Assembly: GCA_024639325.1 (NCBI GenBank) | Contig: JAHEIO010000007.1 | Span: forward strand, 4,679-68,678 | Direction: 5' to 3' | DNA length: 64,000 bases | DNA from: Gammaproteobacteria bacterium | GTDB taxonomy: Bacteria > Pseudomonadota > Gammaproteobacteria > Arenicellales > JAANXG01 | Shown here: one piece after another, positions 1 to 64,000 of the stretch | Layout: every line of letters starts with the position of its first letter | Numbering within the stretch: the first letter of the stretch is position 1 | Translations under genes and position numbers: made by a program | Notes under the pieces: generated by a model | The model's database searches: none | Seen by the model: only the letters and a program-made list of their open reading frames with translations | What the model was told of the DNA's origin: nothing

Positions 1-5
1 TTTTC

Positions 6-713
6 TTGCGCGTCAGAAACCCGGACATGATGACCGTATCCCTTGAGGGATCGATCCCTGCGAAACAGAATGCCATTCCGTCCCTGCAGCAAATCCTCTC
101 GCCCGAACTGAAACTGTCCAGCCTCTCTTACAGCGTGGACGACGAGTCATTCATCAAGAAGAAGATTTCGTACTGCTCGCAAAAGAGCGGCGAGTCCCCG
201 AGCGAATTCATCAACAGCCAGATCAGGAGGATAGCCACTGATCTCAAACGATCAAACCTGTACCCCAGTGACGAACTCTCGAAGGCGTATCGCAACCACC
301 TGACCAACGCGACGAGAATTGCCGTCAACCTTGATCCATTGGAGCCGGCCGGCACGGCGGAATTAGCTCAACTCGAATCGGCTAATTTCGTCGACTGGCT
401 CGGTGTTAACGTGTTGGTTGCTGACGATGCGCTGAGCGAACTGTTTGTGGAACGCGAAGTGGCAACCGAGGAAGAGAAAGAGGAAGAGAGCGAGAAACCC
501 AGGGAAGAAACTTTCAACCCGACGCCCATTACGGAACTCGGCACTCATCTGAGCCGGCTTGCGCGCGTGAAAACCAACGATGGCAAAACTCACTATGCCT
601 ACATAGAAAACGCCGGACCCGAGATGCTGATACTGACCCAGCACCTGGTCGGTGGTAGCGCAACCTTCGAACTTGAATACTCGGAAATCATAGAAATCGC
701 AGTACTGTACTGA
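6..713 (+). CDS. hypothetical protein; frame is open to the left window edge, so the 5' end may be truncated
   Basis: 235-codon ORF from a TTG at position 6 with no in-frame stop upstream. Contains an acidic Glu-rich linker (EEEKEEESEKPREE). No family recognised by eye. Converges on greA. Confidence 0.35.
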   Translation: MRVRNPDMMTVSLEGSIPAKQNAIPSLQQILSPELKLSSLSYSVDDESFIKKKISYCSQKSGESPSEFINSQIRRIATDLKRSNLYPSDELSKAYRNHLTNATRIAVNLDPLEPAGTAELAQLESANFVDWLGVNVLVADDALSELFVEREVATEEEKEEESEKPREETFNPTPITELGTHLSRLARVKTNDGKTHYAYIENAGPEMLILTQHLVGGSATFELEYSEIIEIAVLY

Positions 714-725
714 ATTCTTTATTTC

Positions 726-1202
726 CTACTCGTAGCGAACCTTGACGATCTCGTATCCCCGTGTGCCTCCGGGTGTAATAACTTCAAATTCTTCGCCTTC
801 CTCCTTACCGATCAGGGCGCGTCCGATGGGTGAGCTAAGGGATATGCGTCCGCGTTCGAGATCGGTTTCGAGTTCGCCCACGATCTGGTAGGTCACTTCG
901 GTGTCCGACTCGACATCATACAGGTCGACTAAAGCACCGAATACGACCTTGCCTACGATATTGAGTTTCTTGGGATCCACGATCTCAGCCCGCGCCAGCT
1001 GATCCTCCAGCTCGGCGATGCGACCCTCGATGAAGCCCTGTTCGTCGCGGGCCGCGTCGTACTCCGCGTTTTCCGACAGGTCGCCGTGCGATCGCGCCTC
1101 GGCGATGGCCTTGATGACCCTCGGACGCTCCTTTTTTATCAGCCTGGCCAGTTCCTCTCGCAAATTGCCGGCACCGTCGACGGTCAGTAGTACTCGTGTC
1201 AT
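726..1202 (-). CDS. greA: transcription elongation factor GreA
   Basis: 158 aa with GreA/GreB-type sequence ([29 protein letters not shown]-terminal globular domain). Its start overlaps the carB stop by 4 nt, the common carAB-greA arrangement. Confidence 0.95.
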
Positions 1203-4200
1203 AGGCGGACATCCTCATGTAATGCCTGCAAACGATTCACGCTCGTATGCGTACCTGCGCCGTGTGCCTCGCAGGCGGCGCGTGCGGCGGCAAGGGTGGT
1301 GAAGTAGGTGATTTTGTTTTGCAGAGCCGCCCGGCGGATAGTATAGGAGTCTTTGAGGCTCTGTTTGCCTGCCGTCGTGTTAATAATGAGGTCGATCTCA
1401 TTGTTCTTTATCATGTCGACGACATGGGGCCGTCCTTCGAGTACCTTGTTAATCCGCTTTACCTCTATTCCGGCCTCTATCAATACCGCCGCTGTGCCGT
1501 GCGTGGCAACGAGGGAGAATCCATTGTCGGCCAAATAACGGGCGATCGTCACGCAGGGCTTCTGATCCGATGTCTTGACGCTGATCAGCACCCGCCCGCT
1601 GGCAGGTATCCTTGTACCCGATGCAACCTGCGACTTGCCATAGGCCTCACCGAAGCTCCAGCCGATTCCCATGACCTCGCCGGTGCTTTTCATCTCCGGC
1701 CCGAGCACGGTATCGACTCCCGGGAATTTGATGAATGGAAACACCGCCTCCTTCACCGAGTAATACAGGGGAACGACCTCGTCCAATACGTTCTGTTCGG
1801 CCAGGCTGCGTCCCGTCATGCAGCGTGCAGCGATCTTGGCCAGCGGCCTGGACGTCGCCTTGGACACGAACGGCACCGTCCTCGAGGCGCGCGGATTGAC
1901 CTCGAGCACGTAAATTTGACCGTCCTTCACGGCGAACTGCACGTTCATCAAGCCAACAACTTCGAGAGCCCTGGCCATCGCCCCGGTCTGCTTACGCAGT
2001 TGGTCCTGAATATCGTCCGGAAGGCTGTACGGCGGCAGCGAACAGGCGGAATCCCCGGAATGCACGCCCGCCTGCTCGATGTGTTCCATGATGCCGCCAA
2101 TCAGCACGTCCTTACCGTCACAGATGGCGTCCACGTCGACCTCGATGGCGTCGTTCAAAAAGCGGTCGAGCAGCACCGGCGATTCATTGGAAACCTGGAT
2201 GGCCGCCTTCATGTAGTTCTCCAGATCGGCTTCGTTGTGCACCACTTCCATGGCGCGCCCCCCGAGTACGTACGACGGCCTAACGACCAGCGGATAGCCA
2301 ATCTCCCCCGCCAGTTGCAGCGCTTCCTGTGCGCTGGCGGCAATTCGGTTGGGCGGCTGCAGCAGATCGAGATCTTGAAGAAGCCGCTGGAAGCGTTCGC
2401 GGTCCTCCGCACGATGGATCGCCTGCGGAGACGTACCGATGATCCGCGCCCCCGCGGCTTCGAGTTCGCGTGCCAGTTTCAAGGGAGTCTGGCCGCCATA
2501 ATGCACGATGACTCCGTCCGGATTTTCGATATGGACGATCTCGATGACATCCTCGAGAGTCAGTGGTTCGAAATACAATCGGTCCGACGTATCATAATCG
2601 GTCGACACCGTCTCCGGATTGCAGTTGACCATAATAATTTGATAACCGTCCTCCTGCAGCGCCATAGACGCATGCACACAGCAGTAGTCGAACTCGATGC
2701 CCTGCCCGATGCGGTTCGGACCGCCGCCCAGTACGATGATCTTTCTGGTCTTGTCGGGCTCCGCCTCGCACTCCTCCTCGTAGGTAGAGTACATATACGC
2801 GGTCGCTGCAGCGAATTCGGCGGCACAGGAATCGACCCGTTTGTAGACCGGCCGCACCCCCTGCGCGCGGCGCTGCGCCCGAAACGCGTCTTCACTGACG
2901 CCCAGAAGCTGTGCCAGCCGGTGATCCGAAAATCCCTTGCGCTTCCACCGATACAGCGCATCCCTGTGGACGGCATTGGTTCCTTCCCGCCGTATCGTGT
3001 TCTCGGTCTCGACGAGTTCCTCGATCTCCGCCAGGAACCACGGATCGATCCGCGTGTGGGCGAAAATGTCCTCGACGGACATACCGGCCCGCATGGCATC
3101 GGCCACATACCACAAGCGTTTGGCGCCCGGCACCTGGAGCATACCCACCAGTTCGTCATCTATCTCCCGGCCGGGTTCGAGCTGCGGGTCCAGTCCGTGG
3201 GTCCCGATCTCGAGGCTCCGCGTCGCTTTCTGCAGCGACTCCTGAAAGGTGCGCCCGATTGCCATGACCTCGCCGACGGATTTCATTTGCGTCGTCAGAA
3301 CGCTGTCCGCCTGCGGAAACTTCTCGAAATCGAAACGCGGGATCTTGGTAACGACGTAGTCGATGGAAGGCTCGAACGACGCCGGTGTGACTCCCGCCGT
3401 GATTTCGTTGCGCAACTCGTCGAGAGTGAAGCCAACGGCAAGCTTTGCAGCGACCTTGGCAATGGGAAAACCCGTGGCCTTTGACGCCAGTGCAGACGAT
3501 CTCGACACCCGGGGGTTCATCTCGATGACTACCATGCGCCCGTCGTCGGGGTTGATCGCGAACTGGACATTAGAACCTCCGGTATCGACGCCGATCTCGC
3601 GCAGCACCTCTATGCTGGCGTCGCGCATCAACTGGTACTCCTTGTCAGTGAGTGTCAGGGCCGGAGCAACCGTGACGGAGTCCCCCGTGTGCATACCCAT
3701 GGGATCGAAATTTTCTATGGAACAGACGATAATGCAGTTGTCTTTGCGGTCTCGCACCACTTCCATTTCGAATTCCTTCCAGCCCAGGATCGATTCCTCG
3801 ATCAGCAACTCACTGGTGGGTGACGCGTCGAGCCCCCGCTCGCATATGTCGACGAACTCGTCCCGGTTGTAGGCAACGCCGCCGCCGCTACCGCCCAGCG
3901 TGAACGATGGCCTGATGATTGCCGGGTAGCCGACCATGGCCTGCACCTGAAACGCTGCTTCCATGCTGTGGGCAATGGCTCCCCTTGGGGTCTGCAGGTT
4001 CCGGTTGTCCATCGCCAACTTGAACCGTTCGCGATCCTCGGCCTTGTCGATGGCGTCGCGGGTAGCGCCTATCATCTCGATCCCGTATCGTTCCAGTATT
4101 CCCTCCCGGCACAGGTCGAGCGCACAGTTCAATGCGGTCTGCCCCCCCATGGTCGGCAGGATCGCGTCGGGGCGCTCGATGTCGATAATCTGTTCCACCA

Positions 4201-4417
4201 CCTGCCATGAGATGGGTTCGATATAGGTTGAATCGGCGAATGCCGGGTCGGTCATGATAGTTGCGGGATTCGAGTTGACCAGGACGATGCGGTAACCCTC
4301 TTCCTTCAGCGCTTTGCACGCCTGCACCCCGGAATAGTCGAATTCGCAGGCCTGGCCGATCACTATTGGGCCGGCGCCGATCAGAAGGATGCTTTCGATG
4401 TCGGTGCGCCTAGGCAT
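1199..4417 (-). CDS. carB: carbamoyl-phosphate synthase large subunit
   Basis: 1072 aa with a typical CarB N-terminus ([30 protein letters not shown]), duplicated ATP-grasp halves and an MGS-like C-terminus. Overlaps carA by 8 nt. Confidence 0.98.
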
Positions 4418-5570
4418 TGCCGCTCACCTGCCTTGCCGCTGATTCCGTGCGCCGGTATTCACGCATGCGGTCGATAAATGTGTCGAAAAGATAAACGACA
4501 TCGTGAGGACCCGGGCTGGCCTCCGGGTGCCCCTGAAAAGAAAAGGCGGGACGATCGGTGCGCCGAATGCCCTGAACGGAGCCATCGAACAGAGACCTGT
4601 GCGTCAATTCCAGATTGGCAGGCAGTTCATCGACCATAAATCCGTGATTCTGGCTGGTTATGAGGACCTGGCCACTGGCTATGTCCTGAACGGGATGGTT
4701 TGCGCCGTGGTGCCCAAATTTCATCTTGACCGTTGTCGCGGAGGACGCCAATGCCAGCAGCTGGTGGCCGAGGCAGATCCCGAAGACCGGCACTGCCTTA
4801 TTCACGATCTCCCCGATAGACTGGATTGCGTAGTGACAAGGTTCCGGATCGCCGGGACCATTCGACAGGAATACACCATCCGGGCGCCGCGCAAGCACCA
4901 GTGCCGACGGCGTGGTGGCAGGCACGACGGTGACTTCGCAGCCTCGATCGACCAGCAGGCGGAGTATATTGCGCTTGATGCCGAAGTCGTACGCCACGAC
5001 CTTGTATAGCGAGGGCGGTGAATCGCGATAGCCGCCGTCCAGATCCCAGCCGCCCTCGGACCAGTTATAGATCCGGTCTGTGGTCACTTCCCGGGCGAGA
5101 TCCATGCCTTTCAGTCCGGGAAACGAGCGCGCTTGTGCAACGGCGGCTGCCGGATCGATGTGTTCACCCGCCACGATGCAACCGCGCTGCGCCCCGTGTT
5201 CGCGTATCAGCCGGGTCAGCCTGCGCGTATCGATGTCCGCGATCGCGACCCGTTCGTGTTGGACCAGAAAATCCGACAGCGTGCCTTCGGCGCGCCAGCT
5301 GCTTACCCGTCTGGGGACATTCCGCACGACCAGTCCCGAAGCGTGTATGCGATCCGATTCGTAGTCCTCCGTGTTGGTCCCGGTGTTGCCGATGTGCGGG
5401 CAAGTCAATGTAACGATCTGGCGGGCATATGAAGGGTCGGTGAGGATCTCCTGGTATCCGGTCATGGCGGTGTTGAACACTACTTCTCCGACCGTGCTTC
5501 CCTCTACGCCGATGGACACCCCGTTAAACAAGGTCCCGTCTTCCAGAGCCAGTAGAGCCTTAGCTATCAA
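4410..5570 (-). CDS. carA: carbamoyl-phosphate synthase small (glutamine amidotransferase) subunit
   Basis: 386 aa with a CPSase small-chain N-domain and a class-I GATase region (GICLGHQLL ... HHGANHP). Confidence 0.97.
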
Positions 5571-5619
5571 GATGTGCCTGTGTACCGTTCAACCGTTGAT
5601 GGGTATCTGGCGTCCACCC

Positions 5620-5652
5620 AAAAAAAGGGAGAAACCCGTTCGAGTTTCTCCC
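5620..5652 (-). terminator. rho-independent terminator downstream of dapB
   Basis: On the minus strand: GGGAGAAAC / 8-nt loop / GTTTCTCCC followed directly by TTTTTTT. It begins 25 nt after the dapB stop. Confidence 0.65.
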
Positions 5653-5677
5653 GTTGGTATCGTGTCTGCCGCTGTCA

Positions 5678-6511
5678 TTAACGTGATGATTTTAAATCAG
5701 AAGCGCTCCCGGAGCAATTGAGACCGAGCACGTCCTGCATATCGAACAGACCGCGTTCATGCTGCATGCACCATATTGCCGCGCGCACCGCGCCGCTGGC
5801 AAATGTCATCCGACTGGAAGACCGATGGGTTATCTCTATGCGCTCGCCGTCACCGGCGAGCAGCACACAGTGTTCCCCGACGATATCTCCTCCGCGGACG
5901 CTGGAAAAACCGATCGCAGACCGGTGCCTTGGCCCGGCCCGACCCCGACGTCCGTAAACCGCGTGATCATCCAGGTTCCGGTCGAGCTCCGATGCGACGA
6001 TCTCGCCGAACCTCAACGCCGTACCGGAAGGGGAATCCACCTTATGCCGATGGTGTGCTTCGATGATTTCGATATCGAAATCATTACCCAGCGTGCGCGC
6101 CGCAACCCCGGCAAGGTGAAAGCACAGGTTTACCCCGACGCTCATGTTCGGTGCCATGACAATTGCAATCTCTCCGGATAGTTCGCGAACCCGTTCCTTA
6201 TCCGGGTCAGCGAGGCCGGTGGTGCCGATTACCATGCGCCGGCCCCTGGCACGGCAGTGTTCCGCGTGATTCAAAGTTGCTCCCGGCGTGGTGAACTCGA
6301 TCAGAACGTCGAAAAATTGTTCCGCCAGTTCCGAGTCGATGGCAACGCCGAGACCGCCGACGCCGGCCACAACGCCCGCATCCAGGCCCAAAGAATCCGA
6401 AGCCTCGCGTTCTACCGCGCAACTCAATTCAACATCCGGGTTGGCATGCACGGCCTGCACTACGCAACGACCCATGCGTCCCGCAGCACCCGTCACCGCC
6501 AGCTTGATCAT
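5678..6511 (-). CDS. dapB: 4-hydroxy-tetrahydrodipicolinate reductase
   Basis: 277 aa with a Rossmann N-terminus (MIKLAVTGAAGRMGR) and the DapB signature EAHHRHKVDSPSGTA. Confidence 0.95.
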   Translation of the reverse strand: MIKLAVTGAAGRMGRCVVQAVHANPDVELSCAVEREASDSLGLDAGVVAGVGGLGVAIDSELAEQFFDVLIEFTTPGATLNHAEHCRARGRRMVIGTTGLADPDKERVRELSGEIAIVMAPNMSVGVNLCFHLAGVAARTLGNDFDIEIIEAHHRHKVDSPSGTALRFGEIVASELDRNLDDHAVYGRRGRAGPRHRSAIGFSSVRGGDIVGEHCVLLAGDGERIEITHRSSSRMTFASGAVRAAIWCMQHERGLFDMQDVLGLNCSGSASDLKSSR

Positions 6512-6718
6512 CTTCTTTTCGTGCTCCAGCGTTGGACTGGGAAAGCAATCAGAGGCAATTTCCGCAGGTGTGAATCCACCTCAAATCTGGTCTGGCAAAT
6601 TGACTCTGACCCCTCGATTATTCATATTGTACCATTGCGCATATCGCGGGTAGACGGAACCGGTGCCCACCATAAAGAGTCTTGACTCGACTACGTCAAG
6701 CTGGGGTGTGTAGCTTAA

Positions 6719-7396
6719 TTGAACCCAAGGCAGAGACATCCCTTCCCCAATTTGCATCCCTGGCGTATCAGCAGTCGGCGCGCCGGAAATATTCAGGACG
6801 AACTGAGAAAGCGCATAGTCCTGGAGGATGAAATCGGTCGCGTCGTGCAGGTCGCGGGCGTCGACGTCGGATTCGAAAACGACGGCGCCACCGCCCGTGC
6901 CGCCGTAGTGGTTTTATCCTATCCGGACCTGACCGTGGTTGAGAGCGCCGTGGCGAGGCGCAGGGTCTTGTTTCCATACATCCCCGGTTATCTGTCGTTC
7001 AGGGAATTACCCTCGATCCTTTCCGCACTGGCCAAGGTACGGACGATGCCGGACATCATACTGTGCGATGGCCAGGGGTATGCACATCCCCGCAGATTCG
7101 GCCTCGCCTGCCACCTTGGGGTGATTACCGACATCGCGACCATTGGCGTTGCAAAATCCAGATTGATCGGGTCACACCGGGACGTGGGCATCGAAAAAGG
7201 CAGCTGGGCTCATCTGGTTCACGACGGCGAAAAAATCGGTGCGGTCCTGCGGACGCGACGCAATACGAATCCCGTTTACGTCTCGGTTGGCCATAAGATC
7301 ACCTTGAGGACGGCGATGCGCTACACCCTGGCGTGCTGCCCGCAATATCGCCTGCCGGAAACTACCCGCGCCGCGCACAAGCTGGCCAGCGGTTGA
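6719..7396 (+). CDS. nfi: endonuclease V (deoxyinosine 3' endonuclease)
   Basis: 225 aa, colinear with E. coli Nfi motifs (DVGF, YIPGYLSFRE, DGQGYAHPRRFGLACHLGV, IGVAKS). The TTG start is uncertain. Confidence 0.9.
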   Translation: MNPRQRHPFPNLHPWRISSRRAGNIQDELRKRIVLEDEIGRVVQVAGVDVGFENDGATARAAVVVLSYPDLTVVESAVARRRVLFPYIPGYLSFRELPSILSALAKVRTMPDIILCDGQGYAHPRRFGLACHLGVITDIATIGVAKSRLIGSHRDVGIEKGSWAHLVHDGEKIGAVLRTRRNTNPVYVSVGHKITLRTAMRYTLACCPQYRLPETTRAAHKLASG

Positions 7397-7467
7397 CGGC
7401 GATGGCTGATCTATATCGATGCTAACCGTCGCGGGGCGCGCCTCCTCGGAGGATCAGCGCCGCCGGA

Positions 7468-8526
7468 TCATCCTGCGGCCGATTGCTGTGGGGACTGGAA
7501 AAATTTTTTAAAAGCATCGACGACGAGGTCTATTTGATCCGCGTTGAAATCATGGTGGGTCACCAGCCGCACGGTATCACCGAAGCCGTGGATTAGAACG
7601 CCCCGGGTTTTCATTTCTTTCATCAAGGTCGGAAGCAAGCCGGTTTCGACTGCGGCAAAAATCATATTGGTCTGGTTGCCGTCATATCGGATTTCGAGCC
7701 CATCTATGCTGCCGAGATGCTCTGCCAGCACGGCCGCATTCATGTGGTCCCGTTTCAGATGATCCACCTGTTCCGTCAGCGCCAGGATGCACGCCGAGGC
7801 CAACACTCCGGCCTGCCGCATTCCCCCGCCCAGCATTTTGCGCCATCTGTGCGCCGTCCTTATGAACTCCCCGGACCCGCACAATACCGAACCGACCGGC
7901 GCGCACAAACCCTTGGAGAGGCAAACCGAGACCGAATCGAAGTGCCGGCTGATTTCCCAAACTGGCACATCGAGCTCGACGGCGGCATTGAATACCCGAG
8001 CGCCGTCGAGATGCAGCTTCAATCCGTGCCCGTCCGCGAAGCGTCGCGCATCGGCAAGATAATCCATCGGCAGGACCTTACCGTTCTGGGTGTTTTCGAG
8101 GCACAGCAACCGTGAAATCGCGAAGTGGGGATCATCCGGTTTGATATTCGCGGCGACGAGATCGAGATCCAGCGTACCATCCGGCTCGAAGTTCAGCGGC
8201 TGCGGCTGAATGCTTCCCATCACCGCCGCCCCGCCCGCTTCCATCCGGTAGGTGTGCGCCGTCTGCCCGACGATGTACTCCTCTCCGCGCTGACAGTGGC
8301 TGAGCAGCGCGCAAAGGTTGGATTGCGTCCCGCTCGGCAGGAACAGCGCCGCCTCGGTCTGCAGCGTTTCCGCCGCCGTCTGCTGAAGCCGTATGACCGT
8401 GGGATCGTCGCCAAACACGTCGTCACCCACGTCCGCTTCGCTCATCGCACGGCGCATGGCGCGCGTCGGTCGGGTTACGGTGTCGCTGCGCAGGTCGATG
8501 TATTCTCTATCTTTAGTACCGGTCAT
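7468..8526 (-). CDS. ltaE: low-specificity L-threonine aldolase (PLP-dependent)
   Basis: 352 aa. The N-terminus (DLRSDTVTRPT ... GDDVFGDDPTV) and overall layout are typical of the threonine aldolase family. Confidence 0.85.
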   Translation of the reverse strand: MTGTKDREYIDLRSDTVTRPTRAMRRAMSEADVGDDVFGDDPTVIRLQQTAAETLQTEAALFLPSGTQSNLCALLSHCQRGEEYIVGQTAHTYRMEAGGAAVMGSIQPQPLNFEPDGTLDLDLVAANIKPDDPHFAISRLLCLENTQNGKVLPMDYLADARRFADGHGLKLHLDGARVFNAAVELDVPVWEISRHFDSVSVCLSKGLCAPVGSVLCGSGEFIRTAHRWRKMLGGGMRQAGVLASACILALTEQVDHLKRDHMNAAVLAEHLGSIDGLEIRYDGNQTNMIFAAVETGLLPTLMKEMKTRGVLIHGFGDTVRLVTHHDFNADQIDLVVDAFKKFFQSPQQSAAG

Positions 8527-8739
8527 GATGCAAAGCGCTCCGATAGGTCTCTTTCGTAATTAAACAGCCTTTGCGGGGAAACCCATTGTAGTAGCAATCC
8601 CGATACGTAATCCAACATCTAATCCTTGATCGCCGGAGGATACGCGGCCAGGCCGCCATCGCCGCCGCGAAATCTTCGCAGTTGACGAACAATACGTCCT
8701 GGCTGCGTTTTTTGCGTAAACGACGGCGGCCACTGATTG

Positions 8740-9549
8740 TCAAAGCCTGACCGGAAGAGAATCGAGATAATCGCTCATTTCCTGGAGGAGACTTTTTGCG
8801 GTCTTGCAATGACGCCAGTTACCGACCCCGAGGATATCCCCCGGGCCCCGCACGGCAAGCCGGCGCAATGCTTCGCGAAGCTGACCCCGCTGCGTGGCGC
8901 TGAATTGCCATTGTTCAACGAATTGGCAATAGGTCTTCTCGGCGGGGCTGTGTACCGATACCGCGCACGCGAGGCCATCGAGAATACCGCTCAATTCATC
9001 GATATCCCGAAGTTTTGCTGAGATCAAATCTTCCGCCATGGAAGCCTCGACCGTGGACACGCCGGTGGACTTGTTATCCGAAATCACCTTGTAGCACTGC
9101 ACCAGTTCATTCGTGCCGAATCGAATCGCTATGCCGTAAAAAGCCGAGGCTTCCATATCGCACACCGTCGACGACGGATAGTGTTCGACCGGTTTGTCGA
9201 AGGTCATCACGTGCGAGCCAATACCGGGAAGATCCGCGATCCGGGGCGGGTAACGGCTGCGGGAATCACCCTGATCCGTGATTTTCAGGGCGATGATGCC
9301 CGTACCAACGGCCATGCTGTGATGTCCGGCCAGGCCGACGTTCAGCCAAACCTGATCCGGGCGGTTGTCCAGCCCGCCCAGATAGGCAACGCCTGCCGCC
9401 GAATTGACCTTTCCGACGCCGGTTACAACGAGCCTCATGCGATCAGCGGTATAGACACGGAAGCTCCTCGAACTACGGTCCCGCGACATGCGGAAATGGC
9501 GCACCAGTGGTCTGGCCTCGCAGGCCAGGGCGACTACCAGATTGATCAC
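8740..9549 (-). CDS. nucleoside phosphorylase / nucleosidase (PNP_UDP_1)-like protein with an uncharacterised C-terminal extension
   Basis: 269 aa. N-terminal MINLVVALACEARPL ... VVTGVGKVNSA ... DMEASAF resembles MTA/SAH-nucleosidase-type phosphorylase folds. The last ~90 aa match nothing I recognise. 4-nt overlap with the upstream GT2 gene. Confidence 0.45.
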   Translation of the reverse strand: MINLVVALACEARPLVRHFRMSRDRSSRSFRVYTADRMRLVVTGVGKVNSAAGVAYLGGLDNRPDQVWLNVGLAGHHSMAVGTGIIALKITDQGDSRSRYPPRIADLPGIGSHVMTFDKPVEHYPSSTVCDMEASAFYGIAIRFGTNELVQCYKVISDNKSTGVSTVEASMAEDLISAKLRDIDELSGILDGLACAVSVHSPAEKTYCQFVEQWQFSATQRGQLREALRRLAVRGPGDILGVGNWRHCKTAKSLLQEMSDYLDSLPVRL

Positions 9550-10397
9550 TCGCCGCCACTCCCCCGATCGAGCGCCAGCTTCTCATAAGCGGTTATCTTT
9601 TCGCAGCACTCCTGTACGAGCATCGTGTTATTTCTTTTGCCTGCCCCGGCACGCAGAATACGGAGCTTGTGGAGCAGCGTTTCGAGCGTCGCGGCTCTGT
9701 CCGGTCCATTTAGTGCGTCGGTATTCAACATTTTTTCCAATGCGCCTATCCTGAATCGATCCATGCCCCAGTATTTCCTGGATAACTGGTCCCCGTGTCC
9801 GCCGTATTTTTTCACCAGGAGTTCGCGCACGAACAGCACCTGATGGACAGCACAGATTCTCAGCCAAAGGTCGTAATCTTCGCAAGCGGGAAGGTTCTCG
9901 TCGAATTTCCCCACCTGTTCGAAGACCGATTCGTGGATCAATACGGACGAGGGAGAAATGACGCACCTCGGCAGGCATTTTTCATAGATCCAACCGCCAA
10001 ACTTCTCATGCTTGCGCATTGGATTAACCCTCTTGTTTCGCCTTATCCAGATTTCATCGGTGTGGCATATCCGACACCCCGGGTGCAGGAATAATGCCTG
10101 ACACTGGGCGGCAAGCTTGCCCGGCAGCCATTCATCATCCGAATCCAGGAACGCAATCCATTCCCCCTTTGCACGCTCTATCCCGGCGTTACGGGCGCTG
10201 CTCACGCCGCTGTTGTCCTGATAGGAGTAATCGACCCCTGGAAACTCACGACTGATCATGTCCCGGGTCGTATCGGTGGACCCATCGTCGACGACAATGA
10301 TTTCATAGGGCCTCCGGCTCTGCATAAGCACGGAATCCAGCGCGCGGCGCAGCGGTCCGGCGCGGTTGCAGGTGGGGATGACAACCGAGACATTCAC
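9546..10397 (-). CDS. family 2 glycosyltransferase
   Basis: 283 aa. VSVVIPTCNRAGPLRRALDSVLMQS ... EIIVVDDGSTD and a DSDDE acidic motif are typical of GT-A / GT2 enzymes. Confidence 0.85.
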   Translation of the reverse strand: MNVSVVIPTCNRAGPLRRALDSVLMQSRRPYEIIVVDDGSTDTTRDMISREFPGVDYSYQDNSGVSSARNAGIERAKGEWIAFLDSDDEWLPGKLAAQCQALFLHPGCRICHTDEIWIRRNKRVNPMRKHEKFGGWIYEKCLPRCVISPSSVLIHESVFEQVGKFDENLPACEDYDLWLRICAVHQVLFVRELLVKKYGGHGDQLSRKYWGMDRFRIGALEKMLNTDALNGPDRAATLETLLHKLRILRAGAGKRNNTMLVQECCEKITAYEKLALDRGSGGE

Positions 10398-10417
10398 ACC
10401 TTAAAACGCGGGTTGTA

Positions 10418-11164
10418 TCAGGCCAGCCTGCCCGCCCGGACGACCAGAGGCCAGCTCACCCGGCGTTTGTCTGTGTCGCGCCCCCAGACTTCACGCAGGC
10501 GCTCGGTCAGAACATCAACTGGATCATTGCCGTGTTCACGCATATATCGCCGAGTCGCGGACCAGCTCCTGACGTAATCTGCAACTTGCTTGAGATCCCA
10601 TTGCTTATCGATGTAAAACGAAGGCAGCGCTTCTTCGACCAGCGGCAGATCCAGCGTTCGATAGCCGCTTTCAATGTGGCGGCGCTCGGCGGGCCAATAA
10701 GGACCCACCGTGTGCCTGTAGAATGAAGCAATGCGTTCATCGACGTCGGGGCATATGTGCATTCCCGAATAACACCAGGCAGCAAGCACCCCCTCATTTT
10801 TGAGTACCCGCCGCACCTCTTCGACAAATTCATGGATGTCGAACCAGTGCAGGGCCTGCGCCACGACAACCAGGTCGATGACGCGGTCCGCGATCGCTGA
10901 CGCTTCCGCTGCCGCCACATGGCGGTGCACGCGCCCGACCCGCTGTGCCTGCCGTATCTGCTCGAAGCTGACATCGGTGGCGAATACGGCATCGAAATAC
11001 TTTGCCAGGGAATGGGCGGCCTGACCGTTTCCCGTCGCACAGTCCCATACACGACTCGTGTCGGGGGACATTGCCGCCAGCCGTTGGAACAACGCGTCGG
11101 GATAATCGGGTCGGGAGCGGCCGTATTGAACCGCGTGTCCGGAGAAGTGATCTTCAACCTGCAT
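10418..11164 (-). CDS. class I SAM-dependent methyltransferase
   Basis: 248 aa with SAM-binding motif I (VWDCATGNGQAA) and an acidic loop (VFATDVS). Confidence 0.8.
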   Translation of the reverse strand: MQVEDHFSGHAVQYGRSRPDYPDALFQRLAAMSPDTSRVWDCATGNGQAAHSLAKYFDAVFATDVSFEQIRQAQRVGRVHRHVAAAEASAIADRVIDLVVVAQALHWFDIHEFVEEVRRVLKNEGVLAAWCYSGMHICPDVDERIASFYRHTVGPYWPAERRHIESGYRTLDLPLVEEALPSFYIDKQWDLKQVADYVRSWSATRRYMREHGNDPVDVLTERLREVWGRDTDKRRVSWPLVVRAGRLA

Positions 11165-11678
11165 ATTGCACCACGGCGGCCGGATTGGATTGGTTCATGA
11201 AAAACTCCCGTCCTCCACGCCGCGAAATACGGCGTGGAGGCAAGGAGACGCGTCAGCGTTTTTGGCGATAACCTCTGAGTCCGGATCCACTCCCGTGGCG
11301 TACCGCAATTGGCGGCTGGCAGTTGACCCGGGCTTTGAAAGCAACGACTAATTGCTTTCAAATCAATCAGTTACGAATGCCTTAGTCGAAACAACCTTGC
11401 TCTGCTTCGATTTCAGGATAGCTTAGCGGGGTCGTGTTCGAGGAACAAGCCCGTGACGAAAATGTAATATTTTATGGCCGTGCCGGCACGCTTCGCGCAC
11501 ACGCTGCAATCCGGCAGGAAAAAAGCTATCTAAAACAACGCGGTTTGGATCGACAAAAGAATATTAGAATTTTATAAAATAATTAATACGTATTATAAAA
11601 TCTTTATGCATCAGAATTACTTATAAAACTTTGGCCGAGTTTTCCCCTCGCCATCGATATGTCGAACGCGGTCCCGGC

Positions 11679-12893
11679 TCAGGGCTTTTCCACGGTCTGA
11701 ATCTTGACTTCCGAATGCAGTGTCCGATGAACCGGGCATTTGTCGGCGATCTCCAGCAGCTTCTTGCGTTGTTCCTCTCCCAGATCTCCTTCGAGCCGGA
11801 TCGACCGGCGAATGCGATCGACTTTTCCGCTTTGCGTTTCGCAATCCTCACAATCAGCGGCATGGATCTTGTCATGGGCGAGTTCGACCTCGACGCGCCG
11901 CAATTGCAAACCTTTTCTGTCAGCGTACATACGCAAGGTCATCGATGTGCAGGCCCCCAATGCGGTCAACAGTAAATCGTATGGAGACGGACCCGAATCA
12001 TCTCCGCCGTACGCCGCGGGTTCATCGGCGCGCAGGAGATGGGGGCCAATACGAACGTTCTGTGAAAATTTACCACTACCCTCTTCGCTGACGACTACCG
12101 TCCGGGGTTCGTTATCGGCGATGCCGCCCGCGTCCGCAGCTGGCAGGTATCGGCTCACCCAGGCGCTTACCACCCGGGCAACGTATTCCGCGTCCGCTTT
12201 CTCCGACAAAAGGTGGTCGGCGCCGTCCAACGATACAAAACTCTTCGGATGCAGGGCGGCCTGGTAAATTTCCCTGGCGTTGTCGATATCAACGGTGTCG
12301 TCCTGCGGGCTGTGCATCACCAGCAGCGCCCGGTTCAATCGACGAATTTGTTCTGACAACGCCTGCTTGCCGATATCTTCCAGAAATTGCTTTCGGATCA
12401 GGAACTTGCGTCCCGCCAGGAGCACCTCCCTCTCGCCTCGTGCCTCGATTTCATCGACGCTGTCACCGAAAAGGTGCCGCACGTGATCGGGATCGCTGGG
12501 CGCGCCTATAGTGATCACCGCCCTGCACTCATCGATGCGATTAGCCGCAGAGAGCACCGCTGCACCGCCAAGGCTGTGACCCACCAGAATCTCCGGTGCG
12601 TTGTTCCGTTGCCTCAAAAACTCCACCGCTTTGAGCAGATCTTCGATGTTGGAGCTGAAATTGGTGTTGGCAAAGTCCCCATCGCTGCCGCCCAGACCCG
12701 TAAAATCGAACCGAAGAACAGCAATCCCCTGATCCGCCAGGGCCCGGCTGATCCTGGATGCCGCAACCGTGTCCTTTGAACAGGTGAAACAGTGGGCGAA
12801 CAGCGCCCAGGCCGCGGGTTTGCCCAGCGGGAGATCCAATCGTGCATCCAGGTCGCCCTCGGTACCGGGAAATTTCAATCGCTGAGTTGGCAT
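11679..12893 (-). CDS. alpha/beta hydrolase - OsmC family fusion protein
   Basis: N-terminal hydrolase with nucleophile elbow GHSLGG. C-terminal OsmC/Ohr-like domain (GPSPYDLLLTALGACTSMT). Start set at the internal ATG (MPTQRLKF) at 12893 because the longer ORF would overlap mdh. 10 nt downstream of the mdh stop. Confidence 0.8.
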   Translation of the reverse strand: MPTQRLKFPGTEGDLDARLDLPLGKPAAWALFAHCFTCSKDTVAASRISRALADQGIAVLRFDFTGLGGSDGDFANTNFSSNIEDLLKAVEFLRQRNNAPEILVGHSLGGAAVLSAANRIDECRAVITIGAPSDPDHVRHLFGDSVDEIEARGEREVLLAGRKFLIRKQFLEDIGKQALSEQIRRLNRALLVMHSPQDDTVDIDNAREIYQAALHPKSFVSLDGADHLLSEKADAEYVARVVSAWVSRYLPAADAGGIADNEPRTVVVSEEGSGKFSQNVRIGPHLLRADEPAAYGGDDSGPSPYDLLLTALGACTSMTLRMYADRKGLQLRRVEVELAHDKIHAADCEDCETQSGKVDRIRRSIRLEGDLGEEQRKKLLEIADKCPVHRTLHSEVKIQTVEKP

Positions 12894-12903
12894 ACGGTCC
12901 CCT

Positions 12904-13884
12904 TCAGCCAAACAACTCCTCGACCGCGGCGCGCTCTTCACGCAGTTCCTTATCCGTCGACCGCATCTTTTCACGACTGAAATCGTTGATCTCCAGACCC
13001 TGCACGATCTCGTAGCGGCCGTCGCTACAGGTACAAGGATACGAATAGATGACGCCCTCGGAGATGTCGTAGCTTCCGTCGCTTGGCACAGCCATGCTTA
13101 CCCAGTCGCCGGATTTCGTACCCAGTGCCCAGGATCGCATGTGATCCATCGCCGCCGATCCGGCACTGGCCGCACTGGATGCACCGCGCGCCCTGATGAT
13201 CGCCGCGCCGCGCTGCTGCACGGTTGGGATGAAATCGTCGGTCATCCAGGCGTGATCCACTTTATCTATCGCTGCCTCGCGGTTGACGAGACAGTGATGT
13301 ATGTCAGGGTACTGGGTGGCCGAATGATTTCCCCAGATGATCATCCTGCTGATATCGGTTGAGTGCGTCCCGGTCTTGTCCGCAAGCTGACTTACGGCTC
13401 GGTTGTGATCGAGACGGGTCATTGCCGTGAACTGCTTGGGGTCCAGATCCGGCGCGTTATTGAGAGCGATCAGTGCATTTGTGTTGGCCGGGTTGCCCAC
13501 CACCAGCACCTTGATTTTCCGGCTGGCGGCAGCATTCAGCGCCTTCCCCTGCGCGGTGAAGATATTTCCGTTGTCCAACAGCAGGTCTTTTCGTTCCATT
13601 CCCGGTCCGCGCGGTTTGGCTCCGATAAGCAATGCGAAGTCGGCATCGCCAAATGCGGTCTCGGCATCGTCCGTATACACCACATCTTGCAGCAGCGGGA
13701 ACGCGCAATCATCCAGCTCCATGACGACGCCCTTGAGCGCATCGAGCGCCGGCGTGATTTCCAGAAGCTGAAGGATCACGGGCTGGTCGGCGCCCAGCAT
13801 CTCCCCGGCCGCGATCCGGAACAATGTACCGTAGCTTATCGCGCCTGCGGCTCCAGTCACCGCGACTCGCACTGCTTGTTTCAT
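12904..13884 (-). CDS. mdh: malate dehydrogenase
   Basis: [32 protein letters not shown]-terminus and the GNPANTNA motif of LDH/MDH-type malate dehydrogenases. Start set at the internal ATG at 13884. Confidence 0.95.
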
Positions 13885-14031
13885 AATTTGATCCTCTTCG
13901 TAGATAAACTGTAAGCTCTGAGCGGAAGTGCCCACACCGTTTCAGTGCCCGTGAAAAACCCGGCAGTTTAAACGAGAAAAAGAGTAAGAAAAAGTGGCCG
14001 TGGATACCCGGCGCCGCCTCGCCGATGTTGG

Positions 14032-15210
14032 CTACTTCGCCGTAAGATGTTCGATCAGTTTGTCGACGAAGCGTTCACAAGCGGCCAGCTGGCTGGCCTC
14101 GATGAACTCATCGGGCTTGTGGGCCTGTTGTATCGAGCCGGGACCACATACGATCGCCGGTACACCGATTCGGTCGAAACCGCCGGCCTCGGTGCCAAAC
14201 GCCACTTTTCTGCATTCGGTGGAACCGCTGAATCGCCGGGCCAGATCAACAACAGCGGCGCCCGGATCGGTATCCAGGCCCGGAAAGCTGGAATCTTCTT
14301 CCCACGAAAAACCCGTTTCGGGATTGATCGCCTTCATGGCGGGCTCGAGTTTTTCTCGCGCGAAAAGCTGCACTTCCTCCAGCAGGTCCTGCGGCGAGTC
14401 CGCCGGCAGATTACGAAATTCGAACAAAAACCGGCATACCTCGGGCACGACGTTGACCATGGTGCCTCCCTGAATCACGCCGGTATGGATAGTCGTGTGC
14501 GGCACATCGTAAACCTCGTCGAACGGGCCCTCCTGCTCTTTTCTTCTTGCCATATCGCTCAGGTAGGTGATTGCTTTTGCGGCGTATTCAACGGCATTGA
14601 CCCCCTGCGGCGCCAGCGACGAATGACAGGCGTGGCCCTTCACCCTGCAGCGGGTGGTCAACTTGCCCTTGTGCCCGATAACGACGCCCATGCCGGTGGG
14701 TTCGCCGACGAAACAGATGCGGGGCCGGTTGTCCTGGCGGGAAAGGTATTGCAGCAGGCTTCGCACGCCGACGCAGCCGACCTCCTCGTCATAAGACAGA
14801 CAAATATGCACCGGTTCGGACAGCGGTGCGTTCAGCAGTCGCGGTACCGCTGCAAGCACTACCGCGATGAATCCCTTCATATCCGTCGTGCCACGGCCGT
14901 AATAGCGGCCTTCTTTCTCGCACATCCGCCACGGATCGAGCGTCCACGCCTGCCCCTCGACCGGCACCACGTCGGTATGGCCGGACAGCGCTACGCCGCC
15001 GCGGTCGGCGGGGCCTATGACGGCATAGAGATTCGCTTTGGTCTTGTCCGTGTTGAAGTCCAGCCAGGTGGCGACACCGTGCCCCTTCAAATACCCGTTG
15101 ACGTAGTCGATCAGGTCGAGATTGGAACGATAGCTGGTGGTGTCGAATGACACCAGCGCCTTCAGCATATCGACGGTGGCCGCGGCGGGCAAATTCATCT
15201 GGTCGTCCAT
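14032..15210 (-). CDS. argE: acetylornithine deacetylase / M20 family metallopeptidase
   Basis: 392 aa with M20 motifs (LSGHTDVVP, GRGTTDMKG, EEVGCVG). The ArgE assignment versus other M20 deacylases is by resemblance only. Confidence 0.7.
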   Translation of the reverse strand: MDDQMNLPAAATVDMLKALVSFDTTSYRSNLDLIDYVNGYLKGHGVATWLDFNTDKTKANLYAVIGPADRGGVALSGHTDVVPVEGQAWTLDPWRMCEKEGRYYGRGTTDMKGFIAVVLAAVPRLLNAPLSEPVHICLSYDEEVGCVGVRSLLQYLSRQDNRPRICFVGEPTGMGVVIGHKGKLTTRCRVKGHACHSSLAPQGVNAVEYAAKAITYLSDMARRKEQEGPFDEVYDVPHTTIHTGVIQGGTMVNVVPEVCRFLFEFRNLPADSPQDLLEEVQLFAREKLEPAMKAINPETGFSWEEDSSFPGLDTDPGAAVVDLARRFSGSTECRKVAFGTEAGGFDRIGVPAIVCGPGSIQQAHKPDEFIEASQLAACERFVDKLIEHLTAK

Positions 15211-15234
15211 ATATCGGGTTCAGTCAGAGGGTTA

Positions 15235-17472
15235 CTACTGCATGCGCCGCCGGGCTTCGATGACGTTAGGCAACTGGCCGATACGGGAGAGGGCCTGGCT
15301 TATTTTTTGTATGTTGGTCACCTCGACCGTAAGGGTCATATGGGAAAGGTGCTCTTTTTTGTCGGTGGCGAGGTTCACCGCGATTACGTTGATTTTAGCA
15401 TCCGCAAGAACGGACGTAATGTCCCTCAACAAACCATGTCGATCGTACGCGGTTACCAGTATGTCGACAGGATAGCTCTCCTCTCCATCGGCGCCCCACT
15501 CCACTTCGACGAGCCGCTCCGGGGACATGGTGCGATGTCTCAGAACGTTGCCGCAGTCCTGCCTGTGTATTGTGACACCGCGGCCGCGGGTGATGAATCC
15601 GACGATTGGGTCACCCGGCACGGGGTTGCAGCAGCTGCCGAGACTGGTCAGCAGATTACCGACACCGTGCACCTTGAACTCCTTGCGCGGTTTATCGGTG
15701 CGCTGCGCCCGGACCGGCACGACCGGGGCTTCCTGTACGCTCCGGGGCGCGACCATTTCCTGCGCGGTATTCACCACTCGGCCCGGCTTGAGTTCACCCT
15801 CCGCCAGCATCCTGAACATGTCGTCCGCCTTGCTGTAACCAAGCTTGCGCGCAAGCTTTTCATAGTTGACTTCGTCGAGCGCCATGCGATGCAGTTCTTT
15901 TTCCAGAACCTGCCGGCCTTGGGCAACGTTCTGTTCGTAGTTTTCCTGCCTGAACCAGTGCTGGATGCGAGATCGGGCCCGCGGCGTCTTGATGTATCCC
16001 AGGTGCGGGCTGAGCCAGTCTCTGCTCGGCCCGCCCTTCTTCACCGTCAGCACTTCCACCTGCTCGCCATTTTTCAGCTTGTAGGTCAGCGGCACGATGC
16101 GCCCATTGACCTTGGCACCGCGGCAGCGGTGCCCCACTTCGGTGTGTATGCCATAGGCGAAATCGATCGGGGTGGCGCCCTGCGGAAGGTCGATGACCTG
16201 TCCCCCCGGTGTAAAAACATAGACCCGCTCCTCGAACACTTCGGCCTTCACCCTGTCGACGAATTCACTTGCGTCCGACACCTCGTCCTTCCACTCGAGC
16301 AGCTGCCGCAGCCAGGCGATTTTCTGGTCCAGGCTGGCATCCTGTTTGCCGCCTTCCTTGTAGCGCCAGTGCGAGGCGATGCCGAGCTCATTGTGTTCGT
16401 GCATGGCGTGGGTGCGGATCTGCACCTCGACGATTTTTCCTTCGGGACCGATGACGGCGGTGTGTATCGACTGGTAGTTGTTCTCTTTCGGGGTGGCTAT
16501 GTAGTCATCGAATTCTCCGGCGATATGGGGCCACTGGGTATGCACTACGCCCAGCGCCCCGTAGCAGTCCTGTACGGAGTCGGTCAGGATGCGGACCGCG
16601 CGGACGTCGAATATATGCTCGAAGTCGATATCCTTGCGGCGCATCTTGTTGCGTATGCTGTAGATGTGTTTTGGCCGGCCGAAAACTTCGGCATCGATGC
16701 CAGCCTTGTTCAGTTCACGGCTCAACTCGGCCGTGAAGTATTCAATGTAACGTTCGCGGTCGACGCGCCGCTCCGCGAGCATGCCCGCAATATCCCTGTA
16801 CACTTCAGGCTCGAGGTAGCGCAGGGACAGGTCTTCCAGTTCCCACTTGAGCTGCCACATGCCGAGCCGGTTGGCCAGAGGAGCAAATATGTCGAGGGTT
16901 TCCCGGGCGATCCTGATCTGCTTGTCGCGGGGCAGCGCCTTCAGCGTTCGCATGTTGTGTAGACGATCAGCAAGCTTCACCAGGACGACGCGCACGTCCT
17001 CGACCATGGCCAGGAGCATTTTGCGCAGGTTTTCCACCCGGACGGAATCCTTGGCTTTCTTGTCCCCGCCATCGTACTCACCAATGACGTCCATTTTGGT
17101 CACTCCGTCGACCAGGTGGGCGATGACTTTTCCGAACCGTTCCTCGATTTCCCCAAGCGTTACCGTGGTGTCCTCGACAACGTCGTGCAGCAGCGCGGCG
17201 GAGATGGCCTCGTGGTCGAGATGGAGGTCGTTCACGATGCCGGCGACGGCCAGCGAGTGCTCGTAGTAGGGTTCACCTGACGCCCGGGCCTGCCCGGTGT
17301 GGGCCGAAATGGCCAGCCTGGCCGCATCGCGTATGACTTCGATCTGCTCCGGGGAATGGGCCTGGTCGAGGCGCGCCGCCCAACCCAAGGCGATTTCATC
17401 CCCGTCCGTGATGTCCTTGAGGGACTCAGGGAACGTTCCCTGGTTCGAAGCGGTAACCAGATCGGTGTTCAT
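15235..17472 (-). CDS. RelA/SpoT-homologue (p)ppGpp synthetase with intact hydrolase motifs
   Basis: 745 aa. HD-domain motifs are retained (LLHDVVEDT, LADRLHNMRTL). Also has a synthetase domain (RPKHIYSIRNKM ... YQSIHT), TGS and ACT-like C-terminal domains. Confidence 0.95.
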   Translation of the reverse strand: MNTDLVTASNQGTFPESLKDITDGDEIALGWAARLDQAHSPEQIEVIRDAARLAISAHTGQARASGEPYYEHSLAVAGIVNDLHLDHEAISAALLHDVVEDTTVTLGEIEERFGKVIAHLVDGVTKMDVIGEYDGGDKKAKDSVRVENLRKMLLAMVEDVRVVLVKLADRLHNMRTLKALPRDKQIRIARETLDIFAPLANRLGMWQLKWELEDLSLRYLEPEVYRDIAGMLAERRVDRERYIEYFTAELSRELNKAGIDAEVFGRPKHIYSIRNKMRRKDIDFEHIFDVRAVRILTDSVQDCYGALGVVHTQWPHIAGEFDDYIATPKENNYQSIHTAVIGPEGKIVEVQIRTHAMHEHNELGIASHWRYKEGGKQDASLDQKIAWLRQLLEWKDEVSDASEFVDRVKAEVFEERVYVFTPGGQVIDLPQGATPIDFAYGIHTEVGHRCRGAKVNGRIVPLTYKLKNGEQVEVLTVKKGGPSRDWLSPHLGYIKTPRARSRIQHWFRQENYEQNVAQGRQVLEKELHRMALDEVNYEKLARKLGYSKADDMFRMLAEGELKPGRVVNTAQEMVAPRSVQEAPVVPVRAQRTDKPRKEFKVHGVGNLLTSLGSCCNPVPGDPIVGFITRGRGVTIHRQDCGNVLRHRTMSPERLVEVEWGADGEESYPVDILVTAYDRHGLLRDITSVLADAKINVIAVNLATDKKEHLSHMTLTVEVTNIQKISQALSRIGQLPNVIEARRRMQ

Positions 17473-17673
17473 CGATCAATGATGGGAGCTTTGGCTAGCA
17501 GTTGCAAGCCGCATACCGAGAGTTCACGGCAATGCGGGCACGGCACCACGAGCCGCCTGCCCAGGACATGCTGGCCGGCCGGCAGATCGTTCAGCAGGAC
17601 GAATCCGGAAACCCGTATTCGTCAGCGGAAAATCCTCCGCTGCGCGTTGGGCCCGCCCCAGCGTCACGGAGGA

Positions 17674-19953
17674 TCAGCCGGATTTCAGACGCCAGGCGTC
17701 CGACACCGCGATTGCGCTGGTATTGAAAATGCTCTTGGTGCTGGCGGCGGAGGTAACGATGTGCGCGGGTTTTGCTACACCCGACAGTATGGGTCCGATG
17801 AGCGTCGCATCGGTAATCGAGCGGATGAGTTCCATGGCAATGTAGGCGGTGTCCAGCGAGGGCATGATCAAAAGGTTGGCCGCGCCTTTCAGCGAACTGT
17901 ACGGGTTGTCCTCCTGCCTTACGGCTTCGTCCAAGGCATTCAGAACATGCATTTCCCCGTCCACCTCGAGTTTCGGGGCCACGTTCTTGATCATATCCAC
18001 CGCGCGGCGCATCTTTCGGGCGACGCCGGCCTTTGAGGTGCCGAAGTTCGAGTGGGAGAGGAGCGCAATTTTGGGTTTGATGCCGAAACTTGACACCCGC
18101 GCGGCGGAAGCCAGGGTTTTCTCGACGATTTCTTCGGCGGTTGGATCCACGCCAATGTGCGTATCGGCAATGAACAGGGGACCTTTGGGCGTGAGGAGAA
18201 TGCTCAGTGCGGATATTTTCTGGCCCGGTTCGGCGGGGCCGATGACCTCCAGAATCTGTCGCAGGTGCATGTCGAAGCGCCCGACCGTGCCGCAGATCAT
18301 CGCCTCGGCCTCTCCCTTGGCAACCATGCATGCGGCAATCGCGGTGGTGTTGGTCCGGATCGCGATTCTTGCGGCGGATACCGATACGCCCCTCCTGCAC
18401 ACCCGCGAATGATAGAACTGCCAGTACTCGTCGTAGCGCGGATCGCTCTGCGGATCGACCAGTTCGAAATCCCGATCCGCCTTCAAGCGCAATCCCAGCC
18501 TGTCAATTCGCGTATCGACGACATCGCGCCGCCCGATCAGGATTGGATTCGCGATGTTTTCATCGACCACCGCCTGCAGTGCCAGCAGCACGGTCTGATT
18601 TTCCCCATCGGCGTAGACCAGCCGTTCCCTGTCTCTCTTGGCGATGTCGATGATCGGTTGCATGAACAGCCACGAGCGGTAGCTGAAGCTGCGCAGATCC
18701 TCCCGGTACGCCCTCAGATCCTCGATCGGCCTGGTGGCAACCCCGGTGTCTATCGCGGCCTTGGCAACGGCGTATGGCACCTCCACCATCAATCTGGGAT
18801 CGAACGGTTTGGGGAGAATGAACTCGGAGCCGAACCGCAGCGTCTGTCCATGGTAGGCGCTGGCCACGTCATCCGTCGACTCGCGCATTGCAAGGTCGGC
18901 AATTGCATCGACGCAGGCGATTTTCATCTCTTCATTCAGGGTGGTCGCACCCACATCGAGGGCACCCCTGAATATGAATGGAAAGCAGAGCACGTTGTTG
19001 AGCTGATTAGGATAGTCCGAGCGGCCGGTGGCGACGATCGCGTCGGACCGGACCTCATAGACCTGCTCAGGCCAAATCTCGGGCTCCGGGTTTGCCAGCG
19101 CCAGAATCAGGGGTTTGTCCGCCATCCCGGCCACCATTTCCTGCTTGAGCACACCCGGACCCGACAGGCCCAGAAATATGTCCGCAGCCTCGATCGCCTC
19201 CTCGAGCGTGCGCTTGGCGGTGTTCACAGCGAAGCGCGATTTGTATGGATTCATGTCTGTCTCGCGCCCTTCGTAAACGACGCCGTGCAGATCGACCAGA
19301 ATGATGTTATCCCGGCGCAACCCCAGGCTCACCAGCTGATCGAGACACGCCAGCCCCGCCGCACCGCCTCCGGTGGACACCAGTTTCACCTGGTCTATAT
19401 CCTTGCCGACGATTCGCAGTCCGTTGCGGATCGCGGCACTCACGACTATCGCCGTGCCGTGCTGATCGTCGTGGAACACCGGAATATTCATCCGCTGCTG
19501 AAGCCTGGACTCCACGATAAAGCACTCCGGTGCCTTGATATCTTCCAGATTTATGGCGCCGAACGTGGGCTCCATGGCCGCGATGATATCCACCAGCCTG
19601 TCCGGGTCGTTCTCGTTCAATTCGATGTCGAATACATCGATACCGGCGAATTTCTTGAACAAGGCCGCTTTCCCTTCCATCACGGGTTTCGACGCCAGAG
19701 GGCCTATCGTGCCGAGACCGAGCACCGCGGACCCGTTGGTAATCACCCCCACAAGATTTCCACGAGTTGTGTATATCGACGCGTCTGCCGGGTTGTCTCT
19801 GATGCGAATGCATGGGAACGCTACGCCCGGCGAGTACGCCAGCGACAGGTCCCGCTGATTCGACATGGGCTTGGTGGCTGATACAGCAAGCTTGCCGGGG
19901 CGCTGATCGCTGTGATACCTGAGCGCGCTTTCTTCCAGATCCAGATCTTTCAT
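17674..19953 (-). CDS. maeB: NADP-dependent malic enzyme (malic enzyme + phosphotransacetylase-like domain)
   Basis: 759 aa. N-terminal malic-enzyme domains ([21 protein letters not shown]) and a C-terminal PTA-like domain give the MaeB architecture. Confidence 0.95.
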
Positions 19954-20065
19954 AGCTAGTGTCCCCTCATGACTGAACAGTATTCTATATCGGGACCATT
20001 TTAAAGAGATGTTTCATGCGGCCGCCGGGAACTCTGGCCGCCAATTCATGCCATAATGACTTGCC

Positions 20066-20725
20066 ATGAACGATACCCCGAAGCATCCGCAAAGATCGCG
20101 TCGCTTGCTGATCGCTGCCGTCCTGGTGACGGCGCTCGGTGCGGGGCTGGCCATCGGTGTCTGGATCAAGGCGAACACGATTACCCTGGACGACATCAAT
20201 GCAACGGTCCTAGAGCCTCCCGCCAGCCTGGAGGAATTCCAACTCACGGCGCACACAGGGTCGCCCTTCACGCTAGAGTCGTTGAAGGACAAATGGACTT
20301 TCATGTTTTTTGGCTACATCAACTGTCCGGATATCTGCCCGACCACGCTCAGCACCCTTTCCAAAATGGACAAGATTATCGTCGAATTGGATCCTGAAGC
20401 GGACAGTCAGGTCGTATTCGTGTCGGTGGACCCTGAACGGGACACGGTGGAAAAACTCTCTCGATACGTGCCCTACTTCGATCCGTCATACATCGGCGTC
20501 ACCGGAAACCGCGCCGATATCAACCGCTTTACACGCGGGCTCGGCATCCTTCACGTACGTGCCGGAGAAGAAGGCGATGCCGATTACCTGGTAAACCATT
20601 CCTCGTCGATCCTCCTCTTCAATCCCGACGGCGATCTCCGTGCACTGTTTTCCGGGATCCCCCACGATGCCGCCGATCTAGCCGACAGCTTCCTGAAAAT
20701 CGTGCAGCTATCAGACCATGGGTGA
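20066..20725 (+). CDS. SCO1/SenC family copper chaperone
   Basis: 219 aa with an N-terminal membrane anchor, a thioredoxin-like fold, the CPDICP CxxxC motif and a downstream His (LVNHSS). Confidence 0.85.
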   Translation: MNDTPKHPQRSRRLLIAAVLVTALGAGLAIGVWIKANTITLDDINATVLEPPASLEEFQLTAHTGSPFTLESLKDKWTFMFFGYINCPDICPTTLSTLSKMDKIIVELDPEADSQVVFVSVDPERDTVEKLSRYVPYFDPSYIGVTGNRADINRFTRGLGILHVRAGEEGDADYLVNHSSSILLFNPDGDLRALFSGIPHDAADLADSFLKIVQLSDHG

Positions 20726-21548
20726 GCCGAAAACCACCCCAGAGGTACTCATCGAACCGGGTGAGCTGGCGCGAATCGGAAGCGAACCCAACGTCATAAT
20801 CGTCGACCTGCGCAAGCGGGATCATTATGTTCAGGAGCATATCCCCGGCGCGGCCCATGTCGACACCAGATCCCTGGTGTGCGGCGTCCAGCCGGCGCCG
20901 GGTAAATTGCCCGGCGCGGCACAACTCGCCGCATCGTTGTCCGCAATCGGCCTTCGCAAAGATCATCATGTCGTGGCATATGACGATGAGGGCGGCGGTT
21001 GGGCGGGTCGTCTGCTATGGACGCTTGACGTCGTTGGACACCCCCACGCCAGAGTACTGAACGGCGGCATCCAGGCGTGGAAGGAAGCGGGCCAGGCGCT
21101 TTCTCGAAATGTGCCGGAGATCGACGAAACCTGGTATGAAGTCCACTATCATTCTACGGCGATGGCTTCAAGGGATGAAATCCTGTCACACCTCGGCGAC
21201 CCGTCGCTGGCCCTACTGGATGCAAGGACCCCCGAAGAATACGACGGCACCAGGGTCCGCGCGGCGAAGGGAGGACATATCCCCGGCGCGGTCAATCTCG
21301 ACTGGAAGGACACCATGGACACGGAAAGGCAGCTTCGCCTCCTTCCGGACAGTGTATTGCGCAAGATGTTGTTGGATCGAAACATTCGACCGGAACATCA
21401 GGTCGTGGTCTACTGCCATACCCATCATCGATCATCTCACAGCTATGTCATGCTCAGGCACCTTGGTTACCCGAAGGTCAAGGGCTATGACGGCAGTTGG
21501 TCGGAATGGGGAAACGATCCGGACACACCGGTGGAGAAAATCCCTTAG
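20718..21548 (+). CDS. tandem-rhodanese sulfurtransferase, RhdA-like
   Basis: 276 aa with two rhodanese repeats. The active-site loop YCHTHHRS resembles the Azotobacter RhdA CQTHHR loop. 8-nt overlap with the SCO gene. Confidence 0.85.
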   Translation: MGEPKTTPEVLIEPGELARIGSEPNVIIVDLRKRDHYVQEHIPGAAHVDTRSLVCGVQPAPGKLPGAAQLAASLSAIGLRKDHHVVAYDDEGGGWAGRLLWTLDVVGHPHARVLNGGIQAWKEAGQALSRNVPEIDETWYEVHYHSTAMASRDEILSHLGDPSLALLDARTPEEYDGTRVRAAKGGHIPGAVNLDWKDTMDTERQLRLLPDSVLRKMLLDRNIRPEHQVVVYCHTHHRSSHSYVMLRHLGYPKVKGYDGSWSEWGNDPDTPVEKIP

Positions 21549-21621
21549 AACCTGAACTAGTGCCCTGTCTCACAAATGGCTATCTTATTTAGTACCACGC
21601 GGGTGTAAATAGTGTGTTTTA

Positions 21622-21692
21622 CTGGATTGTTTCGCTGCGCTCGCAATGACTGCGGTTGTCATCGCGAGGAGCTTGGCGACGCGGCGATCCAG
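21622..21692. repeat. degenerate palindromic intergenic element
   Basis: Left arm CTGGATTGTTTCGCTGCGCTCGCAATGAC (21622-21650), 7-nt loop, right arm GTCATCGCGAGGAGCTTGGCGACGCGGCGATCCAG (21658-21692). The outer CTGGAT/ATCCAG and inner GCAATGAC/GTCATCGC segments pair well. The middle is degenerate, with a ~6-nt insertion. Confidence 0.5.
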
Positions 21693-21815
21693 TCAAAATC
21701 TGCGCTCCGCAGGAGACAATCGCCTCAAAACAAATGCAAAGCTATTTTTGAAACAGTACACTAGATCGCTGGCATCTTGCATCCTCCGCAGCGGTGTAGT
21801 TGACGAGGACTCATA

Positions 21816-22823
21816 ATGACCCGTTTCTTGCCTGTGCTCATCCTGGCCCTGTTTTGCTCGGTATCCGTCGCGACCCATGCCGCGGAGAAGACAGAGTTAG
21901 TGGTTTATACCTATGATGCTTTTGCCGCGGATTGGGGCCCTGGACCGAAAATCAAGCAGGCGTTCGAGACCGGGTGCGACTGCATCGTGGAATTTGTATC
22001 GATGGATTCCTCAATCGGCATACTCAGAAAAATTCAACTCGAAGGTGAAACGACCGATGCCGATGTGGTACTCGGCCTCGATACCAATCTGACCGCGATC
22101 GCCGCCAGGACGGGATTGTTCGCTCCAGTCGACGACAGGGTGGGCAACTTCAGTTTGCCGATCGAATGGAACGACCCGATATTCGTGCCATTCGATTTCG
22201 GATATTTTGCATTCGTTTTCAATCGGGACATAGTTAAAAATCCACCGACTTCGTTCGAAGCGCTGGCGGCTATGCCCGACGATTTCAAGATTATCATTCA
22301 GGATCCCCGGGCCAGCACACCCGGTCTTGGGCTGCTATTGTGGGTGCAAGCAGCCTACGGCGACAAAGCCGTCAATATTTGGCAGCGGCTGGCGCCGAAG
22401 ATACTCACCATCACCAAAGGCTGGTCGGAGGCTTATGGCCTGTTTCTGAAAGGTGAGGCTGAGATGGTTTTATCCTACACGACCTCACCCGCCTATCATC
22501 TGATAGCGGAAGGCGACGATAGTTTTGACTCTGCCGCGTTCGAAGAAGGCCACTACCTCCAAATCGAGGTGGCGGCTGTATTGAAATCATCCAGCAAGCA
22601 GGAACTCGCCAGAGAGTTCCTGGCGTTCACCTCGACCGATGCATTCCAAAGCATTATTCCAACCACGAACTGGATGTTTCCAGCCGTACAAACCGCAACG
22701 CCTCTGCCGGCGGGTTTCTCCACTCTTCGCTATCCGAAAAAATCCTTGCTGATTGACAGTGCCGAGGTCGAGCGAAACCACAAGCAGTGGACAACCGAAT
22801 GGCTACGCGCAATCAGCAGGTAA
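21816..22823 (+). CDS. thiB: thiamine ABC transporter periplasmic binding protein
   Basis: 335 aa, colinear with E. coli TbpA/ThiB (VYTYDAFAADWGPGPKIKQAFE, DVVLGLDTNL, FVPFDFGYFAFVF, DPRASTPGLGLLLW, GWSEAYGLFLKGEAEMVLSYTTSPAYH). Has a signal peptide. Confidence 0.92.
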   Translation: MTRFLPVLILALFCSVSVATHAAEKTELVVYTYDAFAADWGPGPKIKQAFETGCDCIVEFVSMDSSIGILRKIQLEGETTDADVVLGLDTNLTAIAARTGLFAPVDDRVGNFSLPIEWNDPIFVPFDFGYFAFVFNRDIVKNPPTSFEALAAMPDDFKIIIQDPRASTPGLGLLLWVQAAYGDKAVNIWQRLAPKILTITKGWSEAYGLFLKGEAEMVLSYTTSPAYHLIAEGDDSFDSAAFEEGHYLQIEVAAVLKSSSKQELAREFLAFTSTDAFQSIIPTTNWMFPAVQTATPLPAGFSTLRYPKKSLLIDSAEVERNHKQWTTEWLRAISR

Positions 22824-22883
22824 GTCGCACATAGCGGAAAGCAAGCGCAGAACCAACGGGCTTCGGGTTCAGACGGCGGAAGA

Positions 22884-25631
22884 TCAGGCTTTCAGCGAAC
22901 GGCGCGTCAACGCCTGTCGAAAAAGTGCCAGCGTGGACTGTTCGATGGAGGATGCGCTGACAAGCATAGCGTCGTCGAGGTTGAGCGCGGCCCGCGGCCC
23001 ATGGTCAGCGATGAGCCGGATCAGCGCAGAGGCATTCCGATAAGCGGCGTGGGAGTCGGCTACGCGCCTCAACGCGGTGGCCATCGCCGCCGGTGATACG
23101 GGCTGCAGGTCGATCCCCGTATCCCACAAGCTGTCCAGAATGCATGCCGCTGCAAGGGGAGCCGGTGCGAGGTGACGCACCGGCTCTAAGCTTCGAATGC
23201 CTGCGGCGACAGCTCGTCCGACGGCTTCGGCAGAGACGAACTGCCAACACCAATCACCCTCCGGGAACACCCCGGCGGCAATCAGCGCATCGACCGTACT
23301 CTGCAATCGGTCGCGTTTGGGATGTCCCAGCACATGGGGGATGCGAATTACACGAACCGGCAGCCCCTGGTCGCCGGCTTGCCACAGCAGCGATTCGGCG
23401 GCAAGCTTCGAGCGTGAATAGGCGTCCGCGCCTGATGCCGCCAGGGGGCCGGCCAGTCGTTCGATGTGCTCGGTGCCCGAGAGCTCCTCCGACCAGGTTT
23501 GACCGCCGCCCAGCGGGAACACCGAGCTCGACGACACGTAGTGCAGAGGGAGACAGCGCCTGCCTGCGAGCCGGATCAACTCCCGCGTACCTTTCACGTT
23601 GACCGGCTCCAGCGCGGCATAGGGGGCAAACGGATCCACTACGGCGGCGAGATGCACTATCGCGTCGATTTGCTCGCCGAGCTGGTGGAACTCCGCTTCG
23701 CCGAGTCCCAACCGGGGCTGCGCCAGATCGCCGATAACGTTTGTTACACCGTCGACTTCGACCCCACGCGTAAGCGCAATGATTTTCACCTTGCCAAGCA
23801 CGTCGAACTGCCGCCGCACGGCGTTGCCGAGATGACCGTTGGCGCCGGTGAGCAGGATGGTGTGCACCGGTGGTGCCGATCTGCGTGTAATCGCGTCTGG
23901 CTCGAGAGTCGGCAAACGCCATGTTGGCTGCGGCTGCGAATGCCCCCTCAAGAAGCGCGCAAGAAGTGCGGGGCGACTGTAGGTGTAGAAATCTGCCATT
24001 GAAATGCAGCGCCCGGTTTGACGTTGCAGCGCGCCCACCAGGGTGATCGCGGCAAGCGAGTCACCTCCACGCTCGACGAAGTCGTCATCGGGGCCGATCG
24101 TGCTGTCGCCAAGAACTTCACGAAACACAGTCAGTACACGCCGTTCGATGTCCGCGCTTTCGACGCCCGCACGGTTGATCGAACTGCTGCCTGCCTTACC
24201 GGAAGCGCCCAGCCCCAACGCCGCGACGAACTCGATGAGGTTGGGCACACAGTGCGACGGCAGTCGCGCCTTCAAGAACGCGCGCACTTCGCTTGAGGAC
24301 GATGCGGCGGTTGAATTCGCCTGCCGCACGACACGCGCGGTGAGCTTACCGTGCCTTTCCTCCACCGCGGCGTCGATCACATCCGGATGGCTGACGAGTG
24401 CCGCGGAGACTTCCTGGGGATCCACCCATTGACCTCGAATCTTCACGCCGGGGTCACACCGGCCAAGCACCTGCAGGTCGCCGCTGGCGTGCATGATACC
24501 GAGATCGCCCGTATCGTAAACGCGCACCGGCACCCGGCCATCCAGCGCAAGTTCAAAAAAACGGTTTTCCGGGACGCCCTCACAGAGATAACCGACGCCC
24601 AGTCCTGCGCCTCCGACCAGAATACGGCCGGGAAGCCCGTTCGCAACCAGACGGTCACGTCGGTCGACTTCGGTCACATAGATGTCCGCGAAGTCAGCAG
24701 GTCGAAGTCGCAGAGCCCCGCCGTCAGGGTCAAACACCGCGGCCGCCACATCATGGCACTCGGCGATGGAATAAAGGTTACCGATCGCAGTGTCCGGCAA
24801 CGCAGCCCGTGCCCGCGCTACCAGCTGTGGGTGCACGATCTCGCCGCACAACACGATCAAACGCAATCGTCTGAGCGCGCGCACCGCATCCGGCACGGAC
24901 AGGCAAGCGGCGAACAATGTAGGGGTCATCATCGTACGGCTGACATCATGACGAACCAACGCGACTGCGAGCGCCCGGGGATCCCGCATCACGGCGTCCG
25001 AAATCATCAGCACCGGAATGCCATGATGCAGCGCCGGTACCGCGTCCCAGATGCCAAAGATGTTGCAGCCCACCACGTCGTCGTCACGATATGCGAACGT
25101 TGTCGAACGCCAGGCGTGAGAGTACATCGATCCGAGCTGATCGGTGATCACCGCCTTCGGCATGCCGGTGGTGCTGCCTGATGTGAGCAGGATGTGCGAC
25201 GGCTGAGAAGGGGACACATCGGGTAACTCGACTTCGCGGTCAACGGGTCGATCGCTGAGGCGAATCGCCTGAACCGTGTCAACCGACGCCGTGTCGGTCA
25301 ATACCGCGTCGAGCGACAAAACGCGCAGCACGTTGGCCATCACGATCGGCGGTAGCGAGGCGAGCGGTGCGTACAGCATACCGGCGCGCAAACAGGCAAA
25401 GTAGGTGACGACGGTTTCGACGCTGCAGTCCAGCCGCACGCCGATGCGTGCACCCGTCTGGCACCTCTGCGCGAGCAACTGCGTACGACGGTCGATCGCG
25501 TCGAGCAATCGCTCGAAGGTCAGGTACTGCTCGCGATCGACGAGGGCGACCCTGCCGGGGTCACGGCGCGCAGCCGTTTCCAGTGCGGCCATCAAATCGA
25601 GGTTAAGCACCGATGCCGCGCGGGCGATCAA
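22884..25631 (-). CDS. NRPS-like adenylation - thiolation - thioester reductase (A-T-R) enzyme
   Basis: 915 aa. AMP-binding core LLTSGSTTGMPKAV, YDTGDLG, GRCDPGVKIRGQWVDPQEV. Carrier-domain serine motif GGDSLAAI. SDR-type reductase with LLTGANGHLG and YSRSK. Confidence 0.9.
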   Translation of the reverse strand: MIARAASVLNLDLMAALETAARRDPGRVALVDREQYLTFERLLDAIDRRTQLLAQRCQTGARIGVRLDCSVETVVTYFACLRAGMLYAPLASLPPIVMANVLRVLSLDAVLTDTASVDTVQAIRLSDRPVDREVELPDVSPSQPSHILLTSGSTTGMPKAVITDQLGSMYSHAWRSTTFAYRDDDVVGCNIFGIWDAVPALHHGIPVLMISDAVMRDPRALAVALVRHDVSRTMMTPTLFAACLSVPDAVRALRRLRLIVLCGEIVHPQLVARARAALPDTAIGNLYSIAECHDVAAAVFDPDGGALRLRPADFADIYVTEVDRRDRLVANGLPGRILVGGAGLGVGYLCEGVPENRFFELALDGRVPVRVYDTGDLGIMHASGDLQVLGRCDPGVKIRGQWVDPQEVSAALVSHPDVIDAAVEERHGKLTARVVRQANSTAASSSSEVRAFLKARLPSHCVPNLIEFVAALGLGASGKAGSSSINRAGVESADIERRVLTVFREVLGDSTIGPDDDFVERGGDSLAAITLVGALQRQTGRCISMADFYTYSRPALLARFLRGHSQPQPTWRLPTLEPDAITRRSAPPVHTILLTGANGHLGNAVRRQFDVLGKVKIIALTRGVEVDGVTNVIGDLAQPRLGLGEAEFHQLGEQIDAIVHLAAVVDPFAPYAALEPVNVKGTRELIRLAGRRCLPLHYVSSSSVFPLGGGQTWSEELSGTEHIERLAGPLAASGADAYSRSKLAAESLLWQAGDQGLPVRVIRIPHVLGHPKRDRLQSTVDALIAAGVFPEGDWCWQFVSAEAVGRAVAAGIRSLEPVRHLAPAPLAAACILDSLWDTGIDLQPVSPAAMATALRRVADSHAAYRNASALIRLIADHGPRAALNLDDAMLVSASSIEQSTLALFRQALTRRSLKA

Positions 25632-25654
25632 GCCGCGTACAGATTTCCCCGGCC

Positions 25655-26404
25655 TCAGATATGCCAGGCTATGGCCTGCTCCAGTTTGTCGGCGATGGTT
25701 ACGAGACGCTCGCCGGGCTCTCCGATAATAGCCATATTTCCCTGCCCTACCGGTATCAGCATGCCTTCGAATCGGCCCTGCTCGAAGCCCTCGCGGTCTT
25801 TGAGTTTACGGCCAATCACGTAATATATGCTGACCTCGCCCCGTTCCCCTTGTATGACCGCATGCGCGACGGGCCCATGGATGGATTCCAGCGCGCACAC
25901 CTGCACGTGGAGTATCTCCCCCAAGGCTTCGAGTTCGTCGCCCATGACCTTGCCGCCAAATGACGCGAGAATCTGCGTGAAACGCTGTGCCTGTCGAAAC
26001 CGGTCGTCGTGCTCCGCCACGAAGTGATTGCCCTGCCGCTCTATGCGGGTGTGATCCACCGCGGAAACGGTCAATTGCGAGACGTATTGATTGGTGGTAT
26101 GAATCTGGTATCCGAACAGAGCGCCCAGGGTCACGGTCAGCAGTACGCTCGCCGCCAACGCCAGTTGCATGGGACGGATGCGCTTTGTTACCTGCTCGTC
26201 CTGAATCAACTGGCGCAGCTTGATCCTCGTCACCAGATCGTCCGGAACGGGTATGCGCATTGCGTCCCGGAGTTTATTGTCCATAGCACCCATGCCGTCC
26301 GCGTATTTAGCGCAATCCTCACATTCATCACGGTGTTGAAGGAAGCCTTCTTCGCGATTACCCGGCTCAGACAGGCAGATTCTTCTAAATTCAAGACAAT
26401 TCAC
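25655..26404 (-). CDS. putative membrane anti-sigma factor
   Basis: 249 aa. The N-terminal Cys/His-containing segment (MNCLEFRRICL ... HRDECEDCAKY) resembles zinc-binding anti-sigma domains. One central TM (LALAASVLLTVTLGALFGY). 4-nt overlap with the upstream ECF sigma gene. Confidence 0.6.
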   Translation of the reverse strand: MNCLEFRRICLSEPGNREEGFLQHRDECEDCAKYADGMGAMDNKLRDAMRIPVPDDLVTRIKLRQLIQDEQVTKRIRPMQLALAASVLLTVTLGALFGYQIHTTNQYVSQLTVSAVDHTRIERQGNHFVAEHDDRFRQAQRFTQILASFGGKVMGDELEALGEILHVQVCALESIHGPVAHAVIQGERGEVSIYYVIGRKLKDREGFEQGRFEGMLIPVGQGNMAIIGEPGERLVTIADKLEQAIAWHI

Positions 26405-26964
26405 GCGCCCACCTCGGTTCGCCTCTCGGCGTCTCCAGTTAAAATTTCTCTCATCTGTTTTCTGGAACGAAACAACCTGGTCATTACCGCACTGCTGCTA
26501 ATCCCCAGCGCTTCGGCAATTTCTTCACAGCTGAATCCACCAAGCACCTGCATTATCAATGGTTCACGATAGTCCTCGGGAAGCCTTGCCAGCGCCTGGC
26601 GAAGCACGAACGCCTCCGTTGACGTGTCGAAGCCGGCGCCAGCCGATGGTAATTCAGCCACATCATCGATATCCCGAATGTCCAGCCGCTTGCGTTCGAA
26701 TTGCCGCGCATATTCACGCCTGAAGATCGTAAACAGCCAGGCTTTCGCGGAATCCGCCTCGCGCAGGGAGTCGATTCCCCTCCACGCTCGCAAAAACGTT
26801 TCCTGCACCAATTCCTCCGCCTGTACACGGTTTCGGCACATCCAGTAGGCATAGCGGTACAGGTCTCCGGAGAGACCCTCGACAAGGATCTCGAATTTCT
26901 CCTGACGCGGCTTTCGCATGTCAACCGAGACCGGTTCGGACGGGTTATTCTTTCTCGAAGTCAT
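26401..26964 (-). CDS. ECF-type RNA polymerase sigma-70 family factor
   Basis: 187 aa with region 2 (AEELVQETFLRAWR ... WLFTIFRREY) and region 4 HTH (SCEEIAEALGISSSAVMTRLFRSRKQM). Confidence 0.9.
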   Translation of the reverse strand: MTSRKNNPSEPVSVDMRKPRQEKFEILVEGLSGDLYRYAYWMCRNRVQAEELVQETFLRAWRGIDSLREADSAKAWLFTIFRREYARQFERKRLDIRDIDDVAELPSAGAGFDTSTEAFVLRQALARLPEDYREPLIMQVLGGFSCEEIAEALGISSSAVMTRLFRSRKQMREILTGDAERRTEVGA

Positions 26965-27056
26965 CGCAATGCGCGGTTACGGTCCTCTCTAAGTTACAAA
27001 GACAAAATAGTCCCGGATTAGGTTCCGTTACTATAACCTTCTGTTCTGAATGCCGT

Positions 27057-27827
27057 TTATGAGTTTTCCTTCAAAAAACGGGCAATGGCTTCACAGGTGA
27101 CTCCGGGTTTGTCAGCGTGCACCCAGTGGCCCGCCCCGTGGATCGTTTCAAAGCCGGCGCCTGGAAACTTCTGCAGAACGGCCTTGCGATGCGCCGCCGT
27201 AACGTAGTCGGACTGGCCGCCGGTCACAAACAGAACCGGACCATCGAATCTCCTGCCGGAATGATCGGGAAAATCCATTAGGTCGTCATGATATTCAGAC
27301 AGCACCGGAAGATTGAGTCGCCAGCGAAATCCGCCGTTTTCCCGCACAAGGTTCTGCAGCAGGAAAAGCCTGGTCGGGGTGTCCACGATACTGCTCGACA
27401 GTATGCGGTCGGCGTCGGCCCGGCTTCTCAGTGATCCAATATCCAGATCGATCATGGCATCGATAAAACGCGTGTGGCTGTGCGGGTACCGCACCGGTGC
27501 GACATCGACGACGACGAGTCGATCGACCAGCTCGGGGTAGGTCAACGCCAGATCCATCACCGCCTTGCCTCCCATACTGTGCCCTACCCAAACCATCGGG
27601 GGATCTTCGACATTGCCAAGGGTCTCCCGCAGCGACGTACTCATATCCGCGTAAGTCATGGTACCGCCGTGAGGGGATCGTCCATGGTTGGGAAGATCGA
27701 CGGTGATGACGTGGAAACGATCGGAAAGCAGCTTTGCAACACCCCGCCAGTTCGTGTTAGAACCGAACAGCCCGTGTACCAGTACAAGCGGGGCCCCGCT
27801 GCCAAATTCTTCGTAGTGCAATTCCAT
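27057..27827 (-). CDS. alpha/beta hydrolase (YbfF-like esterase)
   Basis: PLVLVHGLFGS, nucleophile elbow GHSMGG, C-terminal GAGHWVHADKP. Start placed at the internal ATG (MELHYEEF). The ORF extends to 27914. Confidence 0.8.
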   Translation of the reverse strand: MELHYEEFGSGAPLVLVHGLFGSNTNWRGVAKLLSDRFHVITVDLPNHGRSPHGGTMTYADMSTSLRETLGNVEDPPMVWVGHSMGGKAVMDLALTYPELVDRLVVVDVAPVRYPHSHTRFIDAMIDLDIGSLRSRADADRILSSSIVDTPTRLFLLQNLVRENGGFRWRLNLPVLSEYHDDLMDFPDHSGRRFDGPVLFVTGGQSDYVTAAHRKAVLQKFPGAGFETIHGAGHWVHADKPGVTCEAIARFLKENS

Positions 27828-28003
27828 ATAACTCAAATCACCATAGCTGGACAGGGTCGTTGATGACGGCGACGCGTTCGGGCGGCCAAATATTGCCGAC
27901 CCGTCGATTCGCATTTACCCCGAATGGTTAGTATAAAGGAGCGGGATTGGATTTGGGTGCATTGGCCCCATAAACCCATGGACTAACAAAAAGATCGGCC
28001 GCC

Positions 28004-29836
28004 TTGCTAATCAATAGAACGGAACTCCCCTCCGCTAATCGAAACGACTGGAAGACGCTCTCAGCGTTGCTGCCGTATCTGAAGCAGTTTCCGGTCAGAA
28101 TCGTGCTCGCGCTGGGTCTCCTCATACTTGCGAAACTTGCCAATGTAGGTGTGCCGATCGCACTCAAGGCCGTGGTCGACGGTCTCAACGTGAGCGGCGC
28201 CGCCGTCACACTAACCATACCCATCGCTTTGCTGGTGGGATACGGTCTGCTCAGGTTCTGCACGATCCTGTTCCAGGAACTCCGTAATGCGGTTTTTGCA
28301 AAGGCATCCCAGCAGACCACCCGTCAGATCGCTCTCAAGGTATTTGAGCATCTGCATCGGTTGTCTCTTCGCTTCCACCTGGACCGGCAGACCGGCGGTA
28401 TTTCCAGAGATATCGAACGCGGCAGCCGGAGCGTCGCTCAGCTGCTCAATTTCCTGGTATTCAGCATCGCTCCGACGGTGTTCGAAATTCTCGTGGTTTG
28501 CGCAATTCTATTTTATAGCTTCGGTATCTGGTTCGCGCTGGTTACGCTCGCCACCGTTACCGTCTATTTCATCTATACCTACAAGGTTACGGAGTGGCGT
28601 ATAAAGTTCCGCGTCGATATGAATAACGCGGATTCCCAAGCCAACAGCGCCGCCGTGGATTCGCTGATCAACTATGAAACCGTGAAGTACTTTGGAAACG
28701 AAGATTTCGAGTCGCGGCGATATGACGACAACATGCAAGCATGGGAAAATGCGTCGATCAAAAATCAGGTCTCGCTATCTTTTCTCAACTGCGGCCAGGG
28801 CGTGATCATCGGTGCCGGTGTTACCATTCTTATGGTAATGGCCGCCGGCGGTGTCGTTTCCGGGGATATGACCGTGGGGGACTTCGTAATGATCAATGCG
28901 TTTCTGATTCAGCTTTACATCCCCCTCAATTTTCTCGGGACCATCTTTAGAGAGGTCAAGCACAGCCTGACGGACATGGACAGGATGTTCGCGCTGCTGG
29001 ACGAAGAAACGGAAATCAGGGACAGGCCGAAGGCTTCCGAACTGCACACGATCAATCCCGAGATCCGGTTCGACAAGGTGTGTTTTGCCTACAATCCGGA
29101 TCGGCAGATCCTGCACGACGTGGATATCGTCATCCCGCCGGGAAATAAAATTGCCGTGGTGGGATCGAGCGGGTCGGGCAAATCGACTCTTGCACGACTT
29201 TTCTATCGGTTCTTCGACGTCACCTCCGGCAGTATCAGCGTGGATGGAATCGATATTCGGGACCTGACGCAGCAATCACTCAGGTCGGCGATCGGCGTAG
29301 TACCCCAGGATACGGTGCTTTTCAACGATTCCATCGAATACAACATACGGTATGGACGTCCGGACGCCACCTTCGAGGAGATCCGGCATGCAGCCAAGCT
29401 CGCTCATCTGGATCATTTCATAGAAACTTTACCCGACGGGTACGACACCCTGGTCGGGGAGCGCGGCCTGAAACTGTCCGGTGGCGAGAAGCAGCGGATG
29501 GCAATCGCAAGGACAGTGCTCAAAAATCCCCCCATCCTCATCCTTGACGAAGCCACCTCTCAGCTCGATTCGAAATCCGAGAAAGCCATACAGAAGGCAT
29601 TGAACGAGATCGCTGAAAACAGGACGTCACTCGTGATTGCACACCGGCTGTCGACCATCATCGATGCGGATCGTATTCTAGTGCTTGAAAAAGGCCGCGT
29701 AACCGAGAGCGGCACCCACCGTGAACTGCTCGAGGCCAACGCCCACTATGCCGAAATGTGGCGCTTGCAGCAGGAGCAGAGAATGAGCAACGACGGGAAG
29801 TTCATCCAGGAGCCCGAACCCGTGCACGGCCTCTAG
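28004..29836 (+). CDS. ABC transporter, fused permease/ATPase, ABCB/Atm1-like exporter
   Basis: 610 aa with six N-terminal TM helices, Walker A GSSGSGKST, signature LSGGEKQRMAIAR and Walker B ILILDEATS. TTG start. Confidence 0.9.
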   Translation: MLINRTELPSANRNDWKTLSALLPYLKQFPVRIVLALGLLILAKLANVGVPIALKAVVDGLNVSGAAVTLTIPIALLVGYGLLRFCTILFQELRNAVFAKASQQTTRQIALKVFEHLHRLSLRFHLDRQTGGISRDIERGSRSVAQLLNFLVFSIAPTVFEILVVCAILFYSFGIWFALVTLATVTVYFIYTYKVTEWRIKFRVDMNNADSQANSAAVDSLINYETVKYFGNEDFESRRYDDNMQAWENASIKNQVSLSFLNCGQGVIIGAGVTILMVMAAGGVVSGDMTVGDFVMINAFLIQLYIPLNFLGTIFREVKHSLTDMDRMFALLDEETEIRDRPKASELHTINPEIRFDKVCFAYNPDRQILHDVDIVIPPGNKIAVVGSSGSGKSTLARLFYRFFDVTSGSISVDGIDIRDLTQQSLRSAIGVVPQDTVLFNDSIEYNIRYGRPDATFEEIRHAAKLAHLDHFIETLPDGYDTLVGERGLKLSGGEKQRMAIARTVLKNPPILILDEATSQLDSKSEKAIQKALNEIAENRTSLVIAHRLSTIIDADRILVLEKGRVTESGTHRELLEANAHYAEMWRLQQEQRMSNDGKFIQEPEPVHGL

Positions 29837-29898
29837 CCCGCATTTCTCACCAGGATCCCGAGCGATTGCGCAGGACAGGTGCCGATGAACGCCGGGCT

Positions 29899-29924
29899 GA
29901 AAAAATCGCCAGGAGCGATTTTTC
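29899..29924 (+). terminator. hairpin with T-run downstream of the ABC exporter gene (terminator candidate)
   Basis: GAAAAAATCGC / CAGGA / GCGATTTTTC, 63 nt after the stop codon. The T-run is part of the stem, so it could act in either direction. Confidence 0.35.
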
Positions 29925-30181
29925 GCGGTAGCCCCGAAGGGGTGAGGCGCTTAGGATGCGTCGAGCCAGTGAGATGCATAGCAGGTGCTATGGATCGAAT
30001 GAAGCCCAAGTACATCGGGGTCTGGGCCAGCCAGCGCCGGGATAGGCGTTTCCAAGACACACTGTATTTTGGACAAATCCTTAGACCTCAATGTTTACCA
30101 TGCTTTACGAGATTCTATAGCCGCCGGTATTGATTCTCCTCAGCACACCATTTATCCTCGGTTCGATTTCATGGCGTTGAA

Positions 30182-31834
30182 ATGAAAGCATCTGATTTGT
30201 TCGTCAAGTGTCTGGAATCCGAAGGTATCCGTTACATCTTCGGGGTACCGGGGGAAGAGAATGCCGACTTCATGATGTCGCTGGAACAGTCGGACAAGGT
30301 GAGGTTCGTGTTGACGCGCCACGAGCAGGGTGCGGCTTTCATGGCGGAAACCTACGGCAGGCTCACCGGCAATCCCGCCGGCTGCCTCGGCACCCTGGGT
30401 CCGGGAGCGACAAATCTGATCACCGGCGTCGCCGACGGCAACATGGATCGGGCGCCCATGCTGGTGCTGACGGGACAGGGGGCCACCAGACGTTTGCACA
30501 AAGAATCACATCAGGTCATGGACGTCGTGGCAATGTTCGAGCCGGTCACGAAATGGGCGGAGACCATCCGGCACCCCGATACCATACCGGAGGTCGTGCG
30601 CAAGGCTGTGCGATTGGCCCGCACCGAAAAGCCCGGCGCGGTTCATATCGAACTGGCCGAGGATCTGGCCAAGCTGGATACCCAGGCCAGCCCGATTCCA
30701 CCACGCCGATTTCGACGGGCCGTACCGGACGACAAGATCGCGGATGCCGCATTCAGTATGCTGCGGAACGCCAGAACACCGGTGATCCTTGCAGGTAACG
30801 GATGTATACGCCGCAGGGCCAGCAAGCAGTTGCGCATGCTGTGCGAGAAAACCGGCATCGGGGTCATCAGCACGTTCATGGCCAAGGGTGCCGTGGACAT
30901 GGACAGCGATTACTGTCTATTCACTGTTGGTCTGGGCAGCAAGGACCGTATGAACCTTGTCCTGGACGAGGCCGATCTGGTCATCACCCTTGGCTTCGAC
31001 ATGGTGGAATATCATCCCAGACTGTGGAACCCGGGCAAGAACAAAACGATTATCCACGCGGATTTTCTGCCTGCCGAAATCGACGAACACTACCATCCCG
31101 AGATCGAAGTCGTCGGCGATCTTGCCCATTTTCTCTGGATGATAAACGAGCGGATCGGCGCAAACGGTCTGCCGTCATTCGAACTTCAAGGCCAGCGCGA
31201 CGCCCGTGTCGCCATGTACACCGACCTGGCGGAGTACAGCGGAGATGATCAAGATGGCGCCATTCGTCCCCAGAAAGCGCTTTGGGACGCACGCCAGGTG
31301 ATGGGCCCGGAGGACATACTGTTGTCGGATGTCGGCGCGCACAAGATGTGGATTGCACGACACTATCACTGCCACGCACCCAACACGTGCCTCATCCCCA
31401 ACGGTTTCTGCTCAATGGGCTTCGCGTTGCCGGGTGCGATTGCCGCATCCCTGATCCATCCGGACAGACGCATACTCGGCATTGCGGGTGATGCCGGATT
31501 CTTGATGAATGTCCAGGAGATGGAGACGGCAAAGCGGTTGAACTGCAATCTGGTAATGATGGTGTGGGAAGACAACGAGTACGGTCTGATCGCCTGGAAA
31601 CAATCGAACGAATTCGGGCGCCACACCGATCTCGGCTTCGGCAATCCCGAATGGATGGAACTGGCCAGCGCTTTTGGCTGGCACGGGCGCCGCTGTGACA
31701 ACAGCCAAGAGCTGCACCCCACGCTCGAGGCGGCGTTCGAGGAACAGGGGCCGAGCCTCATTGTGATCCCCATCGACTACAGGGAAAACGACCTGCTGAC
31801 GAAAAAACTGGGAGAGATCACCGCCACGATATAA
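30182..31834 (+). CDS. thiamine-diphosphate-dependent acetolactate synthase-like enzyme (no small subunit adjacent)
   Basis: 550 aa. N-terminal TPP-pyrimidine domain (GIRYIFGVPGEEN ... RHEQGAAFMAETYGR ... GPGATNL) and C-terminal TPP-binding motif (GDAGFLMNVQEMETAKR ... WEDNEYG). Confidence 0.85.
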   Translation: MKASDLFVKCLESEGIRYIFGVPGEENADFMMSLEQSDKVRFVLTRHEQGAAFMAETYGRLTGNPAGCLGTLGPGATNLITGVADGNMDRAPMLVLTGQGATRRLHKESHQVMDVVAMFEPVTKWAETIRHPDTIPEVVRKAVRLARTEKPGAVHIELAEDLAKLDTQASPIPPRRFRRAVPDDKIADAAFSMLRNARTPVILAGNGCIRRRASKQLRMLCEKTGIGVISTFMAKGAVDMDSDYCLFTVGLGSKDRMNLVLDEADLVITLGFDMVEYHPRLWNPGKNKTIIHADFLPAEIDEHYHPEIEVVGDLAHFLWMINERIGANGLPSFELQGQRDARVAMYTDLAEYSGDDQDGAIRPQKALWDARQVMGPEDILLSDVGAHKMWIARHYHCHAPNTCLIPNGFCSMGFALPGAIAASLIHPDRRILGIAGDAGFLMNVQEMETAKRLNCNLVMMVWEDNEYGLIAWKQSNEFGRHTDLGFGNPEWMELASAFGWHGRRCDNSQELHPTLEAAFEEQGPSLIVIPIDYRENDLLTKKLGEITATI

Positions 31835-31843
31835 GCATCCGTC

Positions 31844-31868
31844 CTTATCCACATTTTCTGTGGATAAG
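31844..31868. promoter_or_regulatory. inverted pair of perfect DnaA-box 9-mers forming a hairpin
   Basis: TTATCCACA at 31845-31853 and TGTGGATAA at 31859-31867, separated by TTTTC. Starts 10 nt after the acetolactate-synthase-like stop codon, in a convergent intergenic region. Confidence 0.4.
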
Positions 31869-32062
31869 TCTGTTGATAAACGCCGTTTGCAACGCTGATG
31901 AACCGACCAATGGTCATCTTGCGTTAAATTGATTAAAAAATACGCAAAACGAGTAAACGCTTAATATTCATGTAGTTACACGATATTTCTCCCCACCACG
32001 GTCAGGATTTGCATGCAACTGTGTTCCTCCGTCGGCAGAAAATCGAAATTGTGTAAAACATT

Positions 32063-32560
32063 TCAATCCGGCAGCCGCTCCAATGTGGCGAAGGAGTAAG
32101 GAAAACGGTTGCGATCATCCACCTCGTGGTCCGATATTGCCGTGACTTTCCACTGATTCCCGTCGAAATCCGGAAACCAGGTATCGCCCTCGAATTCGGC
32201 GTCGATCCGCGTCAGGTACAACCGCTTCGCTCGCGGAAATGCCTGGCGGTAAAGATCAGCACCCCCGATGATCATCAGCTCTTCCACATTGCCAGCGGCT
32301 TGGATCGCCTGGTCGAGTGATGAGGATGTGATGCAGCCTGGTGCCTGATAATGATCGTCCCGCGTGACGACGATATTGGTCCTGTCCGGCAGAGGCTTGC
32401 CGATAGATTCGTAGGTTTTCCGGCCCATGACCACGGGCTTGCCAAGGGTAGTCTGTTTGAAATGCCTGAGATCAGCGGGCAGATGCCACGGCAATCGGCC
32501 ATCGCCTCCAATCAGCCGGTTGCGATCCATTGCCACGATGATGGAGACGAGCGGAGTCAT
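32063..32560 (-). CDS. folA: dihydrofolate reductase
   Basis: 165 aa with IVAMDRNRLIGGDGRLPWHLPADLRHFKQTTLGKPVVMGRKTYESIG. Starts 2 nt after the thyA stop. Confidence 0.95.
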   Translation of the reverse strand: MTPLVSIIVAMDRNRLIGGDGRLPWHLPADLRHFKQTTLGKPVVMGRKTYESIGKPLPDRTNIVVTRDDHYQAPGCITSSSLDQAIQAAGNVEELMIIGGADLYRQAFPRAKRLYLTRIDAEFEGDTWFPDFDGNQWKVTAISDHEVDDRNRFPYSFATLERLPD

Positions 32561-32562
32561 GC

Positions 32563-33357
32563 TCAGACTGCGATTGGTGCGGCTATATGTGCGTGGCAGC
32601 GGTATTCGAGCAGTTCGAAGTCAGCGTAAGTGAAGCCAAAGATATCCATTACCCGGGGATTCAGTTTCATGGTGGGCATCGGGTAAGGTTCCCTGCCCAA
32701 TTGCTCCCTCGCCTGGTCCAGATGATTCAGATAAAGGTGGGCGTCGCCGAGCGTGTGGATAAACTCACCGGCCCCGAGCCCGCTAACCTGCGCAATCATC
32801 AGCGTCAATAGTGCATAAGATGCGATATTGAAAGGGACGCCCAGGAATACATCCGCGCTCCGCTGATAGAGCATGCACGACAACTTCCCGTCCGCAACAT
32901 AGAACTGGAACAGGACGTGGCACGGCGGAAGAGCCATTCTATCGACGTCGGCCACATTCCAAGCGCTCACGATCAGCCGTCGTGAATCCGGATCGGAGCG
33001 GATTTTGTCGACAACGCCGGAGATCTGATCGATCCTACCGCCGTCCGGCGTGGGCCAGGATCGCCACTGATAGCCGTATACCGGGCCCAGGTTGCCGTGT
33101 TCATCCGCCCATTCGTTCCAGATGCTCACACCGTTCTGTTTCAGGTAGCGGACATTGGTATCGCCTTTGAGGAACCAGAGCAGCTCGTGAACGATGGATT
33201 TGAGGTGCAGCTTTTTGGTGGTAACCAGGGGAAAACCCTCGTGCAGATCGAAACGCATCTGGTAGCCGAAGGCGCTGAGCGTCCCGGTGCCGGTGCGGTC
33301 GAGCTTGCGTGTCCCCTTGGAGAGCACGTGATCGATCAAGTCCAGATATTGCCGCAC
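32563..33357 (-). CDS. thyA: thymidylate synthase
   Basis: 264 aa with [21 protein letters not shown] and the active-site region [13 protein letters not shown]. Confidence 0.97.
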
Positions 33358-33360
33358 GGA

Positions 33361-33795
33361 TCAGATGTCCGCTTCGTCCACGTCAATCTGTCCGGTCACC
33401 CGCCTCCTGATGTGAGACCAGGAAATACCGATGGAAAGGACCCCCGCTACACCGGTGAGCAGCATATAGATCAACTCCGAATTGCCCGTCAGTGCGGGAA
33501 ACCAGGTCATGAGGAGCCATATCAGGATGGCAAAAAATGCGATGGCGAGAAAAGTACCGAATGCACCAAGAGATCGGGTGGTCGCCCTCAGGAATATCGC
33601 CCAGCCGATGATGAGCACGATGCCGCCAAGCGCCATCAGTGGCGCGACGTCACTCCAGTCGCCGCGCAGGAGATCCCGCGCCCAGTGGAAATACGACCAG
33701 CCTTTGGGATTGTAGGTAGCGAACACCAGCAGCAGCGCCGCGCCAAGCCGGATGAGATAGTTGGTCCAGGTGAATTTGGTTCTTGTTTGTACCAT
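33361..33795 (-). CDS. small integral membrane protein, function unknown
   Basis: 144 aa with about four hydrophobic helices. Tightly packed between purL and thyA (gaps of 11 and 3 nt). Confidence 0.55.
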   Translation of the reverse strand: MVQTRTKFTWTNYLIRLGAALLLVFATYNPKGWSYFHWARDLLRGDWSDVAPLMALGGIVLIIGWAIFLRATTRSLGAFGTFLAIAFFAILIWLLMTWFPALTGNSELIYMLLTGVAGVLSIGISWSHIRRRVTGQIDVDEADI

Positions 33796-33806
33796 TTTTT
33801 GGGAGT

Positions 33807-36800
33807 CTACACGAACTCCCGCGCGTTACGGAAAAGCCGCATCCAGCCGCCGTCCTCACCCCAAAGATCCGGCGCCCACGAGCATTGCACCGTTCTGAAT
33901 ACCCTTTCGGGGTGCGGCATCATGATGGTCACCCTGCCGTTGTCATTGCTGAGTCCTGTAATTCCCAAGGCGGACCCGTTGGGATTGTAGGGATAAGTTT
34001 CCGTCACGACCCCGCGGTTGTCGACGAATCGGAGCGCGGCCGCACCGTGCAGCCGGTCGAGGCCTGAATCCGAGGCCAATTCGATCTTGCCTTCACCGTG
34101 GGAAACGACCACCGGAAGCCGCGATCCTTGCATCCCGGACAGCAGAACCGACGGACTCGGCGTCACCTCGACCATGACGTAACGGGCTTCGAACTGCTCG
34201 GACAGGTTCCTAACGAACCTGGGCCAGTGGCCCGCTCCCGGGATGAGTTCCTTGAGATGCGCGAGCATCTGACAGCCGTTGCACACACCCAGTGTAAAAG
34301 CGTCCTCCCTGGAGAAGTACTCCAGGAACTGATCCCGCAGACCCTCGTTGAACAGGATCGATTTGGCCCATCCACCACCGGCGCCCAGCACATCGCCGAA
34401 TGAAAATCCGCCGCAAGCGGCAAGGCCCTGAAATTCCGACAGCTTATGATGACCCGCCAGCAGGTCGTGCATGGCGACGTCCGTGGCGATGAATCCGGCC
34501 CGCTTGAAAGCGGCCGCCATCTCGATGTGTCCATTGACCCCCTGCTCGCGCAGGATGGCTACGCGAGGCGGCGTCTTCGATATGGCCGGCTGATCGAATT
34601 GCGACGGATCGTAGGTCAGAGATGCGTGCAGACCAGGATCTGCCGTATCGAGTATTCTGCCGTACTCCGCGTTCGCGCAGTCTTCGTTGTCCCGGAGCGC
34701 CTGCAGGCGCCACGTGGTTTCCGACCACTTCCGATGCAGATCCATCCTGGCCGCGTCCAGCAGTACCCGACCTTCATCCAGGATGCGAATGCGGTGATCG
34801 TCCCGTGGCGTCGCGATGCGGTGGGTAACGGCTTGCAGGCCATGAGAACCGACAACCTCCAAAATCCGTCCCCGGTGTTCCGAATCGATCTGAATGACCG
34901 CGCCCGCTTCCTCGTTGAAGAGCAGACCCAGAATGCCCGCTTCATCCCGGGTTCCGTTCAAACATGCCACATCGACATCGAGACCGATGCGCCCGGCGAA
35001 ACTCATTTCGAGCAAGGTCGCGATGACGCCGCCATCGGAGCGATCGTGGTAGGCGCAAATCCAGCCCTTCTCGACCAATTGCTGTACGGCCAGGAAGGCA
35101 TTCCTGATCAATCCGGGATCGTCGATATCCGGGGCCGAATCGCCCATCTGGCCATACGCCTGGGCCAGTGCGGAACCACCGAGGCGGTTCCGTCCATTGC
35201 CCAGATCGATGAGCCAGAACTCAGCATCTTCGCGACAGACCGCTCGAGGTGTCCGGGTCTTTCTGACGTCATCGACGGGAGCGAACGCGCTCACGATGAG
35301 TGAAACGGGTGCGGCCACCGCGTGGTCGCCCTGGGCGTCGCTCCAGACGCTTTTCATCGACATCGAGTCCTTGCCCACGGGAATGGAGATGCCAAGCCCG
35401 GGGCAGAATTCGACCGCCACGCTCCGCACGGTTTCGAACAGAGCGGCATCCTCGCCCGGGTGGCCAGCCGCGGCCATCCAGTTAGCGGAGAGTTTGACTT
35501 CACCTAAAGACCTGATATCGGCAGCGGCCAGATTGAGCAGGGCCTCGGCTACCGCCATGCGACCGCTGGCCGGCGCATCGAGGACGGCAACAGGAGATCG
35601 CTCTCCAATGGCCATCGCCTCGCCGTGGTATGTGGTGTAGCCGGCGGACGTTACCGCAACATCCGCCACGGGCACCTGCCATGGACCGACCATCTGCTCA
35701 CGGCACACCAAACCGCCAACACTGCGGTCACCAATGGTGACGAGGAAAGTCTTGTCGGCAACCGCGGGAAAAAGCAACACGCGATCCAGCGCATCGGCGA
35801 CAGTGACACCGTCAAGCTCGAGCGCTCTCGATGCCGTGCGCGTAGCCCTCACATTTCGGGTCATGACCGGTGTATTGCCAAACAACGCCTGCATCGGCAT
35901 GTGAATCGGGGTATTCATCGGCGCACCCTGGTCATCGAAATGCGCATCCTCCAGCAGCAAAAGCTGCTCTGCCGTCGCACGCCCGACGACGCAATACAGG
36001 CATCGCTCACGCTCGCAAAGCGAGACGAATAGGTCCAGCCCTTCCTCTGCCACGGCGACCGCGTATCTTTCCTGGGCCTCGTTGCACCAGATCTGCATCG
36101 GCGTCATGCCGGGATCATCATTGAGGATTTCACGCAGATGGAAATGCGCACCCCGGCCGGAGCCGTGCACGAGTTCAGGCAATGCATTGGACAAGCCGCC
36201 CGCGCCAATGTCGTGGATAGACAACATCGGATTGGCTTCGCCGAGTTCCCAGCATCTGTCTATGACTTCCTGGCATCGCCGCTGCATCTCGGGATTTCCG
36301 CGCTGAACGGAGCTGAAGTCGAGCGCCTCGTCCCCGGTGCCCGTGGCCACGCTGGACGCCGCGCCGCCGCCGAGACCGATCATCATCGCCGGCCCGCCCA
36401 GCACCACGATAACCGACCCGTCCGTTATCTCCTTTTTGTGGACATGCTGTTCGCGGATGTTGCCCAAACCGCCGGCCAGCATGATCGGCTTGTGGTAACC
36501 GCGGATCTCCGTTTGTCCAAGCGCGTCGACGGTTTTCTGCTCGAAGGTTCGAAAATAGCCCGCGATGTTGGGTCTGCCGAACTCGTTGTTGAACGAAGCG
36601 CCCCCGATGGGTCCCTCCAGCATGATCTGCAGCGGGCTGGCCAGTCGTGCGGGGCGGCGTTCCGGACCCTCCCAGGGCCGCAAGGCGCCGGGTATGCGCA
36701 GGTTGGACACCGAGAATCCGGTCAATCCGGCCTTGGGTTTGGCCCCTGTCCCGGTAGCACCCTCGTCCCTGATTTCACCTCCCGATCCCGTTGCGGCGCC

Positions 36801-37724
36801 GGGAAAAGGCGATATTCCGGTTGGGTGATTGTGGGTCTCGACCTTGCACAGGATGTGGACCGGTTCATCGTGGTACTCGTACTCATGGCCTGTCGCCACC
36901 GGAAACAGCCGCTCGGCCGTCGATCCGCGCAGCACCGCCGAATTGTCTTCGTAGGCGACCAGGGTGCCTTGATTGTTGCGCCGGTGGCTCTCGCGGATCA
37001 TATTGAACAACGTTTCGGAACGTTGCTGCTGATCGATAATCCAGTTGGCGTTGAATATCTTGTGTCGGCAATGTTCGGAGTTCACCTGGGCGAACATCAT
37101 CAGCTCAACGTCCGTGGGATTTCGACCCATATCCGAAAACTGCTGCATGAGATAAGTTATCTCGTCGTCGGAAAGGGCCATCCCCCATTCCTGGTTGGCT
37201 CGCGCCAGAGCGGAAACACCCCCGTGCAGAACATCGACCACCTCCAGCGGTCGGGGCTCGAAATGCCGGAATATCTGCGCGCATTCGCTGAAGTCCCTCA
37301 GCACGGATTCCGTCATCGGATCGTGTAAATGCTCGGTGATCCGCGCACACTCCGCGTCCGGCGGGATTTCGCCCGCGCTCTGCTGCAGCCACCATACGAT
37401 ACCGCGCTCGATACGGTTTATCTCCGGCAGTCCACAGCGGTGGGCAATATCGGTGGCCTTGGTCGACCAGGGGGAAATCGTACCCAGCCTCGGCACGACC
37501 ACAAACAGCTCTCCGCGCGAATTGTCAGCGGTGCCACTCTGGCCGTAGTCGAGCAACCGCCGCAATGCCTCCTCCTTGTCCGGCGCCAGGTCCGCGGCCG
37601 TATCGACGAAATGCCAGAACTCGGCGTAGACCGATTTCAGCCCGGGAAGGCTCGTGCGCAGCAGAGATTCCAGCTTACGGAGTCGGAATCGGGGATGCGC
37701 TGCGCTGCCGCGAAGTTGAAGCAT
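33807..37724 (-). CDS. purL: phosphoribosylformylglycinamidine synthase (single-chain large PurL)
   Basis: About 1300 aa with AIR-synthase-related repeats and a C-terminal GATase (GVCNGCQML). Start set at the internal ATG (MLQLRGS) at 37724, because the longer ORF overlaps purC. Confidence 0.95.
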   Translation of the reverse strand: MLQLRGSAAHPRFRLRKLESLLRTSLPGLKSVYAEFWHFVDTAADLAPDKEEALRRLLDYGQSGTADNSRGELFVVVPRLGTISPWSTKATDIAHRCGLPEINRIERGIVWWLQQSAGEIPPDAECARITEHLHDPMTESVLRDFSECAQIFRHFEPRPLEVVDVLHGGVSALARANQEWGMALSDDEITYLMQQFSDMGRNPTDVELMMFAQVNSEHCRHKIFNANWIIDQQQRSETLFNMIRESHRRNNQGTLVAYEDNSAVLRGSTAERLFPVATGHEYEYHDEPVHILCKVETHNHPTGISPFPGAATGSGGEIRDEGATGTGAKPKAGLTGFSVSNLRIPGALRPWEGPERRPARLASPLQIMLEGPIGGASFNNEFGRPNIAGYFRTFEQKTVDALGQTEIRGYHKPIMLAGGLGNIREQHVHKKEITDGSVIVVLGGPAMMIGLGGGAASSVATGTGDEALDFSSVQRGNPEMQRRCQEVIDRCWELGEANPMLSIHDIGAGGLSNALPELVHGSGRGAHFHLREILNDDPGMTPMQIWCNEAQERYAVAVAEEGLDLFVSLCERERCLYCVVGRATAEQLLLLEDAHFDDQGAPMNTPIHMPMQALFGNTPVMTRNVRATRTASRALELDGVTVADALDRVLLFPAVADKTFLVTIGDRSVGGLVCREQMVGPWQVPVADVAVTSAGYTTYHGEAMAIGERSPVAVLDAPASGRMAVAEALLNLAAADIRSLGEVKLSANWMAAAGHPGEDAALFETVRSVAVEFCPGLGISIPVGKDSMSMKSVWSDAQGDHAVAAPVSLIVSAFAPVDDVRKTRTPRAVCREDAEFWLIDLGNGRNRLGGSALAQAYGQMGDSAPDIDDPGLIRNAFLAVQQLVEKGWICAYHDRSDGGVIATLLEMSFAGRIGLDVDVACLNGTRDEAGILGLLFNEEAGAVIQIDSEHRGRILEVVGSHGLQAVTHRIATPRDDHRIRILDEGRVLLDAARMDLHRKWSETTWRLQALRDNEDCANAEYGRILDTADPGLHASLTYDPSQFDQPAISKTPPRVAILREQGVNGHIEMAAAFKRAGFIATDVAMHDLLAGHHKLSEFQGLAACGGFSFGDVLGAGGGWAKSILFNEGLRDQFLEYFSREDAFTLGVCNGCQMLAHLKELIPGAGHWPRFVRNLSEQFEARYVMVEVTPSPSVLLSGMQGSRLPVVVSHGEGKIELASDSGLDRLHGAAALRFVDNRGVVTETYPYNPNGSALGITGLSNDNGRVTIMMPHPERVFRTVQCSWAPDLWGEDGGWMRLFRNAREFV

Positions 37725-37755
37725 TACGAGCGGTAAATCGGCTGAACTGCGGCTT

Positions 37756-38469
37756 TCAGTCCAGAGGCACTCCGAGCCGTTGCGCAACCTCTTCATAGGC
37801 TTCGACGACGCCGCCCAGATTGCGGCGGAACCTGTCCTTGTCAAGCTTTTCGCGGGTATTTACGTCCCAGATGCGGCAGCCATCGGGGGTGAACTCGTCG
37901 CCCAGAAACAGCTTCCCATCCTGGCGTCCGAATTCCAGTTTGAAATCCACCAGCAGCATGTCGCTTTTGAGGAACATCGATTTGAGTATGTCGTTCACCT
38001 GGAAAGTGCGCTCGATCATAGTCTTGACCTCGTCTTCCGTGGCCCAGCCGAAAGATCGGATGTGATACTCGTTGATCATCGGATCGTGCAGCGGATCGTT
38101 CTTGAGGAAGAACTCGAACGTGGGCGGATCGAGGTCTATTCCATCCTCCACACCAAGGCGTTTGCATATGGACCCCGTCGCAATGTTCCTGACGACGCAT
38201 TCCACCGGAATCATCTCGAGACGCTTCACCACGGACTCATCGTCTGACAACAAACGTTCGAAATGCGTTGCGATGCCGTGTTTTTCCAGTTCCCGCATCA
38301 CGAACGCGTTAAATTTGTTGTTCACCATTCCCTTTCGGTCGAGCTGCGCCACCTTTTGGCCATCGAAGGCGGAGGTGTCGTTACGAAAGTGCAGAATCAG
38401 AAGTTCGGGTGAATCCGTCAGATAGACCGATTTGGCTTTTCCTGCGTAAAGTTGGTCACTTCGCTGCAT
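37756..38469 (-). CDS. purC: phosphoribosylaminoimidazole-succinocarboxamide synthase
   Basis: 237 aa with [10 protein letters not shown] ... DGQK ... the typical SAICAR synthetase layout. Confidence 0.95.
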
Positions 38470-38486
38470 GGCTTACCTCAAAATGG

Positions 38487-38510
38487 AACAACGCCGGGAT
38501 AGGCGTTGTT
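38487..38510 (-). terminator. hairpin plus T-run between dapA and purC (terminator or 5'-UTR attenuator candidate)
   Basis: AACAACGCC / 6-nt loop / GGCGTTGTT. On the minus strand it is followed by CCATTTTGAGGTAAGC and then the purC ATG, so it sits only 18 nt upstream of purC. Confidence 0.4.
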
Positions 38511-38606
38511 GAAACAGACTGTTGATAAATCAAAAGTAAACACCTTAGTCGTGTCACTCCTTGAAAAGAATTCCCAGCCGCCTGGTGAAAATTGCGAGCT
38601 AGAGGC

Positions 38607-39485
38607 TCACAGGACTCCGGCCTTGTTCATTGCCGCCCGAACCTGTCCGTGGAAGTGATCCGACAATGGTGTCAACGGCAACCTGATGTATCCCCCGATG
38701 AGGCCCAATTGCTGCACAGCCCATTTTACGGGAATCGGGTTCGATTCCAGAAACAGCGCGGCGTGCAGGTCTTGTAGCGTCTTGTTGATTTTCTTGGCCC
38801 GTTTGAAATCGCCGTTCAGGGCGGCCGCGCACATGTCACTCATCTGTCGGGGGGCCACGTTCGCAGTGACTGAAATGACGCCGCGACCGCCGGCACGCAT
38901 GTGCTCCTCGGCGTTACCGTCCTCTCCTGAAACCACCACGGGCATGCGATCGGCACACATTTCCACGAGCTCTTTCGCCCGGTTGATCTCGGCGCTGGCA
39001 TCCTTGATCCCGATGATGTTGTCGATGTCTGCCAGGCGATTAACCACCGGCGTCAACATGTCGCAGGCGGTACGACTGGGGACGTTGTAAAGGATCTGGG
39101 GAATCGGCACGGCATTCGCGATTGCCTTGAAGTGCAGATAAAGGCCTTCCTGAGTGGGTTTGTTGTAGTAGGGCGTCACCAGAAGACACGCGTCTGCGCC
39201 TAGCTCGTGCGCACGCCTGGTGAGGTGGATGGCTTCGGCGGTGGAGTTTGCCCCGGTTCCGGCGATCACCGGTATCCGGCCGCTCGCGGACGCTATGGTC
39301 CGCTCCACGACCGCGCAGTGCTCTTCCGGATCGAGCGTCGCTGATTCTCCGGTGGTACCAACCGATATGATCGCGTTGGTGCCGTTTTCAACATGAAATT
39401 CCACCAGTCTCGCCAGGGCTTCGTAATCAACCGCGCCGTCGTCCGTCATCGGGGTCACCAGCGCTACCATACTTCCTTGAAACAT
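38607..39485 (-). CDS. dapA: 4-hydroxy-tetrahydrodipicolinate synthase
   Basis: MFQGSMVALVTPM, GTTGESATL, YNVPSRT. Start set at the internal ATG at 39485. Confidence 0.95.
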   Translation of the reverse strand: MFQGSMVALVTPMTDDGAVDYEALARLVEFHVENGTNAIISVGTTGESATLDPEEHCAVVERTIASASGRIPVIAGTGANSTAEAIHLTRRAHELGADACLLVTPYYNKPTQEGLYLHFKAIANAVPIPQILYNVPSRTACDMLTPVVNRLADIDNIIGIKDASAEINRAKELVEMCADRMPVVVSGEDGNAEEHMRAGGRGVISVTANVAPRQMSDMCAAALNGDFKRAKKINKTLQDLHAALFLESNPIPVKWAVQQLGLIGGYIRLPLTPLSDHFHGQVRAAMNKAGVL

Positions 39486-39632
39486 GCGAATCGCCTTGAA
39501 TTCTTTATTGTCGGAACGGACCATCGATGGTACTGGCCTGCCGCGGCAATCGCAACCGGGTTATGGCATTTCAATAACCCGCTCCTTCGTGCTATCTTGA
39601 GGGTTTAACTAGTTAGTAACGAGGAGTCGTAG

Positions 39633-40814
39633 ATGTTCGACGGTTTGCTGCAATTGCCCTGGTGGGGAGCTGTAATCGTGGCGCTGGTGCTTACGCATAT
39701 CACCATCGCAGCCGTGACGATATACCTGCACCGGCATCAAACCCACCTGGCGCTGGATCTGCACCCCGCCGTGAGCCATTTTTTTCGCTTCTGGCTCTGG
39801 ATAACCACGGGAATGAATACAAAAGAGTGGGTGGCTATTCATCGCAAGCACCACGCAAATGTTGAAACCGAGCAGGACCCGCACAGCCCGGTCATCAAGG
39901 GTATACGCACTGTGCTGTGGGGTGGATGGTTCCTCTATCACCGGGAGGCTTCCAATACCGAGACGCTCGAAAAATACGGCGCCGGTACGCCGGACGACTG
40001 GCTGGAGCGAAACATCTACGGCAAATTCCTGAACTTGAGCCTGTTTGCGATGCTGCTGATCGAAGTCTTGCTGTTCGGAACCGTCGCGGGATTCCTTATC
40101 TGGCTGACCCAGATGCTTTGGATTCCTTTCTGGGCGGCGGGCGTCATCAACGGCGTAGGGCACTATTGGGGTTATCGGAATTTCGAGGTCAGGGACGCGA
40201 GCAAGAACATCGTGCCCTGGGGTTTCATCATCGGCGGCGAAGAGCTGCACAACAATCATCACGCTTACGCGAGCTCGGCCAAGTTCTCGATGAAAAAATG
40301 GGAATTCGATCTGGGCTGGCAATACATCCGCCTGCTGCGGGCGCTGGGCCTGGCAAAGGTCAAGAAGGTTGCACCGACACTGGTTCTCAGTCCCGAAAAG
40401 CATCAATTTGATCAGCACACGGTGCGGCCGCTGATCAACAGCCGCTTTCAGGTGATGTCAAATTTCGCCAGAGACGTGATGAACAACGTGCACGCCGATG
40501 AACTCAAACGCCTGGGTGTGAACCGTAAACAACGCGTATTGCTCAAGCGCGCTCGCAGGCTGATGCGACGGGAATACAGCCTGCTCAATGACAACGCCAG
40601 GGCTCAGCTCAAACGCGCGCTGGAACTCAGCCCAAGCCTGTCCAGTGTGTACACGATGAAACAGAAACTGCAGACGATCTGGGTGAAGTCTAACAACCTC
40701 GAGGGGCTGCTGCAGGCGCTCGAGGACTGGTGCCGCGCTGCTGAAGCATCGGGCATCGGGGCGCTGCAGGAATTTTCCGATCGACTGCGGCGTTACCAGC
40801 TGGCCCCGGCCTGA
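39633..40814 (+). CDS. membrane fatty-acid (acyl-CoA/acyl-lipid) desaturase
   Basis: 393 aa with N-terminal TM helices and histidine boxes HRHQTH, HRKHHA and HNNHHA. Confidence 0.85.
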   Translation: MFDGLLQLPWWGAVIVALVLTHITIAAVTIYLHRHQTHLALDLHPAVSHFFRFWLWITTGMNTKEWVAIHRKHHANVETEQDPHSPVIKGIRTVLWGGWFLYHREASNTETLEKYGAGTPDDWLERNIYGKFLNLSLFAMLLIEVLLFGTVAGFLIWLTQMLWIPFWAAGVINGVGHYWGYRNFEVRDASKNIVPWGFIIGGEELHNNHHAYASSAKFSMKKWEFDLGWQYIRLLRALGLAKVKKVAPTLVLSPEKHQFDQHTVRPLINSRFQVMSNFARDVMNNVHADELKRLGVNRKQRVLLKRARRLMRREYSLLNDNARAQLKRALELSPSLSSVYTMKQKLQTIWVKSNNLEGLLQALEDWCRAAEASGIGALQEFSDRLRRYQLAPA

Positions 40815-40819
40815 CGTCT

Positions 40820-40843
40820 GGTAACCCTGGAACCAGGGTTACC
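40820..40843. terminator. perfect 11-bp inverted repeat between convergent desaturase and HNH genes
   Basis: GGTAACCCTGG AA CCAGGGTTACC. Overlaps the HNH stop codon. No flanking T-run, so its role as an intrinsic terminator is uncertain. Confidence 0.3.
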
Positions 40844-41435
40844 TCATCCTGAGGCGTTCATGCAGGGGGCTGCTTCTGGGGAAGTGCGCCAGCAGAAACT
40901 GCATCTGATCCGCCAGTACGCGGCGCCCCCGGAGGTAGACGTATTCGGCGTGTGTTGGCGCGAACGGCACGGCCAGCAGTTTCATGCTCGCCTGTTCGGG
41001 CGTGCGGCCCGCCTTGTGATTGTTGCAGCGCTTGCAGGCGGTAACCACGTTCGTCCACCCTCCGGTGCCGCCCTGACTCATCGGCGTCACGTGATCGCGG
41101 GACAGGTCTTTGTGCCCGAACTTGCCGCCGCAGTACAGACACAGGTAGCCGTCGCGCGCGAATAGAGCCTCGTTGCTCAATGGCGGCGTATAGCTGCGAT
41201 TTGCCCTGATCGAGGCATAGCTGTCGCCACGGGTAGCTATGATGGAATTGACGTCGATGACGCTCTGGCGCCTGGTACGGGAATTGAATCCGCCGTGGAT
41301 GCGATAGAGAAGTTCACCGCAGGCATATTCCACCTGCTTCAGGTGATACAGGCGCACCGCGTCGCGGTAGTTGATCCAGTCAAGCGGCATCCCTGCAACG
41401 TCGGTTCTCAACACTTGATGGTCCAGAGAATACAT
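40839..41435 (-). CDS. HNH endonuclease family protein
   Basis: HNH/zinc motif CLYCGG ... DHVTPMSQGG ... NVVTACKRCNNHK. Start set at the internal ATG (MYSLDHQ) at 41435. Confidence 0.8.
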   Translation of the reverse strand: MYSLDHQVLRTDVAGMPLDWINYRDAVRLYHLKQVEYACGELLYRIHGGFNSRTRRQSVIDVNSIIATRGDSYASIRANRSYTPPLSNEALFARDGYLCLYCGGKFGHKDLSRDHVTPMSQGGTGGWTNVVTACKRCNNHKAGRTPEQASMKLLAVPFAPTHAEYVYLRGRRVLADQMQFLLAHFPRSSPLHERLRMR

Positions 41436-41572
41436 TACAACAGCCCCATTCAAATCACAGCAATTGTCAACTTGAAACCGGCAAATCACAAGCCAGAGAA
41501 GTTGCAACCTGATGATGAAAAAGATGGCACCAGATTAAACCAGAGAAACAGGTGTAAAACAAATGAGTGGGA

Positions 41573-42832
41573 TCAGGGTGCTTTCATGGAAATCACGACT
41601 TTGACCGGATTTGATCCTCCAGGAGCTGCAGGTGCCGCCTCGCCGATGAGATCGCCGCTTTGCGTTTTGGCATTGCCGGATCGGGACAGTTTTGCCACGA
41701 CTGTGACCTTCTGGTAGTTGGACAGTTTCATATTCGGCATCATCGCCATACTGTCGTCGAGAGTAACAACCAGCGGCAGCGCGTCAGCCCGCTTTCGCAC
41801 GACCGCCAGCGGCATCGGTGGTCCGTCCGTGGCCCGGGCGAGCACGAACAGAGTTTCGTTCCCGGTAACTTCGCTGTTCAGCCTATCGTCCAGGGATACG
41901 TGGACCTGGATGCCGCCGCCGGCGGCCGCGGCCCGATCCTCCGGTGCAGGCGGTTCATCCTCCGTCTCCGTCACACCACCATCCGCAAGCTGGCTCTTTG
42001 CCTGGGCTATCTGTGCCCTGAGTTCCGCCTGGGATTGCGGGTTATCGGCAAACAGCGGCTCCGCCCGCTGCCAATAACCCAGCGCCCCGCGCACGTCTCC
42101 GCGTCTGTGCGCCGCGATACCCGCGAGCCACAATGCAACGGGATGATCCGGCGCAAGACCCAGCGCCGTTTTCAGCAGGCTTTCCGGTTCCCCCGCCAGA
42201 ATACCGTCGTTGGCCATGGCCAGCGCATCCGCCTGTCTCACCAGCAGGTCGGGATCGTCGCCGACGAGTTCTCTCAGTTTGCCATACGCCCGAGCCGCAT
42301 CGCCGAATCGCTTCAGCGTCATGTAACTCGAACCGAGGAGATACCAACCCTCCGGGTTGTCCGGATTCTGCTCCAGCTCCTTTTCCAGGCGCGAAACCAC
42401 CACACTCATGTCGATATCCGAGTGGCTCTCGGACCCGCTGGGACCGGCGCTGCTGGTTGCCTGGTTTTGCACGAATGCATCGGGCTGCCCCAGGACCAGA
42501 TAAAGAAGCCCTGCTAGAAATGGAATGCAAATCGCGACTACGATGCCTGCCCAGCCGCCTTTCCGTTCCTGCCCGGAGGGGGCCGCGGTTTCGGATTCGA
42601 TGTCGTCGAGCAACCCCAGCTCGATCTCATTTCGTTCCTGTGCCGCCTGTGTCTCTTGTATTACTCCATCATCGATCTGGGTCTGCAACCGAGCCAGCCT
42701 TTCCCTCGCAATCGCGATGTTCTGGCGAGCGCGCTGATCCTCCGAGATGCCGCGCGGACGCAACAGCGGAAGCACCAGAACGGTGATGGCGGCTATCACC
42801 ATCAGTGAGACAATCAGAAAAAACCAGAGCAT
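41573..42832 (-). CDS. ccmI: cytochrome c-type biogenesis protein CcmI (TPR)
   Basis: 419 aa with an N-terminal TM (FFLIVSLMVIAAITVLVLPLL), a second TM and periplasmic TPR repeats. Lies 15 nt downstream of ccmG. Confidence 0.8.
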   Translation of the reverse strand: MLWFFLIVSLMVIAAITVLVLPLLRPRGISEDQRARQNIAIARERLARLQTQIDDGVIQETQAAQERNEIELGLLDDIESETAAPSGQERKGGWAGIVVAICIPFLAGLLYLVLGQPDAFVQNQATSSAGPSGSESHSDIDMSVVVSRLEKELEQNPDNPEGWYLLGSSYMTLKRFGDAARAYGKLRELVGDDPDLLVRQADALAMANDGILAGEPESLLKTALGLAPDHPVALWLAGIAAHRRGDVRGALGYWQRAEPLFADNPQSQAELRAQIAQAKSQLADGGVTETEDEPPAPEDRAAAAGGGIQVHVSLDDRLNSEVTGNETLFVLARATDGPPMPLAVVRKRADALPLVVTLDDSMAMMPNMKLSNYQKVTVVAKLSRSGNAKTQSGDLIGEAAPAAPGGSNPVKVVISMKAP

Positions 42833-42847
42833 GACACCGTCTTTGTT

Positions 42848-43396
42848 TTACGAGGACTGTAATTGCTGTAATTCCTCGATCATCGGCAGGAGCGTTTTGT
42901 CGACATCGTTAGAATCTATTGGCCCCACGTGCTTGTAGCGAATCACTCCGTCACGGTCGATTACGAATGTTTCCGGAACACCGTACACCCCCCAATCGAT
43001 CCCAACCTGTCCTTTTGCATCAACCACCGAAAGCTTGTAGGGGTCACCGAGGCGCTCGAGCCACGTCCGTGCGTCAACAACCGCGTCCTTGTAGTTGAGG
43101 CCGACCACGGGAACCGGATTTCGAGCAACCAGGTCCTTCAACACTTCATGCTCGGCCCGGCATGATACGCACCACGAGGCCCACACGTTAAGCACCCACA
43201 CCGTTCCCCTCAGCTCCGCGGGATTGAACACATGCGCCGCGTCATCGAGCCGCGGGAGCGTAAAATCCGGCACCGGTTTGTCGATGAGCGGCGAAGGTAC
43301 ATGCCGGGGATCGAGTTTCAGACCAATGGCCAGGAAGACGCCCATGGCCAGGAAGATGATCAGCGGCACATAAAAACGAACGGCTTTACCCGCCAC
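42848..43396 (-). CDS. ccmG: thiol:disulfide oxidoreductase CcmG/DsbE
   Basis: 182 aa with a membrane anchor, the WASWCVSC redox motif and GVYGVPETF. GTG start. Confidence 0.9.
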   Translation of the reverse strand: MAGKAVRFYVPLIIFLAMGVFLAIGLKLDPRHVPSPLIDKPVPDFTLPRLDDAAHVFNPAELRGTVWVLNVWASWCVSCRAEHEVLKDLVARNPVPVVGLNYKDAVVDARTWLERLGDPYKLSVVDAKGQVGIDWGVYGVPETFVIDRDGVIRYKHVGPIDSNDVDKTLLPMIEELQQLQSS

Positions 43397-43561
43397 TACG
43401 CTGCCTCCACCGCGGCACCGGACCCCAATTGTAGGTGGTCGTCGAGTCGGGCCATTCGATGGCGGGAGCCCAGTGCGCCCACGCTTGACACCGCCGCCCG
43501 TGGGACGGACGGGGCGGAATGCCCGATCTGGGTCATGATGGTTGGGATGCTGTCCACGTTA

Positions 43562-44002
43562 TTAGTCCTGCTGCAGAGTACTGGCAGCTTTCAGGGCCTC
43601 CGCGGCCTCCGGCGGCATGTAGTTTTCGTCGTGCTTGGCCAGCACTTCAGAGGCGACGAAAACGCCTTTGTCATCCAGCTGACCCTTGGTCACGATGCCC
43701 TGCCCTTCCCTGAACAGATCAGGCAGTATTCCCTCATAGGCTACGCGCACGGCGTTGGCCGTGTCGGTCACATCGAAGTGGACGACCAGGCTGCCGTCCT
43801 CCCTGACCACGCTGTTCACCGCCACCAGCCCGCCGATCCTGAAAGGGTGTCCAACCGGCGCCTCTCCCGCCGCGACCTGGGAGGGCGTAAAAAAGAACAG
43901 GATGTTCTGTTTGAACGCATTGAGCATCAGCGTCACGGCAATACCGATACCAACGACCAGAAAGACCACCATGAACAGGCGTTGTTTTCTACGTGTTCTC
44001 AT
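43562..44002 (-). CDS. ccmE: cytochrome c maturation heme chaperone CcmE
   Basis: Start at the internal ATG (MRTRRKQRLFMVV). Has a single TM and the heme-binding region LAKHDENYMPPE. 4-nt ATGA overlap with ccmD. Confidence 0.9.
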   Translation of the reverse strand: MRTRRKQRLFMVVFLVVGIGIAVTLMLNAFKQNILFFFTPSQVAAGEAPVGHPFRIGGLVAVNSVVREDGSLVVHFDVTDTANAVRVAYEGILPDLFREGQGIVTKGQLDDKGVFVASEVLAKHDENYMPPEAAEALKAASTLQQD

Positions 44003-44154
44003 GTCGATCCGACTACGAATTTTCTCACTTCCTTCCTGACAGCCTTGTTGCGGAGTCGTGCCGCAACCACGTTCAAAGCCAGTACACACAGACTCAATCC
44101 GTATGCGCTCCACACGTAAAGTCCGTAGCCACCCATTTCAAAAAACTCCGTCAT
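43999..44154 (-). CDS. ccmD: heme exporter protein CcmD
   Basis: 51 aa (MTEFFEMGGYGLYVWSAYGLSLCVLALNVVAARLRNK...) with one TM. ATGA overlaps with both ccmC and ccmE. Confidence 0.7.
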   Translation of the reverse strand: MTEFFEMGGYGLYVWSAYGLSLCVLALNVVAARLRNKAVRKEVRKFVVGST

Positions 44155-44894
44155 AGTTCTCCACCGCTCACCAGTTCCCTTACCCAGTTCGTTCTGCGCT
44201 CGCGCTGCAGTATTTCGGCTCTCACACGAGACATCAGGACCGTAAAATAAAACAATTTGAAGGCAACCGCCATGACGAGCAGGGGGATCAACATGCTCAC
44301 GTGTATCGATGGCTTGCCGAATTTCGCAATGGTAGCGGGCTGGTGGAGGGTATACCACCACTCCACCGAATAGTGAATTATGGGAATATTGACGACGCCG
44401 ACCAGCAACAGAATGGAAGCGGCGCGCCACGCCGTCTGCCGATCGCCGATGGCGGATTGTAGCGCCATGAAGCCAAAATACAGAAACAGCAGTATCAGTT
44501 CGGAGGTCAGCCTTGCGTCCCACACCCACCACGTGCCCCACATGGGTTTACCCCAGATAGATCCGGTTACCAGTGCTAGAAACGTAAAAGAAGCGCCGAT
44601 GGGTGCCGATGCCGTTGCCATCACCTCCGCGAGTTTTACCCGCCATATGAGGCCGATCGTGGCAAAAACCGCCATTAGGACATAAACAAACATGGACATC
44701 CACGCCGACGGGACGTGAACGTAGATGATCCTGTAGCTTTCACCCTGCTCATAGTCGCCCGGCGCAACCACCAGACCCAAATACAGCCCGACGGCAAAAA
44801 GGATGATGCAGGGAACAGCGAGCCAGGGCAGCAGCTTGCCGGCGAATGCGTAAAAATATCTGGGCGATCCGAATCTGTGTATCCATGCCCACAT
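44151..44894 (-). CDS. ccmC: heme exporter protein CcmC
   Basis: 247 aa polytopic membrane protein with the WWVWDARLT tryptophan-rich (WWD) motif. Confidence 0.92.
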   Translation of the reverse strand: MWAWIHRFGSPRYFYAFAGKLLPWLAVPCIILFAVGLYLGLVVAPGDYEQGESYRIIYVHVPSAWMSMFVYVLMAVFATIGLIWRVKLAEVMATASAPIGASFTFLALVTGSIWGKPMWGTWWVWDARLTSELILLFLYFGFMALQSAIGDRQTAWRAASILLLVGVVNIPIIHYSVEWWYTLHQPATIAKFGKPSIHVSMLIPLLVMAVAFKLFYFTVLMSRVRAEILQRERRTNWVRELVSGGEL

Positions 44895-44897
44895 GTA

Positions 44898-45572
44898 TCA
44901 GTTCCCTCCGCCGGTAACGCTGAGTGCCCCGGCTATGGCAACCGGCGCCAATGTTACGGAAAGTGCCAGCAGCGCACCCAGCAGGGACAGATGGCCTTCG
45001 ATGGGCAAGCCGACGCTGGCGGTTTGCACAGCGGTAGTGGAAAAAATCAGCACCGGTATACACAAGGGCAGCACCAGCAATGACAGCAGCACGCCACCCC
45101 TCTTCACGCTGACGACCAGAGCGGCGCCCAGGGCGCCGAGCAGGCTGAGGATGGGCGTGCCCAGCGTCAGCGTGAAAAACAGCGCGCGCCAGCCCTCGAA
45201 TGACAAACCCATCAATACGGCGAGAAGCGGCGACAACAGGATCAGCGGCAGTCCGGTCAACAACCAGTGTGCCGAGACCTTTGCGGCAACTATCAGTATG
45301 ACCGGATGCGGACTGGTCAACATCTGCTCCAGGCAGCCGTCCTCGAAATCGGTTCTGAACAAACTGTCCTGGGACAGCATGGTGGCCAGTAGTGCCGCAA
45401 CCCAGATAACCCCGGCCGCGATTTCGCTCAGCCTGTTTGGATCTGGCCCCACGCCCAGCGGAAACAGGCTGACGGCGATCAAGAAAAAAAGCAGCGGATT
45501 GATCCACTGGCTGGGCGTGCGCGTGGCGAGTGTCAGGTCCCGGCGAACCAGTGGTAGGTAAATGCTATCCAT
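44898..45572 (-). CDS. ccmB: heme exporter permease CcmB
   Basis: About 224 aa polytopic membrane protein between ccmA and ccmC. Start set at the internal ATG (MDSIYLPLV), overlapping the ccmA stop by 8 nt. Confidence 0.88.
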   Translation of the reverse strand: MDSIYLPLVRRDLTLATRTPSQWINPLLFFLIAVSLFPLGVGPDPNRLSEIAAGVIWVAALLATMLSQDSLFRTDFEDGCLEQMLTSPHPVILIVAAKVSAHWLLTGLPLILLSPLLAVLMGLSFEGWRALFFTLTLGTPILSLLGALGAALVVSVKRGGVLLSLLVLPLCIPVLIFSTTAVQTASVGLPIEGHLSLLGALLALSVTLAPVAIAGALSVTGGGN

Positions 45573-46200
45573 CCGGACCCCGGCTTTCCCCGAGTCTGAC
45601 GGTACGTTGCGCATGCCACCGCCACTCTATGTTCTGATGACTCGTGACGAGCGCCATGCCTCCGGACGTCATGTGTTCGACCAGCAGGTCACGGACGATT
45701 CCCTGCGCGTCACGGTCCAGCGCCGTCAGCGGTTCATCGAGCACCCACAATCTGGCGGCCGAGATCAGCAGTCTGGCAAGAGAGACCCGCTGCCGCTGGC
45801 CTGCGGACAGATGACGGCAAAGCTGTTGCCGGCAATGCGCGATACCCAGCCGCCCCAGGGCCTGGGTCTCCGAAACACCCGATGGTTGACCGGTCAGGGT
45901 CCGATCCATTGTCAGGTTTTCCTCGGCGGTAAGTTCGTCCTTTATCCCGTTCTTGTGCCCAACGAATGACATTTCGTACATGTAGCCTGCTCGATTTTTC
46001 TGGATTGGACGATTGTTCCAGTAAATCGTTCCCTCATCGATCGGCAACAAACCGCTCACCATTCGCAACAGCGTCGTTTTTCCACTGCCGTTGGAACCGT
46101 CGATCTGAATCAGCTCTCCCCGCTCGAGTTGGAAATTCATGCCGGAAAACAACCGCCTCTCGTTCCTTTCGCAACCGAGGTTTTCCACTTTAAGTTTCAC
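45565..46200 (-). CDS. ccmA: heme exporter ATP-binding protein CcmA
   Basis: 211 aa with Walker A GSNGSGKTT, signature LSAGQRQRVSLAR and Walker B LWVLDEP. Confidence 0.9.
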   Translation of the reverse strand: MKLKVENLGCERNERRLFSGMNFQLERGELIQIDGSNGSGKTTLLRMVSGLLPIDEGTIYWNNRPIQKNRAGYMYEMSFVGHKNGIKDELTAEENLTMDRTLTGQPSGVSETQALGRLGIAHCRQQLCRHLSAGQRQRVSLARLLISAARLWVLDEPLTALDRDAQGIVRDLLVEHMTSGGMALVTSHQNIEWRWHAQRTVRLGESRGPDG

Positions 46201-46325
46201 TTGATTTCGAACAAAGAAGAGTTGCCGGGACCCCGCGGACCATGCGCCAGCAGGGTTCCGGGCAACAACACCAGCGGCCGGCAGGCGGTATCAAAAAAAC
46301 GCTGCATTATACCCTCGATTCGACC

Positions 46326-47900
46326 TCAGGACATGGCGGAAATTTGCCCCAATATCGCATCCGGATCTAATTTTTTGCCCGCTTCTACGGTTACGACGCG
46401 AGCCTTATCCAATTCGGACAGGGGCTGCGCATGCCGCATCTGCATGTCGAGGACCAGTGTCGTGGCTTGCGACGGATCGCTGCCGGCCGCCAACCGCTTC
46501 GCGATGCGGGATCTCAGCAGCCGCTCGTCACACTGCATATCCAGGACCACCGTCTCCACGCCCCGATTTTCTGCCAGCGAATAAAACAGGTTCCTTTGTT
46601 CGATTCTGAGGAACGTGGCATCGACGATCACGGAGTATTCCGCGTCCAGTACGGTCCCGGCCACATTTACCAGGTGCTCGTAGTTGAGCGCAATGTTCTC
46701 CGGACTGTATCGCTCAGCATCCGCGCCGCCAACGGTTCGATCCCGCTCGACGTCTGATCGAATGTGAATCGCGGGCAGCTTGCGCGCGAGCCTTTCGGAC
46801 CAAAAGCTTTTTCCTGAACCGGAGTAGCCGTGCGTAATGAAAAGCCGGGGATGACGGGCGTCGAGGTATTGCCCCGCCAATTCCAGATGACCACCGACCT
46901 CCAGGACCAATCCGCCCCGCTTCGAAGACTGTTGGTTGCGTATGCTCGCAACTTTGGCTCTGACCATGGCGCGATAGACCAGGTACAACGGCAACAGTTC
47001 CAGGCCTGAATAGTCTCCCGTAACGGACAGATACCTGTTGAGGAACTGGTAGCCGTACTCACTGCATCCGTGATAGTCGAAATCCATGACGACGAACGCG
47101 ACTTCGCTAATCACGTCTATCCACCTGAGCCGCACATCGAACTCGAGGCAATCGAACAGGCGGACCCTGTCTCCAATCACTACCATGTTTCCGAGGTGCA
47201 GATCACCGTGGCACTCCCTGACGAAACCGTCGCCTCCGCGGTGCTCGATGGATTCCTCCAGGTCCTCGAGCCGGGCATCTACCCATGTTTCCAGATAATC
47301 GAGGAGGCGCAAGCTGTCGGAATCCAAGTTCGGCCTCAGAACAACGAAGTTGTCCTTGATCCGCTGACCAACCTGAGCGGGGGTGCTGAATGCCTGGTCA
47401 CTGCAGATCCGGGCCCGATTCAGGTGAAAATCTGCCAACCCACTGGCAAGATCATTAATCAGGCTGATGGGCAGCCCTTTGCAAACCAGCGCGGCCATCT
47501 CGTTGTCGCTATCGAACTGAACCATTTTGACCGCGTACTCTATGGCAGCGCCGCGTCCGTTCAGGACGGGTGCCGTCTCGCTACCCGTTATGGCGACGAC
47601 ATCGAGGTACAACTCCGGTGCCAGCCTGCGGTTCAGTCGCAACTCCTCCATGCACATCGCCTTGCGCTTTGACAGGGTTCCGAAATCGAGGAAGCCCAGT
47701 GAAACCGGCTTTTTTACTTTGTATGCGTAGGGTCCGGTCAGGATGATCCAGGATATATGGGTTTCGACCACCCTAATGCCGCTCGCCGTGTAGTCGTACA
47801 CGGACGGATCACACAGCGACCGGATCAGCGTCGAGGTTGGGAAATCTTGCGTAAAAGATTCGCCTGGATTCGGGTGATCAGACGAGGCGCGGGCCGTCAC
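46326..47900 (-). CDS. aminoglycoside-phosphotransferase-like kinase fused to a P-loop (AAA_33-like) kinase domain
   Basis: 524 aa. Brenner/APH motif CHGDLHLGNMVV ... LFDCLEFD in the N-terminal two thirds. Walker A GYSGSGKS in the C-terminal third. Confidence 0.8.
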   Translation of the reverse strand: MTARASSDHPNPGESFTQDFPTSTLIRSLCDPSVYDYTASGIRVVETHISWIILTGPYAYKVKKPVSLGFLDFGTLSKRKAMCMEELRLNRRLAPELYLDVVAITGSETAPVLNGRGAAIEYAVKMVQFDSDNEMAALVCKGLPISLINDLASGLADFHLNRARICSDQAFSTPAQVGQRIKDNFVVLRPNLDSDSLRLLDYLETWVDARLEDLEESIEHRGGDGFVRECHGDLHLGNMVVIGDRVRLFDCLEFDVRLRWIDVISEVAFVVMDFDYHGCSEYGYQFLNRYLSVTGDYSGLELLPLYLVYRAMVRAKVASIRNQQSSKRGGLVLEVGGHLELAGQYLDARHPRLFITHGYSGSGKSFWSERLARKLPAIHIRSDVERDRTVGGADAERYSPENIALNYEHLVNVAGTVLDAEYSVIVDATFLRIEQRNLFYSLAENRGVETVVLDMQCDERLLRSRIAKRLAAGSDPSQATTLVLDMQMRHAQPLSELDKARVVTVEAGKKLDPDAILGQISAMS

Positions 47901-48496
47901 ACCAGTCTATGGGCCGGATGCCGCCAGTCATCACCATACTGATTCAGTATGTGTTCATACAGATTCTGGTACTCCTTGCGGATGCCTTCACCGAACAGGG
48001 GATCAATCAGCTCACTCGCCTCGACTCCCAGATCGAGTCCACCTCCGCTCTCAGTCAGCTTCTGCGCAGTCCTGAGCAGATTTTCTTCTTCCTTGCGCAT
48101 ATGAGAATACAGCGTCTGAACGTAATCCTTGCCTTTGGCAATGATGTCCTTGCGCAGTACGAAGTCTCCGTATTCCACGGCGAGCACGAGTTCATGAAAC
48201 TCCGATCCTTTGGTGGTGATGTCCTGGTGTTCATTGAAAATTTCATCGACCAGCTCACGCGTCTCCGGCGCCGCTTCCTGCAGTCGTCGAAACATGATGT
48301 CCTCTTTGGGATGGTGCAGCTTGTCCGCGTAGTTGATCATATATCGCATGGCATCATCCAGCACTTCAAGATCTCTCGGTTCCTCGGCGACGAGTGCATC
48401 GATCTCACTGGAGATCAGTTTGAGGATCCGCGCCATGTTGATGTGATCCTGGTGTATTTTCGAGATTAAATCGCTCATCACTGTTTTCCAATCCAA
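47897..48496 (-). CDS. hemerythrin-domain protein
   Basis: 199 aa with His/Glu ligand pattern (HQDH ... HHPKED ... NEHQD ... H). 4-nt overlap with the downstream kinase-fusion gene. Confidence 0.75.
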   Translation of the reverse strand: MDWKTVMSDLISKIHQDHINMARILKLISSEIDALVAEEPRDLEVLDDAMRYMINYADKLHHPKEDIMFRRLQEAAPETRELVDEIFNEHQDITTKGSEFHELVLAVEYGDFVLRKDIIAKGKDYVQTLYSHMRKEEENLLRTAQKLTESGGGLDLGVEASELIDPLFGEGIRKEYQNLYEHILNQYGDDWRHPAHRLV

Positions 48497-48608
48497 TTGC
48501 CGTTTGAAACTACGTCGTATGGACCAGCCTCTTGTTGATGTAAATCAAAAACATCGCATGTTATGCGGGTATGATAGAAGCGGTCGTAACAATCAGGTTA
48601 CTAGACAT

Positions 48609-49049
48609 ATGTTTCCAACACCATACTTGTCTGCCCGGATGACATTTTTCAGCGTTTTGCTGCCGCTTTTGGCCGGATGCGCGGAAACACAGGTAAAAAT
48701 GCATACCTACCCCGCCGACATGGTGTATATCGAAGACAGCGAGGTCGAGAATGCGATGCTGCGTCTGAGCAAATACATCTGGTCAATGAACGATATTTTC
48801 GATTCCCAGGAACACATCGCGGGCTATAACAGGGAAATGATTTTGGAACTTCTGGAAAACATGGAAAAGGAGGCCCTCACTCTCGGCGCCGGGTCAAGAC
48901 AGACGAATCATCTGCTCATCGACGAGAATATCGAGGATTTCCGAGCGGACGTTCGCAATGCACGTAAGGCAATTGAGGCGGTACCGCCGAACTACTATCT
49001 CGCAGGACGACTGTCAGGGAGTTGCCTTGCGTGCCATGTGAAGCGCTGA
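48609..49049 (+). CDS. putative lipoprotein class II c-type cytochrome (cytochrome c'/c556-like)
   Basis: Lipobox LLAGC after a signal peptide. A single CLACH heme-binding motif lies 3 residues from the C-terminus, the class II placement. Length and helical character fit a four-helix bundle. Start chosen at the ATG at 48609. Confidence 0.5.
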   Translation: MFPTPYLSARMTFFSVLLPLLAGCAETQVKMHTYPADMVYIEDSEVENAMLRLSKYIWSMNDIFDSQEHIAGYNREMILELLENMEKEALTLGAGSRQTNHLLIDENIEDFRADVRNARKAIEAVPPNYYLAGRLSGSCLACHVKR

Positions 49050-49088
49050 CCGCCCTCACCCGGATCCTCTGGCAGAGGGTTGGGGGGC

Positions 49089-49571
49089 TTACAATGACGG
49101 GGTAACATCCTTCGCACTGGGTCTGCTTTCGATCAGGGTCTGGCACTCTATACAGCGGGGCACCGCGGGGTCGGCATCCAGCCGGGCCTTGCTGATCGCT
49201 TTGGCACAATCGAGGCAAAGCCCGTATATGTTCTTGTTGATCCGATACAGCGCGTTTTCGATGGCCTGCAGTCGATCGACATGGCTCTGAATCGACGCCA
49301 GCGCAAGATCGGCATAGAGGTCCGCCACCGCTTCGTCGCCACGGTCTCTCACGCTGTCGATCACCTGGTGATGATCCTGCCCGTGTTCATCCTGGAACAG
49401 TTCGGCATTCATCTCGTCCTTGAGCGCATTCCGTTCGATATCGAGTTGCCGCTTGAAGCGGATGATATCAGCGGCGTCGATGTGTACGTGGGCAGGCATT
49501 TCCAGATTCCCGAAGATCGTATTGATAATTGTGTTGTTACGTATTTTGAGAGACCCGCCAGTTTTGGGCAT
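49089..49571 (-). CDS. DksA/TraR family C4 zinc-finger protein
   Basis: C-terminal CLDC-x17-CIEC zinc finger, preceded by a coiled coil containing DRGDEA (DxxDxA-like tip). An alternative start (MPAHVH) lies at 49499. Confidence 0.75.
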   Translation of the reverse strand: MPKTGGSLKIRNNTIINTIFGNLEMPAHVHIDAADIIRFKRQLDIERNALKDEMNAELFQDEHGQDHHQVIDSVRDRGDEAVADLYADLALASIQSHVDRLQAIENALYRINKNIYGLCLDCAKAISKARLDADPAVPRCIECQTLIESRPSAKDVTPSL

Positions 49572-49580
49572 TGATGAATA

Positions 49581-50018
49581 TCAAGACACGGTAACAACCT
49601 GGCAGGGGGCGCTGTGAGAGACCTTCTGCGACACACTGCCGAAGGCCAGACCCTTCAATGCTCCCAGGCCCCGGCTTCCCATGACGATCAATTCCGTGCC
49701 CGTTTCCCTTGCAACGGCAATGATGGTTTTCGCTGGATCACCGGTACGCACAAACGTATCGATGTTCTCGAAACCTCGCCCCCGCAGACGCTCCACCGCC
49801 CTGCCGATCAGTTCCGAAGCTATCAGCTGCTCGTATTGCCATGCCGGTGGACCTTCGATGTTTTCGACCCGGGCGTAGCGTTTCAATTCCTCGGGCAACT
49901 CTCCCCGGCCAACGACGTTGAGTAATAACATCTCATTGCCCTCGCCGGCGAGCCTGCACGCCAGGTCGATCGCCCTGAAGGCGTTATCCGAGCCGTCCAC
50001 GGGGACAAGAATTTTCAT
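49581..50018 (-). CDS. universal stress protein (single UspA domain)
   Basis: 145 aa with MKILVPVDGS ... LIVMGSRGLG ... GSVSQKVSHSAPCQVVTV. Confidence 0.9.
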   Translation of the reverse strand: MKILVPVDGSDNAFRAIDLACRLAGEGNEMLLLNVVGRGELPEELKRYARVENIEGPPAWQYEQLIASELIGRAVERLRGRGFENIDTFVRTGDPAKTIIAVARETGTELIVMGSRGLGALKGLAFGSVSQKVSHSAPCQVVTVS

Positions 50019-50020
50019 TC

Positions 50021-50473
50021 TTAACGTACGGCGACTTCGATTGACTTGGGTTTCACTTCCCGGGCTTTTGGTATCAACAGTGACAGCACACCGTCCCGGT
50101 AGGAAGCGTCTATACCCTCTACGTTGATTTCCGACGGCAGCGTGAAATAGCGCTCAAATCTGCCGGTAAATCGCTCCGTGCGGTGGCGTTTGCTGCCTTT
50201 CTCACCGGTTTCCTTTTCCTCGTGTTTTTCTCCCCGGATCCCCAGCACACCCTTATCGAAAGTAACGTCTATGTCTTCCTTCGCTACGCCGGGCAGATCC
50301 GCCTTGATCAGATAGCTGTTGTCGCTTTCTTCTATATCCACCGAGGGCGACCAGTCAGCGAGCGTCACGGCTCCCTCGTCCTCACTCCTGGCCAGCGCGC
50401 GCCCCGTGGCCTGATTGTAACGGTCGAGAAGGGCTTCCATTTCCCGGAACGGATTCCAGATATTCGTGTTCAT
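50021..50473 (-). CDS. Hsp20/alpha-crystallin small heat-shock protein
   Basis: 150 aa with an alpha-crystallin domain (WSPSVDIEESDNSYLIKADLPGV ... GVLSLLIPK). Confidence 0.92.
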   Translation of the reverse strand: MNTNIWNPFREMEALLDRYNQATGRALARSEDEGAVTLADWSPSVDIEESDNSYLIKADLPGVAKEDIDVTFDKGVLGIRGEKHEEKETGEKGSKRHRTERFTGRFERYFTLPSEINVEGIDASYRDGVLSLLIPKAREVKPKSIEVAVR

Positions 50474-50543
50474 TGACTTACCTCCGGATCAATTCGAAAC
50501 AAGATCCCGTATGATGGAAAAAACAGGTTGAAATAGGATACGT

Positions 50544-50576
50544 ATGGTGGGGCGGAAATGTCTTGACGCATGTCAA
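50544..50576 (-). promoter_or_regulatory. possible sigma-32-like promoter upstream of hsp20
   Basis: Minus strand reads TTGACA-N17-CCCCACCAT about 70 nt upstream of the hsp20 ATG. The -10 resembles CCCCATNT, but the spacer is longer than the commonly quoted sigma-32 spacing. Confidence 0.2.
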
Positions 50577-50610
50577 AATTGCGACCTGGATTTCTATTAC
50601 ACGGGCGTTG

Positions 50611-51624
50611 TCAGGGATCGACCCGATCGAGGCCGACAAACGTGCCGCCGTTTCGCGTTGTGAGGATTCGCATGAGTGCGGCGAATCGAATACCCGTGGC
50701 GTCGAGGCCGTCCCCTCGCAGAAACTGGACCGGAAAGCCGACCGCGTGGATCCGGACCAGGCGGGATCCATCCTCGCCGGTGCGATTGTAGCGGTCCACG
50801 GTCTTGACCACCTGATCGATGGAGCCCGTAGAGAACTCGTCTCCGAGCACGTAGAGGCTGATCTTCTTGTCAGCCGAATAGAATGTCCTGATCGCGGTGG
50901 TAATCCCTTCTACGGGACTGCTGTTGCTGAATGGATTCCAGCTTGCCAACCGGCTCAGTATGGCCTTTCGCCGCGCCGGTGTATCGGGTATCCATCGGCC
51001 GGAGTACTGTGAGAACATGTATTGACCCATGTCGTTCATTACCTGGATTCCCTTCACCGAAGGATAGATGTCAAGGGTTTCCCTGACCTTGTCCTGCATC
51101 AACCGCCAGCTGAAGTTGAACATGCTGGCGGACGTGTCGATGATGAAAATAATGTACTCGCTATCAACCGGAATGCCGCCAATCGGCGCATCCACGGGTC
51201 TACGCCGGAAGTTGTCGCCCAGCAGCCGCCACATCTCTTCGGTAAGCGACTGCTGGGCTGATTCGAGCTGGCCGGCTATCCGGCGCTGGGTTTCCAGCCG
51301 CTGGGTTGCGTTTCGAAACTCTCCTTCGAGATCGGACAGCTGCTGAAGAAGACGTGCCAACTGCTGCTGCGATTCCGACAGCTGGGGTGTCTTGTTCTGG
51401 AGCTCGCGATTGAGCATACGGGTCTCACCGCGAATCTCGAAAAGCTGCTGCTGAAGATCGGCCACGACGCCGCTCAGGTCCGCCCTGACGCGCTCCAGCA
51501 CCCGGGGTTCACCGGTCTTGGATAACACCAGCACCAGAATGATGGCGCCGAATGCGGAGCAGACTACATCCAGAAAAGAGATGCTGAAGACCTGCGTGTC
51601 CCGCCGGCGGCGCCTCATGGCCAA
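50611..51624 (-). CDS. ExbD/TolR-like membrane anchor - coiled coil - vWA domain protein (paralogue 2)
   Basis: 337 aa. N-terminus MAMRRRRRDTQVFSISFLDVVCSAFGAIILVLVL has an Asp in the TM, as in ExbD (FIDVM). About 110 aa of heptad-rich Q/L/E sequence follows. vWA domain with MIDAS motif DTSAS (IIFIIDTSASM). 10-nt overlap with the upstream paralogue. Confidence 0.7.
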   Translation of the reverse strand: MAMRRRRRDTQVFSISFLDVVCSAFGAIILVLVLSKTGEPRVLERVRADLSGVVADLQQQLFEIRGETRMLNRELQNKTPQLSESQQQLARLLQQLSDLEGEFRNATQRLETQRRIAGQLESAQQSLTEEMWRLLGDNFRRRPVDAPIGGIPVDSEYIIFIIDTSASMFNFSWRLMQDKVRETLDIYPSVKGIQVMNDMGQYMFSQYSGRWIPDTPARRKAILSRLASWNPFSNSSPVEGITTAIRTFYSADKKISLYVLGDEFSTGSIDQVVKTVDRYNRTGEDGSRLVRIHAVGFPVQFLRGDGLDATGIRFAALMRILTTRNGGTFVGLDRVDP

Positions 51625-52718
51625 TCCTTCGAGGGGCTCATGAACGAGCCGCGGCTGCGCACGGCCAGTTTCCAGAACTCACTGGCTGCGAAGGGATCGC
51701 CTTCAATAGGAAAAAGGATGGAATTGACCGGCACGCCGCCGGGCAGCACCCTGACCGCCTGCTTGAAATGACTGAGACGCCGCTTTCCACTTACAGGGCC
51801 GCCGGTATTTCCCGACTGGCCGACCGTCGGTAAACCGTCGGTCAGCAGTATCACGTTGTCCGGCCTGGGCGTGAGACCCCTGATCCGCTCGAATGCCTTG
51901 TACAGGCTTGTTCCACCCCCGGGGACCAGCACGTTCAGTCTGGACATCACCTGGTTCAGGTTCGAAATCTGACTTGCCGCCATCCACTTTCCTTCACCCG
52001 CAAGAAATTTCGCTTCGACATCGAATGCGATGACCTGGAACTCACTGTCCACCGGCAGCTGACTCAACAGCCATTCCACCGTATGCACCGTACGCTGCCA
52101 TTTGCCGGCATTTCGGCGCGCATCGTCGGACATGTTGCGAAGCCTGATGATGTTGACGATGGTTTCGTCCATCATGCTGGCCGAGGCATCGACGAGAATC
52201 AGGATGCGCTTGCCGCCCACTTTCAACCCGGTCAGATACTGCCTGTCCCCTTCGCCGATGAACCGGCGGACGCTGCGGCCCTGTTTCTCGGCCTGCTCGC
52301 GCTCACTTGAAAGCTTTTGCTTTTCGGCATCGACCCGCTTCAGGTCGGATTGCAGTTGATTGATATGCTGTCTTTGCGCGGAGGTAATTTTTTGCAGCGC
52401 GGCAATTTCGATCTTGGTCTGTTCGACGTCCGACAACACCTCCCGGGTTCGGCCTTGGGCCACGATGTTCTGCTGATCGACTTCCTCCAGCGTGTTGCGG
52501 ATCTCGACGAGGTAATCCTCGCCGGTCCGCACCTCGGTTTCCAGCCTCATTACCTCGCCGCGCAGATCCTGTTGCACTTCCTTGCGCTGGGCGAGCGTAT
52601 CGGAGTTGATGATCATCACCAGCAGGATGACGGAACCAAAGCCGCAGAACATGACGTCCAGGAATGAGAGCCCGAAAACGCTGACCTCTCTGCGACGTTT
52701 CACCGCACTCCCCGGCAT
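51615..52718 (-). CDS. ExbD/TolR-like membrane anchor - coiled coil - vWA domain protein (paralogue 1)
   Basis: 367 aa. N-terminus KRRREVSVFGLSFLDVMFCGFGSVILLVMI, then a long coiled coil. vWA domain with MIDAS motif DASAS (ILILVDASASM) and LLTDGLPT. 25 nt downstream of the MotA/ExbB-like gene. Confidence 0.7.
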   Translation of the reverse strand: MPGSAVKRRREVSVFGLSFLDVMFCGFGSVILLVMIINSDTLAQRKEVQQDLRGEVMRLETEVRTGEDYLVEIRNTLEEVDQQNIVAQGRTREVLSDVEQTKIEIAALQKITSAQRQHINQLQSDLKRVDAEKQKLSSEREQAEKQGRSVRRFIGEGDRQYLTGLKVGGKRILILVDASASMMDETIVNIIRLRNMSDDARRNAGKWQRTVHTVEWLLSQLPVDSEFQVIAFDVEAKFLAGEGKWMAASQISNLNQVMSRLNVLVPGGGTSLYKAFERIRGLTPRPDNVILLTDGLPTVGQSGNTGGPVSGKRRLSHFKQAVRVLPGGVPVNSILFPIEGDPFAASEFWKLAVRSRGSFMSPSKDWP

Positions 52719-52743
52719 CCTGGTGCGGTATGCGGGCGATACG

Positions 52744-53544
52744 TCATGCCGGTGACCGTTTCAACCGGTGGATCAGGTAGCGGTCGCAGTAGGTTTCCGT
52801 CTCGAGAACCACACGCTCCTGGGCCAACTGCAGCTGGTGCACGAAGAACATGACCACGATGCTGATGGCCAGAGCCACGAACGTCGAATTGAAGGCCACG
52901 CCGAGACTCTGGGTTACACCGGTGATATCGCCCTCGACGGCGCGGTGTGCCTGGGCAAGCGCATCACTGATCCCTCTCACCGTTCCAATAAAGCCGATGG
53001 AAGGAATGGCCCAGGCGATGTAGCGAATGATCGACAACTCCGATTCCAGTCGATCGGCTTCGGTCTGGCAGACTTCCCGGGCAGCCGCGGACACGTCCTG
53101 AACATTTCCCGTCGCCGAAAAGCGGTGCAGGGCCGCGCCCAATGCGCGCGGAAGCAGTGCTTCCCTCGCTCGCGGCGGCAGCCCATCGAGTCGGCGGTTA
53201 AGCTGGTTCGTATCCAGTTCGGCGTCGTGCTGTTCGTCTTCTCCATCGACCAGGTTGTAGAGAAGTTTTCGCTCGCGATAGCTGGCATAACCCTTGTATC
53301 CCATGATGCTGAAAGCCCACAGTGCGAGGATGAAACATGCTTCCTGCTCGAAATCCCTGATCACCACGAATATGGAACGCTGCTGTACGTACTCGGCGTC
53401 CGCTTTCATTCGGGCGACTTCCCGCTCCATGAATGCGTTGGCGTTTGGCCGGATCACCGCAACGTATAAAGCGTGCACGATGATGATCGCGATCAGCAAT
53501 GAAAACACCTGGTAGACGAATTCGATCGGTATGGCTTTTTTCAT
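52744..53544 (-). CDS. MotA/TolQ/ExbB proton-channel family protein
   Basis: 266 aa. C-terminal channel signature IAWAIPSIGFIGTVRGISDAL ... LGVAFNSTFVALAISIVVMFFV. Also has N-terminal TM helices and a ~90-aa cytoplasmic loop. Confidence 0.8.
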   Translation of the reverse strand: MKKAIPIEFVYQVFSLLIAIIIVHALYVAVIRPNANAFMEREVARMKADAEYVQQRSIFVVIRDFEQEACFILALWAFSIMGYKGYASYRERKLLYNLVDGEDEQHDAELDTNQLNRRLDGLPPRAREALLPRALGAALHRFSATGNVQDVSAAAREVCQTEADRLESELSIIRYIAWAIPSIGFIGTVRGISDALAQAHRAVEGDITGVTQSLGVAFNSTFVALAISIVVMFFVHQLQLAQERVVLETETYCDRYLIHRLKRSPA

Positions 53545-53585
53545 CTTCTCTCGCTCACGGTGCAGTGTGTGTTGAGAAATACGGG

Positions 53586-53849
53586 TTAAATATCCGCGGG
53601 AAATGCTATGACGCTGTCCGGTGAGATGGTCTCCCTGGGTATGAAACGTGCCGGCGGCCCGGATCCCTTGCCCCCACCCTCGGTGGAACCCGCCGCATCA
53701 GTCTCCGGCCGCGCATCGCCGGCGACCGCTTCCGGTTCTGCTTCCAGGGCCGGATCCTGGGGCCGTTCGGGGTCTTGGGCCGATGCGTGCATTCCGAAAA
53801 ACACCAGCGCCAGCAGCGGAAGCAGAAGCAGGCTTCTTTCAATCCGCAT
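53586..53849 (-). CDS. small secreted Pro/Glu/Ala-rich protein
   Basis: Start at the internal ATG (MRIERSLLLLPLLALVFFGMHASAQ) with an AGGA Shine-Dalgarno. Signal peptide, then a low-complexity acidic Pro-rich region, ending RFIPRETISPDSVIAFPADI. 11-nt overlap with the upstream gene. Confidence 0.5.
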   Translation of the reverse strand: MRIERSLLLLPLLALVFFGMHASAQDPERPQDPALEAEPEAVAGDARPETDAAGSTEGGGKGSGPPARFIPRETISPDSVIAFPADI

Positions 53850-56226
53850 ATCGGGCGATCCTAAATCCCAGGTCATTGCGCGGTTCCGCGGCATAGTCCC
53901 GGTAGCTCAACCGCAGCTCACTCAAGGTCGAGTCTTTCCAGCCGGCGCCGCGCACCACGTGGTGACGACCGGATTCCGGGCCCCTGGGGTCCACGGCCGC
54001 GGCGCTCGTCTCCATGGGATACACGGCATAGAAGTCATGGACCCACTCTGCCACATTTCCACCGAGATCGTACAACCCGGCCTCATTCGCGCTGTAGCTG
54101 CCGACAGGCGCCGCAACCGGATTCGCGTCGTCGTATGATGACAGGGTATAGGACAACAGAGAGGACGCGGATCGATCGGCAAAATTCTCGGATCTTGCCG
54201 CAGGGGGATAGGTCTCACCCCAGGCGTATTTTTTTGGTTTGGATCCGATGAACCTTGCCGCCCTCGCCCACTCCGCCTCGGTTGGCAATCGATAACCACT
54301 GGCAGGAGGCTGGATCAGCACCCATCTTTCTCCGTCTTTTCGATAAGCGGGCGGCAGACCGTCCTGAGCGCTGAGCCAGTTCAGGTAGGCCACGGCATCC
54401 TCCCAGCTGATATTGACTGCGGGCTGATCGTCCCGGTCCAGGCTCCGACCGTAGGCGGCGCCGGAAGAATGCTCCGGCCTGAAACGCCGGAACTCACCGT
54501 TGGTCACCTCCCGTGCGCTGAGATAGTAGGGTTTGGTCAATACCACGCGACGAAGATTTTCATTGGCGCGGTGTCCCTGTTCACGACGGGAGGAACCCAT
54601 GGTGAACTCGCCGGGCGTTACCAGCTTGAGCTCCTGGCCCTGGCCGGTACGATTCAAATCCGGCTTGGCGGCAACCGGAGACGGCGTCTTGCCCACGGGG
54701 TTCAGTTCCACTGACAGCTCCTTGCTCACTCCCGGACGCGGCGTCAACTCGATGCGTTTCGATTCATATCCGGGCTTGCTGAACTCGAGCGTGTGCCGCC
54801 TCGCAGTCAGTCGCAATCGCTGACTGGCAGGGCCCATGTCACGGCCGTCAACGGCAACGGTCGCATCGGCCGGATTGGACGTGATGAACACCACACCGTA
54901 CAAGGGGACCAGCTCCAGGGAAAGGGCATCGCTCTCCCCCGGCTCCATAGTAACGGTCCTTTTGACCGTCTCATATCCGGCGCTGGCCAATGCAATTTCA
55001 TGTTTTTCCCAGGGCGACAGCTTCAGATCCAGCGGAGTGCCGCCGTGGTAAACGCCATCAACGGTTACGGTCGCCGGCGGTTTCGTCAACAGCCTCAAAT
55101 TGGCCGGCACCGGCGTAAGCCGTACAACCGGCGCCGCCATGGCGATCCCCGCCTCCACCGTCAATTCAATCGATTCCGGTTGGTATTTTTCGAGCTCCAT
55201 ACCCACCTGGTGACGGCCGGAGAGTATGTCAACGGTTAGCGGGGTGACGCCCGCAATTTCATCACCGAGTATGACGGATGCTCCCTCGGGCTCGGAACGA
55301 AACGTGACCGGCGCCCAGTCAGGAGCCAGTTCGACGCGAAAGACCTGCTCCCTGTCCAGGCCCTCGACATTTATCTCCATTACGGAATCCTGGTAGCGTT
55401 GCTTCGACAGTACGAGACGGCGTGGACCCGCCGCTAGCTTTTTCTCGATCAACGGCGTTGGACCGAGAAATTCTTCGCCGACGCTGACGTCCGCGCCGTC
55501 CGGACGGGAATAGATGGATACCCGGCCCGGCAGTTTTGTCATCTCGAAAGGAAACTCCGTATACCCCCCCCGGACCACGGAGATGGATGCGTCCATCGAT
55601 TCAAAGCCCCGTTTTTCGGCCAGAATACGGTAGTCCCCAGGTAGTGCCAGATAGCGGTCCCGCAGCGGCAAGGGAGGGGGAAATCCCCGTATCTCCATGC
55701 GTTCGGGCTCGGGTGTTACGGAAACCGATATCGGTGTCGCAACGAACACGAAAAGCAGAACCATGACGAGCACGAGAAAAATACCCAGCAGCGCGGCCTT
55801 GAACAATCGCACGCGTCCCGACCGGATGCCGTGCCGCCGAGTCGCGTGGCTTTGAGCTGTTTGTTCATTGCCTGTTTCAGCACCGCTCGTTGTGCCGGAC
55901 TCCTTTTCCACGAATTCGAGCAGCTGACCCGAATAGTCCAGGGAATACTTGACATTACCCACCCCGAGTTCGTCACCGCGGCGTAATGGAGCAGCCTCGT
56001 CAATGGCCGTGTCGTTCAAGCGCAATTCGATCGCGGGCGTTGCCGGAACTATCCACGCGTGACCGTCACGGTTCTCGATATACGCGTACCGGTTGTTGCT
56101 CGGGTCATCCGGGATGGATACATCGGCACCGTGTCCCCCGATTCCGATCCGGTCCGACTCCCGGCACTTGAACGTTCGTCCGTCGGCGGTCTTAACGGTG
56201 ACGGTATTCAAACCCTTTCCCCGCAC
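53839..56226 (-). CDS. FHA-like - TM - 5x PEGA - FGE/SUMF1-like domain protein
   Basis: 795 aa, GTG start. Degenerate N-terminal FHA-like fold (IGIGGHGADVSIPDD ... LRRGDELGVGNVKYSL). One TM (AALLGIFLVLVMVLLFVFV). Five PEGA-type repeats (e.g. VTFRSEPEGASVILGDEIAGVTPL). C-terminal FGE-sulfatase-like domain (GYRLPTEAEWARAA, GNVAEWV, RGAGW, LGFRIA) containing no cysteine. Confidence 0.75.
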   Translation of the reverse strand: MRGKGLNTVTVKTADGRTFKCRESDRIGIGGHGADVSIPDDPSNNRYAYIENRDGHAWIVPATPAIELRLNDTAIDEAAPLRRGDELGVGNVKYSLDYSGQLLEFVEKESGTTSGAETGNEQTAQSHATRRHGIRSGRVRLFKAALLGIFLVLVMVLLFVFVATPISVSVTPEPERMEIRGFPPPLPLRDRYLALPGDYRILAEKRGFESMDASISVVRGGYTEFPFEMTKLPGRVSIYSRPDGADVSVGEEFLGPTPLIEKKLAAGPRRLVLSKQRYQDSVMEINVEGLDREQVFRVELAPDWAPVTFRSEPEGASVILGDEIAGVTPLTVDILSGRHQVGMELEKYQPESIELTVEAGIAMAAPVVRLTPVPANLRLLTKPPATVTVDGVYHGGTPLDLKLSPWEKHEIALASAGYETVKRTVTMEPGESDALSLELVPLYGVVFITSNPADATVAVDGRDMGPASQRLRLTARRHTLEFSKPGYESKRIELTPRPGVSKELSVELNPVGKTPSPVAAKPDLNRTGQGQELKLVTPGEFTMGSSRREQGHRANENLRRVVLTKPYYLSAREVTNGEFRRFRPEHSSGAAYGRSLDRDDQPAVNISWEDAVAYLNWLSAQDGLPPAYRKDGERWVLIQPPASGYRLPTEAEWARAARFIGSKPKKYAWGETYPPAARSENFADRSASSLLSYTLSSYDDANPVAAPVGSYSANEAGLYDLGGNVAEWVHDFYAVYPMETSAAAVDPRGPESGRHHVVRGAGWKDSTLSELRLSYRDYAAEPRNDLGFRIARYAD

Positions 56227-57689
56227 TTGACAACCAGAGACGGCGTTGCGGAGCCCAGGCGCACATTCAACTCAAAGCGCACGTCCCGGTAACCCGTTCT
56301 CGATCCCAGCACGACATACTTACCCGGCAACAAGGCCACCGTCTTTTGCTCGAATTTACCGAAACGTCCAATCCGGTTGATTGTCACATCCGTCAATCCA
56401 TCGGACACCAGCGCTACCGGTACCGGGGTTTCCGCAAGTGCTACCAGTTCGGCAAGCTGGTCGAGTTTTTGCTGCAGTCGCGGACCCTTGTCGAGGTTCG
56501 ATGCCCCGGCGTCCAACAGAGTTCGCGCATTTGCTCTCGGCTGTGACGAACGCAAGCGATCCGGATCCTGCAACCACGCGTTGAGCTGATCGTGGAGCTT
56601 CGCCAGCCGGCGGCCCTGCGCCAGCCCCTGTACCGCGAATTGTGCCTGGGGATCTATGGCGAGCACCGCGTCCAGTTCACGCGACGACTCGTGCCAGCGC
56701 TCGGCCTGTGCGAATTTCTCAGCCCGCGTTCTGTGTTCGCTTATCTTTTGTTGTTGAATCGCGAGCTTCAGCCGCCCGCGGGCGTCGGCCACCCCTGGCG
56801 CATCGACATGAATAGCCTCGGCCGCCGACAGCGCCCGGCCGGCCGCGTCAAACCGCCCGTTTTCCATGGCCGTTAGCGCCTCGGACATCAGCTTATTGAA
56901 ACGCCGGGATTCGATTTCTGCGCCGACCCGGTCCAGTTCAGAACGGGCCCCTGATGCCAGCGGGTCCAGGGCGACCGCCTGTTCCAGCAGGGCTTGCGCG
57001 GACGCCAGGTCGTTCTTTGCCTCCGCCTCCCGGGCCCGGTTCAACAGGCGGGAGAGCTGTTCGACATTCCCGGCACGGGCCGCGCCAGCACGGGCCTGCT
57101 CGTCAGCCGAATCGAGCGCTAGCGCAATCTGGAACTGGCGCCGGGCCGCATCCGCATCAAATCGTTCGAGTGCAATCTCTCCTTCGGTCAGCGCCTTTTG
57201 CAAGCGCTCCGGTGTGGACTCCTCCAGGGCCTCCAGCAGCCGGGTTGCTGCCTCGTATCCTGTTTTCGCCTGCTCGAAACTTTCGTTGGCGAAGGATGCA
57301 TCCGCCTCAGCCACGGCCTGGAGCGCGTTGTCGTACTCCCGCCCGCCCCAGATCGACACCTCCCGTGCCTCCATAACGGCTTGTCGTTTAAGGTACTGCT
57401 GCAACGCTTTTTCCGCTTCGCGCTTGTACCGGGCCCGACGGGTTTCCGATTCGGATGGTGGCGAGGCGTCAACCTGTCGCGCCCCTGCGTCATCGTCCTC
57501 TACCCGGGTCACTGGATCGACGTAGCCGGGTAAAATCCAGATCACCGCAACCACCAATACCAATAATGAAACGAGGGCAATGAGCAGAACCGTGCGAATG
57601 CCTGATCGTCGCGTCGATTTTTCTTTCCGTCGCACCGGCTGCTCGGAGATGCCTTTTTCCTCGCCGGGATCGTCGGGCACGTTATCCAT
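56208..57689 (-). CDS. single-pass membrane protein with periplasmic helical (TPR-like) repeats and a PEGA-like C-terminal domain
   Basis: Start set at the internal ATG (MDNVPDDPGEE) at 57689. TM IRTVLLIALVSLLVLVVAVIWIL. About 330 aa of Ala/Leu/Arg/Glu-rich repeats. C-terminus LLPGKYVVLGSRTGYRDVRFELNV resembles a PEGA strand pattern. Confidence 0.6.
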   Translation of the reverse strand: MDNVPDDPGEEKGISEQPVRRKEKSTRRSGIRTVLLIALVSLLVLVVAVIWILPGYVDPVTRVEDDDAGARQVDASPPSESETRRARYKREAEKALQQYLKRQAVMEAREVSIWGGREYDNALQAVAEADASFANESFEQAKTGYEAATRLLEALEESTPERLQKALTEGEIALERFDADAARRQFQIALALDSADEQARAGAARAGNVEQLSRLLNRAREAEAKNDLASAQALLEQAVALDPLASGARSELDRVGAEIESRRFNKLMSEALTAMENGRFDAAGRALSAAEAIHVDAPGVADARGRLKLAIQQQKISEHRTRAEKFAQAERWHESSRELDAVLAIDPQAQFAVQGLAQGRRLAKLHDQLNAWLQDPDRLRSSQPRANARTLLDAGASNLDKGPRLQQKLDQLAELVALAETPVPVALVSDGLTDVTINRIGRFGKFEQKTVALLPGKYVVLGSRTGYRDVRFELNVRLGSATPSLVVKCGERV

Positions 57690-57718
57690 GTCCACTTCCA
57701 CCAGCCGACCGGTTTTCC

Positions 57719-59020
57719 TCAGCTTATGCCGGAGTTGATTGCGGCATTGTCGCCCTGATTCGAGGGTGCGCCCTGTTCGTCTCCAGCCGGCGTGAAAATA
57801 TTCTCCGCAGGCGGCGTTTCGCCTTCCGTCTGGATAGTGGGAACGGGCAGCCCGGTCTCTGTTCGATATATCTCGCGGAGCAGTTCCCGCCACTTGATGA
57901 ATTGCTCTTCAGCCGAACCGGTCAACTCTGCGGTCTGCCCTTCGATATCCACCACCATCGGTGCGACTTCCGCCTGAAAGGATTCGCCCAGCTCCCGAAT
58001 CGCGTCTTTGTGTATTCTTTTCTGCGCCCCCAGATCTGCGCCGCCTTTGACCGATGCCGCACCCCCAATGACCATAACATCGCGCAGGGTATCGGTATTC
58101 GTATCTCCTCCGAGCACCTCCACCGCGATAGCGCCGATGATCAATGCGCTTCCCAGGAGGTAGCGCTGGGTGCTTTTACGCTTGACTTCCCTCAATGCGG
58201 CAGCTTCCTCAGAGTTCAGCCTGCGCCAATCGAAATAAGGAGACTCCATTTCGGCATAAAGGTTGTCGTAGTACCCGTTGATCACGTCTACCATCAAGTA
58301 CTCGCGCTCGCGAATCTCGAGCACGCGCGCCATCATCGGATCGTTTGTCGCGGGGAGCCTTTGAATCTGGTACGAACCATCCTCGACGTTCAGGTGTTCG
58401 CTGAATGCATCAGGCGCCAGCGACCTGGCGAAGCGCAGCCGTGCGACGCGCCGTATGTGCTCGATCTGTTCCTGAGCCAGCCCCGATTTTTCCCGGAACA
58501 GGTCGTTGGCGATGCGGTTATAGACATCCTGGAAAACCTCTTTCTCCCGGTTTTGACCATAAACGGACTGCGGCACACGTTTCTCGTATTTGCGGCTGAA
58601 CCACTTAGTGCCGCCCGCATCGTAGGCGTGGATCTGTAATACCAGTGACTCCCCGTCCGACCGGTCGATCTGTCCGGCAACGATGATTTCTGCGGCTTCG
58701 GACTGGCCGGGCAGGACCCTGACGGCACCCCAGTGCCCGGTTTGTTGAATGGTGTCGCGGAGGTGGATGGCAATGTAGCGCGATTCGGCGTTCCGAACCT
58801 CTTCGGATACGCCCTTCTCCCTGTCGTCGTCGCTGATAGGACCGGGGTCGAGAACGAATATGCCCACGTCCAGAAGCTCACGTTCCGGCACCTCCCTTTG
58901 GGCGTTGTTGATCAGGGTGTCGGGCACGTGCGGCGCCTCGGGCACCGTCTGGCACGACGTCACAGCGCCCGCCAGTAAAACGGCGAGCAAGGATGTCCGA
59001 GTTGTTTGCCGACGGTTCAT
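57719..59020 (-). CDS. lipoprotein with C-terminal glycine-zipper-like hydrophobic segments
   Basis: 433 aa with lipobox LLAGAVTSC. Later has LLGSALIIGAIAVEVLGG and VMVIGGAASVKGG segments. No family recognised. Confidence 0.6.
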   Translation of the reverse strand: MNRRQTTRTSLLAVLLAGAVTSCQTVPEAPHVPDTLINNAQREVPERELLDVGIFVLDPGPISDDDREKGVSEEVRNAESRYIAIHLRDTIQQTGHWGAVRVLPGQSEAAEIIVAGQIDRSDGESLVLQIHAYDAGGTKWFSRKYEKRVPQSVYGQNREKEVFQDVYNRIANDLFREKSGLAQEQIEHIRRVARLRFARSLAPDAFSEHLNVEDGSYQIQRLPATNDPMMARVLEIREREYLMVDVINGYYDNLYAEMESPYFDWRRLNSEEAAALREVKRKSTQRYLLGSALIIGAIAVEVLGGDTNTDTLRDVMVIGGAASVKGGADLGAQKRIHKDAIRELGESFQAEVAPMVVDIEGQTAELTGSAEEQFIKWRELLREIYRTETGLPVPTIQTEGETPPAENIFTPAGDEQGAPSNQGDNAAINSGIS

Positions 59021-59021
59021 C

Positions 59022-59903
59022 TCAATTCAGGTTTTTCGGCTGCGCCTTCTGCTTTTCTTTATAGCGGCGGTACTCTTCCCACAGTTTTTCCCGCAATACC
59101 GGGTCGGTTTCCTTTTCGGCCGCTTCGCGCAGCTGCCGAGCCACGATATCGTCGTCACCAGCAGAGGGGGGAGCATCGCGGGTCGCCGTCCGGGACCCAT
59201 CGGCTTCGCTCTGACGGCTGGCGCCATGGGCGCCGGTCTGCTGCTCGCCCGGTTCCGCCTGGGAGGCGACTTCTTCACCTTGCGGCTGCTCAGCCCCTTG
59301 TTGCGCCTGCCCCTGCCGGGATCCCTGCCGACCGCCAGGTTCGGCACCGCCATCCGCCGACGTCGCCCCCTCACCTTCACCGCCGGCGGTGCCGGAACCG
59401 CCGGATTCATCTGGAGAACCCGAGCGTTTACGCTGCAGTTCATCCATTTCCCGCAGCAGTAACTCGTCGAACTCCGACATGGATTTGCCTAACTGCCCCT
59501 CTAGGCTCGCAATGCGCTCCTCTTCCGTGCGTTCGCCGGGAAAGGACACCGGGCCCGCCGGCTTCAGTTCATCCGGGTTGCAACCCGGCTCCGGACTCGA
59601 ATCACCGATTTCCAGTTTCAGATCCAGCACGACCCTGCAATTTGCAGACACCAAACGCTTTAGCCGGCCGAGATATGCCAGGTAGTCCTTTGCTTCCGAC
59701 TCGCTTGCCCCACCCTGCGACGGCATGGATCTGAACTCGATGGACGCGGCGGACAATGCGTCCCGTGCCGCACCCAGACTGATCCTCGCCGACTGAAGTT
59801 CTGCATCCCCTGCTGATCTCGCCACGGGTTGTGACGCAATGGCGAGCACCAAAAATGCGGTGCGGATGCCCGCGACCGGCATCGATATGTCCTTACGCCG
59901 CAT
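59022..59903 (-). CDS. secreted protein with Gly/Glu/Gln/Ala-rich low-complexity centre and a charged helical C-terminus
   Basis: Start at the internal ATG (MRRKDISMPVAGIRTAFLVLAIAS), which gives a signal peptide. About 100 aa of low complexity (SGGSGTAGGEGEGATSADGG ... QGQAQQGAEQPQGEE). C-terminus DDDIVARQLREAAEKETDPVLREKLWEEYRRYK. 1 nt before the lipoprotein gene. Confidence 0.55.
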   Translation of the reverse strand: MRRKDISMPVAGIRTAFLVLAIASQPVARSAGDAELQSARISLGAARDALSAASIEFRSMPSQGGASESEAKDYLAYLGRLKRLVSANCRVVLDLKLEIGDSSPEPGCNPDELKPAGPVSFPGERTEEERIASLEGQLGKSMSEFDELLLREMDELQRKRSGSPDESGGSGTAGGEGEGATSADGGAEPGGRQGSRQGQAQQGAEQPQGEEVASQAEPGEQQTGAHGASRQSEADGSRTATRDAPPSAGDDDIVARQLREAAEKETDPVLREKLWEEYRRYKEKQKAQPKNLN

Positions 59904-60022
59904 TTTGAACAGATCCTGGCATATTGACCACAACTCCCGCCAAACCCGAGCCTTCGGCACCTATCCCGCTATGATGGTGTTTGCGCAAATTTCCATAGCT
60001 CCCCCGAACCGGCACGGGCTGC

Positions 60023-60424
60023 TCAGCGGTTTCGACGCTGAATCACGTCTTCGATAATACGACGAAGTTTAGCCTTGTATTCAGCGTAACGTTCTGCCTG
60101 CTCATTGGTTAACAAATCAACGATCTCTTCGTCCTTGGCCTGCGAATACTTCTGGATTTCATGGTAAAGGATGGCGTCTGACGCACCCTGGTTGATGAGT
60201 CTCTGAATCTTTTTGGAGTATTTCAGGTTGATCTCCACCAACTCCCCGGTCTGCTCCGGGTTCAGCTCAAGTACGTCCGCAAGCACCTCCGTCTGAGCCT
60301 CGGCGCGTTGCAGTGGCGTGGTAGCGTAAAATTGGTCGGCCAGACCGGGGTTTTGGGCATGAGCGGCAGCCGCTGACAACAACAGACCGCAAAAAACCAT
60401 ACAGTGCACAGAGTTTGTTTTCAT
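60023..60424 (-). CDS. periplasmic LTXXQ-motif (Spy/CpxP-like) protein
   Basis: 133 aa with a signal peptide (CGLLLSAAAAHAQ). All-helical, with two LTXXQ-type motifs (LNPEQ, LTNEQ). Confidence 0.6.
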   Translation of the reverse strand: MKTNSVHCMVFCGLLLSAAAAHAQNPGLADQFYATTPLQRAEAQTEVLADVLELNPEQTGELVEINLKYSKKIQRLINQGASDAILYHEIQKYSQAKDEEIVDLLTNEQAERYAEYKAKLRRIIEDVIQRRNR

Positions 60425-60513
60425 TCGTCTTCCTAATCTGTTGTTCGGCTGAATTGATCGTCTAGCATGAGTTCACGTTTGTTTCTTCGCTATACCGCTG
60501 CCGCTCTGAAATG

Positions 60514-60542
60514 ATAGTAGGGAAATCCGATATGGCGTTCAA
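60514..60542 (-). promoter_or_regulatory. candidate sigma-70 promoter for the LTXXQ gene / cluster
   Basis: Minus strand reads TTGAAC - 17 nt - TACTAT, about 90 nt upstream of the ATG at 60424. Confidence 0.3.
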
Positions 60543-60730
60543 GGCAAATCGGAGTGAAAATCCACCCTCCAGCCTGCATTATACGGGCGACCACGCAGAG
60601 CGGGCCCGGCCAGGCGCTCAGGTACAATGTGCGGGTTAAAGCAGTTGCGGGGTTGACCTGGGTCATTGACGCAATCCGGTCGGCACCTTATTGTGGCCCC
60701 ACCGTAGACGGGAGTGAGAGAAAGAGACAA

Positions 60731-61549
60731 ATGAAAAGTATTCTGGTTCAGGTCGATACCAGCGTGGCATGCAGAAACAGGCTGGCTATTTCATTGGATC
60801 TGGCGCAGGCTTTCGACGCTCATCTGACGGCGCTTCACATCACGCCGTCCTACACCGTCCCGGTATATGCGGAGGCGCCCGTCGGCCCCGACATCATCGA
60901 AGCGGTAAGACAGGCCGGCCGGAACTATTCCAGCAACGCAAAAAAGCTCCTGGAAAACTCGAATACCGGCTACGGCGTCGAAACGTCTTGGCGCTCCGTG
61001 GAGGGCGACATCGTCACCTCTCTTTGCAGCCACGCCCACTGCGCCGACGTGGCGATACTCGGCCAGTACAACCCTGACGATCCCCGCGACGCGAATCCGG
61101 GTGTCGTGGAGCACGTTCTGATCGAAGCGGGCAGGCCGTGCCTGGTGGTCCCGTACATCGAGGACAGCTACGACCTGATGAGTACCGTACTGGTCGCTTG
61201 GAACGGCACGCGGGAGTCTGCCCGCGCGGTAAAGGACGCCCTGCCGATTCTGCGTAAGGCGAGACGGGTCGAATTGCTATGGATCAACCCCAAGCAAGAG
61301 CCGGATGAAAACGACGGTGGAAACGTGCGCACTTACCTTTCCCGGCACGGAATAAATGTGGAGTTGAGCCGATTGCACAACCAGGAGATCCCGGCCGCAG
61401 ACATGCTGCTGTCGCATGCGGCGGATGTTTCCGCAGAACTCATTGTCTGCGGCGCCTATGGACACACCCGCTTTCGCGAAAAAATTCTCGGCGGCGTCAC
61501 GCGGCACCTGCTCGAACACATGACCGTGCCGGTACTGATGTCTCATTAG
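60731..61549 (+). CDS. tandem-domain universal stress protein
   Basis: Start set at the internal ATG (MKSILVQVD). Two UspA-like halves, the second ending LIVCGAYGHTRFREKILGGVTRHLLEHMTVPVLMSH. Confidence 0.85.
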   Translation: MKSILVQVDTSVACRNRLAISLDLAQAFDAHLTALHITPSYTVPVYAEAPVGPDIIEAVRQAGRNYSSNAKKLLENSNTGYGVETSWRSVEGDIVTSLCSHAHCADVAILGQYNPDDPRDANPGVVEHVLIEAGRPCLVVPYIEDSYDLMSTVLVAWNGTRESARAVKDALPILRKARRVELLWINPKQEPDENDGGNVRTYLSRHGINVELSRLHNQEIPAADMLLSHAADVSAELIVCGAYGHTRFREKILGGVTRHLLEHMTVPVLMSH

Positions 61550-61673
61550 CCCCGATCGAGCACCAGGGCGCACGACTTTTTGCATGGCATTGATGTTTTG
61601 TTCAAATACACCGAAATGACCGCATCGAACAAATCCACGGCAAGCGACAGCCGTCTTCGTACCGGGGTGCAGG

Positions 61674-63071
61674 ATGCACACTAGCCAGCATTCCGAACTG
61701 TTCGATGAGGCACTTTTAGAACGGTACGACACCACCGTACCGCGCTACACTTCGTACCCCACCGCACCGCAATTTCACCCCCTGGATGAAGAACAATACT
61801 TGGGCTGGGTGGCGCGCTCCAATGACGGCGGGAATCCACTGCCGCTGTCGATCTATGTCCACATTCCGTTTTGCAGCACCGTCTGCTTCTACTGCGCATG
61901 CACCAAGATCATCACGGCCAACCGGAAACATGCCGAGCCGTATCTGCGCGGGCTGCTAGGTGAGATCCGGTTGATCTCTGACCGCGTGGATACGTCCAGA
62001 ATAGTGGAACAGATGCACTGGGGGGGCGGTACGCCCACGTTTATCAGCCGTGCACAGATGCAGATGCTGATGGACGAACTCAGGTCCTGTTTTAACTTCG
62101 CCAACGATGCAGTCTCGGAAATGTCCATTGAACTCGATCCCAGGGAAGTAGGTCCCGGGGACATCGGATTTCTGCGCGAACAGGGGTTCAATCGGGTAAG
62201 CCTCGGAGTTCAGGACATCGACCCGGATGTACAATCAGCTGTAAACCGCATTCAACCGTTAGAGCAGACGCTCGGGGTATTCTCGGCAGCGAGGGAACAC
62301 GGCTTCAAGTCTATCAGCATGGATCTGATCTATGGATTACCTCGGCAAACTTCAAAGCGATTCGAAAGCACCCTGGATGCGATCATCCGTGTCCGCCCCG
62401 ACCGCCTCTCGGTGTTCAACTACGCGCATTTACCCCAGCGTTTCAAGGTACAACAACAGATCGACCCGTCGGAGTTGCCCTCGAGGCGGGAAAAACTCGA
62501 CATACTCAAAATGACCATAGAGCGATTGTCGGCGGCGGGCTACCTATACATCGGCATGGATCATTTCTCACAACCCGAGGACGAACTCGCCCTGGCCCAG
62601 AAAAACGGCACCCTGCACCGAAATTTTCAGGGCTACTCCACGCATCGGGACTGCGACCTGATCGGGCTCGGCGCCAGCAGCATCGGCCAGGTCGGTGGAA
62701 ACTATGCTCAAAACCATGTGCGTCTTGAAGACTATCACCGGTCCATCGACGCTGCCAGGCTTCCCATCGTGCGGGGTGTAGAACTGAATGCTGATGACCG
62801 GCTGAGGCGCACGGTGATCACGGAGTTGATATGCAATTTCCGTGTCGATATGGACGCCATAGATGTGCGGTATGAAATCGACTTTAGGCGGTATTTTTCG
62901 AATGAACTGGAACAATTGCAGGTCATGCAGGATGACGGGCTGATCGAAATGGACGATGCGACGATCCGGATCAACCCGCGTGGCCGGCTGCTCGTACGAA
63001 ATATCTGCTCGGTTTTTGATGCCTATCTGCAGACCAGCGAAAAATTCCGCGGCTACTCCAAAGCGATCTAA
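61674..63071 (+). CDS. hemN: oxygen-independent coproporphyrinogen III oxidase (radical SAM)
   Basis: 465 aa with RYTSYPTAPQF and the radical-SAM cluster motif CSTVCFYC, in the typical HemN layout. Confidence 0.93.
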   Translation: MHTSQHSELFDEALLERYDTTVPRYTSYPTAPQFHPLDEEQYLGWVARSNDGGNPLPLSIYVHIPFCSTVCFYCACTKIITANRKHAEPYLRGLLGEIRLISDRVDTSRIVEQMHWGGGTPTFISRAQMQMLMDELRSCFNFANDAVSEMSIELDPREVGPGDIGFLREQGFNRVSLGVQDIDPDVQSAVNRIQPLEQTLGVFSAAREHGFKSISMDLIYGLPRQTSKRFESTLDAIIRVRPDRLSVFNYAHLPQRFKVQQQIDPSELPSRREKLDILKMTIERLSAAGYLYIGMDHFSQPEDELALAQKNGTLHRNFQGYSTHRDCDLIGLGASSIGQVGGNYAQNHVRLEDYHRSIDAARLPIVRGVELNADDRLRRTVITELICNFRVDMDAIDVRYEIDFRRYFSNELEQLQVMQDDGLIEMDDATIRINPRGRLLVRNICSVFDAYLQTSEKFRGYSKAI

Positions 63072-63178
63072 CCCGCGACGCCCCCTGACGGCGCCATGCG
63101 ATGCTCGACTCACTCGAACGACAAATGGAAGATGGCGAACGCCAATAGACGAACATAACCCAATCCGGATCTCCAACT

Positions 63179-63997
63179 ATGTCAGTACAGAACAATCAAA
63201 AAAAATCCGTTACCATCAATACACTGAGCAAACTGAAGGAGGAAGGCGAAAAGTTTGCCAGCTTGACCGCGTATGACTTTTGTTCGGCCTACAGTGTAAG
63301 CGCCAGCGGGGTGGAGGTCATACTGGTGGGTGATTCCCTGGGCATGGTAATCCAGGGGCATGACTCCAGTCTGCCGGTAACAATCGACGACGTTGCGTAC
63401 CATGTGCGCTGCGTCAAGCGCGGAAACCAGGGCTCCTTCATCATGGCGGATATGCCGTTCATGAGCTACTACGCCAAAGACCAGACTCTTGAAAACTGCG
63501 CATTGCTGATGCGCGAGGGCGCACAGATGGTCAAGCTGGAGGGTGGATCCTGGCTGTCTGACTTCACCAAGCTGTTGGTAAGACACGGTATTCCCGTGTG
63601 CGCCCACATGGGCCTGACCCCGCAGTCAGTAAACCACCTTGGAGGCTATCGTGTTCAGGGCCGCAATCCGGACAAGGCACAGGAAATGATCGATGAAGCA
63701 CTGGTCCTGCAGGATGCGGGTGCAGGAATCATTCTTCTGGAGTGCGTTCCCCGAAGCCTGGGTACCCGGATCACGGAGGTCCTTGATGTTCCCGTCATTG
63801 GCATCGGTGCCGGCCCGGACACGGATGGGCAGATCATGGTCTGGCATGACCTGCTCGGACTCTATCCTGGCCGTCCCGCGAAATTCGTCAAAAATTTCCT
63901 TGATGGGGAGCCCAACGGCATCCAGGGCGCGATCTCGAGGTATGTTGACGCCGTGAAACGAGTAGAGTTTCCAGGCCCGGAGCACTGCTACGACTAG
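63179..63997 (+). CDS. panB: 3-methyl-2-oxobutanoate hydroxymethyltransferase
   Basis: 272 aa with LTAYDF, ILVGDSLGMV, VKLEGG, GHMGLTPQS and IGIGAG. Confidence 0.95.
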   Translation: MSVQNNQKKSVTINTLSKLKEEGEKFASLTAYDFCSAYSVSASGVEVILVGDSLGMVIQGHDSSLPVTIDDVAYHVRCVKRGNQGSFIMADMPFMSYYAKDQTLENCALLMREGAQMVKLEGGSWLSDFTKLLVRHGIPVCAHMGLTPQSVNHLGGYRVQGRNPDKAQEMIDEALVLQDAGAGIILLECVPRSLGTRITEVLDVPVIGIGAGPDTDGQIMVWHDLLGLYPGRPAKFVKNFLDGEPNGIQGAISRYVDAVKRVEFPGPEHCYD

Positions 63998-64000
63998 CCC

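Follow-up and report, generated by a model that had tools for sequence, protein, structure and literature searches.

Does the ECF sigma factor encoded at this locus serve the biosynthetic enzyme gene that follows it on the same strand? The window (the whole 64,000-nt stretch of DNA analysed here, part of the metagenome-assembled genome G000) carries an overlapping sigma/anti-sigma gene pair and, behind it, a gene for a stand-alone NRPS-like reductase with adenylation, carrier and reductase domains (A-T-R). The original prediction described the three genes as apparently co-transcribed and placed the enzyme under a dedicated extracytoplasmic-signal sigma factor. In our preferred reading, which we consider probable, the pairing is real, yet it is a recent and incidental capture and not a dedicated circuit. 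The features of the sigma/anti-sigma side are:

28004-29836, MsbA-like ABC exporter gene, beside the sigma gene
27057-27914, alpha/beta hydrolase gene, adjoining the sigma gene
27000-27025, minus strand, ECF-type promoter (GGAACC-N16-TGTCT), ~35 nt upstream of the sigma ATG
26401-26964, minus strand, ECF sigma factor gene (187 aa; Sigma70_r2 and Sigma70_r4_2, PF04542 and PF08281)
25655-26404, minus strand, anti-sigma gene (249 aa; membrane protein with a C-terminal DUF3379)

The small size of the sigma protein and the presence of regions 2 and 4 only place it among the ECF (group 4) sigma factors. It matches TIGR02937 with 91.5 bits (cut-off 43) and, at the subfamily level, NCBIfam PRK12517 with 212 bits (cut-off 197). 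Its orthologues in relatives show 58 to 98% identity. The anti-sigma gene begins at a GTG that shares four nucleotides with the sigma TGA stop (GTGA), as had been predicted. Its product matches DUF3379 (PF11859) with 146 bits (cut-off 33) and carries an N-terminal zinc-type motif (C3 and H24-x3-C28-x2-C31), all four residues of which are invariant in eight sequences. The HxxxCxxC motif and the PF11859 match identify it as a ZAS-type/DUF3379 anti-sigma factor. One hydrophobic span was found at ~aa 79-101, and H118, C170 and H181 in the DUF3379 domain are likewise invariant.

The ECF-type promoter is the sole match to its motif on the minus strand between 20651 and 43962. The motif [GA]AAC[CT]-N15/16-[TG]GTC[TG] was also found 46 to 103 nt upstream of the sigma orthologue in seven of eight genomes. 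The GAAC...GTCT promoter ahead of the sigma gene suggests that the pair is autoregulated. A genome-wide scan returned 92 matches, which is near chance expectation; nine are intergenic, and one of them precedes an RpoE-like sigma gene, named by inspection. The motif may thus lack the specificity needed to delimit a regulon.

Whether transcription from this promoter reaches the enzyme gene depends on the junction between the anti-sigma and A-T-R genes. The features needed here are:

25632-25654, minus strand, intergenic gap from the anti-sigma stop to the first possible A-T-R start (23 nt)
22884-25631, minus strand, stand-alone NRPS-like A-T-R reductase gene (915 aa)
~24192-25583, minus strand, adenylation (A) domain (approximate coordinates)
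~23949-24140, minus strand, carrier domain (approximate coordinates)
~22992-23861, minus strand, reductase domain (approximate coordinates)

The predicted 915-aa reading frame, starting 23 nt after the anti-sigma stop, holds if TTG at 25631 is the start codon. Homologue N-termini also allow GTG at 25610 or ATG at 25592, which would widen the gap to 44 or 62 nt. Neither a terminator nor a stable fold was found in the 23-nt gap (fold z-score +0.85), which is too short for a promoter; the original prediction had named a terminator and independent promoter at 25632-25654 as counting against it. A consensus scan of the minus strand from 25632 to 26964, covering both genes of the pair and the gap, gave no sigma-70-like or ECF-type match. 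Of the two places where a search for an ECF motif had been suggested, only the one upstream of the sigma gene (27025-27000) yielded a match; there is no second motif directly upstream of the A-T-R gene. Since the gap of 23 to 62 nt lacks both a terminator and a promoter match and is too short to house a promoter, the three genes are likely co-transcribed by read-through from the ECF promoter, in agreement with the original prediction.

The A-T-R gene could instead be expressed independently of the ECF factor, from a promoter of its own concealed towards the 3' end of the anti-sigma coding region. The scans were consensus-based and crude, and weak or non-sigma-70 promoters, for example inside the anti-sigma coding region, would escape them; moreover, the A-T-R homologue at locus L120 lies behind a different upstream gene with an 88-nt gap. 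Against this stand the lack of any sigma-70-like or ECF-like match across 25632-26964 of the minus strand and the anti-sigma 3' end itself, which is ordinary conserved coding sequence with its last residue at the same position as in relatives. We regard such independent expression as quite improbable and read-through as the better account.

Read-through does not make the enzyme a dedicated target, and here the comparison with relatives decided. Anti-sigma orthologues are present in 12 of 19 family genomes. Four genomes (G003 to G006) have a convergent rhodanese-SCO1 pair directly after the anti-sigma gene. The space behind that gene is variable, because in G007 and G016 it is occupied by genes for unknown proteins and CbiM. 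The A-T-R gene was found in only 2 of 41 related genomes, namely G000 and a sister species (G002) whose copy is the only orthologue in the set (94% identity; next best 33% or less), and at least 10 genomes have the sigma pair without it. Neither conserved linkage between sigma and target nor an ECF promoter of its own, the marks of a dedicated regulon, was detected for the A-T-R gene. The claim of a dedicated sigma factor was thus not borne out: the pair is family-wide without the enzyme, and non-conserved synteny is the very finding that the original prediction had named as counting against it. The regulatory side of the case is ordinary. The hydrolase and the MsbA-like exporter do not belong to the A-T-R system either, since both occur in relatives that lack the gene. 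The predicted absence of a phosphopantetheinyl transferase (PPTase) near the locus was upheld, while that of tailoring and export neighbours needs amending: these two genes adjoin the sigma gene, but they are not A-T-R-specific.

In the window genome, the enzyme gene lies in an insert of ~3.9 kb between a rhodanese gene and the anti-sigma gene. Two further features belong to this insert:

21816-22823, plus strand, thiB (thiamine ABC substrate-binding protein; TIGR01276, 372 bits, cut-off 317), convergent with the A-T-R gene
24741-24780, minus strand, 40-nt stretch with the codons of the A5 core NLYSIAECHDVAA, missing from the sister-species orthologue

thiB was not found in G003 and G004. The gene order rhodanese-thiB-A-T-R-anti-sigma-sigma is common to G000 and G002, with 95 to 97% DNA identity. 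In the sister species the loss of the 40-nt segment shifts the A-T-R reading frame; this could be an assembly error in that genome. Between the two species, dN/dS is 0.33 to 0.47 for the A-T-R gene, 0.23 for the anti-sigma gene and 0.09 for the sigma gene. The A-T-R gene has a GC content of 63.5% (genome mean 57%), which puts it among the most GC-rich 1.2% of equally sized genome windows. Its GC3 of 0.72, however, is matched by neighbouring genes, which leaves only moderate compositional support for a foreign origin. A chimeric join at the anti-sigma/A-T-R junction would be another explanation, given that G000 consists of 352 contigs and that thiPQ lies on a different contig from thiB. Yet the same gene order and a near-identical junction occur in G002, an independently assembled genome of a different species, which makes an artefact very improbable indeed.

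The preferred reading can then be put as follows. An old two-gene operon, sigma and DUF3379 anti-sigma, would be self-regulated via the promoter at 27025-27000 and is family-wide. A young insert with thiB and the orphan A-T-R gene would have entered the intergenic region that follows the anti-sigma gene, between convergent genes, in the window species and one sister species. Most likely, the enzyme gene is now transcribed by read-through, as a passive capture. If so, this is a case of a foreign biosynthetic gene coming under a stress switch simply because it landed in the convergent gap that follows an operon.

The enzyme has the predicted architecture. Domain matches place AMP-binding at residues 17-349, followed by AMP-binding_C, PP-binding at 498-561 and NAD_binding_4/Epimerase at 591-779, and the domain search found no condensation domain in the 915-aa protein. 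The adenylation region matches PF00501 (129 bits) and PF13193 (28 bits); its motifs A3 (TSGSTTGMPK), A7 (YDTGDLG) and A8 (GRCDPGVKIRG) and K479 of A10 are invariant in 18 family members. By HMMER alignment and family invariants, Asp196 and Lys479 occupy the positions of Asp235 and Lys517, so that the protein keeps the Asp and Lys usual in domains that activate amino acids. The A5 motif is atypical (NLYSxxECHD versus the usual NxYGPTE) and invariant across the clade. The carrier domain (PF00550, 47.5 bits) has GGDSL, with Ser525 invariant in the same 18 members. The terminal reductase is of the SDR type (PF07993, 108 bits), with GANGHLG at 596-602 and YSRSK at 738-742; G596, G599, G602, S700-702, Y738 and K742 are fully or almost fully conserved. 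It scores 140 bits against TIGR01746, under the cut-off of 213, because the subclade of this protein has lost a helix that follows the Rossmann strand. From these motifs, the A domain probably activates an amino-acid-like carboxylate by adenylation and passes it to Ser525, which would first be phosphopantetheinylated in trans, probably by the single Sfp-type PPTase encoded elsewhere in the genome (G000:C97). Using NAD(P)H, the reductase would then probably free the product as an aldehyde or carry the reduction on to an alcohol. Given that the enzyme carries an invariant adenylation motif of an unusual kind and falls in a small clade known only from uncultured bacteria, its substrate would be new biochemistry.

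This clade comprises ~20 relatives with at least 39% identity, beyond which identity falls to ~29 to 31%. Its genome records are all metagenome-assembled (Gammaproteobacteria, Latescibacterota and Gemmatimonadaceae). A profile search of 1.84 billion representatives was dominated by giant multi-module NRPSs and is uninformative on clade size. Homologue neighbourhoods were compared by targeted tblastn. Some 16 to 17 other members lack the sigma/anti-sigma pair and are flanked by a PnuC-like gene, an amidase, an ankyrin-repeat gene, a luciferase-like gene or an aminotransferase. The convergent thiB/A-T-R pair recurs at L120 and L124. At one locus (L048), a clade member sits in a one-strand string of sigma, anti-sigma, unknown gene, peptidase C15, A-T-R and PnuC, with gaps of 53 nt or less. 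The L048 ECF/zf-HC2 pair is not orthologous to the pair studied here: the sigma factors are 32% identical and the anti-sigma proteins unrelated.

What the captured gene would respond to is a separate matter. The SCO1 copper chaperone gene lies two genes beyond the anti-sigma gene, the periplasmic His/Cys/His residues are invariant, and a paralogue sits in a copper-resistance locus, between heavy-metal-type P-type ATPase and multicopper-oxidase-like genes (both named by inspection of translations). Together these points point to a metal or envelope signal for the operon. A full-text literature search found no signal or regulon for DUF3379 pairs, the domain being mentioned only in passing in a single paper, and the text of an ECF paper (PMC7826278) makes no tie between DUF3379 and any numbered ECF group. 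The circumstantial case for metal sensing, probably of copper, by DUF3379 anti-sigma factors is the more useful by-product of this analysis.

An alternative is that the A-T-R gene is a true ECF output, with metal or envelope stress freeing the sigma factor to drive synthesis of a small molecule derived from an amino aldehyde, or of a modified envelope component. The gene is tightly appended with no space for its own promoter, in G000 it is intact and retains all core motifs, its dN/dS is below 1, and the second, independent ECF-headed string at L048 raises the prospect that recurrent linkage exceeds chance. However, the arrangement is not conserved (at least 10 genomes have the pair without the gene), ~16 clade members have no ECF pair at all, the L048 pair is not orthologous and the sister-species gene is frameshifted. 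An adaptive capture of this kind is unlikely in our judgement, though it deserves more weight than independent expression. We would go slightly less far for a broader proposal, which is doubtful: that under stress the clade produces an amino-aldehyde or amine metabolite tied to envelope vitamin or metal uptake, its members having been recruited at least twice independently behind ECF switches (here and at L048) and lying recurrently beside genes for small-molecule uptake (thiB for the nearest relatives, PnuC-like genes for distant ones). On the thiamine link, the PnuC-like protein beside distant homologues is only remotely related to solved PnuC (28 bits). No TPP or other riboswitch was found at 19.5-32.5 kb of the window (E up to 1) or at eight homologue loci. 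A link to TPP enzymes was considered as well: a gene resembling acetolactate synthase occurs close to the A-T-R gene both here and at L058, and more distant TPP enzymes at L041 and L059. This link was rejected: the gene in the window is native and 71 to 77% identical in relatives without the A-T-R gene.

Among known enzymes, the protein is closest to NRPS A-T-R modules with thioester-reductase release (the A-T-R part of MxcG, AusA, MxaA-type). It shares with them A3, A6, A7, A8 and A10, the GGDSL carrier serine and an SDR reductase with GxxGxxG and Ser/Tyr/Lys. Its sequence also matches PDB entries, among them LgrA, MxaA, CAR and the reductase domain of AusA. Unlike the named NRPS models, it lacks a condensation domain, has an atypical A5 and scores far under every cut-off: the best NCBIfam match, MxcG (model positions 457-1323), gives 238 bits versus 2300 and AusA 151 bits versus 2500. 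The predicted likeness to CAR, Lys2 or ATRR extends to the chemical logic, in which an acid would be activated, tethered to a carrier and reduced to an aldehyde or alcohol. CAR (NF041592) reaches 76 bits (cut-off 1300), with a match confined to residues 615-770; Lys2 alpha-aminoadipate reductase (TIGR03443) scores 98 bits against 1030, its best stretch being reductase residues 628-774 only. ATRR, the A-T-R1-R2 glycine betaine reductase, has two reductase domains, whereas there is a single reductase region here (591-779). The A domain also differs from those of all three in being of the amino-acid-adenylation type.

The sigma/anti-sigma side resembles other ECF/DUF3379 pairs (PRK12517 subfamily) in its sigma factor of regions 2 and 4 only, overlapping anti-sigma gene, HxxxCxxC motif and single membrane span; it differs in the biosynthetic enzyme gene appended here and in one sister species only. 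The sigma factor of the antimycin cluster is conserved together with its own cluster and is not known to have an anti-sigma partner. With sigma-AntA of that cluster as a precedent for NRPS-related genes being controlled by an ECF sigma factor and physically linked to it (PMC7142297), the arrangement is less unusual than the original prediction had claimed. Unlike sigma-AntA, the sigma factor described here is paired with a conserved anti-sigma factor and has an evolutionary history of its own, and its linkage to the enzyme gene is not conserved.

Three minus-strand ORFs in the window, with coordinates and features exactly as in the original prediction, confirm the arrangement of an ECF sigma/anti-sigma pair followed by a stand-alone NRPS-like adenylation-carrier-reductase (A-T-R) gene. 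The main features are as follows.

27025-27000, minus strand: ECF-type promoter GGAACC-N16-TGTCT, ~35 nt before the sigma ATG
26401-26964, minus strand: ECF sigma factor, 187 aa, Sigma70_r2 and r4_2 domains; NCBIfam PRK12517, 212 bits (cut-off 197)
25655-26404, minus strand: anti-sigma factor, 249 aa, DUF3379, 146 bits (cut-off 33); N-terminal C3/H24-x3-C28-x2-C31 motif
22884-25631, minus strand: A-T-R protein, 915 aa; AMP-binding, AMP-binding_C, PP-binding and NAD_binding_4/Epimerase domains
21816-22823, plus strand: thiB, which passes the ThiB equivalog model

The anti-sigma GTG start sits on the sigma TGA stop (GTGA), giving the 4-nt overlap, and the protein has one hydrophobic span (about aa 79-101). 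The distance of 23 nt from the anti-sigma stop to the A-T-R gene is true for the TTG start; alignment of homologues offers GTG 25610 or ATG 25592 as alternative starts, with gaps of 44 or 62 nt. Domain search and translation bore out the A-T-R architecture, with adenylation core motifs, GGDSL (Ser525), an SDR-type reductase (GANGHLG, YSRSK) and no condensation domain in the 915-aa protein.

A motif search upstream of the sigma gene (26964) found the ECF-type promoter, and the arrangement [GA]AAC[CT]-N15/16-[TG]GTC[TG] is present 46 to 103 nt 5' of the sigma start in seven of eight genomes. This putative element is of the typical self-regulated ECF kind. The same search upstream of the A-T-R gene (25631) found none. 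Apart from the sigma-upstream element, no match occurs on the minus strand from 20651 to 43962, and thus the A-T-R gene has no ECF promoter of its own. A consensus scan of the sigma gene, the anti-sigma gene and the gap detected neither a sigma-70-like promoter nor a terminator, and the predicted folding of the junction RNA is no more stable than that of shuffled sequence (z = +0.85). The C-terminus of the anti-sigma protein coincides with that of its orthologues; the foreign DNA therefore starts at most 23 nt past its stop codon, leaving no space for a promoter. With a conserved ECF promoter 5' of sigma and no promoter or terminator match in the gap, the predicted co-transcription is likely, and read-through from the ECF promoter would be the most economical reading of A-T-R transcription. 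Elsewhere in the window, a good ECF motif match (GAACC-N15-TGTCT, 60725-60749, minus strand) lies ~300 nt 5' of a Tol-like envelope cluster ending at 60424. The match, which may be due to chance, overlaps the beginning of a divergent ORF on the plus strand.

Anti-sigma orthologues are found in 12 of the 19 other genomes of the family. Regions of 17 kb from eight relatives were compared with the window proteins; the window itself is contig C241 of a metagenome-assembled genome (MAG) of 352 contigs. In two relatives of the same genus (G003, G004) and two of other genera (G005, G006), the series ABC exporter, alpha/beta hydrolase, sigma, anti-sigma runs straight into rhodanese and SCO1 genes of convergent orientation. 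The corresponding space in G007 and G016 is occupied by other genes (unknown proteins and a CbiM-type metal permease), so this convergent gap is a variable spot. Among the genes between anti-sigma and rhodanese in these two other genera (L036:13407-14117 and L038:10330-10995) is one for a CbiM-type cobalt/nickel permease component, encoded on the strand of the sigma operon.

Only the window genome and its sister species G002 carry thiB (plus strand) and the A-T-R gene (minus strand) at this spot, as an insert of ~3.9 kb. The two MAGs were assembled independently and share the junction sequence, which speaks against a chimeric contig. A single A-T-R orthologue was present in the 41 genomes (G002, 94% identity); the remaining matches, at 33% identity or less, are generic adenylation domains. 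The G002 copy lacks 40 nt (window 24780-24741) encoding the A5 core NLYSIAECHDVAA, and the frame is shifted. The dN/dS values between the two genomes are 0.33-0.47 for A-T-R, 0.09 for sigma and 0.23 for anti-sigma. The A-T-R GC content of 63.5% is in the top 1.2% of same-size genome windows (mean 57.0%, sd 2.6) and its GC3 is unremarkable. The evidence does not support a sigma factor dedicated to this enzyme, as originally proposed: an old, autonomous pair stands beside an A-T-R gene that arrived recently, has a patchy distribution and whose sole orthologue appears broken.

A search of 5.8 billion proteins returned ~20 A-T-R relatives at 39 to 75% identity, followed by an abrupt fall to ~29 to 31%. 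The 17 loci at or above 39% identity in the species-genome collection are all from MAGs (Gammaproteobacteria/Pseudomonadales, Latescibacterota and one Gemmatimonadaceae). Their neighborhoods differ from one another (L numbers denote extracted loci):

PnuC-like transporter directly 3' of A-T-R: L048, L062, L064, L065
Amidase: L040, L057
Ankyrin-repeat protein: L068-L070
Luciferase-like oxygenase: L058
Class-V aminotransferase 5' of A-T-R: L120-L123

The orthologous sigma pair is absent from all of these neighborhoods. In L048 an ECF/zf-HC2 pair heads a gene string that includes A-T-R; its sigma factor is just 32% identical to that of the window and the anti-sigma proteins are unrelated except for the zinc motif. 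Because L048 is a second, independent ECF linkage of the clade, adaptive capture of the A-T-R gene as a genuine ECF output stays alive, at low probability. Recent arrival of the gene behind an autonomous pair is the preferred reading.

The thiB gene is separated from thiPQ, a pair carried by a different contig (C242:4175-6440) that has no thiB; thiB adjoins thiP in G001, a genome of the same genus. Convergent thiB and A-T-R genes are found again in the two closest homologue contexts, L124 (A-T-R 75%, ThiB 87% identity) and L120 (58% and 74%), the latter with a different gene (class-V aminotransferase) 5' of A-T-R. L051 is also listed with the thiB loci. The L124 record, a 2.7-kb public contig with an A-T-R fragment, opens with an inverted A-T-R copy (L124:1-231, equivalent to window aa 370-423), which looks like an assembly artefact, and its gene model is not trustworthy. 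More distant homologues (39 to 43% identity) have a PnuC-family gene 14 to 50 nt 3' on the same strand (L048:10998-11615; L044:10802-11449; L046:10931-11563; L062, ~5473-6081). Two kinds of vitamin-uptake component are thus found beside the enzyme clade, thiB in close and PnuC in distant homologues. Scans of the window and of eight homologue loci, a set that does not include L062, detected no riboswitch.

The full set of adenylation core motifs, the carrier serine, the Rossmann motif and the reductase Ser/Tyr/Lys are present and invariant in 18 family members; the A5 motif is atypical (NLYSxxECHD). The specificity pocket was derived from a HMMER alignment to LgrA and the family alignment, using what we take to be the GrsA position numbers:

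GrsA 235: D196
GrsA 236: A/V197
GrsA 239: A200 (P199 under different gap placement)
GrsA 278: T238
GrsA 299: V260
GrsA 301: C262
GrsA 322: L286
GrsA 330: D294
GrsA 331: V295
GrsA 517: K479

The retained Asp235 and Lys517 equivalents, read in line with established A-domain structure-function work, point to a predicted substrate of amino-acid type. The invariant Asp at position 330 hints, speculatively, at a cationic side chain in the substrate. We know of no published specificity code that matches this pocket. One Sfp-type PPTase, encoded elsewhere in the genome (contig C97), could provide the cofactor in trans.

DUF3379 is essentially unstudied in the literature. Three observations point to metals as the possible signal of the pair. 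Five of the eight relatives compared have the SCO1 copper chaperone gene adjoining the rhodanese gene that lies next to the pair. Seven orthologues and one paralogue all retain H118, C170 and H181 of the periplasmic DUF3379 domain, three invariant residues that form a candidate metal-binding site. The DUF3379 paralogue (39% identity, C17:11841-12542 of the same genome) is flanked on one side by the 3' end of a heavy-metal-type P-type ATPase gene and on the other by a multicopper-oxidase-like gene whose product has a Tat-type signal, both named by inspection of translations; no sigma gene is recognizable 5' of it.

The residual value of the locus lies in this metal hint for DUF3379 and in an orphan enzyme clade. 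The A-T-R protein scores far under every cut-off of the CAR, Lys2, MxcG and AusA named models. The ECF-NRPS link, regarded as unusual in the original prediction, has a known precedent in sigma-AntA (PMC7142297).

Follow-up and report, generated by a model that had tools for sequence, protein, structure and literature searches.

Nine packed, co-directional genes of a gammaproteobacterial contig had been singled out in a sequence-only reading as a possible envelope system, and they raise the question of whether they form a functional unit and, if so, what that unit might do. The window, i.e. the whole stretch of DNA analysed (64,000 nucleotides), contains the same nine open reading frames (ORFs) at the same coordinates (50611-60424, minus strand), here called g1 to g9.

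Extent and conservation of the cluster

Successive gaps from g1 to g9 measure 119, 1, 29, -19, -11, 41, 25 and -10 nt, with overlaps or spacers of at most 41 nt throughout g2 to g9. Two sequence-identical public contigs carry the same products for six of the genes (493, 790, 87, 266, 367 and 335 aa), and annotated starts differ only for the PEGA/FGE protein g5 (790 vs 795 aa) and the last gene, g9 (335 vs 337 aa). According to sequence-based topology, every product has a signal peptide or a membrane anchor. A search for promoters and terminators at the cluster gave no signal above shuffled controls and, therefore, the limits of the operon are not defined by sequence signals. Hsp20, Usp and DksA-like stress genes lie directly downstream in the window and are not kept as neighbours in the relatives.

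Relatives of the channel protein g7 are encoded in at least 588 species genomes, with more than 8000 homologues, many of them at 65% identity or above. Synteny was counted over 49 retrieved related loci with sufficient flank: the seven core genes follow the same order in 42 of these, amid differing flanks, and a small ORF occupies the eighth position, that of g6, in all 49, an arrangement far beyond chance. The hosts include Gammaproteobacteria (with the cultured Microbulbifer), Desulfobulbaceae and Acidobacteriota. The sequence-only reading was to be given up if its genes proved not to be conserved together; since they are tightly syntenic across three phyla, that ground for discarding it falls away. 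The first gene, g1 (60023-60424, minus strand), encodes a small periplasmic helical protein of 133 aa with a sub-threshold likeness to DUF4890 (28 bits, cut-off 29.7). It is separated from g2 by the 119-nt spacer and adjoins the cluster in just one of the 49 loci (L006, one of the nearest of the retrieved relatives), so the unit consists of eight genes rather than nine; ORFs, strand and spacing stand as first described, but g1 is a mere neighbour. Genes g2-g9 (59903 down to 50611) are a conserved colinear eight-gene envelope operon. A fortuitous juxtaposition of unrelated envelope genes, forming no functional unit, would agree with the missing promoter and terminator signals, but order is kept in 42 of 49 loci in three phyla with unrelated flanks, translational overlaps are present, and its probability is negligible. 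The synteny data effectively refute it.

In a few relatives (L045, L050, L053 and L059) g9 was not seen at the locus; in these, a g8 homodimer may be sufficient, or a second gene may lie elsewhere. An extra cytoplasmic FHA protein (gX), members of which match Yop-YscD_cpl, is found in 33 of the 49 relatives. The earlier statement that the cluster lacks an ATPase holds for the window and has to be qualified for these relatives, given the faint Hsp70/actin-like similarity of gX. A TPR protein lies directly upstream in about 20 related loci, which form a Cellvibrionales/Pseudomonadales-like subset; in the single one that was scanned (Microbulbifer L068), this protein contains a borderline TonB_C domain.

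The GC content of the cluster matches that of its flanks, and no copies were found in the plasmids and phages searched, in line with the view of a resident system rather than a recent insertion. That the cluster is chromosomal and vertically maintained is part of an explanation that we consider probable as a whole. The same data bear on a Zorya-type anti-phage or conflict system, in which a MotA-like protein would sense perturbation of the envelope and be coupled to effectors. A MotA/ExbB-family protein with unusual partners is indeed present, with a weak ZorA match (E 0.0017), and ZorAB likewise combines a MotA-like pentamer, an atypical partner and a long helical extension. In Zorya, however, the long tail is cytoplasmic and belongs to ZorA, ZorB binds peptidoglycan, and ZorC/D act as effectors, none of which occurs here. 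The cluster encodes no nuclease, helicase or other effector, PADLOC returned no real match (those of g8 and g9 are coiled-coil noise), and a single conserved copy of the system extends across at least 588 species, with g7 56-65% identical across phyla. Without effectors, broadly conserved, not found on plasmids or phages and native in base composition, the locus fits a defence island poorly, and we hold this explanation to be very improbable.

The channel and its paired vWA partners

The putative motor is built around g7 (52744-53544, minus strand; 266 aa), which belongs to the TolQ/ExbB/MotA family of channels, as had been proposed (Pfam MotA_ExbB, 1e-15; NCBIfam tolQ, 6.6e-7, under cut-off), and is predicted to be the pentameric part of a 5:2 motor. 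Its best PDB match is TolQ (8odt, residues 146-256), and T188 and T221, invariant among 18 homologues, align with the pore-lining T145 and T178 of TolQ.

The two candidate axle partners are g8 (51615-52718, minus strand; 367 aa) and g9 (50611-51624, minus strand; 337 or 335 aa). In g8, a basic N-in tail leads into a transmembrane (TM) helix carrying Asp21 (SFLDV, 52653-52667), and a stalk of ~110 helical residues joins this to the vWA head in the periplasm (Pfam VWA_2, 8.7e-7). The head has the MIDAS residues D177-A-S-A-S181 (52176-52190), T270 and D294, and the protein ends in an invariant D-W-P (71 of 71 members). Alignment of the g8 and g9 families with hhalign (99.7%, E 5.4e-26 over 315 columns) identifies them as full-length paralogues: g9 has Asp19 in its TM helix (SFLDV, 51565-51579), then a helical stalk and a head with the motif D163-T-S-A-S167 (51124-51138). 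The AlphaFold2 model of g9 consists of a single helix (17-138) and an alpha/beta domain (157-330; pLDDT ~80-93), whose top PDB matches in Foldseek are vWA domains, i.e. ITIH1 (1.8e-7), vWF A3, CMG2 and Rpn10. Some g9 homologues are named 'VWA domain-containing protein' in NCBI records.

The single-pass partners with a membrane-embedded Asp and the MIDAS-intact vWA heads on stalks, both read at first from the sequence of this one locus, recur across the families. The Asp column of the S-F-L-D motif is at least 95% conserved, as are the motif columns in general in g8, the strict pattern S[FL]LD[VILM] being present in 59 of 71 g8 and 48 of 60 g9 members, and seven distant superfamily members retain it as FLD[VI]; the Arg-rich N-in tail preceding S-F-L-D-[VI] is conserved in both proteins. 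DxSxSM occurs in all 71 g8 and all 60 g9 members (131/131). Lengths are tightly constrained as well: of 73 g8 orthologues, 71 measure 360-371 aa, and of 61 g9 orthologues, 60 measure 326-341 aa.

No ExbD, TolR, MotB, TonB_C or OmpA domain was found by Pfam and NCBIfam in the nine proteins, nor was one found in the flanks, which upholds the claim that TonB C-terminal and OmpA/MotB-type domains are missing. With the Ton system (ExbB-ExbD-TonB) the locus shares an ExbB-family channel, a partner helix bearing an Asp and the proposed passing of energy to the outer envelope, whereas the window has no ExbD, TonB or TonB-dependent receptor. The likeness to Tol-Pal (TolQ-TolR-TolA-TolB-Pal-CpoB) includes a homologous channel with conserved pore Thr, an Asp-bearing helix predicted inside it, a TPR protein, a lipoprotein (here with a TolB-N-like domain) and a trans-envelope logic of force transduction. 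Unlike Tol-Pal, the locus lacks the TolR periplasmic domain, TolA, the TolB beta-propeller and an OmpA-like Pal, and its TPR protein is anchored in the inner membrane; motor and transducer are fused, because the long stalk and binding head are both part of the axle itself.

A motor of this kind was defined in silico in June 2025 as TolQ-like channels without TolR/ExbD, paired with two vWA proteins (Williams-Jones et al. 2025, PMC12204202). There, the vWA partners, termed 'transpore-helix' (TPH) proteins, are predicted to place their Asp-bearing helix within the pentamer, and AlphaFold3 models of the complexes show the Asp pair coordinated by the Thr ring. The description rests on these models and on gene-neighbourhood plots seeded from Idiomarina, and the function of the family is reported as unknown (PMC12204202). 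The present locus shows every testable feature of this mainly proteobacterial family, to which it is assigned by the published description and not by Idiomarina orthology: a TolQ-like gene without TolR/ExbD, an adjacent pair of heterologous vWA genes, an N-terminal helix with a conserved Asp and without the SHLS/His motif, and the channel Thr ring. The earlier remark that no characterised system has this gene set thus stands as regards experimental characterisation and the accessory genes but not as regards the motor core, which has already been described computationally. The apparently new part is the conserved accessory module (g2-g6): these five upstream genes and the optional FHA protein are unmentioned in the text of PMC12204202, and g2-g6 are likewise unmentioned in any other paper found. 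Judged from sequence and structural models, g2-g9 would add a member to a kind of motor that was defined recently, by computation.

The accessory module

The first accessory gene, g2 (59022-59903, minus strand; alternative ORF start 59960), is found in 45 of 49 loci and encodes a secreted, mostly disordered, Gly-rich and acidic protein of 293 aa (50 acidic vs 38 basic residues) with a signal-peptide-like N-terminus and a weak, sub-cut-off DUF6381 match (0.004). Its conservation is confined to a C-terminal helix, D-D-D-[IV]-V-A-R-Q-L-R-E-A-A-E-K-E-T-D-P-x-L-R-E-K-L-W-E-E-Y (59058-59156), which is 70-88% identical in tblastn of distant loci. At the other end of the module, g6 (53586-53849, minus strand; 87 aa) is a small secreted protein: a signal peptide is followed by a variable middle part, acidic or rich in Pro, and the C-terminus bears the conserved motif F-x-P-x-E-x-I-S-x-D-S-x-[IV]-x-F-P-x-D-I (53589-53645). 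ORFs at its position end in [FYW]PxD[IVLM] in 65 of 74 cases, and g6 has no match in Pfam, NCBIfam or PADLOC.

The lipoprotein that had been recognised among the products is g3 (57719-59020, minus strand; 433 aa; 48 of 49 loci), with the lipobox V-T-S-C23 (58952-58963) and Gln at +2. Cys23 is invariant among 48 homologues, and the protein is probably located in the outer membrane, since Asp is missing at +2. No Pfam or NCBIfam family was found for it. The AlphaFold2 model (pLDDT 80, pTM 0.76) comprises an alpha/beta domain (~45-220), a long helical hairpin (228-349) with a hydrophobic, Gly/Ala-rich tip (287-305), and a small beta/alpha unit followed by a disordered tail. The best PDB matches in Foldseek are TolB entries (7.7e-4 to 0.06, ~155 columns, prob 0.8-1.0), with LptE at 0.045, and the likeness of the first domain to TolB-N is moderate (TM ~0.18-0.2 on full lengths, rmsd ~5.5 A over ~155 columns). 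The denial of any TolB-like component is thus right about the propeller and too broad for the N-terminal domain of g3, with its TolB-N/LptE-like fold. The fold is common to several unrelated lipoproteins.

Present in all 49 loci, g4 (56208-57689, minus strand; 493 aa) is a bitopic inner-membrane protein, whose TM helix (34-52) is followed by a TPR array in the periplasm (~120-370) and, at the C-terminus, by a PEGA-like beta-sandwich (~420-490) that aligns with the PEGA repeats of g5 in hhalign (86-88%). The family profile matches consensus TPR structures in the PDB (1.3e-30), as well as Hop and DNAJC3, and the TM helical-repeat protein of the first description can be named a TPR protein. Membrane-anchored vWA proteins are paired with TPR proteins in the Bacteroides Bat (aerotolerance) operon too, and a scaffold or stress complex of the envelope, static and dependent on metal, of the Bat or vWA-TPR type, would also be in keeping with the stress genes downstream. 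The MotA-like protein would then be no more than a membrane anchor or ion leak and would transmit no force. The stress genes are not conserved neighbours, though, and MoxR ATPase and DUF58, which define Bat operons, were not found by Pfam and NCBIfam. Moreover, a working ion-driven motor, unlike a passive anchor, predicts that TM Asp, Thr ring and stalk length are almost invariant, as they are here, which leaves the scaffold decidedly unlikely.

The largest product, g5 (53839-56226, minus strand; 795 aa), is bitopic in the inner membrane, with a degenerate FHA-like cytoplasmic domain (~1-100), a TM helix (144-162), about five PEGA beta-sandwich domains (161-510) and an FGE/SUMF1-fold domain (535-792). 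The PEGA arrays and the cysteine-free FGE-like domain noticed at the outset are borne out by Pfam (PEGA x4, 7e-45; FGE-sulfatase, 9e-45); the two catalytic Cys of FGE are replaced by other residues, and the sole Cys, residue 21, is remote from this domain. Support for the FHA-like domain is indirect, through alignment with the FHA domain of gX (95.8%, E 7.8e-9). The canonical residues for phosphothreonine binding are missing from it, and ~40% of the orthologues, which fall into two length classes (~800 and ~690 aa), have no such domain; it is, therefore, not essential to the mechanism.

The best NCBIfam match of g5 is GldK/PorK (9.5e-31), and PorK structures are matched in the PDB at 7e-15, which would agree with a secretion or surface-translocation engine like T9SS or gliding. 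The motor would drive a periplasmic ring of the g5 FGE domain, g3 and g4, in the way that PorLM drives PorKN, and a surface protein would thereby be exported or moved. T9SS (GldKLMN) has a 5:2-type ion motor with an extended dimeric subunit spanning the periplasm, as is predicted here, and both systems have lipoproteins and a non-catalytic FGE-fold protein, which in T9SS is PorK/GldK; the loss of the catalytic cysteines is what a structural FGE fold would be expected to show. The FHA-TM-repeat layout of g5 also recalls the ring-forming YscD/PrgH of T3SS, and members of gX match Yop-YscD_cpl. Yet the GldK score is 107 bits against a family cut-off of 350, and enzymatic FGEs score slightly better in the PDB (2e-17). 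Furthermore, PorK is a lipoprotein of the outer membrane, while g5 is anchored in the inner membrane behind its PEGA array. The sequence of GldL/PorL does not belong to the MotA_ExbB family, and Pfam and NCBIfam found no PorL, PorM, PorN or Sov/SprA homologue, outer-membrane translocon or obvious cargo in the operon. We regard this explanation, which specifies the output step and leaves the motor as it is, as unlikely.

A proposed working of the machine

The explanation that we favour, and consider probable, is that g2-g9 encode a chromosomal trans-envelope machine driven by a 5:2-type ion motor. The motor part is strongly supported by the sequence. The channel g7 would form a pentamer, with a g8/g9 heterodimer as the axle in place of TolR/ExbD/MotB; the N-terminal helices of the pair, with the protonatable D21 and D19, would lie inside it beside the Thr ring T188/T221. 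Proton flow may then rotate or displace the axle, and its motion may be passed along the length-constrained helical stalk (~100-110 residues, ~15 nm) to the two periplasmic vWA heads, whose intact MIDAS metal sites could grip an acidic residue of a partner from their own operon; of its products, g2 (secreted and acidic), g3 (the lipoprotein) and g6, with its conserved acidic C-terminal strand, are the best candidates.

For the output end we argue from conserved synteny, topology and fold. The bitopic g4 and g5 may surround the motor with a scaffold or cage in the periplasm, and g3, probably in the outer membrane, has a TolB-N/LptE-like domain and a glycine-rich hairpin. The logic of such a machine would be close to that of Tol-Pal, and its inventory of parts to that of PorLM working on the PorK/N ring. 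Neither an outer-membrane beta-barrel nor a peptidoglycan-binding domain was found in the operon products. As a whole, g2-g9 would act as a force transducer across the envelope, driven by the proton motive force and pulling on, sensing or remodelling a structure close to the outer membrane, and the possible outputs are outer-membrane tethering or homeostasis, or the handling of surface proteins.

Gene layout and conservation of the cluster

All nine minus-strand ORFs which the sequence-only reading had assigned to a Tol/Ton-like envelope cluster (g1 to g9, 50611-60424) were found at their positions, with successive spacings from g1 to g9 of 119, 1, 29, -19, -11, 41, 25 and -10 nt. Six of these genes are called with the same products (493, 790, 87, 266, 367 and 335 aa) in the independent annotation of two public contigs, both with a product 100% identical to that of g9. 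A promoter and terminator scan of the cluster returned nothing above shuffled background.

The check on gene neighbourhood proposed in the same reading revealed that g2-g3-g4-g5-g7-g8-g9 are colinear in 42 of the 49 related loci with adequate flank, and that a small ORF occupies the position of g6 in all 49. With synteny in 42/49 loci, a chance juxtaposition of genes was rejected. The claim of a nine-gene cluster holds for the eight genes g2-g9, but not for g1, which is adjacent in only 1/49 loci, and the genes flanking the cluster vary by lineage. On sequence grounds, the unit is one of eight genes and resident, and its members appear to be co-inherited, to an extent that we call obligate. 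A resident rather than a recently inserted system had already been supposed; the GC content of the cluster (0.57-0.61) indeed matches that of the rest of the window (0.54-0.62), and no copy was found in plasmid and phage collections.

More than 8000 database relatives of the channel protein g7 were found, many of them at ≥65% identity, and when each species was represented by a single genome, at least 588 genomes had a g7 relative. The best 80 of these at least 588 genomes include many Gammaproteobacteria (among them cultured Microbulbifer, but also Thiogranum, Woeseiaceae, Arenicellales and Porticoccus), Desulfobulbaceae, Acidobacteriota (Holophagae and Marinacidobacterales) and one Isosphaeraceae bin. 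Moreover, Methylophaga species encode a g9 relative, named "hypothetical protein" in RefSeq. That the cluster is conserved in several phyla suggests that it is under strong purifying selection. Between Gammaproteobacteria, Desulfobulbaceae and Acidobacteriota, g7 is 56-65% identical, a value unusually high for such distant hosts; either the constraint on it is very strong, or the operon has passed as a whole from one phylum to another.

A TolQ-like channel and a pair of vWA proteins

The g7 product (52744-53544, minus) is a protein of the MotA/TolQ/ExbB family (Pfam MotA_ExbB, 1e-15). Its nearest solved structure is TolQ, which a single-sequence PDB search found weakly, while the MotA-like family profile gave no PDB match at E<0.01. 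Residues T188 and T221, invariant in the homologue alignment (A1), are aligned with the pore-lining T145 and T178 of TolQ, and would form the conserved threonine ring of the channel lumen.

Immediately downstream of g7, and overlapping each other by 10 nt, lie g8 (51615-52718, minus) and g9 (50611-51624, minus), whose products are paralogous over their full length (hhalign 99.7%, E 5e-26, 315 columns), with 23-25% identity. Both are laid out as an Arg-rich N-terminus, one TM helix, a long helix and an alpha/beta head. The membrane-embedded Asp noted in the sequence-only reading lies in a shared TM motif, S-F-L-D-V (Asp21 in g8, Asp19 in g9); in each family the conservation of this Asp is ≥95%, as is that of the other columns of S-F-L-D (71 and 60 orthologues), and the helices of the window proteins contain no His. 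The vWA head with an intact MIDAS is borne out in both partners, directly by a Pfam VWA_2 match in g8 and by fold prediction in g9, with the motif DxSxSM present in 71/71 g8 and 60/60 g9 orthologues. The g9 head was not recognised by any sequence library searched (Pfam, PDB profile search), and Pfam holds no dedicated family for proteins of this type. Its fold had to be sought through structure prediction and Foldseek, since the family profile returned only coiled coils from the PDB sequences. The AlphaFold2 model of g9 consists of a helix (17-138) and a globular domain (157-330) with pLDDT of about 80-93, and its PDB matches are vWA domains, namely ITIH1 (1.8e-7), vWF A3, CMG2 and Rpn10.

Lengths are very tightly held in both families (360-371 aa in 71/73 g8 orthologues, 326-341 aa in 60/61 of g9), which suggests that the stalk acts as a ruler. 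The C-terminal D-W-P of g8 (51618-51626), invariant in 71/71 orthologues, suggests a docking or recognition motif. The g8/g9 superfamily extends to 3331 representative clusters at E≤1e-3, of which 491 are at E≤1e-30, and the FLD[VI] helix and DTSGSM site are kept in seven members from the lower part of the 150 matches listed.

The locus was compared with the envelope systems which it resembles. With Tol-Pal it shares a TolB-N-like fold, in the lipoprotein g3, and presumably the logic of energising an outer-membrane-proximal lipoprotein complex. However, TolR, TolA, the TolB beta-propeller and an OmpA-like Pal were not found with Pfam and NCBIfam, and the tolQ match of g7 is sub-threshold (29 bits against a cut-off of 221). 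The Ton system fares no better, as ExbD and the TonB C-terminal domain are missing from the nine proteins and the exbB2 match reaches 20 bits against 135. The earlier statement that the cluster lacks a TonB C-terminal domain, an OmpA/MotB-type domain, a TolB propeller and Pal is therefore sustained by the Pfam and NCBIfam searches. A Bat (aerotolerance) operon was also rejected, with no MoxR AAA+ ATPase or DUF58 in the cluster, as was Zorya or another known defence system, for which PADLOC gave ZorA at E 0.0017 and coiled-coil noise, nothing real. A passive Bat-like scaffold is considered unlikely.

Full-text searches identified a single relevant paper, which describes a family of TolQ-like motors with "transpore-helix" (TPH) vWA proteins found "predominantly in heterologous pairs" and without the SHLS motif, taking as reference locus that of Idiomarina loihiensis (Fig. 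4c; Williams-Jones et al. 2025, Mol Biol Evol, PMC12204202). In the supplement of PMC12204202, the vWA genes of Idiomarina are listed without an accession. By sequence, the locus appears to fit this family on four counts: a tolQ/exbB-like gene without syntenic tolR, exbD or motB, an adjacent heterologous pair of membrane-tethered vWA proteins, the Asp-bearing helix, and the threonine ring. ExbD, TolR, MotB and OmpA are absent from the nine proteins and the flanking ORFs, and likewise from the related loci inspected. The locus thus belongs to a kind defined computationally in 2025 and so far in silico only; papers citing PMC12204202 include none with added data or experiments. As a consequence, the view of the cluster as an undescribed system stands for its upstream part but not for its motor core: the five conserved upstream genes are mentioned in no searchable paper, nor in the text of PMC12204202.

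Accessory proteins and a proposed trans-envelope machine

Each of the five upstream products g2-g6 carries a signal peptide or a membrane anchor, and for this reason their bulk is predicted to reside in the periplasm. The largest, g5 (53839-56226, minus), has a TM helix at 144-162 followed by four Pfam PEGA domains, a fifth PEGA-like unit and an FGE-sulfatase-fold domain. The latter was correctly read as cysteine-free: the sole Cys of g5 is residue 21, and the segment aligned to the FGE motif GGS-x-x-C-x-x-x-x-C reads RGAGWKDSTLSELRLSYR, with the catalytic Cys pair replaced, so that a catalytic formylglycine-generating enzyme was rejected. Against the PDB, this domain scores much the same with enzymatic FGEs (2e-17) as with PorK/GldK structures (7e-15), and its best NCBIfam match is GldK/PorK. 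The parts list is reminiscent of the type IX secretion system (T9SS), where the FGE fold, likewise non-catalytic, belongs to a protein contacted by an extended dimer of the motor. Against a T9SS-like secretion engine, GldL, GldM and GldN matches are absent and the GldK score is 107.5 bits against a cut-off of 350; we give this output, like any other particular one, a low probability.

The g4 product (56208-57689, minus) is bitopic, with TPRs (PDB match of the family profile, 1e-30) and, at the C-terminus, a PEGA-like sandwich. The g3 product (57719-59020, minus) is a lipoprotein, and Cys23 of its lipobox is invariant. Its family profile gave one spurious short match in the PDB, and its AlphaFold2 model (pLDDT 80, pTM 0.76) contains an alpha/beta domain whose best PDB neighbours are LptE and many TolB entries (N-terminal domain, about 155 columns, 7.7e-4 to 0.06), then a long helical hairpin and a small C-terminal unit. 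The hairpin tip (residues 287-305, 58106-58162) is Gly/Ala-rich, hydrophobic and modelled with low confidence; we liken it to the membrane hairpins with glycine zippers in SlyB and similar outer-membrane lipoproteins, a likeness which no Pfam match backs. The two remaining products are secreted. The acidic and largely disordered g2 (59022-59903, minus) has as its sole conserved part the C-terminal helix DDD[IV]VARQLREAAEKETDPxLREKLWEEY, and the 87-aa g6 (53586-53849, minus) has a conserved C-terminal strand-like motif with final residues F-P-x-D-I.

Taken together, the domain, fold and synteny results show the architectural interpretation of the sequence-only reading to be largely right, and we consider it probable that g2-g9 encode a motor with its accessory machine. 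At the core would be a TolQ-type channel with pore threonines and two partners with a protonatable Asp in an N-in TM helix, as predicted from sequence and modelled structure. By analogy with the 5:2 motors MotAB, ExbBD, TolQR and GldLM, a g7 pentamer would surround a g8/g9 heterodimer, and proton flow via the Asp/Thr site would rotate or displace it. A stalk of about 15 nm could then carry both vWA heads toward the outer membrane, where the MIDAS-bound metal might capture an acidic residue of an operon-encoded partner, the candidates being the lipoprotein g3, the acidic g2 and the acidic C-terminal strand of g6, with g5 and g4 as a putative periplasmic scaffold. The particular output of such a machine can be named with far less assurance.

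More tentatively, and with the odds somewhat against it, the eight genes could amount to a proton-driven trans-envelope machine, complete in itself and of a previously uncharacterised class, with the rotating axle itself as force transducer and a new function, equal in rank to Ton, Tol-Pal, the flagellar stator and the T9SS motor. The axle, a coiled-coil heterodimer with two vWA "hands" at its tip that depend on metal, would act against a dedicated cage in the periplasm, made up of a PorK-like FGE fold on PEGA stilts and the TPR protein, and against an outer-membrane lipoprotein; the machine might serve, for example, in outer-membrane tethering or in lipoprotein or surface-protein handling in marine and sediment diderms.

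To our knowledge, 5:2 ion motors are the sole route by which diderm bacteria energise the outer envelope, and a field has grown from each of the known motor families (flagellar stator, Ton, Tol, gliding/T9SS, Zorya). If the proposal is true, the motor noticed in 2025 would gain, in the accessory module, the output end which it had lacked. What is new here is this conserved module, together with the breadth of distribution, the locus variants, and defined residues to mutate in hosts that can be cultured. Five partners, periplasmic or facing the outer membrane, accompany the motor as a fixed set. The system is chromosomal and highly conserved, relatives of the channel protein are widespread (at least 588 species genomes, at least three phyla), and genetics is feasible in the cultivable Microbulbifer and Methylophaga. 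The role of TolQ-vWA motors is therefore directly testable, with named candidate ligands and mutants in D19/D21, T188/T221 and the MIDAS DxSxS.

Locus variants and flanking genes

In 33 of the 49 loci, a gene encoding a protein of about 440 aa, gX, lies between g7 and g8 (e.g. L003:10805-12133 and L068:10833-12137); no homologue occurs anywhere in the window. Its C-terminal domain is a true FHA, with Pfam FHA matches in 12 of 38 members (best 1.6e-13), accompanied by Yop-YscD_cpl, and PDB matches to the FHA domains of Ki-67, EmbR and EssC. The N-terminal domain is assigned to no family and has only a faint Hsp70/MreB-like similarity (E 0.3-0.7). The protein is predicted to be cytoplasmic and could regulate the motor, perhaps with an actin fold. 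The cytoplasmic N-terminus of g5 (about 100 aa) is homologous to the gX C-terminal domain (hhalign 95.8%, E 7.8e-9), with the canonical phosphothreonine-binding residues not kept, and is entirely missing from about 40% of g5 orthologues. It was also considered that g5 might carry a fused FHA domain solely in loci without gX; this idea was dropped, as long g5 and gX occur together (e.g. L003, L025, L031).

About 20 loci, a Cellvibrionales/Pseudomonadales-like subset, encode beside the cluster two extra small proteins (about 225-230 aa; e.g. L068:14222-14914 and L068:14932-15669) unassigned to any family, downstream in the same direction in 12 loci and upstream and divergent in 9. Lipoboxes are present in both examples read (L068, L046). 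The same subset has an upstream protein of about 433 aa, which in L068 (1232-2587) features TPR and a borderline TonB_C match (24.1 bits against a cut-off of 24.6). In four MAG loci (L045, L050, L053 and L059), one of them a Candidatus Foliamicus genome, ppk/ppx (polyphosphate kinase and exopolyphosphatase) lie between g5 and g7 on the opposite strand (L053:5644-9966), and no g9 paralogue follows g8 at the locus.

On the upstream side of the window cluster, g1 (60023-60424, minus) encodes a periplasmic helical protein, DUF4890-like just below the Pfam cut-off, with two L-x-x-E-Q-type repeats (ELNPEQ and LTNEQ). Among the loci retrieved, it adjoins the cluster solely in the window and in one close relative (L006). 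Directly downstream of g9, after a gap of 137 nt, co-directional stress-type genes (49089-50473, minus) encode an Hsp20 small heat-shock protein, a universal stress protein and a DksA/TraR-type zinc-finger protein, which are not conserved as neighbours of the cluster in other genomes. Further downstream (45565-48496), Pfam annotation of the identical contigs places a hemerythrin-like protein (47897-48496), a 524-aa protein with an AAA_33 kinase-like domain (46326-47900) and the start of the ccmABCD cytochrome c maturation operon (45565-46200).

Follow-up and report, generated by a model that had tools for sequence, protein, structure and literature searches.

What might be the role of a protein that joins, around a single membrane-spanning helix, an FHA-like domain, a row of PEGA repeats and a domain resembling the formylglycine-generating enzyme (FGE) SUMF1, and whose gene lies beside those of a predicted proton-driven motor? 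This question is raised by an open reading frame found in a 64-kb stretch of gammaproteobacterial DNA (hereafter, the window).

Domain Architecture of the PEGA–FGE Protein

The GTG-initiated open reading frame of 795 aa is present, but the true start is probably the TTG codon at 56211, because this codon overlaps the upstream stop (TTGA) and because the proteins of close relatives are annotated with 790 aa. The AF2 model of the full-length protein (pLDDT 90.3) lays out an FHA domain (residues 8–108), a disordered segment (about 111–146), a transmembrane (TM) helix (about 146–163), five beta-sandwich modules, and an FGE fold (524–795). The order of domains that an earlier note had read from the sequence (FHA-like, TM, five PEGA, FGE-like) is thus borne out by Pfam, the family profile, the AF2 models and the repeat alignment. 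The linker closes, just ahead of the TM helix, with a stretch rich in Arg/Lys, from which the positive-inside rule puts the N-terminus in the cytoplasm. The entire protein contains a single cysteine, C21, which lies within the FHA domain; its periplasmic part has none. It is a genuine protein of the inner membrane: its FHA domain, which is degenerate, faces the cytoplasm, and its five-module stalk, with the FGE-like head free of cysteine, lies on the periplasmic side (table 1).

Pfam recognizes the PEGA family (PF08308) in four stretches of the stalk (E = 7e-45, 151 bits vs. a cut-off of 20.8). The count of five repeats made in the earlier note therefore stands with Pfam for four of them; the fifth, which is the first module, is not detected by Pfam but has the AF2 model and the repeat alignment behind it. 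The model bounds the modules at residues 164–228, 234–299, 304–370, 375–438, and 443–507, and all five follow the PEGA pattern without a shift of register. In the family as a whole, the periplasmic part keeps a constant length: orthologues cluster either at about 670–730 aa or at about 780–820 aa, the FHA domain accounting for the difference. The five modules may be pictured as a stalk of fixed length that would carry the FGE-like head into the outer part of the periplasm.

Table 1. Genes of the operon and parts of the PEGA–FGE protein, with positions in the window
Feature	Residues	Positions	Strand	Remarks
First operon gene: secreted, acidic low-complexity protein		59022..59960	(-)	Conserved C-terminal helix motif; start uncertain
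Conserved lipoprotein		57719..59020	(-)	433 aa; lipobox ...VTSC
TM + TPR-array protein		56208..57695	(-)	Start uncertain; stop overlaps the probable start of the PEGA–FGE gene
FHA-like / TM / 5 x PEGA / FGE-like protein		53839..56226	(-)	795 aa from GTG 56226; 790 aa from TTG 56211 more likely
Degenerate FHA domain, cytoplasmic	8–108	55903..56205	(-)	Arg/Ser/His absent; N71, G84-D85 kept
Linker, disordered and poorly conserved	111–145	55792..55896	(-)	AF2 model, conservation, sequence
Single TM helix	146–163	55738..55791	(-)	AF2 model; hydrophobic stretch AALLGIFLVLVMVLLFVFVA
Five PEGA-type beta-sandwich modules, periplasmic stalk	164–512	54691..55737	(-)	Pfam, AF2, repeat alignment
FGE/SUMF1-fold (C-type-lectin-like) head	524–795	53842..54657	(-)	No Cys; best conserved domain
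Small secreted protein		53586..53849	(-)	87 aa; signal peptide; poorly conserved; 11-nt overlap with the stop of the PEGA–FGE gene
MotA/TolQ/ExbB-family proton channel protein		52744..53544	(-)	266 aa; P-x-I-G-x-x-G-T-V-x-G-I motif kept
vWA protein 1		51615..52718	(-)	Arg-rich N-terminus, TM helix, coiled coil, periplasmic vWA
vWA protein 2, paralogue of vWA protein 1		50611..51624	(-)	Same layout as vWA protein 1

A Fixed Place in a Predicted Motor Operon

The operon is compact and runs from the secreted protein through the lipoprotein, the TM–TPR protein, the PEGA–FGE protein, and the small secreted protein to the MotA/TolQ-like channel and two TM–coiled-coil–vWA proteins, with gene overlaps of 4–19 nt that suggest translational coupling. 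The profile of the lipoprotein gave no meaningful match in the PDB or in Pfam, and the TM–TPR protein ends in a sixth PEGA-like beta-sandwich. Both vWA proteins carry an Asp in their TM helix that is invariant in the two paralogue families across about 60 loci: in the first it lies in the motif SFLD, with a DxSxS motif in the vWA domain, and in the second it is D19, with the MIDAS residues D163/S165/S167 likewise invariant. No TolR/ExbD gene is found in the operon, Pfam has no match, ExbD included, in the N-termini of the vWA proteins, and a profile of their 42-residue TM region retrieved no ExbD/TolR chain from the PDB.

This arrangement is strictly kept. Among 65 genome loci whose downstream DNA is long enough, 54 have the MotA and two vWA genes directly after the homologous gene, and most of the others have them nearby; TPR and lipoprotein genes precede it at 58/61 loci. 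Approached from the side of the second vWA gene, a PEGA–FGE gene is present at every metagenome locus with at least 6.5 kb upstream (28/28). An exception that speaks against a motor subunit is seen in Ca. Foliamicus, whose loci L012 and L025 carry the upstream genes but lack the motor genes over a distance of 10 kb. The loci examined from the side of the PEGA–FGE gene come from Gammaproteobacteria, Desulfobacterales, Thermoanaerobaculales, Rhodospirillaceae, and Opitutales; the synteny is stable across phyla, with housekeeping genes adjoining the operon, which is common among Gammaproteobacteria of marine and sediment origin and occurs widely in several other phyla.

The downstream half of the operon matches the TolQ-like/paired TPH-vWA clusters, found mainly in Proteobacteria and Verrucomicrobia, that were predicted to encode a 5:2 motor without TolR/ExbD (PMC12204202; Mol Biol Evol 2025, Origin and Evolution of Bacterial Periplasmic Force Transducers). 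In both, a tolQ/exbB-like gene lacking tolR/exbD is followed by a heterologous pair of TM–vWA genes with the conserved TM Asp. However, that model has no PEGA–FGE protein, lipoprotein, or TM–TPR protein, all of which are constant partners here, and the text of the study contains 0 occurrences of PEGA, FGE, FHA, or Hsp70-like genes. Judged by gene order, the predicted TolQ-like/vWA motor has in the PEGA–FGE protein a fixed partner that had not been described before.

An FGE Fold without the Catalytic Cysteines

Pfam matches residues 535–792 to FGE-sulfatase (PF03781; E = 9e-45, 153.7 bits vs. a cut-off of 23.3, profile positions 7–255 of 255), and structure comparison of the model also confirms the FGE fold. 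The head resembles SUMF1/FGE in fold (TM about 0.68–0.70, 23–27% identity) and in the motifs RLPTEAEWE and GNVxEW, but differs where catalysis takes its copper: opposite LCHDSYCNRYR of the Streptomyces coelicolor enzyme it reads W--KDSTLSELR, with no Cys aligned with the Cu-binding pair, and the Trp of the FGE motif NVWEW is Ala. The absence of the FGE cysteine pair remarked upon in the earlier note holds throughout the family: none of 93 homologues has Cys at the Cu-binding positions, which are gap/K and L in the present protein. Membership among catalytic FGEs (SUMF1) was rejected on the loss of both Cu(I)-binding Cys, and the head cannot be a formylglycine-generating enzyme.

Could it nonetheless be an enzyme with a new active site, such as a periplasmic oxidoreductase or a modifier of peptides or glycans acting on a substrate of the operon or the envelope, with the PEGA stalk serving for positioning only? 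The head is the most conserved domain of the protein (52% identity in distant orthologues), and E556, H586, N681, Y698, D700, D731, and Y733 are invariant in it. Both facts are also counter-points to a purely structural subunit, as these polar residues could form a catalytic or metal site instead of a binding surface and as strong conservation is equally compatible with an enzyme. Moreover, the best structural match is PvdO (TM 0.74), which is likewise periplasmic and devoid of the FGE cysteines and yet is required for a redox step. PvdO is, however, a single-domain soluble protein of the pyoverdine locus, whereas the present protein is multi-domain and has no pyoverdine genes nearby; PvdO identity was rejected on this neighborhood and on a score of 60.3 bits against a cut-off of 500 (NF051459). 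The sulfoxide synthases EgtB, OvoA, and SenA were rejected likewise, with 42, 17, and 45 bits vs. cut-offs of 360, 400, and 420, and with a PEGA beta-sandwich, not a DinB-like domain, preceding the FGE fold. Further against an enzyme, no DinB domain is present, the neighborhood shows no thiohistidine genes, the adjoining small secreted protein has neither Cys nor a CxPxR motif, and several envelope or binding proteins with an FGE fold are non-catalytic, among them PorK and Tsi3. We therefore regard an enzymatic head as unlikely.

Since 93 homologues lack the Cys pair, no DinB is present, and the NCBIfam scores fall below their cut-offs, a binding or structural role is the better reading of the head, in keeping with the earlier suggestion of a binding module. 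Using the FGE fold purely for binding has precedents in Tsi3, a T6SS immunity protein, and in TvpA, a variable protein of a diversity-generating (DGR) system and a strong structural match to the head (TM 0.75). The head differs in having no hypervariable C-terminus, and no effector or vgrG genes are seen in the operon. A DGR variable protein of the TvpA/Mtd type was rejected on the invariance of R772, G787, and R789 near the C-terminus of this best conserved domain. The head may thus be pictured as a non-catalytic docking or ligand-binding module of the outer periplasm, whose candidate partners would be a cell-wall glycan or, among the products of the operon, the lipoprotein, the TPR protein, and the vWA heads.

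An FHA Fold without the Phosphothreonine Pocket

Single-sequence Pfam is blind to the FHA domain here (the N-terminal 232 aa give no PF00498 match even at E <= 10), and the fold was recovered only through the family profile and the model. The profile built on the first 112 aa from 48 homologues matches solved FHA domains, namely that of Ki-67 (5.5e-5) and, more weakly, those of EssC, Rv1747, and GarA, and the top 50 Foldseek PDB matches of the AF2 model of residues 1–112 (pLDDT 88.9) are all FHA domains, so that the possibility of another N-terminal fold, left open by the earlier note, can be set aside. The same note had found no canonical phosphothreonine-binding Arg/Ser/His in this sequence, and their loss proves to be family-wide. 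Across 93 homologues, the canonical Arg column (G31 here) holds Gly in 73 and Arg in 2, the Ser column is mostly G/D/A/N, and the His column is E/Y/V/A, neither of the latter being conserved; what is kept is the pair G84-D85 and, of 'NG', the Asn (N71). Of the folded domains of the protein, FHA is also the one with the lowest conservation (20% identity in distant orthologues), and many orthologues, those of about 670–730 aa, do without it.

Most related operons encode a separate cytoplasmic protein with a second FHA domain, which is matched by Yop-YscD_cpl and which keeps the canonical GR...SRxH...GT.NG in a minority of lineages; hhalign relates it to the FHA domain described here with 96% probability. 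No gene for such an Hsp70-like/FHA partner, nor any paralogue of the PEGA–FGE protein, was found in the window.

These data bear on whether the protein may be a stand-alone transmembrane receptor, in which the PEGA/FGE array would bind a ligand and the FHA domain would couple it to Ser/Thr-phosphorylation signalling, much as the earlier note had connected a possible signalling input in the cytoplasm with a long array for binding in the periplasm. The genuine FHA fold, the second FHA protein of related operons with its occasional canonical motif, and the occurrence of FGE-sulfatase domains as extracellular modules of bacterial Ser/Thr kinases (judging from PDB names) all speak for such a receptor. 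Nevertheless, the phosphothreonine pocket is missing in the whole family, the FHA domain is dispensable in many orthologues, Pfam detects neither a kinase nor a phosphatase among the operon genes, and a regular expression for the Hanks-kinase catalytic loop has no match in any of the six frames of the window. The obligate synteny is, moreover, with motor and envelope genes and not with regulators. A signalling link thus fits poorly with a degenerate, often absent FHA domain in a motor operon, and we hold a receptor of this kind to be quite unlikely.

A likeness is also offered by the scaffolds of secretion systems (T3SS YscD/PrgH, T7SS EssC/YukB, and T6SS TagH), which also combine a cytoplasmic FHA domain, a TM helix, and periplasmic or extracytoplasmic modules; the FHA domains of EssC and YukB are among both the sequence and the fold matches. 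Their extracytoplasmic domains are unrelated, however, and secretion ATPase or channel genes are lacking near the present gene. Several FHA domains of secretion-system scaffolds act without phosphothreonine. The degenerate FHA domain may similarly serve as an optional cytoplasmic protein–protein adaptor, as in YscD/EssC-type scaffolds, and not as a phospho-reader.

A Putative Subunit of a Proton-Driven Envelope Machine

MotAB, ExbBD, TolQR, GldLM, and ZorAB are proton-driven 5:2 motors that power very different envelope processes. The fixed position of the PEGA–FGE gene in an operon centered on a TolQ/ExbB-like channel with two TM–vWA proteins points to a subunit of a machine of this kind, and we consider it rather probable that the protein, bitopic in the inner membrane, serves as a structural or docking subunit of a conserved TolQ/ExbB-like proton-driven envelope machine. 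The channel would be the engine, and the two paralogous TM–coiled-coil–vWA proteins would stand in for TolR/ExbD, a 'TolR replacement' for which the TM Asp motif, the gene content, and the AF3 models of PMC12204202 argue.

It is most improbable that the operon is instead a conflict or anti-phage system, either Zorya-like (a MotAB-type channel with effectors) or of the Aravind FGS/vWA type with a lectin head sensing the invader: although the MotA-like protein weakly matches ZorA (E = 0.0017) and predicted conflict systems do contain FGS, vWA, and PEGA domains (PMC7159879), PADLOC run on all operon proteins gave only this weak, generic match to the MotA family and coiled-coil noise, no NTPase, MoxR, effector, or reverse transcriptase is seen in the operon, the C-terminus of the head is highly conserved and not hypervariable, and the synteny is stable across phyla beside housekeeping genes.

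For the motor subunit that we favor, the putative function is drawn by analogy from the T9SS proteins PorK and GldK. PorK, a non-catalytic FGE fold without both catalytic Cys, is a structural docking hub (PMC12421860), and, as with the present protein, the Cys-less FGE fold of PorK/GldK/GldJ is encoded beside PorLM/GldLM, a 5:2 motor driven by protons. NCBIfam ranks GldK first among its matches (E = 9.5e-31), and PorK was retrieved in both sequence and fold searches. Yet PorK and GldK are outer-membrane (OM) lipoproteins of Bacteroidota that carry large insertions and form rings with PorN, whereas the present family, from Pseudomonadota and other phyla, is anchored by its TM helix in the inner membrane with the PEGA stalk pointing outward, and has an FHA domain and a TM helix in place of an N-terminal lipobox. 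PorK/GldK identity was rejected because the TIGR03525 score of 107.5 bits, which covers just the C-terminal part, falls short of the cut-off of 350, there is no lipobox, and Pfam and NCBIfam find no PorL/M/N homologues among the neighbors.

More speculatively, and with considerable doubt on our part, the FGE-like heads, kept at one height by their five-PEGA stalks, may oligomerize or dock with the OM lipoprotein into a periplasmic track or ring engaged by the rotating TolQ-like/vWA motor, a proteobacterial counterpart of the T9SS/gliding 'cogwheel'. If this were true, it would define a new class of proton-driven trans-envelope machine with the PEGA–FGE protein as its stator or track.

With regard to annotation, the database names 'formylglycine-generating enzyme' and 'nonheme iron enzyme' are corrected for this family. 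Carriers that can be cultured, in Microbulbifer, Spectribacter, and Sneathiella, make genetics on the operon feasible. The TolQ-like/paired-vWA motor class was predicted only in 2025 (PMC12204202), and the constant companions described here, namely the PEGA stalk with its non-catalytic FGE head, the lipoprotein, and the TM–TPR protein, provide a parts list for this uncharacterized machine, as well as a second, independent instance of an FGE fold recruited beside a 5:2 motor.

Results

Domain layout and loss of functional residues

In the PEGA–FGE protein, Pfam recognizes PEGA repeats in four stretches (E 7e-45) and, at residues 535–792, an FGE-sulfatase domain (E 9e-45). The full-length model of the protein (pLDDT 90.3) resolves five beta-sandwich modules, all in register with the PEGA pattern in alignment, behind one TM helix, in agreement with an earlier note made from the sequence alone. 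The FHA-like fold proposed there for the N-terminus is undetected by Pfam, even with E <= 10; it is borne out by a profile of the first 112 residues (48 homologues), which matches the solved FHA domains of Ki-67 (5.5e-5), EssC, Rv1747, GarA, and EmbR, and by an AlphaFold2 model of these residues (pLDDT 88.9), whose 50 best Foldseek PDB matches are FHA domains only. Since Arg and Lys are dense immediately N-terminal to the TM helix, the positive-inside rule would place the FHA domain in the cytoplasm and the remainder in the periplasm.

When 93 full-length homologues were aligned, the column of the canonical FHA Arg (G31 here) held Gly in 73 and Arg in 2, and the Ser and His columns showed no conservation; N71 and G84-D85 are retained. 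The only cysteine of the protein is C21, in the FHA domain, so that the periplasmic part has none. No homologue (0/93) has Cys at the FGE catalytic-Cys columns, and 71 of the 93 possess a single Cys, located in an AxxYCNWLS helix where our protein has Leu. Aligned to LRGGSYLCHDSYCNRYR of the Streptomyces coelicolor FGE, the stretch VRGAGW--KDSTLSELR offers no Cys opposite the catalytic pair, and Ala stands in place of the Trp in the FGE motif NVWEW. As these FGE and phosphothreonine-binding columns are lost across homologues, what the earlier note had observed at residue level, an FGE-like domain without the catalytic cysteine pair and an FHA domain lacking its Arg/Ser/His, is valid family-wide. 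Nor is an active EgtB/PvdO-type subfamily, which could have overturned that reading, recognized: NCBIfam equivalog scores fall far under the cut-offs for PvdO (60 vs 500), EgtB (42 vs 360), SenA (45 vs 420), and OvoA (17 vs 400), and the FGE fold has no DinB-like domain ahead of it. GldK was likewise rejected (107 vs 350), as was a catalytic FGE, the Cys pair being missing. Structurally, the head resembles TvpA (TM 0.75), PvdO (TM 0.74), and FGEs (TM 0.64–0.71), with further matches to CarF, pFGE, and PorK.

An accessory FHA module

Distant orthologues share 52% identity with the query in the FGE head, 32–43% in the PEGA modules, and 20% in the FHA domain. Orthologues form two length classes (~670–730 and ~780–820 aa) whose difference is the FHA domain, which is thus an accessory module of the family. 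Most loci analysed also have an extra ~430-aa gene, not found in the searched window, whose operon does without it. Its product is cytoplasmic, with an Hsp70-NBD-like N-terminal region (weak family-profile matches, E 0.0075–0.014) and a clear C-terminal FHA (EmbR FHA, E 1.1e-7; Pfam FHA in 12 of 37 family members, best E 2.4e-13) that is related to the FHA of the PEGA–FGE protein with an hhalign probability of 96%. A minority of these FHAs keep the full GR...SRxH...GT.NG signature, degenerate in the rest. All four combinations of fused or unfused FHA and extra gene present or absent are seen among loci.

A conserved operon

Eight minus-strand genes are packed tightly together, with overlaps or gaps of a few to ~40 nt, and the PEGA–FGE gene is the fourth. 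Its most likely start is the TTG at 56211, preceded by a GGGGAAAGGG stretch and giving 790 aa, the annotated length of close relatives. This TTG shares TTGA with the upstream stop codon (56208-56226), and the ATG that opens the 87-aa ORF is set 11 nt within the 3' end of the PEGA–FGE gene (53839-53849), overlaps that suggest translational coupling along the operon.

Features of the operon, its PEGA–FGE protein, and relatives' loci (L, genome loci carrying relatives; other nucleotide positions are those of the window; domain limits from the full-length model)
Feature	Location	Strand	Remarks
Secreted acidic protein	59022-59960; L024:5489-6664	- (window)	first operon gene
Lipoprotein, 433 aa	57719-59020	-	conserved
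TM + TPR protein	56208-~57695	-	PEGA-like module at end (~56211-56426)
PEGA–FGE protein, 795-aa ORF	53839-56226	-
FHA	residues 8-108
Disordered linker	residues 111-146
TM helix	residues 146-162
Five beta-sandwich modules	residues 164-228, 234-299, 304-370, 375-438, 443-507
FGE fold	residues 524-795
Secreted protein, 87 aa	53586-53849	-
MotA/TolQ/ExbB-family protein	52744-53544	-	Pfam E 1e-15; TolQ-type PxIGxxGTVxGI motif
vWA1	51615-52718	-	Arg-rich N-terminus, one TM helix, coiled coil, vWA domain
vWA2	50611-51624	-	layout as vWA1
Hsp20 + universal-stress-protein genes	49581-50473	-	directly after vWA2
Extra ~430-aa gene	L024:13088-14392	+	between MotA/TolQ-like gene and vWA1
Extra gene, further loci	L023:13224-14588; L048, L052, L034		about 45 loci besides L024
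TonB C-terminal domain genes	L024:3993-5291; L001:18115-18411	+; -	TPR repeats too in L024

More than 587 relatives came up when one genome per species was scanned; the best 79 were analysed as loci, together with two contigs reached by exact protein look-up. Among the loci analysed, the MotA-like and both vWA genes lie directly downstream in 54 of the 65 loci with enough downstream DNA (nearby in most of the remainder), and the TPR and lipoprotein genes lie upstream in 58 of the 61 with enough upstream DNA. The loci span many gammaproteobacterial orders, Desulfobacterales, Thermoanaerobaculales, Rhodospirillaceae, Nitrosomonadaceae, and Opitutales, with Microbulbifer, Spectribacter, and Sneathiella as cultured carriers. 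A search from vWA2 met a PEGA–FGE gene in 28/28 metagenome loci whose upstream DNA reached 6.5 kb or more, all fairly close relatives (53–62% identity).

Several side observations concern individual genes or genomes. The last ~72 residues of the TM + TPR protein fit the PEGA repeat pattern as a sixth module, and its orthologues give weak PEGA/CarboxypepD_reg matches. The first gene product combines a signal peptide with a long acidic or Ser-rich low-complexity region that varies in length and with a C-terminal motif that is strongly conserved (DDD[IV]VARQ[LI]REAA..E.DP.LREKLWEEYR.YK); a weak DUF6381 match is its only hit. The lipoprotein, for which no homologue was found in PDB or Pfam, is hydrophobic and rich in Gly around residues 290–330 (consensus G.AAI.GGI.A...G...I.GGA..IKSG). 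The Hsp20/universal-stress-protein arrangement recurs in a 96%-identical relative (L082) and is absent from more distant loci. Some genomes have TonB-domain genes next to the operon; in the window, no such neighbour was seen. Two Ca. Foliamicus chromosomes (L012, L025) keep the secreted-protein, lipoprotein, TPR, and PEGA–FGE genes; the next 10 kb downstream showed no MotA-like or vWA genes, and in these chromosomes the operon may be split. A 10-kb contig of a cyanobacterial assembly attributed to Nostoc favosum carries the operon at ~39% identity to the query; contamination or horizontal transfer seems a likelier source than a cyanobacterial branch of the system.

Discussion

The domains described here belong to known families, and the protein already goes in databases by names such as "PEGA domain-containing protein" or "formylglycine-generating enzyme...". 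The motor module was itself predicted, independently, in 2025: TM-tethered vWA genes form heterologous pairs co-occurring tightly with tolQ homologues, without tolR/exbD, and a TolR-like "transpore helix" is predicted, its conserved Asp falling within the Thr ring of the pentamer in AF3 models (PMC12204202). That module corresponds to the downstream half of our operon, whereas PEGA, FGE, FHA, and Hsp70 are unmentioned in that text. Here too, no TolR/ExbD/MotB gene accompanies the MotA-like and vWA genes, and an N-terminal motif (R/K-rich ... [SA]F[LI]D..xCG[FL]GA) is common to the two vWA paralogues, its Asp being invariant in ~120 sequences; sequence comparison did not demonstrate homology of their TM helix to ExbD/TolR. 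In the literature searched, we found no description of the constant PEGA–FGE/motor partnership, of the family-wide loss of both FGE and FHA functional residues, or of the modular relation to the Hsp70-like/FHA partner.

With regard to function, the earlier note had favored a binding module over an enzyme. The family-wide loss of the FGE Cys pair upholds this view, but the head retains invariant polar residues (E556, H586, N681, Y698, D700, D731, Y733), so that an enzyme with a new active site is conceivable, if unlikely. The proposed cytoplasmic signalling input to the periplasmic array is weakened by a degenerate, dispensable FHA domain; as no Ser/Thr kinases were found in the operon or the 64-kb window either, we regard a phospho-signalling receptor as quite improbable. 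A defence system is very improbable, PADLOC support being absent and the head being conserved rather than diversifying.

Our observations instead support a core subunit of a TolQ-like/vWA machine: a stalk anchored in the inner membrane that spans the periplasm and bears a non-catalytic head of FGE fold. Its closest functional analogy is PorK/GldK, where an FGE fold without catalytic cysteines is a docking hub beside the PorLM motor (PMC12421860), and Tsi3, a purely binding FGE fold, offers a second one; with the GldK, PvdO, EgtB, and catalytic FGE membership tests all failed, the PorK/GldK and Tsi3 likenesses are analogies, not memberships. The conservation of the head, taken with a PEGA module number that stays constant, suggests an endogenous partner that is itself conserved and sits at a set height within the envelope.
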